A program made the position numbers and the translations under genes. The notes under the pieces are model-generated. The model searched no databases and had not been told where the DNA came from. It worked only from the letters and a program-made list of their open reading frames with translations. DNA of 64,000 bases from NCBI RefSeq assembly GCF_964355755.1, contig NC_092676.1, positions 13,192,771 to 13,256,770 of the forward strand, written 5' to 3'. Positions 1-64,000 of the stretch are shown here, one piece after another. Origin of the DNA: Antedon mediterranea (Eukaryota > Animalia > Echinodermata). Within the stretch, counting starts at the first letter, position 1; the number at the start of each line of letters is the position of its first letter.

Positions 1-3000
1 AATAGCTTCAAATCGCATTTGGAGACGTTTTAGACCATTTTGTGCATTTCGATGAAACTTGGTTACACAAAAACATGAAATTGCTTAAAATCACATTTGA
101 AACCGTTTTAGACCATTTTGAGCATTTCGATAAAACTTTTCACACAAAAAAATCAAAGTGCACAAAATAGCTTCAAATCGCATTTGGAGACGTTTTAGAC
201 TATTTTGTGCATTTTGAAAAAATTTGTTAACATAAAAAGACCAAAGTGTTTAGAATATCTCCAAATCGCATTTGGAGACGTTTTAAACCATTTTGTGCAT
301 TTCGATGGAACTTGGTTACACAAAAACATCAAAGTGCTTAAAATCACATTTAAAACCGTTTTAGAACATTTTGAGCATTTCGATAAAACTTTTCACACAA
401 AAACATCAAATTGCACAAAATAGCTTAATACCGTGTTTGAAATCGTTTTAAACCATTTTGAGCATGTCGATAAAACTTTACACAAAAAAACATCAAAGTG
501 CACAGAATAGCTTCAAATCGCATTTGGAGACGTTTTAAACCATTTTGTGCATTTCAATAAAACTTTTCACATAAAAACAACAAAGTGTACAAAATAGCTT
601 CAAATCGCATTTAGAGACGTTTTAGACCATTTTGGGCATTTCGATGAAACTTGGTTACACAAATACATAAAAATGCTTAAAATCACATTTCAAACCGTTT
701 TAGAGCATTTTGAGCATTTCGATAAAACTTTTCACACAAAAACATCAAAGTGCACAAAATAGCTTCAAATCGCATTTAGAGATGTTTTAGACCATTTTGT
801 GCAATTCGATAAAACTTTTCACACAAAAACATCAAATTGCACAAAATAGCTTAATATCGTGTTTGAAAACGTTTTAGACCATTTTGAGCATGTCGATAAA
901 ACTTTTCACACAAAAACATAAAAGTGAACAGAATAGCTTCAAATTGCATTTGGAGACGTTTTAGAGCATTTTGTGCATTTCGATAAAATGTGTTAACATA
1001 AAAAGACCAAAGTGTTTAGAATATCTTCAAATCACATTTGGAGACGTTTTAGACCATTTTTTGCATTTCGATGAAACTTGGTTACACAAAAACATCAAAG
1101 TGCTTAAAATCACATTTAAAACCGTTTTAGAGCATTTTGAGCATTTCAATAAAACTTTTCACACAAAAACATCAAAGTGTACAAAATAGCTTCAAATCGC
1201 ATTTAGAGAGGTTTTAGACCATTTTGTGCATTTCGATAAAACTTTTCACACAAAAACATCAAAGTGTACAAAATAACTTCAAATCGTATTTAGAGACGTT
1301 TTAGACCATTTTGTGCATTTTGATAAAACTTTTCACACAAAAACATCAAATTGCACGAAATAGCTTAATATCGTGTTTGAAAACGTTTTAAACCATTTTG
1401 AGCATGTCGATAAAACTTTTCACACAAAAATATCAAAGTGCACAGAATATCTTCAAATCGCATTTAGAGACGTTTTAGACCATTTTGTGCATTTCGAAAA
1501 AATTTGTTAACATAAAAAGACCAAAGTGTTTAGAATATCTCCAAATCGCATTTGGAGACGTTTTAGACCATTTTGTGTTTTTCAAAAAAAACTTTTCACA
1601 CAAAAACATCAAAGTGTACAAAATTCCTTCAAATCGCATTTGGAGACGTTTTAGACCATTTTGTGATTTTCGAAAAACTTTTCACACAAAAACATCAAAG
1701 TGTAGAAAATTGCTTCAAATCGCATTTAGAGATGTTTTAGACCATTTTGTGCATTTCGAAAAAATTTGTTAACATAAAAAGACCAAAGTGTTTAGAATAT
1801 CTCCAAATCGCATTTGGAGACGTTTTAGACCATTTTGTGCATTTCGATGACACTTGGTTACACAAAAACATCAAAGTGCTTAAAATCACATTTAAAACCG
1901 TTTTAGAGCGTTTTGAGCATTTCGATAAACTTTTCAAACAAAAACATCAAAGTGTACAAAATAGCTTCAAATCGTATTTGGAGACGTTTTAGACCATTTT
2001 GTGCGTTTCGATGAATCTTGGTTACACAAAAACATCAAAGTGCTTAAAATCACATTTAAAACCGTTTTAGTGCATTTTGAGCATTTCGATAAAACTTTTC
2101 ACACAAAAACATCAAAGTGCACAAAATAGCTTCAAATCGCATTTAGAGATGTTTTAGACCATTTTGTGCGTTTCGATAAAACTTTTCACACAAAAACATC
2201 AAATTGCACAAAATAGCTTAATATCGTGTTTGAAAACGTTTTAGACCATTTTGAGCATGTCGATAAAACTTTTCACACAAAAACATAAAAGTGCACAGAA
2301 TAGCTTCAAATCGCATTTGGAGACGTTTTAGACCATTTTGTGCATTTCGATAAAACTTTTTAACATAAAAACACCAAAGTGCTTAGAATAGCTTCAAATC
2401 GCATTTGGAGACGTTTTAGACCATTTTGTGCATTTCGATGAAACTTGGTTACACAAAAACATCAAAGTGCTTAAAATCACATTTGAAACCGTTTTAGAGC
2501 ATTTTGAGCATTTCGATAAAACTTTTCACACAAAAACATCAAAGTGTACAAAATAGCTTCAAATCACATTTGAAACCGTTTTAGACCATTTTGAGCATTT
2601 CGATGAAACTTGGTTACACAAAAACATCAAAGTGCTTAAAATCACATTTGAAACCGTTTTAGAGCATTTTGAGCATTTCGATAAAACTTTTCACACAAAA
2701 ACATCAAATTGCACAAAATAGCTTAATATCGTGTTTGAAAACGTTTTAGACCATTTTGAGCATGTCGATAAAACTTTTCACACAAAAACATAAAAGTGAA
2801 CAGAATAGCTTCAAATTGCATTTGGAGACGTTTTAGCATTTTGTGCATTTCGATAAAATGTGTTAACATAAAAAGACCAAAGTGTTTAGAATATCTTCAA
2901 ATCACATTTGGAGACGTTTTAGACCATTTTTTGCATTTCGATGAAACTTGGTTACACAAAAACATCAAAGTGCTTAAAATCACATTTAAAACCGTTTTAG

Positions 3001-3509
3001 AGCATTTTGAGCATTTCGATAAAACTTTTCACACAAAAACATCAAAGTGTACAAAATAGCTTCAAATCGCATTTAGAGAGGTTTTAGACCATTTTGTGCA
3101 TTTCGATAAAACTTTTCACACAAAAACATCAAAGTGTACAAAATAACTTCAAATCGTATTTAGAGACGTTTTAGACCATTTTGTGCATTTTGATAAAACT
3201 TTTCACACAAAAACATCAAATTGCACAAAATAGCTTAATATCGTGTTTGAAAACGTTTTAAACCATTTTGAGCATGTCGATAAAACTTTTCACACAAAAA
3301 TATCAAAGTGCACAGAATATCTTCAAATCGCATTTGGAGACGTTTTAGACCATTTTGTGTTTTTCGAAAAAACTTTTCACACAAAAACATCAAAGTGTAC
3401 AAAATTGCTTCAAATCGCATTTGGAGACGTTTTAGACCATTTTGTGATTTTCGAAAAACTTTTCACACAAAAACATCAAAGTGTAGAAAATTGCTTCAAA
3501 TCGCAAAAA
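1..3509. repeat. Satellite DNA array, segment 1 (87/88/78/86-bp monomers)
   Basis: Head-to-tail monomers. 87-bp type: TTTTGTGCATTTCGATAAAACTTTTCACACAAAAACATCAAAGTGTACAAAATAGCTTCAAATCGCATTTAGAGACGTTTTAGACCA (period 1221 to 1308). 78-bp type carries GATGAAACTTGGTTACAC...GTGCTTAAAATCAC (33 to 111). 88-bp type carries AAAAAATTTGTTAACATAAAAAGACC (198 to 286). Confidence 0.98.
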
Positions 3510-3798
3510 TAATTTCTTCCGAGTAAAAATACCAAAGGAAGAATCGTTTGTGTCAATGGGGTTCACTCTATTAGTATAGTTTATCGGTCAGTTTCCCATG
3601 ACTTTATGTAAACTGTTTGGATGGGATGACCATGAAGCTACCGATTTATGATATCCTCAGGGTAGAATGGTATTCAAAGTATGACTGGTAAACTCATTAA
3701 ATTCTAGGCGTGTGGTTTAATTCTGAAGCACGACATTCGCTTCATAACCGTCTCCGGACAAACATCGCATTTATTAAGTTTGCTGTATAAAATAATTT
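3506..3798 (+). repeat. Split direct repeat A1 (293 bp)
   Basis: Identical by eye to 9376-9668 (offset 5870). Begins and ends with AAAATAATTT. Confidence 0.95.
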
Positions 3799-3927
3799 TT
3801 AAATTTAATTAATTTTGTAATTTTAACTTCTTTTAACGGAGTGGTATTGTTTCGTGAACTAGCTGTTTTACCTCTTATAGGGTATTTATCGGGTATGTAT
3901 TACGTTTAATTGCAATTTTTAAGTATC

Positions 3928-4524
3928 ATGGAACGGATACCTGTTCGTCACGAAGTATGCATACTCGGACACTCTTTTATTCGGCGTTTGGCTGAACACG
4001 TGAGTAATTCTTCTGATGACAAACATTTGCGCCTAAATAATTCATATTTACTGGACTTTAAATCCAAAGGCGGTGCCAGAGTACGGAACCTACCCTCTTT
4101 ATTCAAAGGCCGTACATCGTTCGACATAGTATACATTCAGATGGGAGAAAATGACATAGGAACATGTAATATTTCAACCTTCATACGACACTATCAGGCA
4201 TTCATTGACTTTTTATTGCTGGGGGCAGATGTCAAATTAGTGATAATAGGAGAGCTCATCCGTAGGTTACCGAAAAACTCCGTACCCACGTTCAACACTA
4301 CGATAAAGAAAGTAAATAATATTTTAGAATCACTTTTCGCTGACCATCCTAAAGTGATTTTTTGGAGGCATCGCGGTTTTAAGGCGGACTTTACTCACGT
4401 GGGAAGAGATGGTGTGCATTTAAGCACTGCTGATCATGTCCACAAATTATCAGGAATGAAGCGGTTCATTAGAAGTGTGCGGAACGCCCTAATATATGGA
4501 ACAAAACTTTTAAGGCCAGTATAA
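3928..4524 (+). CDS. SGNH/GDSL-family hydrolase (esterase) of the retrotransposon, 198 aa from the first ATG
   Basis: Block I VCILGHSFIRRL (GDS-like serine), block II SKGGARV, block III YIQMGENDI (GxND), block V GRDGVHLS (DxxH). The ORF track starts at a TTG (3910); the first ATG is 3928. Confidence 0.88.
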   Translation: MERIPVRHEVCILGHSFIRRLAEHVSNSSDDKHLRLNNSYLLDFKSKGGARVRNLPSLFKGRTSFDIVYIQMGENDIGTCNISTFIRHYQAFIDFLLLGADVKLVIIGELIRRLPKNSVPTFNTTIKKVNNILESLFADHPKVIFWRHRGFKADFTHVGRDGVHLSTADHVHKLSGMKRFIRSVRNALIYGTKLLRPV

Positions 4525-5346
4525 CATAAATTATTTAAGATTAGGCTTTATAGACGACGGTCTTGTATCATCGTTTATACTAAGTCGACGGGATGGTGTG
4601 CAACACACATGTCTCCAACTTACATTTTTCTTTTACTGTCAAAGTAAAACTCTATTTTTTTTACGTTTTATGTGCCAATTTTTGGCCAAGTTACAATACG
4701 TAAATGTGATACTTTTAATACCTGGATCATTTTAACCTCACGTTTATTTCTTTTTGCTCATGACGGTGGCCTTAGGCAACATTACTGTTCTTTTATATAG
4801 GCCAACCATTTTTACATCGAGCTACTATCGGCAGAGTTTTTCACCCTGCCTTTGAGGTTATTTTTGCTCTCATTTCGAGCATTTTATTTTCTACGATTCG
4901 TTTTGCTCTCATATAGATAGGGGCCTAAGTAGAAACATTTTTATTTCCGGCTATGTTTTGGTCCAGGGACATATACCGGAAGATACCTTACTATTTGAAA
5001 CTTTTGCTGCTACTTTGCTTTACGCCCGAGGGACAATTTTGCTAGCTCAATGACTCATAACAGTGCATTCGTTTTTAAAGAATTGCACGACTTTTACTTA
5101 TGTTGGGTGGTTTACACCAACACTATATCTGACCTATATTTCTGAGCTATATTTGGTCTCCTCGTATTTCTAATTTCATTGCACATGCAATGCTTGGCGA
5201 TTCTATTTAAAGTAAGCAAGCCTTTGTAAGGTACCAGTAATAGGTATCTTATGTGCTCAGGAAAATTCCTCACATTAACCTATCATTTTAAACACTTTTT
5301 CTTTTATGCTGGGGCTACAGGAGTCCAGTAGGCGTCCAGAAACAAT

Positions 5347-6255
5347 ATGCCAAAAACAACGTCAAAAAATTCAAAAACGGGAAAAAACGCTCAGAAAAAG
5401 AAGGTACCGCAGGTAGCGACGTCGCTTGACTATGCCAAACTGGCAAAAGAACTGCACGCCTTACAACAAGTGGAGAGTCAAAAAGAACCTCAGGACAGCC
5501 ACGCAGTATCCAAGGACATCGTGTCGACGACACCAGTACCTGAATTTATCCACCAAATTCCAGGTGAGGAGCTTTTGGCTCAACCCGATATCCATATATC
5601 AGAGGCCATCCCCCTTGGGGCAGGTATCAGCGCAGCCATCAAAAATAAAATATGGAATGATACATTTATTGAACTGCGTTCACTACTTCCTAGTTATAAA
5701 GAACAAGCTACAGTAACGGGCATGTCGGTAGGCAATGGCAACATACAGCTTCACCATGAACCACCCCAACAACAACAACCGCTTGAATTTTTAGATTGGG
5801 TGAAAGCGATGCATATTTATGTATCCATATATATATTGAAAGAGAAAGAAGCATGCCAACCTATGCTTAAGTATATAGCTAACATTCTAGATATTTATAC
5901 GTCGGGTCCGGTAGGGGCATGGCGAAGATACGACTTGAACTTCCGAAAAGCGAGACAATCTCGTCCACTAGAATGGGGGCTCTTGAATACAGAACTCCTC
6001 GTAAAATGCTATAATTATTTACGTACTGACACGTCCCAAACCAAACGTTTTCAAAGTAAATTTCAGAGTTCCTTTCAAAACACGCGAAACCGGGGAGTCT
6101 GTTGGAACTGGAACGACGGAAAGGATTGTAGAAAGAAACCCTGTACCCTCAAACATACTTGCGACATTTGCAGGGGAAACCACCCAAAAATTCGTTGCCA
6201 AAAACCTAACAAAATTAGGCAACCACCATCCTTTCTCGCTACCAACCCCAATTAG
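5347..6255 (+). CDS. gag: Gag-like ORF with C-terminal Cys/His zinc finger, 302 aa
   Basis: Basic N-terminus. IKNKIWNDTFIELRSLL and WRRYDLNFR...LEWG motifs resemble DIRS/Ngaro ORF1. Zinc finger CWNWNDGKDCRKKPCTLKHTCDICRGNHPKIRC. Lies immediately before RT. Confidence 0.85.
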   Translation: MPKTTSKNSKTGKNAQKKKVPQVATSLDYAKLAKELHALQQVESQKEPQDSHAVSKDIVSTTPVPEFIHQIPGEELLAQPDIHISEAIPLGAGISAAIKNKIWNDTFIELRSLLPSYKEQATVTGMSVGNGNIQLHHEPPQQQQPLEFLDWVKAMHIYVSIYILKEKEACQPMLKYIANILDIYTSGPVGAWRRYDLNFRKARQSRPLEWGLLNTELLVKCYNYLRTDTSQTKRFQSKFQSSFQNTRNRGVCWNWNDGKDCRKKPCTLKHTCDICRGNHPKIRCQKPNKIRQPPSFLATNPN

Positions 6256-6268
6256 ACTGAACAACCTA

Positions 6269-7825
6269 ATGTCTTACTTAACAGGTTCCCCACAAGGTAT
6301 GTACGCATCCATTTTGGCCGGCTTTAAACATGGTTTTACATTAGGCTCGATAACTCCACCCAATCCTATGACAGCTAAAAACCATAGAAGTTGTTTCACA
6401 TACTCGGAAGCGGTAACTGACTTTATTAAAAAGGGAGTACTCTTAGGCAGAATTGCTGGACCGTTCTCATCACCACCCTTTAAAAACTTCAGAATTTCTC
6501 CGTTAGGTGTAATTCCAAAATCGGAACCAGGTAAATTTAGAATCATACACGATTTATCTTATCCGAAAGGTAATTCCGTCAATGACACGATTCCTACCGG
6601 GGAAAAAATTGTACAATACGACAACATTGACACAATTGTCAAACAAGTATTAAAGTTTGGGGTGGGCAGTCTCATGGCAAAAACGGATATCGAAGAGGCC
6701 TTTCGGATTATCCCGATCACACCCACAGATTATTGGCTTTTAGGTTTTTCATGGGAAGGTAGTTTTTACTATGATAAGTGCCTACCCATGGGGGCATCAA
6801 GTTCTTGCAATCGCTTTGGTTTGTTCAGCGACTCATTAACGTGGATTATGCAAAACAAGTTCCAAACCCAGGGCATATCACATTTATTAGATGATTTTTG
6901 GTTCATAGGGGAAGCCGATTCCAATACCTGTTTAAATTCCCTGACTAATTTTATGTTTCTTTGTTCACAAGTAGGGGTCCCGATCAAGTACAGTAAAACT
7001 GTTACGCCAAGAACATGCTTGACCATATATGGGATAGAAGTGGATACTCTGTCTATGGAATGTAGACTTCCTATAGAAAAAGTATTAAAAATTCGGGAAA
7101 AACTATCCTATTTTATGTCTAGGCAAAAAGTCACCTTAAAAGAATTACAATCTCTGTTAGGCCTCCTCAACTTTGCTTGTTGTGTAGTCGTTCCGGGCCG
7201 CCCATTTTTACGCCGATTAATAAATTTAACAGCGGGAAAACAATCTAATTCAAGAAAACCCCTAGCCACCGATTTCCGTACTTTAACGAGCGAGACCAAG
7301 GAAGACTTAAACACTTGGTTAGAATTTGCCAATAACTTTAATGGGAAGGCCATGATTTTAGAAGAAATTTGGTTATCTTCTTCAACCCTCAATTTATTTA
7401 CTGATGCATCGGGCTCAATCGGGTGCGCAGGGGTTCTCAATGAAAAGTGGTTTGCGATTCGTTGGCCAATTTACATGCAACATCACTCAATCGCCGCGAA
7501 AGAAATGTTCCCCATTGTTTTAGCTCTCGAATTATGGGGCCATCGGCTATCTAATAAATTCATCCTATTTCAGTCCGACAATCTAGCGGTGGTATATATC
7601 ATAAATAAGAAAACCGCTAGAGATAACGTGCTACTACGTCTACTAAGACGATTAATACTCTGCTGTCTAAATCACAACATTTATTTTAGAGCCCAACACA
7701 TTCAGGGGGTCAAAAATGTTCTGGCTGATTGGTTATCTCGCTTCAAAATCGACAAAGCTTTACAAACCTTTAAGCAGTTGAAAATTATTCCATCTGTCGT
7801 ACCCTCCTCGTTTATTTATATTTAA
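6269..7825 (+). CDS. Reverse transcriptase / RNase H (DIRS/Ngaro type); frame is open from 6005
   Basis: RT motifs SPLGVIPK, GKFRIIHDLS, KTDIEEAFR, LPMG, HLLDDF. RNase H motifs LFTDASG, IAAKE, FQSDN, HIQGVKNVLADWLSR. Uninterrupted 518 aa. Confidence 0.95.
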   Translation: MSYLTGSPQGMYASILAGFKHGFTLGSITPPNPMTAKNHRSCFTYSEAVTDFIKKGVLLGRIAGPFSSPPFKNFRISPLGVIPKSEPGKFRIIHDLSYPKGNSVNDTIPTGEKIVQYDNIDTIVKQVLKFGVGSLMAKTDIEEAFRIIPITPTDYWLLGFSWEGSFYYDKCLPMGASSSCNRFGLFSDSLTWIMQNKFQTQGISHLLDDFWFIGEADSNTCLNSLTNFMFLCSQVGVPIKYSKTVTPRTCLTIYGIEVDTLSMECRLPIEKVLKIREKLSYFMSRQKVTLKELQSLLGLLNFACCVVVPGRPFLRRLINLTAGKQSNSRKPLATDFRTLTSETKEDLNTWLEFANNFNGKAMILEEIWLSSSTLNLFTDASGSIGCAGVLNEKWFAIRWPIYMQHHSIAAKEMFPIVLALELWGHRLSNKFILFQSDNLAVVYIINKKTARDNVLLRLLRRLILCCLNHNIYFRAQHIQGVKNVLADWLSRFKIDKALQTFKQLKIIPSVVPSSFIYI

Positions 7826-7902
7826 TTTATTTTAATTTTCCCCTTTTACAAATAGTTATCCACTTTTTATTCATAGGACCTTCAACAAGGGATGATGACA
7901 TT

Positions 7903-8817
7903 TTGTGGCCTTCACGTGCAAACTTGTCACAATCAGCTCGTCAATTAATCAAAGCGTCCTTGTCAACTTCATCTCGTAAGGCTTATTTACGAAGTTGGGA
8001 ATTACTCAATAGGTGGTCGGTAGATAAAAGAACTCTACCGCTACTTCCAACCCATCTCTGTAACTTTATTGCATTTTTATTTGAGAAAGGGTACGCTCCA
8101 AGCACTATTCATTCTCACGTTTCGGCTATTTGTTTCATTCACAAAATTCACAGCTTTCCTGACCCTTCCGATTCTTTTCTGGTTAAGAAAACTCTCCGCG
8201 GCATGCATGCTTCGGCAAATTCAAAAGACACACGCTTGCCTATTACAATTGATATCCTTAGAAAATTAATCAGGGCCCTAGATACTACAGTTACGTCTAG
8301 AAAAATGAGAATGCTGTTGTCAGCATTTTTCTTAGTAGCATTTCAGGGTTTCATGCGAGTGGGCGAATTAGCGGCTCGTTCGGGTATGGAAGCAAAAGTG
8401 CTCCAACGCGATGATATTACATTCACTTCCACGGGTATGAACTTAACATTACGCCATTCTAAGACTTCTACGGGAAAACCTCCGATCATTGTAAATATTA
8501 CATCACAAACAAATAAGGCGTTTTGCCCTGTACACCACCTTCGGGTGTATTTAGATTCCTTCGGTCATACGCACGGTCCTCTATTCCAACACATGAACGG
8601 TAAACCAGTGACACCACAATTCGTATCATCGTGCATTAAGACAGCAATTTCTTGTATTGGGTTAAACACTAATTTATACAAAGGCCATAGTTTTAGAATA
8701 GGAGCGGCTACGCACGCCGCAGGTCTTGGGCTGTCAGAGCATATAATTCAAAAGATGGGGCGTTGGTCCTCCGATGCCTTTAAAACCTATATACGGATAC
8801 ATTCCTTCAAAATCTAG
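7903..8817 (+). CDS. Tyrosine recombinase (lambda-integrase family); true start uncertain, probably spliced
   Basis: Catalytic residues in GFMRVGEL (R), RHSKT (K), GHSFRIGAAT (HxxR), MGRWSSDAFKTYIR (W, Y). N-terminal core-binding region SLSTSSRKAY...GYAPSTIHSHVSAI. The track start is a TTG, and the first in-frame ATG is only at 8203. Confidence 0.93.
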   Translation: MWPSRANLSQSARQLIKASLSTSSRKAYLRSWELLNRWSVDKRTLPLLPTHLCNFIAFLFEKGYAPSTIHSHVSAICFIHKIHSFPDPSDSFLVKKTLRGMHASANSKDTRLPITIDILRKLIRALDTTVTSRKMRMLLSAFFLVAFQGFMRVGELAARSGMEAKVLQRDDITFTSTGMNLTLRHSKTSTGKPPIIVNITSQTNKAFCPVHHLRVYLDSFGHTHGPLFQHMNGKPVTPQFVSSCIKTAISCIGLNTNLYKGHSFRIGAATHAAGLGLSEHIIQKMGRWSSDAFKTYIRIHSFKI

Positions 8818-8854
8818 TTTACCACATAAAACACGGCGTTTGGCCGAACATACC

Positions 8855-8909
8855 GAGCGTATGGCTCTTGATAATGAGTTTGTGGCTCTTGATAATGAGC
8901 GTGTGGCTC
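8855..8909 (+). repeat. 21-bp minisatellite, about 2.6 copies, in the element 3' UTR
   Basis: GAGCGTATGGCTCTTGATAAT / GAGTTTGTGGCTCTTGATAAT / GAGCGTGTGGCTC. Confidence 0.85.
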
Positions 8910-9078
8910 AAGAGTAAGGTCTTTTACATTAAAATAGATGTTTGTAACTTTGGTAGTTAACTAAGTACTGTATTAGTACTGGTATGTTAGATGATACTGT
9001 TTCGTTTTAAATTTCCTTGTCTTTTTTTTTTTCTTTCTTTCTTGGTTTTGTTTGGGTGCTCCCATTTCCAATGGGTTC

Positions 9079-9379
9079 TGGCCTTTTTGGCACCCACGAT
9101 TATAAGCATGTATCATTATATCATTATATTTTATTTTATATTAATTTAAACTACTGTGTTAACTACAGTTTTGATTTCAATGTTTATGTTTCTATTCGAT
9201 CAATTATTATTATACATGTTTAACCTGTAATTTAAGGGCAGAGAGTGAACCCACATTTCGTAGGGAAGATCAATTCTCTCGTAATTTTTATTGCTTCCCT
9301 ACTTTGCGTCATTATCAAATAAAATGGCATTTGACACTAAACTTGTTTCGTATTTTTGTGAGAGCCAGTTGTCACAAAA
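9079..9379 (+). repeat. Split direct repeat B1 (about 300 bp)
   Basis: Matches 9721-10021 (offset 642); one mismatch seen (T9101 vs G9743). Confidence 0.95.
9318..9323 (+). promoter_or_regulatory. Putative polyadenylation signal AATAAA in repeat B (also 9960-9965 in B2)
   Basis: AATAAA about 55 nt before the end of B, followed by the GT/T-rich CTTGTTTCGTATTTTTGTG. Confidence 0.5.
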
Positions 9380-9668
9380 TAATTTCTTCCGAGTAAAAAT
9401 ACCAAAGGAAGAATCGTTTGTGTCAATGGGGTTCACTCTATTAGTATAGTTTATCGGTCAGTTTCCCATGACTTTATGTAAACTGTTTGGATGGGATGAC
9501 CATGAAGCTACCGATTTATGATATCCTCAGGGTAGAATGGTATTCAAAGTATGACTGGTAAACTCATTAAATTCTAGGCGTGTGGTTTAATTCTGAAGCA
9601 CGACATTCGCTTCATAACCGTCTCCGGACAAACATCGCATTTATTAAGTTTGCTGTATAAAATAATTT
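9376..9668 (+). repeat. Split direct repeat A2
   Basis: Copy of A1 directly abutting B1 at GTCAC-AAAA-TAATTTC. Confidence 0.95.
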
Positions 9669-9720
9669 CCCGCCTCCACCCCTTACTCCACCGGTGTTAT
9701 CGTACGGTGTTTTATAAGTT

Positions 9721-10021
9721 TGGCCTTTTTGGCACCCACGATGATAAGCATGTATCATTATATCATTATATTTTATTTTATATTAATTTAAACTACTGTG
9801 TTAACTACAGTTTTGATTTCAATGTTTATGTTTCTATTCGATCAATTATTATTATACATGTTTAACCTGTAATTTAAGGGCAGAGAGTGAACCCACATTT
9901 CGTAGGGAAGATCAATTCTCTCGTAATTTTTATTGCTTCCCTACTTTGCGTCATTATCAAATAAAATGGCATTTGACACTAAACTTGTTTCGTATTTTTG
10001 TGAGAGCCAGTTGTCACAAAA
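9721..10021 (+). repeat. Split direct repeat B2 (right terminus of the element)
   Basis: Copy of B1 ending GTTGTCACAAAA, after which the satellite resumes. Confidence 0.95.
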
Positions 10022-13000
10022 AATGTTTTGAGAGATGTTTTAGAACAATTTTGTGCATTTAGAAAAAATTTGTTAACATAAAAAGACCAAAGTGTTTAGA
10101 ATATCTCCAAATCGCATTTGGAGACGTTTTAGACCATTTTGTGCATTTCGAAAAAATTTGTTAACATAAAAAGACCAAAGTGTTTAGAATATCTCCAAAT
10201 CGCATTTGGAGACGTTTTAGACCATTTTGTGCATTTCGATGAAACTTGGTTACACAAAAACATCAAAGTGCTTAAAATCACATTTAAAACCGTTTTAGAG
10301 CGTTTTGAGCATTTCGATAAACTTTTCACACAAAAACATCGGAGTGCACAAAATAGCTTCAAATCGCATTTAGAGATGTTTTAGACCATTTTGTGCATTT
10401 CGATAAAACTTTTCACACAAAAACATCAAATTGCACAAAATAGCTTAATATCGTGTTTGAAATCGTTTTAAACCATTTTGAGCATGTCGATAAAACTTTT
10501 CACACAAAAACATCAAAGTGCACAGAATATCTTCAAATCGCATTTAGAGACGTTTTAGACCATTTTGTGCATTTCGAAAAAATTTGTTAACATAAAAAGA
10601 CCAAAGTGTTTAGAATATCTCCAAATGCGATTTGGAGACGTTTTAGACCATTTTGTGATTTTCGAAAAACTTTTCACACAAAAACATCAAAGTGTAGAAA
10701 ATTGCTTCAAATCGCAAAAAAAATGTTTTGAGAGATGTTTTAGAACAATTTTGTGCATTTAGAAAAAATTTGTTAACATAAAAAGACCAAAGTGTTTAGA
10801 ATATCTCCAAATCGCATTTGGAGACGTTTTAGACCATTTTGTGCATTTCGAAAAAATTTGTTAACATAAAAAGACCAAAGTGTTTAGAATATCTCCAAAT
10901 CGCATTTGGAGACGTTTTAGACCATTTTGTGCATTTCGATGAAACTTGGTTACACAAAAACATCAAAGTGCTTAAAATCACATTTAAAACCGTTTTAGAG
11001 CGTTTTGAGCATTTCGATAAACTTTTCACACAAAAACATCAGAGTGCACAAAATAGCTTCAAATCGCATTTAGAGATGTTTTAGACCATTTTGTGCATTT
11101 CGATAAAACTTTTCACACAAAAACATCAAATTGCACAAAATAGCTTAATATCGTGTTTGAAATCGTTTTAAACCATTTTGAGCATGTCGATAAAACTTTT
11201 CACACAAAAACATCAAAGTGCACAGAATATCTTCAAATCGCATTTAGAGACGTTTTAGACCATTTTGTGCATTTCGAAAAAATTTGTTAACATAAAAAGA
11301 CCAAAGTGTTTAGAATATCTCCAAATCGCATTTGGAGACGTTTTAGACCATTTTGTGCATTTCGATGAAACTTGGTTACACAAAAACATCAAAGTGCTTA
11401 AAATCACATTTGAAACCGTTTTAGAGCATTTTGAGCATTTCGATAAAACTTTTCACACAAAAACATCAAAGTGTACAAAATAGCTTCAAATCACATTTAA
11501 AACCGTTTTAGACCATTTTGAGCATTTCGATAAAACTTTTCACACAAAAACATCAAAGTGTACAAAATAGCTTCAAATCGCATTTGGAGACGTTTTAGAC
11601 CATTTTGTGCATTTCGATGAAACTTGGTTACACAAAAACATCAAAGTGCTTAAAATCACATTTGAAACCGTTTTAGAGCATTTTTAGCATTTCGATAATA
11701 CTTTTCACACAAAAACATCAAAGTGTACAAAATAGCTTCAAATCGCATTTGGAAACGTTTTAGACCATTTTGTGCATTTCGATGAAACTTGGTTACACAA
11801 AAACATCAAAGTGCTTAAAATCACATTTGAAACCGTTTTAGACCATTTTGAGCATTTCGATAAAACTTTTCACACAAAAAAATCAAAGTGCACAAAATAG
11901 CTTCAAATCGCATTTGGAGACGTTTTAGACTATTTTGTGCATTTCGAAAAAATTTGTTAACATAAAAAGACCAAAGTGTTTAGAATATCTCCAAATCGCA
12001 TTTGGAGACGTTTTAAACCATTTTGTGCATTTCGATGGAACTTGGTTACACAAAAACATCAAAGTGCTTAAAATCACATTTAAAACCGTTTTAGAGCATT
12101 TTGAGCATTTCGATAAAACTTTTCACACAAAAACATCAAAGTGTACAAAATAGCTTCAAATCGCATTTAGAGAGGTTTTAGACCATTTTGTGCATTTCGA
12201 TAAAACTTTTCACACAAAAACATCAAAGTGTACAAAATAGCTTCAAATCGCATTTGGAGACGTTTTAGACCATTTTGTGCATTTCGATGAAACTTGGTTA
12301 CACAAAAACATCAAAGTGCTTAAAATTACATTTGAAAGCGTTTTAGAGCATTTTGAGCATTTCGATAATACTTTTCACACAAAAACATCAAAGTGTACAA
12401 AATAGCTTCAAATCGCATTTGGAGACGTATTAGACCATTTTGTGCATTTCGATGAAACTTGGTTACACAAAAACATCAAAGTGCTTAAAATCACATTTGA
12501 AACCGTTTTAGACCATTTTGAGCGTTTCGATAAAACTTTTCACACAAAAACATCAAAGTGCACAAAATAGCTTCAAATCGCATTTGGAGACGTTTTAGAC
12601 TATTTTGTGCATTTCGAAAAAATTTGTTAACATAAAAAGACCAAAGTGTTTAGAATATCTCCAAATCGCATTTGGAGACGTTTTAAACCATTTTGTGCAT
12701 TTCGATGGAACTTGGTTACACAAAAACATCAAAGTGCTTAAAATCACATTTAAAACCGTTTTAGACCATTTTGTGCATTTCGATGGAACTTGGTTACACA
12801 AAAACATCAAAGTGCTTAAAATCACATTTAAAACCGTTTTAGAGCATTTTGAGCATTTCGATAAAACTTTTCACACAAAAACATCAAAGTGTACAAAATA
12901 GCTTCAAATCGCATTTAGAGAGGTTTTATACCATTTTGTGCATTTCGATAAAACTTTTCACACAAAAACATCAAAGTGTACAAAATAGCTTCAAATCGCA

Positions 13001-16000
13001 TTTAGAGACGTTTTAGACCATTTTGTGCATTTTGATAAAACTTTTCACACAAAAACATCAAATTGCACAAAATAGCTTAATATTGTGTTTGAAAACGTTT
13101 TAAACCATTTTGAGCATGTCGATAAAACTTTTCACACAAAAATATCAAAGTGCCCAGAATATCTTCAAATCGCATTTAGAGACGTTTTAGACCATTTTGT
13201 GCATTTCGAAAAAATTTGTTAACATAAAAAGACCAAAGTGTTTAGATTATCTCCAAATTGCATTTGGAGACGTTTTAGACCATTTTGTGTTTTTCGAAAA
13301 AACTTTTCACACAAAAACATCAAAGTGTACACAATTCCTTCAAATCGCATTTAGAGAGGTTTTAGACCATTTTGTGCATTTCGATAAAACTTTTCACACA
13401 AAAACATCAAAGTGCACAGAATATCTTAATACCGTGTCTGAAATCGTTTTAAACCATTTTGAGCATGTTGATAAAACTTTTCACACAAAAACATCAAAGT
13501 GCACAGAATATCTTCAAATCGCATTTAGAGACGTTTTAGACCATTTTGTGCATTTCGAAAAAATTTGTTAACATAAAAAGACCAAAGTGTTTAGAATATC
13601 TCCAAATCGCATTTGGAGACGTTTTAGACCATTTTGTGCATTTCGATGAAACTTGGTTACACAAAAACATCAAAGTGCTTAAAATCACATTTGAAACCGT
13701 TTTAGAGCATTTTGAGCATTTCGATAAAACTTTTCACACAAAAACATCAAAGTGTACAAAATAGCTTCAAATCTCATTTAGAGACGTTTTAGACCATTTT
13801 GTGCATTTCGAAAAAATTTGTTAACATAAAAAGACCAAAGTGTTTAGAATATCTCCAAATCGCATTTGGAGACGTTTTAGACCATTTTGTGCATTTCGAT
13901 GAAACTTGGTTACACAAAAACATCAAAGTGCTTAAAATCACATTTGAAACCGTTTTAGAGCATTTTTAGCATTTCGATAATACTTTTCACACAAAAACAT
14001 CAAAGTGTACAAAATAGCTTCAAATCGCATTTGGAGACGTTTTAGACCATTTTGTGCATTTCGATGAAACTTGGTTACACAAAAACATGACAGTGCTTAA
14101 AATCACATTTGAAACCGTTTTAGACCATTTTGAGCATTTCGATAAAACTTTTCACACAAAAAAATCAAAGTGCACAAAATAGCTTCAAATCGCATTTGGA
14201 GACGTTTTAGACTATTTTGTGCATTTTGAAAAAATTTGTTAACATAAAAAGACCAAAGTGTTTAGAATATCTCTAAATCGCATTTGGAGACGTTTTAAAC
14301 CATTTTGTGCATTTCGATGGAACTTGGTTACACAAAAACATCAAAGTGCTTAAAATCACATTTAAAACCGTTTTAGAGCATTTTGAGCATTTCGATAAAA
14401 CTTTTCACACAAAAACATCAAATTGCACAAAATAGCTTAATACCGTGTTTGAAATCGTTTTAAACCATTTTGAGCATGTCGATAAAACTTTACACAAAAA
14501 AACATCAAAGTGCACAGAATAGCTTCAAATCGCATTTGGAGACGTTTTAAACCATTTTGTGCATTTCGATAAAACTTTTCACATAAAAACAACAAAGTGT
14601 ACAAAATAGCTTCAAATCGCATTTAGAGACGTTTTAGACCATTTTGGGCATTTCGATGAAACTTGGTTACACAAATACATAAAAATGCTTAAAATCACAT
14701 TTCAAACCGTTTTAGAGCATTTTGAGCATTTCGATAAAACTTTTCACACAAAAACATCAAAGTGCACAAAATAGCTTCAAATCGCATTTAGAGATGTTTT
14801 AGACCATTTTGTGCAATTCGATAAAACTTTTCACACAAAAACATCAAATTGCACAAAATAGCTTAATATCGTGTTTGAAAACGTTTTAGACCATTTTGAG
14901 CATGTCGATAAAACTTTTCACACAAAAACATAAAAGTGAACAGAATAGCTTCAAATTGCATTTGGAGACGTTTTAGAGCATTTTGTGCATTTCGATAAAA
15001 TGTGTTAACATAAAAAGACCAAAGTGTTTAGAATATCTTCAAATCACATTTGGAGACGTTTTAGACCATTTTTTGCATTTCGATGAAACTTGGTTACACA
15101 AAAACATCAAAGTGCTTAAAATCACATTTAAAACCGTTTTAGAGCATTTTGAGCATTTCGATAAAACTTTTCACACAAAAACATCAAAGTGTACAAAATA
15201 GCTTCAAATCGCATTTAGAGAGGTTTTAGACCATTTTGTGCATTTCGATAAAACTTTTCACACAAAAACATCAAAGTGTACAAAATAACTTCAAATCGTA
15301 TTTAGAGACGTTTTAGACCATTTTGTGCATTTTGATAAAACTTTTCACACAAAAACATCAAATTGCACAAAATAGCTTAATATCGTGTTTGAAAACGTTT
15401 TAAACCATTTTGAGCATGTCGATAAAACTTTTCACACAAAAATATCAAAGTGCACAGAATATCTTCAAATCGCATTTAGAGACGTTTTAGACCATTTTGT
15501 GCATTTCGAAAAAATTTGTTAACATAAAAAGACCAAAGTGTTTAGAATATCTCCAAATCGCATTTGGAGACGTTTTAGACCATTTTGTGTTTTTCGAAAA
15601 AACTTTCACACAAAAACATCAAAGTGTAGAAAATTGCTTCAAATCGCATTTAGAGATGTTTTAGACCATTTTGTGCATTTCGAAAAAATGTGTTAACATA
15701 AAAAGACCAAATTGTTTAGAATATCTCCAAATCGCATTTGGAGACGTTTTAGACCATTTTGTGCATTTCGATGACACTTGGTTACACAAAAACATCAAAG
15801 TGCTTAAAATCACATTTAAAACCGTTTTAGAGCGTTTTGAGCATTTCGATAAACTTTTCAAACAAAAACATCAAAGTGTACAAAATAGCTTCAAATCGTA
15901 TTTGGAGACGTTTTAGACCATTTTGTGCGTTTCGATGAATCTTGGTTACACAAAAACATCAAAGTGCTTAAAATCACATTTAAAACCGTTTTAGTGCATT

Positions 16001-19000
16001 TTGAGCATTTCGATAAAACTTTTCACACAAAAACATCAAATTGCACAAAATAGCTTAATATCGTGTTTGAAAACGTTTTAGACCATTTTGAGCATGTCGA
16101 TAAAACTTTTCACACAAAAACATAAAAGTGAACAGAATAGCTTCAAATTGCATTTGGAGACGTTTTAGAGCATTTTGTGCATTTCTATAAAATGTGTTAA
16201 CATAAAAAGACCAAAGTGTTTAGAATATCTTCAAATCACATTTGGAGACGTTTTAGACCATTTTTTGCATTTCGATGAAACTTGGTTACACAAAAACATC
16301 AAAGTGCTTAAAATCACATTTAAAAGCGTTTTAGAGCATTTTGAGCATGTCGATAAAACTTTTCACACAAAAATATCAAAGTGCACAGAATATCTTCAAA
16401 TCGCATTTAGAGACGTTTTAGACCATTTTGTGCATTTCGAAAAAATTTGTTAACATAAAAAAACCAAAGTGTTTAGAATATCTCCAAATCGCATTTGGAG
16501 ACGTTTTAGACCATTTTGTGTTTTTCGAAAAAACTTTTCACACAAAAACATCAAAGTGTACAAAATTCCTTCAAATCGCATTTGGAGACGTTTTAGACCA
16601 TTTTGTGATTTTCGAAAAACTTTTCACACAAAAACATCAAAGTGTAGAAAATTGCTTCAAATCGCATTTAGAGATGTTTTAGACCATTTTGTGCATTTCG
16701 AAAAAATTTGTTAACATAAAAAGACCAAAGTGTTTAGAATATCTCCAAATCGCATTTGGAGACGTTTTAGACCATTTTGTGCATTTCGATGACACTTGGT
16801 TACACAAAAACATCAAAGTGCTTAAAATCACATTTAAAACCGTTTTAGAGCGTTTTGAGCATTTCGATAAACTTTTCAAACAAAAACATCAAAGTGTACA
16901 AAATAGCTTCAAATCGTATTTGGAGACGTTTTAGACCATTTTGTGCGTTTCGATGAATCTTGGTTACATAAAAACATCAAAGTGCTTAAAATCACATTTA
17001 AAACCGTTTTAGTGCATTTTGAGCATTTCGATAAAACTTTTCACACAAAAACATCAAAGTGCACAAAATAGCTTCAAATCGCATTTAGAGATGTTTTAGA
17101 CCATTTTGTGCGTTTCGATAAAACTTTTCACACAAAAACATCAAAGTGCACAAAATAGCTTCAAATCGCATTTAGAGATGTTTTAGACCATTTTGTGCGT
17201 TTCGATAAAACTATTCACACAAAAACATCAAATTGCACAAAATAGCTTCAAATCGCATTTGGAGACGTTTTAGACCATTTTGTGCATTTCGAAAAAACTT
17301 TTTAACATAAAAACACCAAAGTGCTTAGAATAGCTTCAAATCGCATTTGGAGACGTTTTAAACCATTTTGTGCATTTCGATGAAACTTGGTTACACAAAA
17401 ACATCAAAGTGCTTAAAATCACATTTGAAACCGTTTTAGAGCATTTTGAGCATTTCGATAAAACTTTTCACACAAAAACATCAAAGTGTACAAAATAGCT
17501 TCAAATCACATTTGAAACCGTTTTAGACCATTTTGAGCATTTCGATAAAACTTTTCACACAAAAACATCAAAGTGTACAAAATAGCTTCAAATCGCATTT
17601 GGAGACGTTTTAGACCATTTTGTGCATTTCGATGAAACTTGGTTACACAAAAACATCAAAGTGCTTAAAATTACATTTGAAAGCGTTTTAGAGCATTTTG
17701 AGCATTTCGATAATACTTTTCACACAAAAACATCAAAGTGTACAAAATAGCTTCAAATCGCATTTGGAGACGTTTTAGACCATTTTGTGCATTTCGATGA
17801 AACTTGGTTACACAAAAACATCAAAGTGCTTAAAATCACATTTGAAACCGTTTTAGAGCATTTTGAGCATTTCGATAAAACTTTTCACACAAAAACATCA
17901 AAGTGTACAAAATAGCTTCAAATCGCATTTAGAGAGGTTTTAGACCATTTTGTGCATTTCGATAAAACTTTTCACACAAAAACATCAAAGTGTACAAAAT
18001 AGCTTCAAATCGCATTTAGAGACGTTTTAGACCATTTTGTGCATTTCGATAAAACTTTTCACACAAAAACATCAAATTGCACAACATAGCTTAATACCGT
18101 GTTTGTAATCGTTTTAAACCATTTTGAGCATGTCGATAAAACTTTTTACAAAAAAACATCAAAGTGCACAGAATAGCTTCAAATCGCATTTGGAGACGTT
18201 TTAAACCATTTTGTGCATTTCGATAAAACTTTTCACATAAAAACAACAAAGTGTACAGAATAGCTTCAAATCGCATTTGGAGACGTTTTAGACCATTTTG
18301 TGCATTTCGATGAAACTTGGTTACACAAAAACATCAAAGTGCTTAAAATCACATTTGAAACCGTTTTAGAGCATTTTTAACATTTCGATAATACTTTTCA
18401 CACAAAAACATCAAATTGCACAAAATAGCTTCAAATCACATTTGGAGACGTTTTAGACCATTTTGTGCATTTCGATGAAACTTGGTTACACAAAAACATC
18501 AAAGTGCTTAAAATCACATTTGAAACCGTTTTAGAGCATTTTGAGCATTTCGATAAAACTTTTCACACAAAAAAATCAAACTGCACAAAATAGCTTCAAA
18601 TCGTATTTGGAGAGGTTTTAGACCATTTTGTGCATTTCGATAAAACTTTTCACACAAAAACATCAAAGTGTACAAAATAGCTTCAAATCGCATTTAGAGA
18701 CGTTTTAGACCATTTTGTGCATTTCGATAAAACTTTTCACACAAAAACATCAAATTGCACAAAATAGCTTAATATCGTGTTTGAAAACGTTTTAAACCAT
18801 TTTGAGCATGTCGATAAAACTTTTCACAAAAAAATATCAAAGTGCACAGAATATCTTCAAATCGCATTTAGAGACGTTTTAGACCATTTTGTGCATTTCG
18901 ATGAAACTTGGTTACACAAAAACATCAAAGTGCTTAAAATCACATTTAAAACCGTTTTAGAGCGTTTTGAGCATTTCGATAAACTTTTTACACAAAAACA

Positions 19001-22000
19001 TCAAAGTGCACAAAATAGCTTCAAATCGCATTTAGAGATGTTTTAGACCATTTTGTGCATTTCGATAAAACTTTTCACACAAAAACATCAAATTGCACAA
19101 AATAGCTTAATACCGTGTTTGAAATCATTTTAAACCATTTTGAGCATGTCGATAAAACTTTTCACACAAAAACATCAAAGTGCACAGAATATCTTCAAAT
19201 CGCATTTAGAGACGTTTTAGACCATTTTGTGCATTTCGAAAAAATTTGTTAACATAAAAAGACCAAAGTGTTTAGAATATCTCCAAATCGCATTTGGAGA
19301 CGTTTTAGACCATTTTGTGCATTTCGATGAAACTTGGTTACACAAAAACATCAAAGTGCTTAAAATCACATTTGAAACCGTTTTAGAGCATTTTGAGCAT
19401 TTCGATAAAACTTTTCACACAAAAACATCAAATGTACAAAATAGCTTCAAATCACATTTGAAACCGTTTTAGACCATTTTGAGCATTTCGATAAAACTTT
19501 TCACACAAAAACATCAAAGTGTACAAAATAGCTTCAATTCGCATTTTGAGACGTTTTAGACCATTTTGTGCATTTCGATGAAACTTGGTTACACAAAAAC
19601 ATCAAAGTGCTTAAAATCACATTTGAATCCGTTTTAGAGCATTTTTAGCATTTCGATAATACTTTTCACACAAAAACATCAAAGTGCACAAAATAGCTTC
19701 AAATCGCATTTGGGGACGTTTTAGACTATTTTGTACATTTCGAAAAAATTTGTTAACATAAAAAGACCAAAGTGTTTAGAATATCTCCAATTCGCATTTG
19801 GAGACGTTTTAAACCATTTTGTGCATTTCGATGGAACTTGGTTACACAAAAACATCAAAGTGCTTAAAATCACATTTAAAACCGTTTTAGAGCATTTTTA
19901 GCATTTTGTTAAAACTTTTCACACAAAAACATCAAAGTGTACAAAATAGCTTCAAATCGCATTTGGAGACGTTTTAGACCATTTTGTGCATTTCGATGAA
20001 ACTTGGTTACACAAAAACATGAAATTGCTTAAAATCACATTTGAAACCGTTTTAGACCATTTTGAGCATTTCGATAAAACTTTTCACACAAAAAAATCAA
20101 AGTGCACAAAATAGCTTCAAATCGCATTTGGAGACGTTTTAGACTATTTTGTGCATTTTGAACAAATTTGTTAACATAAAAAGACCAAAGTGTTTAGAAT
20201 ATCTCCAAATCGCATTTGGAGACGTTTTAAACCATTTTGTGCATTTCGATGGAACTTGGTTACACAAAAACATCAAAGTGCTTAAAATCACATTTAAAAC
20301 CGTTTTAGAGCATTTTGAGCATTTCGATAAAACTTTTCACACAAAAACATCAAATTGCACAAAATAGCTTAATACCGTGTTTGAAATCGTTTTAAACCAT
20401 TTTGAGCATGTCGATAAAACTTTACACAAAAAAACATCAAAGTGCACAGAATAGCTTCAAATCGCATTTGGAGACGTTTTAAACCATTTTGTGCATTTCG
20501 ATATTCATATATATTCATATTCACATAAAAACAACAAAGTGTACAAAATAGCTTCAAATCGCATTTAGAGACGTTTTAGACCATTTTGGGCATTTCGATG
20601 AAACTTGGTTACACAAATACATAAAAATGCTTAAAATCACATTTCAAACCGTTTTAGAGCATTTTGAGCATTTCGATAAAACTTTTCACACAAAAACATC
20701 AAAGTGCACAAAATAGCTTCAAATCGCATTTAGAGATGTTTTAGACCATTTTGTGCAATTCGATAAAACTTTTCACACAAAAACATCAAATTGCACAAAA
20801 TAGCTTAATATCGTGTTTGAAAACGTTTTAGACCATTTTGAGCATGTCGATAAAACTTTTCACACAAAAACATAAAAGTGAACAGAATAGCTTCAAATTG
20901 CATTTGGAGACGTTTTAGAGCATTTTGTGCATTTCGATAAAATGTGTTAACATAAAAAGACCAAAGTGTTTAGAATATCTTCAAATCACATTTGGAGACG
21001 TTTTAGACCATTTTTTGCATTTCGATGAAACTTGGTTACACAAAAACATCAAAGTGCTTAAAATCACATTTAAAACCGTTTTAGAGCATTTTGAGCATTT
21101 CGATAAAACTTTTCACACAAAAACATCAAAGTGTACAAAATAGCTTCAAATCGCATTTAGAGAGGTTTTAGACCATTTTGTGCATTTCGATAAAACTTTT
21201 CACACAAAAACATCAAAGTGTACAAAATAACTTCAAATCGTATTTAGAGACGTTTTCGACCATTTTGTGCATTTTGATAAAACTTTTCACACAAAAACAT
21301 CAAATTGCACAAAATAGCTTAATATCGTGTTTGAAAACGTTTTAAACCATTTTGAGCATGTCGATAAAACTTTTCACACAAAAATATCAAAGTGCACAGA
21401 ATATCTTCAAATCGCATTTAGAGACGTTTTAGACCATTTTGTGCATTTCGAAAAAATTTGTTAACATAAAAAAACCAAAGTGTTTAGAATATCTCCAAAT
21501 CGCATTTGGAGACGTTTTAGACCATTTTGTGTTTTTCGAAAAAACTTTTCACACAAAAACATCAAAGTGTACAAAATTCCTTCAAATCGCATTTGGAGAC
21601 GTTTTAGACCATTTTGTGATTTTCGAAAAACTTTTCACACAAAAACATCAAAGTGTAGAAAATTGCTTCAAATCGCAATTAGAGATGTTTTAGACCATTT
21701 TGTGCATTTCGAAAAAATTTGTTAACATAAAAAGACCAAAGTGTTTAGAATATCTCCAAATCGCATTTGGAGACGTTTTAGACCATTTTGTGCATTTCGA
21801 TGACACTTGGTTACACAAAAACATCAAAGTGCTTAAAATCACATTTAAAACCGTTTTAGAGCGTTTTGAGCATTTCGATAAACTTTTCAAACAAAAACAT
21901 CAAAGTGTACAAAATAGCTTCAAATCGTATTTGGAGACGTTTTAGACCATTTTGTGCGTTTCGATGAATCTTGGTTACACAAAAACATCAAAGTGCTTAA

Positions 22001-25000
22001 AATCACATTTAAAACCGTTTTAGTGCATTTTGAGCATTTCGATAAAACTTTTCACACAAAAACATCAAAGTGCACAAAATAGCTTCAAATCGCATTTAGA
22101 GATGTTTTAGACCATTTTGTGCGTTTCGATAAAACTTTTCACACAAAAACATCAAAGTGCACAAAATAGCTTCAAATCGCATTTAGAGATGTTTTAGACC
22201 ATTTTGTGCGTTTCGATAAAACTTTTCACACAAAAACATCAAATTGCACAAAATAGCTTCAAATCGCATTTGGAGACGTTTTAGACCATTTTGTGCATTT
22301 CGAAAAAACTTTTTAACATAAAAACACCAAAGTGCTTAGAATAGCTTCAAATCGCATTTGGAGACGTTTTAAACCATTTTGTGCATTTCGATGAAACTTG
22401 GTTACACAAAAACATCAAAGTGCTTAAAATCACATTTGAAACCGTTTTAGAGCATTTTGAGCATTTCGATAAAACTTTTCACACAAAAACATCAAAGTGT
22501 ACAAAATAGCTTCAAATCACATTTGAAACCGTTTTAGACCATTTTGAGCATTTCGATAAAACTTTTCACACAAAAACATCAAAGTGTACAAAATAGCTTC
22601 AAATCGCATTTGGAGACGTTTTAGACCATTTTGTGCATTTCGATGAAACTTGGTTACACAAAAACATCAAAGTGCTTAAAATTACATTTGAAAGCGTTTT
22701 AGAGCATTTTGAGCATTTCGATAATACTTTTCACACAAAAACATCAAAGTGTACAAAATAGCTTCAAATCGCATTTGGAGACGTTTTAGACCATTTTGTG
22801 CATTTCGATGAAACTTGGTTACACAAAAACATCAAAGTGCTTAAAATCACATTTGAAACCGTTTTAGACCATTTTGAGCGTTTCGATAAAACTTTTCACA
22901 CAAATAAATCAGAGTGCACAAAATAGCTTCAAATCGCATTTGAAGACGTTTTAGACTATTTTGTGCATTTCGAAAAAATTTGTTAACATAAAAAGACCAA
23001 AGTGTTTAGAATATCTCCAAATCGCATTTGGAAACGTTTTAAACCATTTTGTGCATTTCGATGGAACTTGGTTACACAAAAACATCAAAGTGCTTAAAAT
23101 CACATTTAAAACCGTTTTAGAGCATTTTGAGCATTTCGATAAAACTTTTCACACAAAAACATCAAAGTGTACAAAATAGCTTCAAATCGCATTTAGAGAG
23201 GTTTTAGACCATTTTGTGCATTTCGATAAAACTTTTCACACAAAAACATCAAAGTGTACAAAATAGCTTCAAATCGCATTTAGAGACGTTTTAGACCATT
23301 TTGTGCATTTCGATAAAACTTTTCACACAAAAACATCAAATTGCACAACATAGCTTAATACCGTGTTTGTAATCGTTTTAAACCATTTTGAGCATGTCGA
23401 TAAAACTTTTTACAAAAAAAACATCAAAGTGCACAGAATAGCTTCAAATCGCATTTGGAGACGTTTTAAACCATTTTGTGCATTTCGATAAAACTTTTCA
23501 CATAAAAACAACAAAGTGTACAGAATAGCTTCAAATCGCATTTGGAGACGTTTTAGACCATTTTGTGCATTTCGATGAAACTTGGTTACACAAAAACATC
23601 AAAGTGCTTAAAATCACATTTGAAACCGTTTTAGAGCATTTTTAACATTTCGATAATACTTTTCACACAAAAACATCAAATTGCACAAAATAGCTTCAAA
23701 TCACATTTGGAGACGTTTTAGACCATTTTGTGCATTTCGATGAAACTTGGTTACACAAAAACATCAAAGTGCTTAAAATCACATTTGAAACCGTTTTAGA
23801 GCATTTTGAGCATTTCGATAAAACTTTTCACACAAAAAAATCAAACTGCACAAAATAGCTTCAAATCGTATTTGGAGAGGTTTTAGACCATTTTGTGCAT
23901 TTCGATAAAACTTTTCACACAAAAACATCAAAGTGTACAAAATAGCTTCAAATCGCATTTAGAGACGTTTTAGACCATTTTGTGCATTTCGATAAAACTT
24001 TTCACACAAAAACATCAAATTGCACAAAATAGCTTAATATCGTGTTTGAAAACGTTTTAAACCATTTTGAGCATGTCGATAAAACTTTTCACAAAAAAAT
24101 ATCAAAGTGCACAGAATATCTTCAAATCGCATTTAGAGACGTTTTAGACCATTTTGTGCATTTCGATGAAACTTGGTTACACAAAAACATCAAAGTGCTT
24201 AAAATCACATTTAAAACCGTTTTAGAGCGTTTTGAGCATTTCGATAAACTTTTTACACAAAAACATCAAAGTGCACAAAATAGCTTCAAATCGCATTTAG
24301 AGATGTTTTAGACCATTTTGTGCATTTCGATAAAACTTTTCACACAAAAACATCAAATTGCACAAAATAGCTTAATACCGTGTTTGAAATCATTTTAAAC
24401 CATTTTGAGCATGTCGATAAAACTTTTCACACAAAAACATCAAAGTGCACAGAATATCTTCAAATCGCATTTAGAGACGTTTTAGACCATTTTGTGCATT
24501 TCGAAAAAATTTGTTAACATAAAAAGACCAAAGTGTTTAGAATATCTCCAAATCGCATTTGGAGACGTTTTAGACCATTTTGTGCATTTCGATGAAACTT
24601 GGTTACACAAAAACATCAAAGTGCTTAAAATCACATTTGAAACCGTTTTAGAGCATTTTGAGCATTTCGATAAAACTTTTCACACAAAAACATCAAAGTG
24701 TACAAAATAGCTTCAAATCACATTTGAAACCGTTTTAGACCATTTTGAGCATTTCGATAAAACTTTTCACACAAAAACATCAAAGTGTACAAAATAGCTT
24801 CAATTCGCATTTTGAGACGTTTTAGACCATTTTGTGCATTTCGATGAAACTTGGTTACACAAAAACATCAAAGTGCTTAAAATCACATTTGAATCCGTTT
24901 TAGAGCATTTTTAGCATTTCGATAATACTTTTCACACAAAAACATCAAAGTGCACAAAATAGCTTCAAATCGCATTTGGGGACGTTTTAGACTATTTTGT

Positions 25001-27051
25001 ACATTTCGAAAAAATTTGTTAACATAAAAAGACCAAAGTGTTTAGAATATCTCCAATTCGCATTTGGAGACGTTTTAAACCATTTTGTGCATTTCGATGG
25101 AACTTGGTTACACAAAAACATCAAAGTGCTTAAAATCACATTTAAAACCGTTTTAGAGCATTTTTAGCATTTTGTTAAAACTTTTCACACAAAAAAATCA
25201 AAGTGTACAAAATAGCTTCAAATCGCATTTGGAGACGTTTTAGACCATTTTGTGCATTTCGATGAAACTTGGTTACACAAAAACATGAAATTGCTTAAAA
25301 TCACATTTGAAACCGTTTTAGACCATTTTGAGCATTTCGATAAAACTTTTCACACAAAAAAATCAAAGTGCACAAAATAGCTTCAAATCGCATTTGGAGA
25401 CGTTTTAGACTATTTTGTGCATTTTGAACAAATTTGTTAACATAAAAAGACCAAAGTGTTTAGAATATCTCCAAATCGCATTTGGAGACGTTTTAAACCA
25501 TTTTGTGCATTTCGATGGAACTTGGTTACACAAAAACATCAAAGTGCTTAAAATCACATTTAAAACCGTTTTAGAGCATTTTGAGCATTTCGATAAAACT
25601 TTTCACACAAAAACATCAAATTGCACAAAATAGCTTAATACCGTGTTTGAAATCGTTTTAAACCATTTTGAGCATGTCGATAAAACTTTACACAAAAAAA
25701 CATCAAAGTGCACAGAATAGCTTCAAATCGCATTTGGAGACGTTTTAAACCATTTTGTGAATTTCGATATTCATATATATTCATATTCACATAAAAACAA
25801 CAAAGTGTACAAAATAGCTTCAAATCGCATTTAGAGACGTTTTAGACCATTTTGGGCATTTCGATGAAACTTGGTTACACAAATACATAAAAATGCTTAA
25901 AATCACATTTCAAACCGTTTTAGAGCATTTTGAGCATTTCGATAAAACTTTTCACACAAAAACATCAAAGTGCACAAAATAGCTTCAAATCGCATTTAGA
26001 GATGTTTTAGACCATTTTGTGCAATTCGATAAAACTTTTCACACAAAAACATCAAATTGCACAAAATAGCTTAATATCGTGTTTGAAAACGTTTTAGACC
26101 ATTTTGAGCATGTCGATAAAACTTTTCACACAAAAACATAAAAGTGAACAGAATAGCTTCAAATTGCATTTGGAGACGTTTTAGAGCATTTTGTGCATTT
26201 CGATAAAATGTGTTAACATAAAAAGACCAAAGTGTTTAGAATATCTTCAAATCACATTTGGAGACGTTTTAGACCATTTTTTGCATTTCGATGAAACTTG
26301 GTTACACAAAAACATCAAAGTGCTTAAAATCACATTTAAAACCGTTTTAGAGCATTTTGAGCATTTCGATAAAACTTTTCACACAAAAACATCAAAGTGT
26401 ACAAAATAGCTTCAAATCGCATTTAGAGAGGTTTTAGACCATTTTGTGCATTTCGATAAAACTTTTCACACAAAAACATCAAAGTGTACAAAATAACTTC
26501 AAATCGTATTTAGAGACGTTTTAGACCATTTTGTGCATTTTGATAAAACTTTTCACACAAAAACATCAAATTGCACAAAATAGCTTAATATCGTGTTTGA
26601 AAACGTTTTAAACCATTTTGAGCATGTCGATAAAACTTTTCACACAAAAATATCAAAGTGCACAGAATATCTTCAAATCGCATTTAGAGACGTTTTAGAC
26701 CATTTTGTGCATTTCGAAAAAATTTGTTAACATAAAAAGACCAAAGTGTTTAGAATATCTCCAAATCGCATTTGGAGACGTTTTAGACCATTTTGTGTTT
26801 TTCGAAAAAACTTTTCACACAAAAACATCAAAGTGTACAAAATTCCTTCAAATCGCATTTGGAGACGTTTTAGACCATTTTGTGATTTTCGAAAAACTTT
26901 TCACACAAAAACATCAAAGTGTAGAAAATTGCTTCAAATCGCATTTAGAGATGTTTTAGATCATTTTGTGCATTTCGAAAAAATTTGTTAACATAAAAAG
27001 ACCAAAGTGTTTAGAATATCTCCAAATCGCATTTGGAGACGTTTTAGACCA
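10018..27051. repeat. Satellite DNA array, segment 2
   Basis: Same monomer families and the same orientation as segment 1. Confidence 0.98.
16350..27050 (+). repeat. About 5.0-5.27-kb higher-order tandem duplication within the satellite (boundaries approximate)
   Basis: Constant offsets between variant-marked monomers: 18777/24042 and 19227/24492 (5265); 20149/25415, 20925/26191 and 21700/26966 (5266); 16428/21439 (5011, about one 253-bp trimer shorter). Confidence 0.8.
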
Positions 27052-27074
27052 GATACAGATACAGATAAAGATAA
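27051..27074 (-). repeat. LINE 3' tandem-repeat tail (KTATCT)4, preceded by AATAAA (27077-27082, minus strand)
   Basis: Plus strand reads AGATAC AGATAC AGATAA AGATAA. Confidence 0.85.
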
Positions 27075-27121
27075 CTTTTATTGTCCAAATAAACTGGAAA
27101 TTGCATTTGCTCACTTATCAC

Positions 27122-27156
27122 ATAAAAATATCGTATAAAAATATCGTATAAAAATA
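27122..27156. repeat. 13-bp tandem repeat in the LINE 3' UTR
   Basis: ATAAAAATATCGT twice, followed by ATAAAAATA. Confidence 0.8.
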
Positions 27157-27341
27157 AAGTATAAAATGCAGAATAACAATATAAAAATACACAATGATTA
27201 AAAAAGTACATCATAAAATTACAGCTCAAAAATATTTAAGTTAAAAATACAGATCATTACAAAACGGTTTAAAAAGTGTCTTATATTTCATTATTAATTA
27301 TTATATTATATTATTTATTATTGTTATCAAAATTATTGTAG

Positions 27342-29738
27342 TTACCTCTTAAAGTCATCGTTAAATTTTTTAATCCCAGCTGGGAGAAACGAATTTGAGT
27401 ATCGACCCGTCCGCGCCAACACCGGCCTCAGTCTACCACTTCTACCAATGTGGCAGCGAAGAAGATCCGAATGAAGGGGGTGGCTTTCCTCCTCCATGAC
27501 CGCCTGTAAACCATTTTTCAATCGTTCTCCGTAGTGACAATCGTAGACTGAGTCCGCTGTCAGCGCCGACGAGCCAATCACTCTTAATGCCCTTTCTAAC
27601 ACTTTACATATGCGGCCCTTATCTCCTTTGTTTATGTTCCCACCCCAGCCTAATAGGCAATAATCCCAGATTGAATAAATAACAGATGAATAAAACATAG
27701 TAAGTATCTCTTCCCTTACCCTAAAAACGTTCATTTTCCTCAAACAGTACAGTCTAGTATTTAATTTTTTAATTAGTTGATCTACATGCTCTCCCCATGA
27801 TAAATTATTGTCATACGTTACCCCAAGATACTTATATGTTTTAACGATTTCTACCTCATGTCCTTTAATCTGGACAGGCTCAATTTCCCTTCTTTTTTTA
27901 CGGCGGAAATCTATTCGCATTTCTTTGGTTTTTGCTACATTAAGTTCCAGGAAATTTTCATCACAGTATTTCGTAAACCTAACTATTTCAGATTTGAAAT
28001 TTGTATCGTCATCCTCTTTTATTAAACCTATCATAGCAGAATCATCTGCAAATTTAATTACTGGACAGTCCGGGAATCTAGGTTTGAAATCTGACGTATA
28101 CAATGTGAACAAAAACGGTGCAAGTACAGTACCTTGTGGTGCTCCCGTATTTGTCCGAATAATGTCCGATCTGACATTTTGATTTAGCCTAACAAACTGG
28201 AGACGTCCAACGAGGAAGTTAAAAACGAACGAAATTAGTAAATTGGGGATATTCATGCCGAACAACTTATTAATTAAAATGTGTGGTTGGATGGTATTAA
28301 AAGCTGAACTAAAGTCGAAGTACATAATCCTAACAGACGGGGATGTTCTCCAATTGTCAAGATGGGCATACATTTTTTCATTTTTGTATATTAATGCGTC
28401 TTCAGTGTTCCTGTTTCTCCGATAAGCGAACTGATGTGGGTCCAAAAAATCTGCAACTAATGGTTTCAGGCTTTTTAGAACAATCTTTTCACAGACTTTC
28501 ATTGGGACGGATGTTAGCGCAACAGGTCTAAGATCGTTATAACACTGTATATTTTGTCGTTTAGGGATTGGGATGATGCATGACGTTTTCCAGGATTCTG
28601 GCAAGGTTTGTGTTTCAAAAATCAAGTTAAAAATATATACAAAAATATCTGCCAATTGGGTTGCGCATAATTTAAGAACTTTGGGTAGAATTTGGTCTGG
28701 TCCAGCTGATTTGGATGCTTTCAGACCTTTAAAGTGGCTGGTAACTTCATCCGCATTTGTCTTAAGGTCAAAACCACTTTCATCTGGTAAGGCCAACCTA
28801 CTTTTGATTAAGATCTGTTCATCAGAAAAATTATAGCGATCGAACCTATTAAAAAAAGTATTTAATTCATTAGCATATTGTTTAGTCAAATTTGACACAA
28901 TTCCACTTCCTTGTGGTGATTTTGCATATCCGCTCATTTGCCTCATTCCCCTCCAAACCTTACTCATATCATTACCTACAAAATGTTCTTCTATTTCACG
29001 TTTGTACTTTAGTTTACTTTTACGTATTACTCGTTTAAGTTCCTTTTGGATTTTATTTAGTTCATTTACATCACCTCGATCGAAGGCCTGTCTCTTTTTC
29101 TTAATAACATCTGTCACCTCCCTATTTATCCATGGTTTACGGTTTCCGTAGATTTTTACTTTCCTTTTTGGTATTACATTTTCAGTACAAAAGTTAATAT
29201 ATGCACTGACCGCTTCCGTTACCTCGTCTGACCCGTTTGAATTTTCCGTAAAAACACTCCAGTCCGTAGTTTCAAATTCGCATTTCAGCTGTTCTATTGC
29301 ATCTTGAGTCCACTTCTTTACAGTAATTACCCTGGGTTTCTGCCGTTGTACTAATGGACGATACTTGGGTTGTAGTATAATTAAATTATGGTCAGATTTA
29401 CCAAGTTTCGGCAATTTTCTTGCTAAATATGCGTGTTTTACGTTTGAATAACATACGTCAAGGGTAACAGATTCCCGCGTGCTGCACTTCACATGTTGGT
29501 AATAGTAAACGCTACTCTTTTTTAGGGTACAATGATTAAAGTCTCCATTTATTACAATATATGCGTCAGGGGAAGCCGTTTCAATTTCCGCTATAACTAC
29601 GGTTAGTTCTCTTTGTGCTTCCTTGGCCAGATTTTTGTTTGGTATGTATACAACCACTAAAACAACATGTGAAAATTCCCTCGGTATGTAGAACGGACGT
29701 ATTGAGAGTACCATTATTTCAACGTTAGGCGAGCAGCT
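27342..29738 (-). CDS. LINE ORF2, N-terminally truncated: C-terminal half of AP endonuclease plus complete RT
   Basis: APE motifs VYIP, GDFNH, TLDVCYSN, LGKSDHNL. RT motifs LRPVALTS, FDFSSAFNTI, GAPQGTVLAPFLFTLY, KFADD, LNVAKTKEM, YKYLG. C-terminal SHPL...RSGR...RYSNSFLP. No stops or frameshifts. The first 9 or so residues of the track ORF are satellite-derived. Confidence 0.9.
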   Translation of the reverse strand, partial: SCSPNVEIMVLSIRPFYIPREFSHVVLVVVYIPNKNLAKEAQRELTVVIAEIETASPDAYIVINGDFNHCTLKKSSVYYYQHVKCSTRESVTLDVCYSNVKHAYLARKLPKLGKSDHNLIILQPKYRPLVQRQKPRVITVKKWTQDAIEQLKCEFETTDWSVFTENSNGSDEVTEAVSAYINFCTENVIPKRKVKIYGNRKPWINREVTDVIKKKRQAFDRGDVNELNKIQKELKRVIRKSKLKYKREIEEHFVGNDMSKVWRGMRQMSGYAKSPQGSGIVSNLTKQYANELNTFFNRFDRYNFSDEQILIKSRLALPDESGFDLKTNADEVTSHFKGLKASKSAGPDQILPKVLKLCATQLADIFVYIFNLIFETQTLPESWKTSCIIPIPKRQNIQCYNDLRPVALTSVPMKVCEKIVLKSLKPLVADFLDPHQFAYRRNRNTEDALIYKNEKMYAHLDNWRTSPSVRIMYFDFSSAFNTIQPHILINKLFGMNIPNLLISFVFNFLVGRLQFVRLNQNVRSDIIRTNTGAPQGTVLAPFLFTLYTSDFKPRFPDCPVIKFADDSAMIGLIKEDDDTNFKSEIVRFTKYCDENFLELNVAKTKEMRIDFRRKKRREIEPVQIKGHEVEIVKTYKYLGVTYDNNLSWGEHVDQLIKKLNTRLYCLRKMNVFRVREEILTMFYSSVIYSIWDYCLLGWGGNINKGDKGRICKVLERALRVIGSSALTADSVYDCHYGERLKNGLQAVMEEESHPLHSDLLRCHIGRSGRLRPVLARTGRYSNSFLPAGIKKFNDDFKR

Positions 29739-32700
29739 GTTTTTGTGCATTTCGATGACACTTTTCACACAAAAAAATCAAAGTGCACAAAATAGCTTCA
29801 AATCGCATTTGGAGACGTTTTAGACTATTTTGTGCATTTTGAAAAAATTTGTTAACATAAAAAGACCAAAGTGTTTAGAATATCTCCAAATCGCATTTGG
29901 AGACGTTTTAAACCATTTTGTGCATTTCGATGGAACTTGGTTACACAAAAACATCAAAGTGCTTAAAATCACATTTAAAACCGTTTTAGAGCATTTTGAG
30001 CATTTCGATAAAACTTTTCACACAAAAACATCAAATTGCACAAAATAGCTTAATACCGTGTTTGAAATCGTTTTAAACCATTTTGAGCATGTCGATAAAA
30101 CTTTACACAAAAAAACATCAAAGTACACAGAATAGCTTCAAATCGCATTTGGAGACGTTTTAAACCATTTTGTGCATTTCGATAAAACTTTTCACATAAA
30201 AACAACAAAGTGTACAAAATAGCTTCAAATCGCATTTAGAGACGTTTTAGACCATTTTGGGCATTTCGATGAAACTTGGTTACACATATACATAAAAATG
30301 CTTAAAATCACATTTCAAACCGTTTTAGAGCATTTTGAGCATTTCGATAAAACTTTTCACACAAAAACATCAAAGTGCACAAAATAGCTTCAAATCGCAT
30401 TTAGAGATGTTTTAGACCATTTTGTGCAATTCGATAAAACTTTTCACACAAAAACATCAAATTGCACAAAATAGCTTAATATCGTGTTTGAAAACGTTTT
30501 AGACCATTTTGAGCATGTCGATAAAACTTTTCACACAAAAACATAAAAGTGAACAGAATAGCTTCAAATTGCATTTGGAGACGTTTTAGAGCATTTTGTG
30601 CATTTCGATAAAATGTGTTAACATAAAAAGACCAAAGTGTTTAGAATATCTTCAAATCACATTTGGAGACGTTTTAGACCATTTTTTGCATTTCGATGAA
30701 ACTTGGTTACACAAAAACATCAAAGTGCTTAAAATCACATTTAAAACCGTTTTAGAGCATTTTGAGCATTTCAATAAAACTTTTCACACAAAAACATCAA
30801 AGTGTACAAAATAGCTTCAAATCGCATTTAGAGAGGTTTTAGACCATTTTGTGCATTTCGATAAAACTTTTCACACAAAAACATCAAATTGCACAAAATA
30901 GCTTAATACCGTGTTTGAAATCGTTTTAAACCATTTTGAGCATGTCGATAAAACTTTTCACACAAAAATATCAAAGTGCACAGAATATCTTCAAATCGCA
31001 TTTAGAGACGTTTTAGACCATTTTGTGCATTTCGAAAAAATTTGTTAACATAAAAAGACCAAAGTGTTTAGAATATCTCCAAATCGCATTTGGAGACGTT
31101 TTAGACCATTTTGTGTTTTTCGAAAAAACTTTTCACACAAAAACATCAAAGTGTACAAAATTCCTTCAAATCGCATTTGGAGACGTTTTAGACCATTTTG
31201 TGATTTTCGAAAAACTTTTCACACAAAAACATCAAAGTGTAGAAAATTGCTTCAAATCGCATTTAGAGATGTTTTAGACCATTTTGTGCATTTCGAAAAA
31301 ATTTGTTAACATAAAAAGACCAAAGTGTTTAGAATATCTCCAAATCGCATTTGGAGACGTTTTAGACCATTTTGTGCATTTCGATGACACTTGGTTACAC
31401 AAAAACATCAAAGTGCTTAAAATCACATTTAAAACCGTTTTAGAGCGTTTTGAGCATTTCGATAAACTTTTCAAACAAAAACATCAAAGTGTACAAAATA
31501 GCTTCAAATCGTATTTGGAGACGTTTTAGACCATTTTGTGCGTTTCGATGAATCTTGGTTACACAAAAACATCAAAGTGCTTAAAATCACATTTAAAACC
31601 GTTTTAGTGCATTTTGAGCATTTCGATAAAACTTTTCACACAAAAACATCAAAGTGCACAAAATAGCTTCAAATCGCATTTAGAGATGTTTTAGACCATT
31701 TTGTGCGTTTCGATAAAACTTTTCACACAAAAACATCAAATTGCACAAAATAGCTTAAAATCGTGTTTGAAAACGTTTTAGACCATTTTGAGCATGTCGA
31801 TAAAACTTTTCACACAAAAACATAAAAGTGCACAGAATAGCTTCAAATCGCATTTGGAGACGTTTTAGACCATTTTGTGCATTTCGAAAAAACTTTTTAA
31901 CATAAAAACACCAAAGTGCTTAGAATAGCTTCAAATCGCATTTGGAGACGTTTTAGACCATTTTGTGCATTTCGATGAAACTTGGTTACACAAAAACATC
32001 AAAGTGCTTAAAATCACATTTGAAACCGTTTTAGAGCATTTTGAGCATTTCGATAAAACTTTTCACACAAAAACATCAAAGTGTACAAAATAGCTTCAAA
32101 TCACATTTGAAACCGTTTTAGACCATTTTGAGCATTTCGATAAAACTTTTCACACAAAAACATCAAAGTGTACAAAATAGCTTCAAATCGCATTTGGAGA
32201 CGTTTTAGACCATTTTGTGCATTTCGATGAAACTTGGTTACACAAAAACATCAAAGTGCTTAAAATTACATTTGAAAGCGTTTTAGAGCATTTTGAGCAT
32301 TTCGATAATACTTTTCACACAAAAACATCAAAGTGTACAAAATAGCTTCAAATCGCATTTGGAGACGTTTTAGACCATTTTGTGCATTTCGATGAAACTT
32401 GGTTACACAAAAACATCAAAGTGCTTAAAATCACATTTGAAACCGTTTTAGACCATTTTGAGCGTTTCGATAAAACTTTTCACACAAATAAATCAGAGTG
32501 CACAAAATAGCTTCAAATCGCATTTGGAGACGTTTTAGACTATTTTGTGCAATTCGAAAAAATTTGTTAACATAAAAAGACCAAAGTGTTTAGAATATCT
32601 CCAAATCGCATTTGGAGACGTTTTAAACCATTTTGTGCATTTCGATGGAACTTGGTTACACAAAAACATCAAAGTGCTTAAAATCACATTTAAAACCGTT

Positions 32701-35700
32701 TTAGAGCATTTTGAGCATTTCGATAAAACTTTTCACACAAAAACATCAAAGTGTACAAAATAGCTTCAAATCGCATTTAGAGAGGTTTTAGACCATTTTG
32801 TGCATTTCGATAAAACTTTTCACACAAAAACATCAAAGTGTACAAAATAGCTTCAAATCGCATTTAAAGACGTTTTAGACCATTTTGTGCATTTCGATAA
32901 AACTTTTCACACAAAAACATCAAATTGCACAACATAGCTTAATACCGTGTTTGTAATCGTTTTAAACCATTTTGAGCATGTCGATAAAACTTTTTACAAA
33001 AAAACATCAAAGTGCACAGAATAGCTTCAAATCGCATTTGGAGACGTTTTAAACCATTTTGTGCATTTCGATGAAACTTGGTTACACAAAAACATCAAAG
33101 TGCTTAAAATCACATTTGAAACCGTTTTAGAGCATTTTTAACATTTCGATAATACTTTTCACACAAAAACATCAAATTGCACAAAATAGCTTCAAATCAC
33201 ATTTGGAGACGTTTTAGACCATTTTGTGCATTTCGATGAAACTTGGTTACACAAAAACATCAAAGTGCTTAAAATCACATTTGAAACCGTTTTAGAGCAT
33301 TTTGAGCATTTCGATAAAACTTTTCACACAAAAAAATCAAACTGCACAAAATAGCTTCAAATCGTATTTGGAGAGGTTTTAGACCATTTTGTGCATTTCG
33401 ATAAAACTTTTCACACAAAAACATCAAAGTGTACAAAATAGCTTCAAATCGCATTTAGAGACGTTTTAGACCATTTTGTGCATTTCGATAAAACTTTTCA
33501 CACAAAAACATCAAATTGCACAAAATAGCTTAATATCGTGTTTGAAAACGTTTTAAACCATTTTGAGCATGTCGATAAAACTTTTCACAAAAAAATATCA
33601 AAGTGCACAGAATATCTTCAAATCGCATTTGGAGACGTTTTAGACCATTTTGTGCATTTCGATGAAACTTGGTTACACAAAAACATCAAAGTGCTTAAAA
33701 TCACATTTAAAACCGTTTTAGAGCGTTTTGAGCATTTCGATAAACTTTTTACACAAAAACATCAAAGTGCACAAAATAGCTTCAAATCGCATTTAGAGAT
33801 GTTTTAGACCATTTTGTGCATTTCGATAAAACTTTTCACACAAAAACATCAAATTGCACAAAATAGCTTAATACCGTGTTTGAAATCATTTTAAACCATT
33901 TTGAGCATGTCGATAAAACTTTTCACACAAAAACATCAAAGTGCACAGAATATCTTCAAATCGCATTTAGAGACGTTTTAGACCATTTTGTGCATTTCGA
34001 AAAAATTTGTTAACATAAAAAGACCAAAGTGTTTAGAATATCTCCAAATCGCATTTGGAGACGTTTTAGACCATTTTGTGCATTTCGATGAAACTTGGTT
34101 ACACAAAAACATCAAAGTGCTTAAAATCACATTTGAAACCGTTTTAGAGCATTTTGAGGATTTCGATAAAACTTTTCACACAAAAACATCAAAGTGTACA
34201 AAATAGCTTCAAATCACATTTGAAACCGTTTTAGACCATTTTGAGCATTTCGATAAAACTTTTCACACAAAAACATCAAAGTGTACAAAATAGCTTCAAT
34301 TCGCATTTTCAGACGTTTTAGACCATTTTGTGCATTTCGATGAAACTTGGTTACACAAAAACATCAAAGTGCTTAAAATCACATTTGAATCCGTTTTAGA
34401 GCATTTTTAGCATTTCGATAATACTTTTCACACAAAAACATCAAAGTGTACAAAATAGCTTCAAATCGCATTTGGAGACGTTTTAGACCATTTTGTGCAT
34501 TTCGATGAAACTTGGTTACACAAAAACATCAAAGTGCTTAAAATCACATTTGAAACCGTTTTAGACCATTTTGAGCATTTCGATAAAACTTTTCACACAA
34601 AAAAATCAAAGTGCACAAAATAGCTTCAAATCGCATTTGGGGACGTTTTAGACTATTTTGTGCATTTCGAAAAAATTTGTTAACATAAAAAGACCAAAGT
34701 GTTTAGAATATCTCCAAATCGCATTTGGAGACGTTTTAAACCATTTTGTGCATTTCGATGGAACTTGGTTACACAAAAACATCAAAGTGCTTAAAATCAC
34801 ATTTAAAACCGTTTTAGAGCATTTTTAGCATTTTGATAAAACTTTTCACACAAAAACATCAAAGTGTACAAAATAGCTTCAAATCGCATTTGGAGACGTT
34901 TTAGACCATTTTGTGCATTTCGATGAAACTTGGTTACACAAAAACATGAAATTGCTTAAAATCACATTTGAAACCGTTTTAGACCATTTTGAGCATTTCG
35001 ATAAAACTTTTCACACAAAAAAATCAAAGTGCACAAAATAGCTTCAAATCGCATTTGGAGACGTTTTAGACTATTTTGTGCATTTTGAACAAATTTGTTA
35101 ACATAAAAAGACCAAAGTGTTTAGAATATCTCCAAATCGCATTTGGAGACGTTTTAAACCATTTTGTGCATTTCGATGGAACTTGGTTACACAAAAACAT
35201 CAAAGTGCTTAAAATCACATTTAAAACCGTTTTAGAGCATTTTGAGCATTTCGATAAAACTTTTCACACAAAAACATCAAATTGCACAAAATAGCTTAAT
35301 ACCGTGTTTGAAATCGTTTTAAACCATTTTGAGCATGTCGATAAAACTTTACACAAAAAAACATCAAAGTGCACAGAATAGCTTCAAATCGCATTTGGAG
35401 ACGTTTTAAACCATTTTGTGCATTTCGATATTCATATATATTCATATTCACATAAAAACAACAAAGTGTACAAAATAGCTTCAAATCGCATTTAGAGACG
35501 TTTTAGACCATTTTGGGCATTTCGATGAAACTTGGTTACACAAATACATAAAAATGCTTAAAATCACATTTCAAACCGTTTTAGAGCATTTTGAGCATTT
35601 CGATAAAACTTTTCACACAAAAACATCAAAGTGCACAAAATAACTTCAATTCGTATTTAGAGACGTTTTAGACCATTTTGTGCATTTTGATAAAACTTTT

Positions 35701-38700
35701 CACACAAAAACATCAAATTGCACAAAATAGCTTAATATCGTGTTTGAAACCGTTTTAGACCATTTTGAGCATGTCGATAAAACTTTTCACACAAAAACAT
35801 AAAAGTGAACAGAATAGCTTCAAATTGCATTTGGAGACGTTTTAGAGCATTTTGTGCATTTCGATAAAATGTGTTAACATAAAAAGACCAAAGTGTTTAG
35901 AATATCTTCAAATCACATTTGGAGACGTTTTAGACCATTTTTTGCATTTCGATGAAACTTGGTTACACAAAAACATCAAAGTGCTTAAAATCACATTTAA
36001 AACCGTTTTAGAGCATTTTGAGCATTTCAATAAAACTTTTCACACAAAAACATCAAAGTGTACAAAATAGCTTCAAATCGCATTTAGAGAGGTTTTAGAC
36101 CATTTTGTGCATTTCGATAAAACTTTTCACACAAAAACATCAAAGTGTACAAAATAACTTCAAATCGTATTTAGAGACGTTTTAGACCATTTTGTGCATT
36201 TTGATAAAACTTTTCACACAAAAACATCAAATTGCACGAAAGAGCTTAATATCGTGTTTGAAAACGTTTTAAACCATTTTGAGCATGTCGATAAAACTTT
36301 TCACACAAAAATATCAAAGTGCACAGAATATCTTCAAATCGCATTTAGAGACGTTTTAGACCATTTTGTGCATTTCGAAAAAATTTGTTAACATAAAAAG
36401 ACCAAAGTGTTTAGAATATCTCCAAATCGCATTTGGAGACGTTTTAGACCATTTTGTGTTTTTCGAAAAAACTTTTCACACAAAAACATCAAAGTGTACA
36501 AAATTCCTTCAAATCGCATTTGGAGACGTTTTAGACCATTTTGTGATTTTCGAAAAACTTTTCACACAAAAACATCAAAGTGTAGAAAATTGCTTCAAAT
36601 CGCATTTAGAGATGTTTTAGATCATTTTGTGCATTTCGAAAAAATTTGTTAACATAAAAAGACCAAAGTGTTTAGAATATCTCCAAATCGCATTTGGAGA
36701 CGTTTTAGACCATTTTGTGCATTTCGATGACACTTGGTTACACAAAAACATCAAAGTGCTTAAAATCACATTTAAAACCGTTTTAGAGCGTTTTGAGCAT
36801 TTCGATAAACTTTTCAAACAAAAACATCAAAGTGTACAAAATAGCTTCAAATCGTATTTGGAGACTTTTTAGACCATTTTGTGCGTTTCGATGAATCTTG
36901 GTTACACAAAAACATCAAAGTGCTTAAAATCACATTTAAAACCGTTTTAGTGCATTTTGAGCATTTCGATAAAACTTTTCACACAAAAACATCAAAGTGC
37001 ACAAAATAGCTTCAAATCGCATTTAGAGATGTTTTAGACCATTTTGTGCGTTTCGATAAAACTTTTCACACAAAAACATCAAATTGCACAAAATAGCTTA
37101 ATATCGTGTTTGAAAACGTTTTAGACCATTTTGAGCATGTCGATAAAACTTTTCACACAAAAACATAAAAGTGCACAGAATAGCTTCAAATCGCATTTGG
37201 AGACGTTTTAGACCATTTTGTGCATTTCGAAAAAACTTTTTAACATAAAAACACCAAAGTGCTTAGAATAGCTTCAAATCGCATTTGGAGACGTTTTAGA
37301 CCATTTTGTGCATTTCGATGAAACTTGGTTACACAAAAACATCAAAGTGCTTAAAATCACATTTGAAACCGTTTTAGAGCATTTTGAGCATTTCGATAAA
37401 ACTTTTCACACAAAAACATCAAAGTGTACAAAATAGCTTCAAATCACATTTGAAACCGTTTTAGAGCATTTTGAGCATTTCGATAAAACTTTTCACACAA
37501 AAACATCAAAGTGTACAAAATAGCTTCAAATCACATTTGAAACCGTTTTAGACCATTTTGAGCATTTCGATAAAACTTTTCACACAAAAACATCAAAGTG
37601 TACAAAATAGCTTCAATTCGCATTTTGAGACGTTTTAGACCATTTTGTGCATTTCGATGAAACTTGGTTACACAAAAACATCAAAGTGCTTAAAATCACA
37701 TTTGAATCCGTTTTAGAGCATTTTTAGCATTTCGATAATACTTTTCACACAAAAACATCAAAGTGTACAAAATAGCTTCAAATCGCATTTGGAGACGTTT
37801 TAGACCATTTTGTGCATTTCGATGAAACTTGGTTACACAAAAACATCAAAGTGCTTAAAATCACATTTGAAACCGTTTTAGACCATTTTGAGCATTTCGA
37901 TAAAACTTTTCACACAAAAAAATCAAAGTGCACAAAATAGCTTCAAATCGCATTTGGGGACGTTTTAGACTATTTTGTGCATTTCGAAAAAATTTGTTAA
38001 CATAAAAAGACCAAAGTGTTTAGAATATCTCCAAATCGCATTTGGAGACGTTTTAAACCATTTTGTGCATTTCGATGGAACTTGGTTACACAAAAACATC
38101 AAAGTGCTTAAAATCACATTTAAAACCGTTTTAGAGCATTTTTAGCATTTTGATAAAACTTTTCACACAAAAACATCAAAGTGTACAAAATAGCTTCAAA
38201 TCGCATTTTGAGACGTTTTAGACCATTTTGTGCATTTCGATGAAACTTGGTTACACAAAAACATGAAATTGCTTAAAATCACATTTGAAACCGTTTTAGA
38301 CCATTTTGAGCATTTCGATAAAACCTTTCACACAAAAAAATCAAAGTGCACAAAATAGCTTCAAATCGCATTTGGAGACGTTTTAGACTATTTTGTGCAT
38401 TTTCAACAAATTTGTTAACATAAAAAGACCAAAGTGTTTAGAATATCTCCAAATCGCATTTGGAGACGTTTTAAACCATTTTGTGCATTTCGATGGAACT
38501 TGGTTACACAAAAACATCAAAGTGCTTAAAATCACATTTAAAACCGTTTTAGAGCATTTTGAGCATTTCGATAAAACTTTTCACACAAAAACATCAAATT
38601 GCACAAAATAGCTTAATACCGTGTTTGAAATCGTTTTAAACCATTTTGAGCATTTCGATAAAACTTTTCACACAAAAAAATCAAAGTGTACAAAATAGCT

Positions 38701-41700
38701 TCAAATCGCATTTAGAGACGTTTTAGACCATTTTGTGCATTTAGATAAAACTTTTCACACAAAAACATCAAATTGCACAAAATAGCTTAATATCGTGTTT
38801 GAAAACGTTTTAAACCATTTTGAGCATGTCGATAAAACTTTTCACACAAAAATATCAAAGTGCACAGAATATCTTCAAATCGCATTTAGAGACGTTTTAG
38901 ACCATTTTGTGCATTTCGATGAAACTTGGTTACACAAAAACATCAAAGTGCTTAAAATCACATTTAAAACCGTTTTAGAGCGTTTTGAGCATTTCGATAA
39001 ACTTTTCACACAAAAACATCAAAGTGCAAAAAATAGCTTCAAATCGCATTTAGAGATGTTTTAGACCATTTTGTGCATTTCGATAAAACTTTTCACACAA
39101 AAACATCAAATTGCACAAAATAGCTTAATACCGTGTTTGAAATCGTTTTAAACCATTTTGAGCATGTCGATAAAACTTTTCACACAAAAACATCAAAGTG
39201 CACAGAATATCTTCAAATCGCATTTGGAGACGTTTTAGACCATTTTGTGCATTTCGATGAAACTTGGTTACACAAAAACATCAAAGTGCTTAAAATCACA
39301 TTTGAAACCGTTTTAGAGCATTTTGAGCATTTCGATAAAACTTTTCACACAAAAACATCAAAGTGTACAAAATAGCTTCAAATCACATTTGAAACCGTTT
39401 TAGACCATTTTGAGCATTTCGATAAAACTTTTCACACAAAAATATCAAAGTGTACAAAATAGCTTCAAATCGCATTTGGAGACGTTTTAGACCATTTTGT
39501 GCATTTCGATGAAACTTGGTTACACAAAAACATCAAAGTGCTTAAAATCACATTTGAAACCGTTTTAGACCATTTTGAGCATTTCGATAAAACTTTTCAC
39601 ACAAAAACATCAAAGTGCACAAAATAGCTTCAAATCGCATTTAGAGATGTTTTAGACCATTTTGTGCATTTCGATAAAACTTTTCACACAAAAACATCAA
39701 ATTGCACAAAATAGCTTAATACCGTGTTTGAAATCATTTTAAACCATTTTGAGCATGTCGATAAAACTTTTCACACAAAAACATCAAAGTGCACAGAATA
39801 TCTTCAAATCGCATTTAGAGACGTTTTAGACCATTTTGTGCATTTCGAAAAAATTTGTTAACATAAAAAGACCAAAGTGTTTAGAATATCTCCAAATCGC
39901 ATTTGGAGACGTTTTAGACCATTTTGTGCATTTCGATGAAACTTGGTTACACAAAAACATCAAAGTGCTTAAAATCACATTTGAAACCGTTTTAGAGCAT
40001 TTTGAGCATTTCGATAAAACTTTTCACACAAAAACATCAAAGTGTACAAAATAGCTTCAAATCACATTTGAAACCGTTTTAGACCATTTTGAGCATTTCG
40101 ATAAAACTTTTCACACAAAAACATCAAAGTGTACAAAATAGCTTCAAATCGCATTTGGAGACGTTTTAGACCATTTTGTGCATTTCGATGAAACTTGGTT
40201 ACACAAAAACATCAAAGTGCTTAAAATCACATTTGAAACCGTTTTAGAGCATTTTTAGCATTTCGATAATACTTTTCACACAAAAACATCAAATTGCACA
40301 AAATAGCTTCAAATCACATTTGGAGACGTTTTAGACCATTTTGTGCATTTCGATGAAACTTGGTTACACAAAAACATCAAAGTGCTTAAAATCACATTTG
40401 AAACCGTTTTAGACCATTTTGAGCATTTCGATAAAACTTTTCACACAAAAAAATAAAAAAACAAAATAGCTTCAAATCGCATTTGGGGACGTTTTAGACT
40501 ATTTTGTGCATTTCGAAAAAATTTGTTAACATAAAAAGACCAAAGTGTTTAGAATATCTCCAAATGGCATTTGGAGACGTTTTAAACCATTTTGTGCATT
40601 TCGATGGAACTTGGTTACACAAAAACATCAAAGTGCTTAAAATCACATTTAAAACAGTTTTAGAGCATTTTTAGCATTTCGATAAAACTTTTCACACAAA
40701 AACATCAAAGTGCACAAAATAGCTTCAAATCGCATTTAGAGACGTTTTAGACCATTTTGTGCATTTCGATAAAACTTTTCACACAAAAACATCAAATTGC
40801 ACAAAATAGCTTAATACCGTGTTTGAAATCATTTTAAACCATTTTGAGCATGTCGATAAAACTTTTCACACAAAAATATCAAAGTGCACAGAATATCTTC
40901 AAATCGCATTTAGAGACGTTTTAGACCATTTTGTGCATTTCGAAAAAATTTGTTAACATAAAAAGACCAAAGTGTTTAGAATATCTCCAAATCGCATTTG
41001 GAGACGTTTTAGACCATTTTGTGTTTTTCGAAAAAACTTTTCACACAAAAACATCAAAGTGTAGAAAATTGCTTCAAATCGCATTTAGAGATGTTTTAGA
41101 CCATTTTGTGCATTTCGAAAAAATTTGTTAACATAAAAGGACCAAAGTGTTTAGAATATCTCCAAATCGCATTTGGAGACGTTTTAGACCATTTTGTGCA
41201 TTTCGATGACACTTGGTTACACAAAAACACCAAAGTGCTTAAAATCACATTTAAAACCGTTTTAGAGCGTTTTGAGCATTTCGATAAACTTTTCAAACAA
41301 AAACATCAAAGTGTACAAAATAGCTTCAAATCGTATTTGGAGACGTTTTAGACCATTTTGTGCGTTTCGATGAATCTTGGTTACACAAAAACATCAAAGT
41401 GCTTAAAATCACATTTAAAGCCGTTTTAGTGCATTTTGAGCATTTCGATAAAACTTTTCACACAAAAACATCAAATTGCACAAAATAGCTTAATATCGTG
41501 TTTGAAAACGTTTTAGACCATTTTGAGCATGTCGATAAAACTTTTCACACAAAAACATAAAAGTGAACAGAATAGCTTCAATTTGCATTTGGAGACGTTT
41601 TAGACTATTTTGTGCATTTCGAAAAAATTTGTTAACATAAAGAGACCAAAGTGTTTAGAATATCTCCAAATCGCATTTGGAGACGTTTTAAACCATTTTG

Positions 41701-44700
41701 TGCATTTCGATGGAACTTTGTTACACAAAAACATCAAAGTGCTTAAAATCACATTTAAAACCGTTTTAGAGCATTTTGAGCATTTCGATAAAACTTTTCA
41801 CACAAAAACATCAAAGTGTACAAAATAGCTTCAAATCGCATTTAGAGAGGTTTTAGACCATTTTGTGCATTTCGATAAAACTTTTCACACAAAAACATCA
41901 AAGTGTACAAAATAGCTTCAAATCGCATTTAGAGACGTTTTAGACCATTTTGTGCATTTCGATAAAACTTTTCACACAAAAACATAAAATTGCACAAAAT
42001 AGCTTAATACCGTGTTTGAAATCGTTTTAAACCATTTTGAGCATGTCGATAAAACTTTTCACAAAAAAACATCAAAGTGCACAGAATAGCTTCAAATCGC
42101 ATTTGAAGACGTTTTAAACCATTTTGTGCATTTCGATAAAACTTTTCACATAAAAACAACAAAGTGTACAAAATAGCTTCAAATCGCATTTAGAGACGTT
42201 TTAGACCATTTTGGGCATTTCGATGAAACTTGGTTACACAAATACATAAAAGTGCTTAAAATCACATTTCAAACCGTTTTAGAGCATTTTGAGCATTTCG
42301 ATAAAACTTTTCACACAAAAACATCAAAGTGCACAAAATAGCTTCAAATCGCATTTAGAGATGTTTTAGACCATTTTGTGCAATTCGATAAAACTTTTCA
42401 CACAAAAACATCAAATTGCACAAAATAGCTTAATATCGTGTTTGAAAACGTTTTAGACCATTTTGAGCATGTCGATAAAACTTTTCAAACAAAAACATAA
42501 AAGTGAACAGAATAGCTTCAAATTTCATTTGGAGACGTTTTAGAGCATTTTGTGCATTTCGATAAAATGTGTTAACATAAAAAGACCAAAGTGTTTAGAA
42601 TATCTTCAAATCACATTTGGAGACGTACTTTAGACCATTTTTTGCATTTCGATGAAACTTGGTTACACAAAAACATCAAAGTGCTTAAAATCACATTTAA
42701 AACCGTTTTAGAGCATTTTGAGCATTTCGATAAAACTTTTCACACAAAAACATCAAAGTGTACAAAATAGCTTCAAATCGCATTTAGAGAGGTTTTAGAC
42801 CATTTTGTGCATTTCGATAAAACTTTTCACACAAAAACATCAAAGTGTACAAAATAACTTCAAATCGTATTTAGAGACGTTTTAGACCATTTTTTGCATT
42901 TTGATAAAACTTTTCACACAAAAACATCAAATTGCACAAAATAGCTTAATATCGTGTTTGAAAACGTTTTAAACCATTTTGAGCATGTCGATAAAACTTT
43001 TCACACAAAAATATCAAAGTGCACAGAATATCTTCAAATCGCATTTGGAGACGTTTTAGACCATTTTGTGTTTTTCGAAAAAACTTTTCACACAAAAACA
43101 TCAAAGTGTACAAAATTGCTTCAAATCGCATTTGGAGACGTTTTAGACCATTTTGTGATTTTCGAAAAACTTTTCACACAAAAACATCAAAGTGTAGAAA
43201 ATTGCTTCAAATCGCAAAAAAAATGTTTTGAGAGATGTTTTAGAACAATTTTGTGCATTTAGAAAAAATTTGTTAACATAAAAAGACCAAAGTGTTTAGA
43301 ATATCTCCAAATCGCATTTGGAGACGTTTTAGACCATTTTGTGCATTTCGAAAAAATTTGTTAACATAAAAAGACCAAAGTGTTTAGAATATCTCCAAAT
43401 CGCATTTGGAGACGTTTTAGACCATTTTGTGCATTTCTATGAAACTTGGTTACACAAAAACATCAAAGTGCTTAAAATCACATTTAAAACCGTTTTAGAG
43501 CGTTTTGAGCATTTCGATAAACTTTTCACACAAAAACATCAAAGTGCACAAAATAGCTTCAAATCGCATTTAGAGATGTTTTAGACCATTTTGTGCATTT
43601 CGATAAAACTTTTCACACAAAAACATCAAATTGCACAAAATAGCTTAATATCGTGTTTGAAATCGTTTTAAACCATTTTGAGCATGTCGATAAAACTTTT
43701 CACACAAAAACATCAAAGTGCACAGAATATCTTCAAATCGCATTTAGAGAAGTTTCAGACCATTTTGTGCAATTCGAAAAAATTTGTTAACATAAAAAGA
43801 CCAAAGTGTTTAGAATATCTCCAAATCGCATTTGGAGACGTTTTAGACCATTTTGTGCATTTCGATGAAACTTGGTTACACAAAAACATCAAAGTGCTTA
43901 AAATCACATTTGAAACCGTTTTAGAGCATTTTGGGCATTTCGATAAAACTTTTCACACAAAAACATCAAAGTGTACAAAATAGCTTCAAATCACATTTGA
44001 AACCGTTTTAGACCATTTTGAGCATTTCGAAAAAATTTGTTAACATAAAAAGACCAAAGTGTTTAGAATATCTCCAAATCGCATTTGGAGACGTTTTAAA
44101 CCATTTTGTGCATTTCGATGGAACTTGGTTACACAAAAACATCAAAGTGCTTAAAATCACATTTAAAACCGTTTTAGAGCATTTTGAGCATTTCGATAAA
44201 ACTTTTCACACAAAAACATCAAAGTGTACAAAATAGCTTCAAATCGTATTTAGAGAGGTTTTAGACAATTTTGTGCATTTCGATAAAACTTTTCACACAA
44301 AAACATCAAAGTGTACAAAATAGCTTCAAATCGCATTTGGAGACGTTTTAGACCATTTTGTGCATTTCGATGAAACTTGGTTACACAAAAACATCAAAGT
44401 GCTTAAAATTACATTTGAAAGCGTTTTAGAGCATTTTGAGCATTTCGATAATACTTTTCACACAAAAACATCAAAGTGTACAAAATAGCTTCAAATCGCA
44501 TTTGGAGACGTTTTAGACCATTTTGTGCATTTCGATGAAACTTGGTTACACAAAAACATCAAAGTGCTTAAAATCACATTTGAAACCGTTTTAGACCATT
44601 TTGAGCGTTTCGATAAAACTTTTCACACAAAAACATCAAAGTGCACAAAATAGCTTCAAATCGCATTTGGAGACGTTTTAGACTATTTTGTGCATTTCGA

Positions 44701-47700
44701 AAAAATTTGTTAACATAAAAAGACCAAAGTGTTTAGAATATCTCCAAATCGCATTTGGAGACGTTTTAGACCATTTTGTGTTTTTCGAAAAAACTTTTCA
44801 CACAAAAACATCAAAGTGTACAAAATTGCTTCAAATCGCATTTAGAGAGGTTTTAGACCATTTTGTGCATTTCGATAAAACTTTTCACACAAAAACATAA
44901 AATTGCACAAAATAGCTTAATACCGTGTTTGAAATCGTTTTAAACCATTTTGAGCATGTCGATAAAACTTTTCACAAAAAAACATCAAAGTGCACAGAAT
45001 AGCTTCAAATCGCATTTGGAGACGTTTTAAACCATTTTATGCATTTCGATAAAACTTTTCACATAAAAACAACAAAGTGTACAAAATAGCTTCAAATCGC
45101 ATTTAGAGACGTTTTAGACCATTTTGTGCATTTCGATGGAACTTGGTTACACAAAAACATCAAAGTGCTTAAAATCACATTTAAAACCGTTTTAGAGCAT
45201 TTTGAGCATTTCGATAAAACTTTTCACACAAAGACATCAAAGTGTACAAAATAGCTTCAAATCGCATTTAGAGAGGTTTTAGACCATTTTGTGCATTTCG
45301 ATAAAACTTTTCACACAAAAACATCAAAGTGTACAAAATAGCTTCAAATCGCATTTAGAGACGTTTTAGACCATTTTGTGCATTTTGATAAAACTTTTCA
45401 CACAAAAACATCAAATTGCACAAAATAGCTTAATATTGTGTTTGAAAACGTTTTAAACCATTTTGAGCATGTCGATAAAACTTTTCACACAAAAATATCA
45501 AAGTGCCCAGAATATCTTCAAATCGCATTTAGAGACGTTTTAGACCATTTTGTGCATTTCGAAAAAATTTGTTAACATAAAAAGACCAAAGTGTTTAGAT
45601 TATCTCCAAATCGCATTTGGAGACGTTTTAGACCATTTTGTGTTTTTCGAAAAAACTTTTCACACAAAAACATCAAAGTGTACAAAATAGCTTCAAACCA
45701 CATTTGAAACCGTTTTAGACCATTTTGAGCATTTCGATAAAACTTTTCACACAAAAACATCAAAGTGTACAGAATAGCTTCAAATCGCATTTGGAGACGT
45801 TTTAGACCATTTTGTGCATTTCGATGAAACTTGGTTACACAAAAACATCAAAGTGCTTAAAATCACATGTGAAACCGTTTTAGAGCATTTTTAACATTTC
45901 GATAAAACTTTTCACACAAAAAAATCAAAGTGCACAAAATAGCTTCAAATCGCATTTGGAGAGGTTTTAGACCATTTTGTGCATTTCGATAAAACTTTTC
46001 ACACAAAAACATCAAAGTGTACAAAATAGCTTCAAATCGCATTTAGAGACGTTTTAGACCATTTTGTGCATTTCGATAAAACTTTTCACACAAAAACATC
46101 AAATTGCACAAAATAGCTTAATATCGTGTTTGAAAACGTTTTAAACCATTTTGAGCATGTCGATAAAACTTTTCACACAAAAATATCAAAGTGCACAGAA
46201 TATCTTCAAATCGCATTTAGAGACGTTTTAGACCATTTTGTGCATTTCGATGAAACTTGGTTACACAAAAACATCAAAGTGCTTAAAATCACATTTAAAA
46301 CCGTTTTAGAGCGTTTTGAGCATTTCGATAAACTTTTTACACAAAAACATCAAAGTGCACAAAATAGCTTCAAATCGCATTTAGAGATGTTTTAGACCAT
46401 TTTGTGCATTTCGATAAAACTTTTCACACAAAAACATCAAATTGCACAAAATAGCTTAATACCGTGTTTGAAATCATTTTAAACCATTTTGAGCATGTCG
46501 ATAAAACTTTTCACACAAAAACATCAAAGTGCACAGAATATCTTCAAATCGCATTTAGAGACGTTTTAGACCATTTTGTGCATTTCGAAAAAATTTGTTA
46601 CACAAAAACATCAAAGTGCTTAAAATCACATTTGAAACCGTTTTAGAGCATTTTGAGCATTTCGATAAAACTTTTCACACAAAAACATCAAAGTGTACAA
46701 AATAGCTTCAAATCACATTTGAAACCGTTTTAGACCATTTTGAGCATTTCGATAAAACTTTTCACACAAAAACATCAAAGTGTACAAAATAGCTTCAAAT
46801 CGCATTTGGAGACGTTTTAGACCATTTTGTGCATTTAGATGAAACTTGGTTACACAAAAACATCAAAGTGCTTAAAATCACATTTGAAACCGTTTTAGAG
46901 CATTTTTAGCATTTCGATAATACTTTTCACACAAAAACATCAAAGTGTACAAAATAGCTTCAAATCGCATTTGGAGACGTTTTAGACCATTTTGTGCATT
47001 TCGATGAAACTTGGTTACACAAAAACATCAAAGTGCTTAAAATCACATTTGAAACCGTTTTAGACCATTTTGAGCATTTCGATAAAACTTTTCACACAAA
47101 AAAATCAAAGTGCACAAAATAGCTTCAAATCGCATTTGGGGACGTTTTAGACTATTTTGTGCATTTCGAAAAAATTTGTTAACATAAAAAGACCAAAGTG
47201 TTTAGAATATCTCCAAATCGCATTTGGAGACGTTTTAAACCATTTTGTGCATTTCGATGGAACTTGGTTACACAAAAACATCAAAGTGCTTAAAATCACA
47301 TTTAAAACCGTTTTAGAGCATTTTGAGCATTTCGATAAAACTTTTCACACAAAAACATCAAAGTGTACAAAATAGCTTCAAATCGCATTTAGAGAGGTTT
47401 TAGACCATTTTGTGCATTTCGATAAAACTTTTCACACAAAAACATCAAAGTGTACAAAATAGCTTCAAATCGCATTTAGAGAGGTTTTAGACGATTTTGT
47501 GCATTTCGATAAAACTTTTCACACAAAAACATCAAAGTGTACAAAATAGCTTCAAATCGCATTTAGAGACGTTTTAGACCATTTTGTGCATTTTGTTAAA
47601 ACTTTTCACACAAAAACATCAAATTGCACAAAATAGCTTAATATTGTGTTTGAAAACGTTTTAAACCAGTTTGAGCATGTCGATAAAACTTTTCACACAA

Positions 47701-48899
47701 AAATATCAAAGTGCCCAGAATATCTTCAAATCGCATTTAGAGACGTTTTAGACCATTTTGTGCATTTCGAAAAAATTTGTTAACATAAAAAGACCAAAGT
47801 GTTTAGATTATCTCCAAATCGCATTTGGAGACGTTTTAGACCATTTTGTGTTTTTCGAAAAAACTTTTCACACAAAAACATCAAAGTGTACAAAATTGCT
47901 TCAAATCGCATTTAGAGAGGTTTTAGACCATTTTGTGCATTTCGATAAAACTTTTCACACAAAAACATCAAAGTGCACAGAATATCTTAATACCGTGTCT
48001 GAAATCGTTTTAAACCATTTTGAGCATGTCGATAAAACTTTTCACACAAAAACATCAAAGTGCACAGAATATCTTCAAATCGCATTTAGAGACGTTTTAG
48101 ACCATTTTGTGCATTTCGAAAAAATTTGTTAACATAAAAAGACCAAAGTGTTTAGAATATCTCCAAATCGCATTTGGAGACGTTTTAGACCATTTTGTGC
48201 ATTTCGATGAAACTTGGTTACACAAAAACATCAAAGTGCTTAAAATCACATTTGAAACCGTTTTAGAGCATTTTGAGCATTTCGATAAAACTTTTCACAC
48301 AAAAACATCAAAGTGTACAAAATAGCTTCAAACCACATTTGAAACCGTTTTAGACCATTTTGAGCATTTCGATAAAACTTTTCACACAAAAACATCAAAG
48401 TGTACAAAATAGCTTCAAATCGCATTTAGAGAGGTTTTAGACCATTTTGTGTTTTTCGAAAAAACTGTTCACACAAAAACATCAAAGTGTACAAAATTCC
48501 TTCAAATCGCATTTGGAGACGTTTTAGACCACTTTGTGATTTTCGAAAAACTTTTCACACAAAAACATCAAAGTGTAGAAAATTGCTTCAAATCGCATTT
48601 AGAGATGTTTTAGACCATTTTGTGCATTTCGAAAAAATTTGTTAACATAAAAAGACCAATGTGTTTAGAATATCTCCAAATCGCATTTGGAGACGTTTTA
48701 GACCATTTTGTGCATTTCGATGACACTTGGTTACACAAAAACATCAAAATGCTTAAAATCACATTTAAAACCGTTTTAGAGCGTTTTGAGCATTTCGATA
48801 AACTTTTCAAACAAAAACATCAAAGTGTACAAAATAGCTTCAAATCGTATTTGGAGACGTTTTAGACCATTTTGTGCGTTTCGATGAATCTTGGTTACA

Positions 48900-51800
48900 C
48901 AAAAACATCAAAGTGCTTAAAATCACATTTAAAACCGTTTTAGTGCATTTTGAGCATTTCGATAAAACTTTTCACACAAAAACATCAAAGTGCACAAAAT
49001 AGCTTCAAATCGCATTTAGAGATGTTTTAGACCATTTTGTGCGTTTCGATAAAACTTTTCACACAAAAACATCAAATTGCACAAAATAGCTTCAAATCGC
49101 ATTTGGAGACGTTTTAGACCATTTTGTGCATTTCGAAAAAACTTTTTAACATAAAAACACCAAAGTGCTTAGAATAGCTTCAAATCGCATTTGGAGACGT
49201 TTTAGACCATTTTGTGCATTTCGATGAAACTTGGTTACACAAAAACATCAAAGTGCTTAAAATCACATTTGAAACCGTTTTAGAGCATTTTGAGCATTTC
49301 GATAAAACTTTTCACACAAAAACATCAAAGTGTACAAAATAGCTTCAAATCACATTTGAAACCGTTTTAGACCATTTTGAGCATTTCGATAAAACTTTTC
49401 ACACAAAAACATCAAAGTGTACAAAATAGCTTCAAATCGCATTTGGAGACGTTTTAGACCATTTTGTGCATTTCGAAGAAACTTGGTTACACATAAACAT
49501 CAAAGTGCTTAAAATTACATTTGAAAGCGTTTTAGAGCATTTTGAGCATTTCGATAATACTTTTCACACAAAAACATCAAAGTGTACAAAATAGCTTCAA
49601 ATCGCATTTGGAGACGTTTTAGACCATTTTGTGCATTTCGATGAAACTTGGTTACACAAAAACATCAAAGTGCTTAAAATCACATTTGAAACCGTTTTAC
49701 ACCATTTTGAGCGTTTCGATAAAACTTTTCACACAAATAAATCAGAGTACACAAAATAGCTTCAAATCGCATTTGGAGACGTTTTAGACTATTTTGTGCA
49801 TTTTGAAAAAATTTGTTAACATAAAAAGACCAAAGTGTTTAGAATATCTCCAAATCGCATTTGGAGACGTTTTAAACCTTTTTGTGCATTTCGATGGAAC
49901 TTGGTTACACAAAAACATCAAAGTGCTTAAAATCACATTTAAAACCGTTTTAGAGCATTTTGAGCATTTCGATAAAACTTTTCACACAAAAACATCAAAG
50001 TGTACAAAATAGCTTCAAATCGCATTTAGAGAGGTTTTAGACCATTTTGTGCATTTTGATAAAACTTTTCACACAAAAACATCAAATTGCACAAAATAGC
50101 TTAATACCGTGTTTGAAATCGTTTTAAACCATTTTGAGCATGTCGATAAAACTTTTCACAAAAAAACATCAAAGTGCACAGCATAGCTTCAAATCGCATT
50201 TGGAGACGTTTTAAACAATTTTGTGCATTTCGATAAAACTTTTCACATAAAAACATCAAAGTGTACAAAATAGCTTCAAATCGCATTTAGAGACGTTTTA
50301 GACCATTTTGGGCATTTCGATGAAACTTGGTTACACAAATACATAAAAGTGCTTAAAATCACATTTAAAACCGTTTTAGAGCATTTTGAGCATTTCGATA
50401 AAACTTTTCACACAAAAACATAAAAGTGTACAAAATAGCTTCAAATCGCATTTAGAGAGGTTTTAGACCATTTTGTGCATTTTGATAAAACTTTTCACAC
50501 AAAAACATCAAATTGCACAAAATAGCTTAATACCGTTTTTGAAATCGTTTTAAACCATTTTGAGCATGTCGATAAAACTTTTCACACAAAAACATCAAAG
50601 TGTACAAAATAGCTTCAAATCGCATTTGAAACCGTTTTAGACCATTTTGAGCATTTCGATAAAACTTTTCACACAAAAACATCAAAGTGTTTAGAATATC
50701 TCCAAATCGCATTTAGAGACGTTTTAGACCATTTTGGGCATTTCGATGGAACTTGGTTACACAAAAACATCAAAGTGCTTAAAATCACATTTAAAACCGT
50801 TTTAGTGCATTTTGAGCATTTCGATAAAACTTTTCACACAAAAACATCAAAGTGCACAAAATAGCTTCAAATCGCATTTAGAGATGTTTTAGACCATTTT
50901 GTGCGTTTCGATAAAACTTTTCACACAAAAACATCAAATTGCACAAAATAGCTTCAAATCGCATTTGGAGACGTTTTAGACCATTTTGTGCATTTCGAAA
51001 AAACTTTTTAACATAAAAACACCAAAGTGCTTAGAATAGCTTCAAATCGCATTTGGAGACGTTTTAGACCATTTTGTGCATTTCGATGAAACTTGGTTAC
51101 ACAAAAACATCAAAGTGCTTAAAATCACATTTGAAACCGTTTTAGAGCATTTTGAGCATTTCGATAAAACTTTTCACACAAAAACATCAAAGTGTACAAA
51201 ATAGCTTCAAATCACATTTGAAACCGTTTTAGACCATTTTGAGCATTTCGATAAAACTTTTCACACAAAAACATCAAAGTGTACAAAATAGCTTCAAATC
51301 GCATTTGGAGACGTTTTAGACCATTTTGTGCATTTCGATGAAACTTGGTTACACAAAAACATCAAAGTGCTTAAAATTACATTTGAAAGCGTTTTAGAGC
51401 ATTTTGAGCATTTCGATAATACTTTTCACACAAAAACATCAAAGTGTACAAAATAGCTTCAAATCGCATTTGGAGACGTTTTAGACCATTTTGTGCATTT
51501 CGATGAAACTTGGTTACACAAAAACATCAAAGTGCTTAAAATCACATTTGAAACCGTTTTAGACCATTTTGAGCGTTTCGATAAAACTTTTCACACAAAT
51601 AAATCAGAGTACACAAAATAGCTTCAAATCGCATTTGGAGACGTTTTAGACTATTTTGTGCATTTTGAAAAAATTTGTTAACATAAAAAGACCAAAGTTT
51701 TTAGAATATCTCCAAATCGCATTTGGAGACGTTTTAAACCTTTTTGTGCATTTCGATGGAACTTGGTTACACAAAAACATCAAAGTGCTTAAAATCACAT

Positions 51801-52240
51801 TTAAAACCGTTTTAGAGCATTTTGAGCATTTCGATAAAACTTTTCACACAAAAACATCAAAGTGTACAAAATAGCTTCAAATCGCATTTAGAGAGGTTTT
51901 AGACCATTTTGTGCATTTTGATAAAACTTTTCACACAAAAACATCAAATTGCACAAAATAGCTTAATACCGTGTTTGAAATCGTTTTAAACCATTTTGAG
52001 CATGTCGATAAAACTTTTCACAAAAAAACATCAAAGTGCACAGCATAGCTTCAAATCGCATTTGGAGACGTTTTAAACAATTTTGTGCATTTCGATAAAA
52101 CTTTTCACATAAAAACATCAAAGTGTACAAAATAGCTTCAAATCGCATTTAGAGACGTTTTAGACCATTTTGGGCATTTCGATGAAACTTGGTTACACAA
52201 ATACATAAAAGTGCTTAAAATCACATTTAAAACCGTTTTA
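48900..52240 (+). repeat. 1862-bp-offset duplication within the satellite (boundaries approximate)
   Basis: Offsets 49794/51656 and 50101/51963. Shared private variants AAACCTTTTTGTGC, CACAGCATAGC and AAATCAGAGTACAC. Confidence 0.8.
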
Positions 52241-55059
52241 GAGAATTTTGAGCATTTCGATAAAACTTTTCACACAAAAACATCAAAGTGTACAAAATAG
52301 CTTCAAATCACATTTGAAACCGTTTTAGACCATTTTGAGCATTTCGATAAAACTTTTCACACAAAAACATCAAAGTGTACAAAATAGCTTCAAATCGCAT
52401 TTGAAACCGTTTTAGACCATTTTGAGCATTTCGATAAAACTTTTCACACAAAAACATCAAAGTGTTTAGAATATCTCCAAATCGCATTTAGAGACGTTTT
52501 AGACCATTTTGGGCATTTCGATGGAACTTGGTTACACAAAAACATCAAAGTGCTTAAAATCACATTTAAAACCGTTTTAGAGCATTTTGAGCATTTCGAT
52601 AAAACTTTTCACACAAAAACATCAAAGTGTACAAAATAGCTTCAAATCGCATTTAGAGAGGTTTTAGACCATTTTGTGCATTTCGATAAAACTTTTCACA
52701 CAAAAACATCAAAGTGTACAAAATAACTTCAAATCGTATTTAGAGACGTTTTAGACCATTTTGTGCATTTTGATAAAACTTTTCACACAAAAACATCAAA
52801 TTGCACAAAATAGCTTAATATCGTGTTTGAAAACGTTTTAAACCATTTTGAGCATGTCGATAAAACTTTTCACACAAAAACATCAAATTGCACAAAATAG
52901 CTTAATATCGTGTTTGAAAACGTTTTAAACCATTTTGAGCATGTCGATAAAACTTTTCACACAAAAATATCAAAGTGCACAGAATATCTTCAAATCGCAT
53001 TTAGAGACGTTTTAGACCATTTTGTGCATTTCGAAAAAATTTGTTAACATAAAAAGACCAAAGTGTTTAGAATATCTCCAAATCGCATTTGGAGACGTTT
53101 TAGACCATTTTGTGCATTTCAATGAAACTTGGTTACACAAAAACATCAAAGTGCTTAAAATCACATTTGAAACCGTTTTAGAGCATTTTTAGCATTTCGA
53201 TAATACTTTTTACACAAAAACATCAAAGTGTACAAAATAGCTTCAAATCGCATTTGGAGACGTTTTAGACCATTTTGTGCATTTCGATGAAACTTGGTTA
53301 CACAAAAACATCAAAGTGCTTAAAATCGCATTTGGAGACGTTTTAGACTATTTTGTGCATTTCGAAAAAATTTGTTAACATAAAAAGACCAAAGTGTTTA
53401 GAATAACTCCAAATCGCATTTGGAGACGTTTTAAACCATTTTGTGCATTTCGATGGAACTTGGTTACACAAAAACATCAAAGTGCTTAAAATCACATTTA
53501 AAACCGTTTTAGAGCATTTTGAGCATTTCGATAAAACTTTTCACACAAAAACATAAAAGTGTACAAAATAGCTTCAAATCGCATTTAGAGAGGTTTTAGA
53601 CCATTTTGTGCATTTCGATAAAACTTTTCACACAAAAACATCAAAGTGTACAAAATAGCTTCAAATCGCATTTAGAGACGTTTTAGATTATTTTGTGCAT
53701 TTCGATAAAACTTTTCACACAAAAACATCAAATTGCACAAAATAGCTTAATACCGTGTTTGAAATCGTTTTAAACCATTTTGAGCATGTCGATAAAACTT
53801 TTCACAAAAAAACATCAAAGTGCACAGAATAGCTTCAAATCGCATTTGGAGACGTTTTAAACCATTTTGAGCATTTAGATAAAACTTTTCACACAAAAAC
53901 ATCAAAGTGTACAAAATAGCTTCAAATCGCATTTAGAGAGGTTTTAGACCATTTTGTGCATTTCGATAAGACTTTTCACACAAAAACATCAAATTGCACA
54001 AAATAGCTTAATATCGTGTTTGAAAACGTTTTAAACCATTTTGAGCATGTCGATAAAACTTTTCACACAAAAATATCAAAGTGCACAGAATATCTTCAAA
54101 TCGCATTTAGAGACGTTTTAGACCATTTTGTGCATTTCGAAAAAATTTGTTAACATAAAAAGACCAAACTGTTTAGAATATCTCCAAATCGCATTTGGAG
54201 ACGTTTTAGACCATTTTGTGCATTTCGATGAAACTTGGTTACACAAAAACATCAAAGTGCTTAGAATAGCTTCAAATCGCATTTGGAGACGTTTTAGACC
54301 ATTTTGTGCATTTCGATGAAACTTGGTTACACAAAAACATCAAAGTGCTTAAAATCACATTTAAAACCGTTTTAGAGCGTTTTGAGCATTTCGATAAACT
54401 TTTCACACAAAAACATCAAAGTGCACAAAATAGCTTCAAATCGCATTTACAGATGTTTTAGACCATTTTGTGCATTTCGATGAAACTTTTCACACAAAAA
54501 CATCAAATTGCACAAAATAGCTTAATATCGTGTTTGAAATCGTTTTAAACCATTTTGAGCATGTCGATAAAACTTTTCACACAAAAACATCAAAGTGCAC
54601 AGAATATCTTCAAATCGCATTTGGAGACGTTTTAGACCATTTTGTGCATTTCGATGAAACTTGGTTACACAAAAACATCAAAGTGCTTAAAATCACATTT
54701 GAAACCGTTTTAGAGCATTTTGAGCATTTCGATAAAACTTTTCACACAAAAACATCAAAGTGTACAAAATAGCTTCAAATCACATTTGAAACCGTTTTAG
54801 ACCATTTTGAGCATTTCGATAAAACTTTTCACACAAAAACATCAAAGTGTACAAAATAGCTTCAAATCGCATTTGGAGACGTTTTAGACCATTTTGTGCA
54901 TTTCGATGAAACTTGGTTACACAAAAACATCAAAGTGCTTAAAATCACATTTGAAACCGTTTTAGAGCATTTTTAGCATTTCAATAATACTTTTCACACA
55001 AAAACATCAAAGTGTACAAAATAGCTTCAAATCGCATTTGGAGACGTTTTAGACCATTT

Positions 55060-58000
55060 TGTGCATTTCGATGAAACTTGGTTACACAAAAACATCAAAG
55101 TGCTTAAAATCACATTTGAAACCGTTTTAGACCATTTTGAGCATTTCGATAAAACTTTTCACACAAAAAAATCAAAGTGCACAAAATAGCTTCAAATCGC
55201 ATTTGGAGACGTTTTAGACTATTTTGTGCATTTCGAAAAAATCTGTTAACATAAAAAGACCAAAGTGTTTAGAATATCTCCAAATCGCATTTGGAGACGT
55301 TTTAAACCATTATGTGCATTTCGATGGAACTTGGTTACACAAAAACATCAAAGTGCTTAAAATCACATTTAAAACCGTTTTAGAGCATTTTGAGCATTTC
55401 GATAAAACTTTTCACACAAAAACATCAAAGTGTACAAAATAGCTTCAAATCTAATTTAGAGAGGTTTTAGACCATTTTGTGCATTTCGATAAAACTTTTC
55501 ACACAAAAACATCAAAGTGTACAAAATAACTTCAAATCGTATTTAGAGACGTTTTAGACCATTTTGTGCATTTTGATAAAACTTTTCACACAAAAACATC
55601 AAATTGCACAAAATAGCTTAATATCGTGTTTGAAAACGTTTTAAACCATTTTGAGCATGTCGATAAAACTTTTCACACAAAAATATCAAAGTGCACAGAA
55701 TATCTTCAAATCGCATTTAGAGACGTTTTAGACCATTTTGTGCATTCGAAAAAATTTGTTAACATAAAAAGACCAAAGTGTTTAGAATATCTCCAAATCG
55801 CATTTGGAGACGTTTTAGACCATTTTGTGTTTTTCGAAAAAACTTTTCACACAAAAACATCAAAGTGTACAAAATTCCTTCAAATCGCATTTGGAGACGT
55901 TTTAGACCATTTTGTGATTTTCGAAAAACTTTTCACACAAAAACATCAAAGTGTAGAAAATTGCTTCAAATCGCATTTAGAGATGTTTTAGACCATTTTG
56001 TGCATTTCGAAAAAATTTGTTAACATAAAAAGACCAAAGTGTTTATAATATCTCCAAATCGCATTTGGAGACGTTTTAGACCATTTTGTGCATTTCGATG
56101 ACACTTGGTTACACAAAAACATCAAAGTGCTTAAAATCACATTTAAAACCGTTTTAGAGCGTTTTGAGCATTTCGATAAACTTTTCAAACAAAAACATCC
56201 AAGTGTACAAAATAGCTTCAAATCGTATTTGGAGACGTTTTAGACCATTTTGTGCGTTTCGATGAATCTTGGTTACATAAAAACATCAAAGTGCTTAAAA
56301 TCACATTTAAAACCGTTTTAGTGCATTTTGAGCATTTCGAAAAAACTTTTCACACAAAAACATCAAAGTGCACAAAATAGCTTCAAATCGCATTTAGAGA
56401 TGTTTTAGACCATTTTGTGCGTTTCGATAAAACTTTTCACACAAAAACATCCAATTGCACAAAATAGCTTCAAATCGCATTTGGAGACGTTTTAGACCAT
56501 TTTGTGCATTTCGAAAAAACTTTTTAACATAAAAACACCAAAGTGCTTAGAATAGCTTCAAATCGCATTTGGAGACGTTTTAGACCATTTTGTGCATTTC
56601 GATGAAACTTGGTTACACAAAAACATCAAAGTGCTTAAAATCACATTTGAAACCGTTTTAGAGCATTTTGAGCATTTCGATAAAACTTTTCACACAAAAA
56701 CATCAAAGTGTACAAAATAGCTTCAAATCACATTTGAAACCGTTTTAGACCATTTTGAGCATTTCGATAAAACTTTTCACACAAAAACATCAAAGTGTAC
56801 AAAATAGCTTCAAATCACATTTGAAACCGTTTTAGACCATTTTGAGCATTTCGATAAAACTTTTCACACAAAAACATCAAAGTGTACAAAATAGCTTCAA
56901 ATCGCATTTGGAGACGTTTTAGACCATTTTGTGCATTTCGATGAAACTTGGTTACACAAAAACATCAAAGTGCTTAAAATTACATTTGAAAGCGTTTTAG
57001 AGCATTTTGAGCATTTCGATAATACTTTTCACACAAAAACATCAAATTGCACAAAATAGCTTAATATTGTGTTTGAAAACGTTTTAAACCATTTTGAGCA
57101 TGTCGATAAAACTTTTCACACAAAAATATCAAAGTGCACAGAATATCTTCAAATCGCATTTGGAGACGTTTTAGACCATTTTGTGTTTTTCGAAAAAACT
57201 TTTCACACAAAAACATCAAAGTGCTTAAAATCACATTTAAAACCGTTTTAGAGCATTTTGAGCATTTCGATAAAACTTTTCACACAAAAACATAAAAGTG
57301 TACAAAATAGCTTCAAATCGCATTTAGAGAGGTTTTAGACCATTTTGTGCATTTCGATAAAACTTTTCACACAAAAACATCAAAGTGTACAAAATAGCTT
57401 CAAATCGCATTTAGAGACGTTTTAGACCATTTTGTGCATTTCGATAAAACTTTTCACACAAAAACATCAAATTGCACAAAATAGCTTAATACCGTGTTTG
57501 AAATCGTTTTAAACCATTTTGAGCATGTCGATAAAACTTTTCACAAAAAAACATCAAAGTGCACAGAATAGCTTCAAATCGCATTTGGAGACGTTTTAAA
57601 CCATTTTGAGCATTTCGATAAAACTTTTCACACAAAAACATCAAAGTGTACAAAATAGCTTCAAATCGCATTTAGAGAGGTTTTAGACCATTTTGTGCAT
57701 TTCGATAAGACTTTTCACACAAAAACATCAAATTGCACAAAATAGCTTAATATCGTGTTTGAAAACGTTTTAAACCATTTTGAGCATGTCGATAAAACTT
57801 TTCACACAAAAATATCAAAGTGCACAGAATATCTTCAAATCGCATTTAGAGACGTTTTAGACCATTTTGTGCATTTCGAAAAAATTTGTTAACATAAAAA
57901 GACCAAAGTGTTTAGAATATCTCCAAATCGCATTTGGAGACGTTTTAGACCATTTTGTGCATTTCGATGAAACTTGGTTACACAAAAACATCAAAGTGCT

Positions 58001-61000
58001 TAAAATCACATTTGAAACCGTTTTAGACCATTTTGAGCATTTCGATAAAACTTTTCACACAAAAAAATCAAAGTGCACAAAATAGCTTCAAATCGCATTT
58101 GGAGACGTTTTAGACTATTTTGTGCATTTCGAAAAAATCTGTTAACATAAAAAGACCAAAGTGTTTAGAATATCTCCAAATCGCATTTGGAGACGTTTTA
58201 AACCATTATGTGCATTTCGATGGAACTTGGTTACACAAAAACATCAAAGTGCTTAAAATCACATTTAAAACCGTTTTAGAGCATTTTGAGCATTTCGATA
58301 AAACTTTTCACACAAAAACATCAAAGTGTACAAAATAGCTTCAAATCGCATTTAGAGAGGTTTTAGACCATTTTGTGCATTTCGATAAAACTTTTCACAC
58401 AAAAACATCAAAGTGTACAAAATAACTTCAAATCGTATTTAGAGACGTTTTAGACCATTTTGTGCATTTTGATAAAACTTTTCACACAAAAACATCAAAT
58501 TGCACAAAATAGCTTAATATCGTGTTTGAAAACGTTTTAAACCATTTTGAGCATGTCGATAAAACTTTTCACACAAAAATATCAAAGTGCACAGAATATC
58601 TTCAAATCGCATTTAGAGACGTTTTAGACCATTTTGTGCATTCGAAAAAATTTGTTAACATAAAAAGACCAAAGTGTTTAGAATATCTCCAAATCGCATT
58701 TGGAGACGTTTTAGACCATTTTGTGTTTTTCGAAAAAACTTTTCACACAAAAACATCAAAGTGTACAAAATTCCTTCAAATCGCATTTGGAGACGTTTTA
58801 GACCATTTTGTGATTTTCGAAAAACTTTTCACACAAAAACATCAAAGTGTAGAAAATTGCTTCAAATCGCATTTAGAGATGTTTTAGACCATTTTGTGCA
58901 TTTCGAAAAAATTTGTTAACATAAAAAGACCAAAGTGTTTATAATATCTCCAAATCGCATTTGGAGACGTTTTAGACCATTTTGTGCATTTCGATGACAC
59001 TTGGTTACACAAAAACATCAAAGTGCTTAAAATCACATTTAAAACCGTTTTAGAGCGTTTTGAGCATTTCGATAAACTTTTCAAACAAAAACATCCAAGT
59101 GTACAAAATAGCTTCAAATCGTATTTGGAGACGTTTTAGACCATTTTGTGCGTTTCGATGAATCTTGGTTACATAAAAACATCAAAGTGCTTAAAATCAC
59201 ATTTAAAACCGTTTTAGTGCATTTTGAGCATTTCGAAAAAACTTTTCACACAAAAACATCAAAGTGCACAAAATAGCTTCAAATCGCATTTAGAGATGTT
59301 TTAGACCATTTTGTGCGTTTCGATAAAACTTTTCACACAAAAACGTCAAATTGCACAAAATAGCTTCAAATCGCATTTGGAGACGTTTTAGACCATTTTG
59401 TGCATTTCGAAAAAACTTTTTAACATAAAAACACCAAAGTGCTTAGAATAGCTTCAAATCGCATTTGGAGACGTTTTAGACCATTTTGTGCATTTCGATG
59501 AAACTTGGTTACACAAAAACATCAAAGTGCTTAAAATCACATTTGAAACCGTTTTAGAGCATTTTGAGCATTTCGATAAAACTTTTCACACAAAAACATC
59601 AAAGTGTACAAAATAGCTTCAAATCACATTTGAAACCGTTTTAGACCATTTTGAGCATTTCGATAAAACTTTTCACACAAAAACATCAAAGTGTACAAAA
59701 TAGCTTCAAATCACATTTGAAACCGTTTTAGACCATTTTGAGCATTTCGATAAAACTTTTCACACAAAAACATCAAAGTGTACAAAATAGCTTCAAATCG
59801 CATTTGGAGACGTTTTAGACCATTTTGTGCATTTCGATGAAACTTGGTTACACAAAAACATCAAAGTGCTTAAAATTACATTTGAAAGCGTTTTAGAGCA
59901 TTTTGAGCATTTCGATAATACTTTTCACACAAAAACATCAAATTGCACAAAATAGCTTAATATTGTGTTTGAAAACGTTTTAAACCATTTTGAGCATGTC
60001 GATAAAACTTTTCACACAAAAATATCAAAGTGCACAGAATATCTTCAAATCGCATTTGGAGACGTTTTAGACCATTTTGTGTTTTTCGAAAAAACTTTTC
60101 ACACAAAAACATCAAAGTGCTTAAAATCACATTTAAAACCGTTTTAGAGCATTTTGAGCATTTCGATAAAACTTTTCACACAAAAACATAAAAGTGTACA
60201 AAATAGCTTCAAATCGCATTTAGAGAGGTTTTAGACCATTTTGTGCATTTCGATAAAACTTTTCACACAAAAACATCAAAGTGTACAAAATAGCTTCAAA
60301 TCGCATTTAGAGACGTTTTAGACCATTTTGTGCATTTCGATAAAACTTTTCACACAAAAACATCAAATTGCACAAAATAGCTTAATACCGTGTTTGAAAT
60401 CGTTTTAAACCATTTTGAGCATGTCGATAAAACTTTTCACAAAAAAACATCAAAGTGCACAGAATAGCTTCAAATCGCATTTGGAGACGTTTTAAACCAT
60501 TTTGAGCATTTCGATAAAACTTTTCACACAAAAACATCAAAGTGTACAAAATAGCTTCAAATCGCATTTAGAGAGGTTTTAGACCATTTTGTGCATTTCG
60601 ATAAGACTTTTCACACAAAAACATCAAATTGCACAAAATAGCTTAATATCGTGTTTGAAAACGTTTTAAACCATTTTGAGCATGTCGATAAAACTTTTCA
60701 CACAAAAATATCAAAGTGCACAGAATATCTTCAAATCGCATTTAGAGACGTTTTAGACCATTTTGTGCATTTCGAAAAAATTTGTTAACATAAAAAGACC
60801 AAAGTGTTTAGAATATCTCCAAATCGCATTTGGAGACGTTTTAGACCATTTTGTGCATTTCGATGAAACTTGGTTACACAAAAACATCAAAGTGCTTAAA
60901 ATCACATTTGAAACCGTTTTAGACCATTTTGAGCGTTTCGATAAAACTTTTCACACAAATAAATCAGAGTGCACAAAATAGCTTCAAATCGCATTTGGAG

Positions 61001-64000
61001 ACGTTTTAGACTATTTTGTGCATTTCGAAAAAATTTGTTAACATAAAAAGACCAAAGTGTTTAGAATATCTCCAAATCGCATTTGGAGACGTTTTAAACC
61101 ATTTTGTGCATTTCGATGGAACTTGGTTACACAAAAACATCAAAGTGCTTAAAATCACATTTAAAACCGTTTTAGAGCATTTTGAGCATTTCGATAAAAC
61201 TTTTCACACAAAAACATCAAAGTGTACAAAATAGCTTCAAATCGCATTTGGAGACGTTTTAGACCATTTTGTGCATTTCGATGAAACTTGGTTACACAAA
61301 AACATCAAAGTGCTTAAAATTACATTTGAAAGCGTTTTAGAGCATTTTGAGCATTTCGATAATACTTTTCACACAAAAACATCAAATTGCACAAAATAGC
61401 TTAATATTGTGTTTGAAAACGTTTTAAACCATTTTGAGCATGTCGATAAAACTTTTCACACAAAAACTTCAAAGTGTACAAAATAGCTTCAAATCGCATT
61501 TGGAGACGTTTTAGACCATTTTGTGCATTTCGATGAAACTTGGTTACACAAAAACATCAAAGTGCTTAAAATTACATTTGAAAGCGTTTTAGAGCATTTT
61601 GAGCATTTCGATAATACTTTTCACACAAAAACATCAAATTGCACAAAATAGCTTAATATTGTGTTTGAAAACGTTTTAAACCATTTTGAGCATGTCGATA
61701 AAACTTTTCACACAAAAATATCAAAGTGCACAGAATATCTTCAAATCGCATTTGGAGACGTTTTAGACCATTTTGTGTTTTTCGAAAAAACTTTTCACAC
61801 AAAAACATCAAAGTGCTTAAAATCACATTTAAAACCGTTTTAGAGCATTTTGAGCATTTCGATAAAACTTTTCACACAAAAACATAAAAGTGTACAAAAT
61901 AGCTTCAAATCGCATTTAGAGAGGTTTTAGACCATTTTGTGCATTTCGATAAAACTTTTCACACAAAAACATCAAAGTGTACAAAATAGCTTCAAATCGC
62001 ATTTAGAGACGTTTTAGACCATTTTGTGCATTTCGATAAAACTTTTCACACAAAAACATCAAATTGCACAAAATAGCTTAATACCGTGTTTGAAATCGTT
62101 TTAAACCATTTTGAGCATGTCGATAAAACTTTTCACAAAAAAACATCAAAGTGCACAGAATAGCTTCAAATCGCATTTGGAGACGTTTTAAACCATTTTG
62201 AGCATTTCGATAAAACTTTTCACACAAAAACATCAAAGTGTACAAAATAGCTTCAAATCGCATTTAGAGAGGTTTTAGACCATTTTGTGCATTTCGATAA
62301 GACTTTTCACACAAAAACATCAAATTGCACAAAATAGCTTAATATCGTGTTTGAAAACGTTTTAAACCATTTTGAGCATGTCGATAAAACTTTTCACACA
62401 AAAATATCAAAGTGCACAGAATATCTTCAAATCGCATTTAGAGACGTTTTAGACCATTTTGTGCATTTCGAAAAAATTTGTTAACATAAAAAGACCAAAG
62501 TGTTTAGAATATCTCCAAATCGCATTTGGAGACGTTTTAGACCATTTTGTGCATTTCGATGAAACTTGGTTACACAAAAACATCAAAGTGCTTAAAATCA
62601 CATTTGAAACCGTTTTAGACCATTTTGAGCATTTCGATAAAACTTTTCACACAAAAAAATCAAAGTGCACAAAATAGCTTCAAATCGCATTTGGAGACGT
62701 TTTAGACTATTTTGTGCATTTCGAAAAAATCTGTTAACATAAAAAGACCAAAGTGTTTAGAATATCTCCAAATCGCATTTGGAGACGTTTTAAACCATTA
62801 TGTGCATTTCGATGGAACTTGGTTACACAAAAACATCAAAGTGCTTAAAATCACATTTAAAACCGTTTTAGAGCATTTTGAGCATTTCGATAAAACTTTT
62901 CACACAAAAACATCAAAGTGTACAAAATAGCTTCAAATCGCATTTAGAGAGGTTTTAGACCATTTTGTGCATTTCGATAAAACTTTTCACACAAAAACAT
63001 CAAAGTGTACAAAATAACTTCAAATCGTATTTAGAGACGTTTTAGACCATTTTGTGCATTTTGATAAAACTTTTCACACAAAAACATCAAATTGCACAAA
63101 ATAGCTTAATATCGTGTTTGAAAACGTTTTAAACCATTTTGAGCATGTCGATAAAACTTTTCACACAAAAATATCAAAGTGCACAGAATATCTTCAAATC
63201 GCATTTAGAGACGTTTTAGACCATTTTGTGCATTCGAAAAAATTTGTTAACATAAAAAGACCAAAGTGTTTAGAATATCTCCAAATCGCATTTGGAGACG
63301 TTTTAGACCATTTTGTGTTTTTCGAAAAAACTTTTCACACAAAAACATCAAAGTGTACAAAATTCCTTCAAATCGCATTTGGAGACGTTTTAGACCATTT
63401 TGTGATTTTCGAAAAACTTTTCACACAAAAACATCAAAGTGTAGAAAATTGCTTCAAATCGCATTTAGAGATGTTTTAGACCATTTTGTGCATTTCGAAA
63501 AAATTTGTTAACATAAAAAGACCAAAGTGTTTATAATATCTCCAAATCGCATTTGGAGACGTTTTAGACCATTTTGTGCATTTCGATGACACTTGGTTAC
63601 ACAAAAACATCAAAGTGCTTAAAATCACATTTAAAACCGTTTTAGAGCGTTTTGAGCATTTCGATAAACTTTTCAAACAAAAACATCCAAGTGTACAAAA
63701 TAGCTTCAAATCGTATTTGGAGACGTTTTAGACCATTTTGTGCGTTTCGATGAATCTTGGTTACATAAAAACATCAAAGTGCTTAAAATCACATTTAAAA
63801 CCGTTTTAGTGCATTTTGAGCATTTCGAAAAAACTTTTCACACAAAAACATCAAAGTGCACAAAATAGCTTCAAATCGCATTTAGAGATGTTTTAGACCA
63901 TTTTGTGCGTTTCGATAAAACTTTTCACACAAAAACATCAAATTGCACAAAATAGCTTCAAATCGCATTTGGAGACGTTTTAGACCATTTTGTGCATTTC
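55060..64000 (+). repeat. 2896-bp higher-order repeat, two tandem copies plus a third displaced copy (boundaries approximate)
   Basis: Offsets 55224/58120, 55626/58522, 57069/59965 and 57867/60763 (2896); third copy at +4592 (58120/62712, 58522/63114). Private variants AAAATCTGTT, CATTATGTGC, GTGCATTCG, GTTTATAATATC, CATCCAAGTG. Confidence 0.85.

What the first reader, a model, noticed from the sequence alone, without database searches (positions are those of the whole stretch)
3506..10021. Intact, very young satellite-resident Ngaro-like YR retrotransposon with its hydrolase gene first
Seen: four uninterrupted ORFs, A1 equal to A2, and B1/B2 differing at one base, all inside a large satellite array. 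Gene order is SGNH hydrolase, gag, RT/RH, YR. Established: Ngaro elements have split direct repeats and some carry an SGNH hydrolase; as I recall it normally lies downstream of the YR. Inference: a possibly active lineage with rearranged gene order living in (peri)centromeric satellite, potentially a YR counterpart of centrophilic LTR elements.
Basis: partly seen in the sequence, partly recalled or inferred. Interest (0 to 1): 0.85.

Follow-up and report, generated by a model that had tools for sequence, protein, structure and literature searches.

The report
Esterase-first retrotransposon clustered in satellite DNA
An intact, recently inserted jumping gene in the satellite DNA of what is likely a feather star carries its esterase gene first instead of last, an order shared by many marine-invertebrate relatives, and about half of the other insertion sites recovered for its family lie in this same satellite, so it likely favours or survives best in such arrays.

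Summary
Observation confirmed: a 6,516-bp Ngaro-type element (A1=A2; B1/B2 one mismatch; four open frames; no target duplication) in an 87-bp satellite of a likely Antedon feather star.

The hydrolase-first order is real but not peculiar to this element. 36 of 67 fetched loci have hydrolase before gag (52 were fetched with a hydrolase-first query); only 1 has the published order, hydrolase after YR, and it is very distant. Oyster and mussel gene models agree. This is a wide, old marine-invertebrate branch that I did not find described (Repbase and key reviews unseen).

The hydrolase has its own ATG. The start-less recombinase is likely made by splicing from a gag leader exon; the scan noted such splicing before on other DNA, in shellfish elements.

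Satellite residence has independent support: 4 of 7 other insertion sites lie in this satellite, in both orientations, but all four come from one related species and one study. Targeting versus retention is unresolved, and centromere identity is untested. Centromeric YR elements are already known (Dictyostelium DIRS-1, nototheniid DIRS1).

Verdict: new variant of a known kind; interest 0.5.

The parts
3506..3798 (+). Split direct repeat A1 (293 bp); ends in a TATA-like stretch
   Evidence: Identical to A2; TATA-like letters seen directly, promoter role inferred
3928..4524 (+). SGNH/GDSL hydrolase ORF, 198 aa, own ATG, first gene
   Evidence: GHS14, GGAR48, GEND73, DGVH161 intact; homologues; 4C1B hit; Atlas matches for homologue P0001
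5297..5320 (+). Candidate splice acceptor 26 nt before the gag ATG (with a candidate donor at 3892|3893 it would skip the hydrolase)
   Evidence: Sequence only; the upstream donor is not conserved in relatives; speculative
5347..6255 (+). Gag-like ORF, 302 aa, with C-terminal CCCH and CCHC fingers
   Evidence: homologous ORF at the same place in related loci
5561..5569 (+). Predicted phase-1 splice donor (CAG|GTGAGG, 5563|5564) ending a 72-codon gag leader
   Evidence: Best donor is phase 1 in 13 of 15 families against 160 of 396 control windows, p=3e-4
6005..7825 (+). RT/RNase H ORF (first ATG 6269, 518 aa); overlaps gag; no methyltransferase domain
7774..8817 (+). Tyrosine recombinase ORF without a usable start; predicted phase-1 acceptors at 7855|7856 and 7876|7877
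   Evidence: PF00589; R-K-H-R-W-Y residues intact; both acceptors keep the frame with the gag donor
9079..9379 (+). Split direct repeat B1 (301 bp), AATAAA at 9318
9376..9668 (+). Split direct repeat A2; shares AAAA (9376-9379) with B1, the presumed recombination core
9669..9720 (+). 52-bp spacer between A2 and B2
   Evidence: also seen after A in runs X1, X5, X9
9721..10021 (+). Split direct repeat B2 (301 bp), one mismatch to B1
1..3505 (+). 87-bp satellite array, left flank (runs off the window)
10022..64000 (+). 87-bp satellite array (87/78/88/86-bp units, kb-scale internal duplications at 97-99.6%), interrupted by a LINE at about 27052-29735; runs off the window

Best explanation
This is an intact, recently inserted Ngaro-type tyrosine-recombinase retrotransposon whose SGNH esterase gene comes first, an order shared by a wide marine-invertebrate branch, and whose family is likely enriched in this 87-bp satellite. 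Likely working: a transcript from A1 is reverse-transcribed and closed into a circle through the A and B repeats, and the recombinase crosses the short AAAA core at the B|A junction with a target A-run, usually (C)AAA, leaving no duplication (circle model from the literature; junction anatomy shown here). The esterase has its own ATG and would be translated as a free protein from the 5' end, unlike the start-less 3' hydrolase of the canonical type; by analogy with the ZfL2-1 esterase it would bind or cut lipids to help particle assembly or trafficking (untested). The start-less recombinase is predicted to be made by splicing a 72-codon gag leader onto it. Satellite enrichment likely comes from a regional insertion bias, helped by the very high density of CAAA sites in the array and by weak selection there.
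For: Structure and intact catalytic residues. One difference in 594 repeat bases, 0.17% (95% range 0.004-0.94%). Differences from other copies are mostly silent: 16 of 27 coding differences among the 40 shown of 202. Order: hydrolase within 3 kb before gag in 36 of 67 loci, 20 of them with all four genes; directly after YR in 1 of 67. Among the 15 loci fetched by RT alone: 5 hydrolase-first, 1 canonical, 1 likely next tandem unit, 8 uninformative. Gene models P0156 (Saccostrea) and P0183, P0202 (Mytilus) join hydrolase to downstream gag. In run X6 (related species, 2.9% different) overlapping contigs cover repeat A, hydrolase, gag, RT and YR in this order. In-frame ATG for the hydrolase in 12 of 12 hydrolase-first-type rows and none in the canonical L062. 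Splice donor 13 of 15 families, p=3e-4; P0156 joins the gag start to the YR start. Five terminus junctions match the satellite with 0-3 mismatches (shuffles 4-11), at least 4 distinct sites, both orientations; 3 do not match. With a generous satellite share of 10%, 4 of 7 has p=0.003. CAAA occurs at 55 per kb in the array against 11 expected.
Against: All four independent satellite sites come from organism B, two samples of one study; the one other young-family flank seen in organism A and the one in organism C are not satellite, and a third non-satellite flank is in organism B. One diverged non-satellite copy (X2) was left out; with it the count is 4 of 8. The loose-end table was cut (26 rows not shown), and contigs did not show the window's own junctions, so recovery is incomplete. 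The satellite share of the genome is only a rough figure from contig depth, which the tool says is no copy number. An unrelated young LINE sits in the same array, as expected if the array simply keeps insertions. Acceptor phase support is weak: 8 of 11 outright, 9 with a tie, p=0.04 for 9. One Mytilus model (P0182) has gag before hydrolase. A-count at the junctions implies a 7-A target while both empty sites have 8. No named Ngaro, PAT or DIRS reference could be placed in the RT tree.
Confidence: 0.65

Rival explanations
1. Active targeting: Gag or the recombinase tethers integration to this satellite's chromatin, possibly the centromere, as centrophilic LTR elements do.
For: At least 4 further satellite sites, in different registers and both orientations, with little sequence shared beyond AA(A). 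No unique-DNA flank among 27 records laid in X8 or 4 in X6. The array is over 60 kb, homogeneous, and at least 7.4 and 9.2 Mb from the ends of its piece. Cafeteria Ngaros show strong site preference linked to ORF1.
Against: 3 of 7 independent flanks are not satellite. No targeting domain found by Pfam. No CENP-A data. Related loci show no shared satellite context (repeat scan was not designed for this).
Confidence: 0.25
2. Passive safe haven: insertion is close to random at (C)AAA sites; copies persist and multiply in the array because selection is weak there and array blocks are duplicated.
For: A second, unrelated young retroelement is in the same 64 kb. The array has kb-scale duplications at 97-99.6%. 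CACAAAA, the end of repeat B, is about 85-fold denser in the array than expected (18 against 0.2 per kb).
Against: Duplication cannot create distinct registers or a reverse-orientation site. Only one or two of the five satellite sites use CACAAAA; CAAA is only five-fold enriched. 4 of 7 stays unlikely at an effective share of 15% (p=0.012).
Confidence: 0.3
3. Origin of the order: the hydrolase-first branch arose by moving the terminal-repeat cassette across the hydrolase of a canonical Ngaro (the cyclic gene order gag-RT-YR-hydrolase is the same), for example in a tandem array, and not by a separate capture.
For: Head-to-tail arrays exist (L057, probably L056). The Atlas finds a chordate-dominated cluster close to this hydrolase (genomic context unknown). 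The L062 3' hydrolase is detected by the profile of 5' hydrolases.
Against: The only 3'-type hydrolase in hand lies on a very long branch (5.5 changes per column) and its RT on a long one (2.16); SGNH domains were captured many times by retroelements.
Confidence: 0.4
4. The element is an echinoderm-form PAT element, not a Ngaro.
For: Echinoderm-form Pat1 elements also have split direct repeats and a Gag zinc finger (fingers).
Against: No methyltransferase: no Dam family hit, no DPPY-type motif, and the frame ends 27 residues after the RNase H ADWLSR motif. A hydrolase is reported for Ngaro, a methylase for DIRS and PAT.
Confidence: 0.05

Closest known systems
Hydrolase-bearing Ngaro-like elements, Xenopus DIRS-53_XT and DIRS-54_XT (PMC9210276; passages and section 8 read, supplement not available)
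   Same: A1-ORFs-B1-A2-B2 repeats, gag, RT/RH, YR, no methyltransferase, an SGNH hydrolase ORF, young intact copies
   Different: There the hydrolase follows YR and all frames overlap; here it is first, has its own ATG and is 822 bp from gag
Cafeteria burkhardae Ngaro types 1-4 (PMC8547959; passages read)
   Same: Same repeat plan; family-level preference for a particular kind of host DNA
   Different: Target there is endogenous virophage DNA; no hydrolase mentioned (0 hits in the text); preference shown on 80 mapped copies, here on 7-8 junctions
Dictyostelium DIRS-1 (PMC7192593; passages read) and nototheniid DIRS1 (PMC5941688; passages read)
   Same: YR retrotransposons confined to or accumulating in centromeric and pericentromeric regions; short shared motif at the junction instead of a target duplication
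   Different: Inverted repeats with an ICR and a methyltransferase; DIRS-1 inserts into earlier copies of itself, not into a short satellite
ZfL2-1 ORF1p esterase, PDB 4C1B (PMC3905857; abstract read)
   Same: Best solved-structure match to the hydrolase profile (E=4e-5); SGNH esterase in the first ORF of a retroelement; active and lipid-binding in vitro
   Different: A LINE, where the esterase is part of ORF1p with a coiled coil; here a stand-alone ORF ahead of a separate gag
Unnamed hydrolase-first relatives: Antedon mediterranea XP_071964109.1, Saccostrea echinata XP_061195156.1, Mytilus coruscus CAC5396515.1, loci L001-L065
   Same: Same hydrolase family and, where readable, the same order
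   Different: Annotated only as uncharacterized proteins; no satellite context shown

Membership tests
Ngaro-like (order DIRS) | Split direct repeats A1-ORFs-B1-A2-B2 with the internal pair downstream of YR | tested here: met
   definition
Ngaro-like (order DIRS) | gag, RT/RNase H and tyrosine recombinase ORFs; no protease or DDE integrase | tested here: met
Ngaro-like (order DIRS) | No methyltransferase domain after RNase H | tested here: met
   No Dam hit at E<=0.1; no DPPY-type motif; frame ends 27 residues after ADWLSR
Ngaro-like (order DIRS) | RT falls in the Ngaro clade | not testable with these tools
   No named Ngaro, PAT or DIRS reference among the 120 listed hits; the tree holds only unnamed relatives
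Ngaro-like (order DIRS) | Insertion without target duplication, through a short motif shared with the B|A junction | tested here: met
   Flanks in register, A-run on both sides, one A short of the empty sites; other junctions share AA(A)
Amphibian-type hydrolase Ngaro (DIRS-53_XT) | SGNH hydrolase ORF downstream of YR | tested here: not met
   Hydrolase is upstream of gag; no ORF of 60 codons between YR and B1 other than short AT-rich frames
PAT-like (echinoderm-form Pat1) | Methyltransferase domain | tested here: not met
PAT-like (echinoderm-form Pat1) | Split direct repeats and Gag zinc finger | tested here: met
   shared with Ngaro, so not diagnostic
DIRS1-like | Inverted terminal repeats and internal complementary region | tested here: not met
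   Self-comparison gives only direct repeats
Centrophilic retrotransposon (functional class) | Copies enriched in the satellite array | tested here: inconclusive
   4 of 7 independent sites in the satellite, all from one species and study
Centrophilic retrotransposon (functional class) | The array is the CENP-A-bound centromere | not testable with these tools
   No chromatin data; no whole genome held
SGNH/GDSL hydrolase | Catalytic Ser, Gly, Asn, Asp-x-x-His in blocks I, II, III, V | tested here: met
   activity not tested

The most novel reading that the evidence does not exclude
An undescribed esterase-first Ngaro branch of marine invertebrates includes a feather-star family that actively targets the centromeric 87-bp satellite, the first satellite-seeking Ngaro in an animal, with a free lipid esterase and a spliced Gag-leader recombinase as candidate targeting parts.
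Probability: 0.25. Interest if true: 0.72.

Novelty: new variant of a known kind. Interest (0 to 1): 0.5.

Why it matters
How tyrosine-recombinase retrotransposons choose targets, how their start-less recombinase is expressed and what their esterase does are all open. This family gives intact young copies, several mapped target sites with a three- to four-base core, a testable splice junction and a stand-alone esterase with its own start codon. It also shows that the textbook picture (hydrolase after YR, amphibians) misses a large invertebrate branch. If the satellite is centromeric, it adds an animal Ngaro to the few YR elements that live in centromeres.

Tried and rejected
No whole genome is held, so copies could not be mapped directly. 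A single-sequence RT scan of metagenome contigs and an RT-alignment scan of viral contigs found nothing. No RNA holder listed; X5 is only guessed to be RNA and showed no splice joint: no evidence either way. The circle junction cannot be told from the internal B1|A2 junction in contigs, so the 'goes back' joint is no evidence of circles. Depth figures gave only a rough satellite amount (0.3-0.9 Mb) and about 7-9 young copies in X6; not used as copy numbers. A conserved donor ahead of the hydrolase was looked for and not found. My first B1/B2 comparison was out of register by one base and was redone. The first order scan missed the 3' hydrolase of L062; the profile scan found it. RT tree: L001, L017, L020, L026, L037, L065 dropped (matched stretch under 250 aa); it shows hydrolase-first loci on both sides of the midpoint but cannot root or name the clade. 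Among 150 best hydrolase representatives none was fused to YR. Literature searches that found no description of a hydrolase-first Ngaro or of YR splicing in Ngaro: (listings only, apart from the papers named); no paper on Antedon satellites or centromeres. Poulter and Butler 2015 and Kojima 2020 are not held, Repbase and Dfam were not available, and the Xenopus supplement could not be read; any of these may already show this order. Rejected: assembly artefact (same element in three organisms' runs); host gene beside the element (hydrolase lies inside A1, and the repeat upstream of it recurs after YR in L002, L003, L054, L057).
Full report
Observation. The window is an 87-bp satellite array (629 units counted, mostly 87, 78, 88 and 86 bp; 87-mers differ by 10% on average; all on one strand) with two insertions. 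The first, 3506-10021, has A1 (3506-3798) identical to A2 (9376-9668), B1 (9079-9379) differing from B2 (9721-10021) at one base, a 52-bp spacer, and four stop-free frames. Pfam gives YR above its cut-off and RT and GDSL below it; homologues and motifs settle all three. The flanks are in register: joined, they match 42615-43816 at 99.2%. The target is a rare satellite variant with an 8-A run, of which two empty copies exist in the window; the filled site has 5 and 6 A, the B1|A2 junction 4. There is no target duplication.

Host and age. The best hydrolase hit is a 95%-identical Antedon mediterranea protein, so the host is likely an Antedon feather star or a close relative; earlier notes on this genome also say feather star. 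The repeats differ at 1 of 594 bases (0.17%, 95% range 0.004-0.94%). Contigs of organism A differ from this copy by about 0.5% (26 of 5,080 and 23 of 4,809), those of organism B by 2.9% (154 of 5,257). Of 27 coding differences among the 40 rows shown (of 202), 16 are silent, against roughly a quarter expected without selection (my approximation). The family is young, multi-copy and under purifying selection in at least three organisms. Current activity is not shown.

Gene order. The Xenopus paper places the hydrolase after YR (passages; section 8). Here it is first. That order is not peculiar to this element. Of 67 fetched loci, 36 have a hydrolase within 3 kb before gag (20 with all four genes), 21 show only the hydrolase, 8 show none, one (L056) has it 1.8 kb after YR, the spacing seen between tandem units in L057, and one (L062) has it 98 bp after YR. 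Fifty-two loci were fetched with a hydrolase-first alignment and many are copies of the same families, so the ratio is biased; among the 15 fetched by RT alone the split is 5 hydrolase-first, 1 canonical, 1 likely tandem and 8 uninformative. Oyster and mussel gene models join hydrolase to downstream gag (P0156, P0183, P0202); one mussel model has the reverse order and is ambiguous (P0182). In the RT tree hydrolase-first loci lie on both sides of the midpoint and L062 is on a long branch; its hydrolase is far from all others. The hydrolase family has 2,424 representatives at E<=1e-10, and its nearest Atlas clusters are mostly molluscan, cnidarian and chordate. So this is an old, wide marine-invertebrate branch. 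Whether it arose by relocation or by separate capture is open. I found no description, but Repbase, Poulter and Butler 2015 and Kojima 2020 were not available.

Expression. All 12 hydrolase-first-type hydrolases examined have an in-frame ATG, 11 of them within ten codons of the domain; the canonical L062 hydrolase has none and follows an acceptor-like stretch. The 5' position therefore likely frees the esterase from a Gag leader. For YR, a strong donor in gag (5563|5564) and two acceptors (7855|7856, 7876|7877) are all phase 1 and keep the frame. The best donor in the matching gag stretch is phase 1 in 13 of 15 families against 160 of 396 control windows (p=3e-4; weights recalled). Acceptors are phase 1 in 8 of 11, 9 with a tie (p=0.04 for 9), five at the same offset. 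The oyster model P0156 joins the same two parts. Earlier notes of this scan, read after these tests, report the same gag-leader splicing in shellfish elements; they are unchecked. No transcript was seen here.

Satellite residence. Contigs of public runs were laid on the element and on the B|A junction. Eight young-family terminus junctions outside the window were readable: five match the satellite with 0-3 mismatches in 16-25 letters (shuffles 4-11), three do not (12-14 in 30, like shuffles). Two of the five may be two ends of one insertion, so 4 of 7 sites are in the satellite, in different registers and one in reverse; a ninth, diverged, non-satellite junction was left out (4 of 8 with it). 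In X8 all 4 terminus junctions among 27 records laid are satellite. A rough depth sum puts this satellite at 0.3-0.9 Mb (not a copy number), well under 1% of a genome of about 0.3 Gb (size recalled). Even at a 10% share, 4 of 7 has p=0.003; at 20%, 0.03. Against: all four sites come from one species and one study, the table was cut, contigs missed the window's own junctions, the array has five times the expected CAAA and about 85 times the expected CACAAAA, and an unrelated young LINE sits in the same array. The shared target core is only AA(A), usually after C, so sequence alone explains part of the bias at most. Enrichment is likely; targeting versus retention is open.

Centromere. The array exceeds 60 kb and lies at least 7.4 and 9.2 Mb from the ends of its piece (offsets). 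That fits a centromere or any interstitial block. YR elements at centromeres are known: DIRS-1 in Dictyostelium and DIRS1 in nototheniid fishes; target-biased Ngaros are known from Cafeteria.

Mechanism, shown and inferred. Shown: repeats, frames, catalytic residues, gene order, junction letters, family presence in three organisms. From the literature: reverse transcription through the repeats to a circle and YR integration at a short shared motif (the circle is a model even for DIRS-1). Inferred: free esterase acting on lipids, by analogy with ZfL2-1 (abstract; profile hit); spliced Gag-leader recombinase; regional bias to the satellite.

Verdict. New variant of a known kind. The undescribed branch, the splice prediction and the satellite enrichment justify 0.5.

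Noticed in passing
window 27052-29735, minus strand: 5'-truncated LINE (RVT_1 E=2e-27; CR1 or Rex-Babar-like by my recall) with an 811-codon open frame and a (CAGATA)n tail, inserted in register in the same satellite without a clear target duplication; also young.
   Followed up: partly
window 3496-3509, 10707, 43207: The element sits in a rare 8-A satellite variant, present empty only twice among about 630 units; junction A-counts imply 7 A. Could be chance, a liking for long A-runs, or an excision site.
   Followed up: partly
run X9, record 24 (maps to 3507-3798): One contig reads unique flank, repeat A, then the spacer: a solo A-spacer-B unit or integration through the other B|A junction; may be an assembly path.
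   Followed up: no
L057 1-10620; L056 6356-6910: Head-to-tail tandem array of hydrolase-first elements (unit about 7.1 kb); in such arrays the hydrolase of the next unit follows YR at 1.8-1.9 kb and can mimic the canonical order.
   Followed up: partly
L062 3614-4174: Canonical 3' hydrolase without ATG, behind a pyrimidine-rich acceptor, in a distant Ngaro-like element.
   Followed up: partly
window 9405-9437 (and the same stretch in A1): A 33-base part of repeat A is shared with a diverged family seen in runs X6, X8, X10 and X2: possibly a conserved recombinase-binding or priming site.
   Followed up: no
L053-L067: Bacterial MAG records (Sedimenticola, Mariprofundus, Escarpia endosymbiont and others) carry animal-type Ngaro elements with splice signals, likely host DNA binned into the MAGs.
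   Followed up: no
window 10022-64000: The satellite has kb-scale internal duplications (up to 4.1 kb at 99.2%, offsets 1.7-62 kb), a sign of recent array turnover.
   Followed up: partly
P0184 (2,341 aa), P0307 (514 aa): Proteins made of six and two tandem copies of this hydrolase domain, source unnamed: possible domesticated or amplified forms.
   Followed up: no
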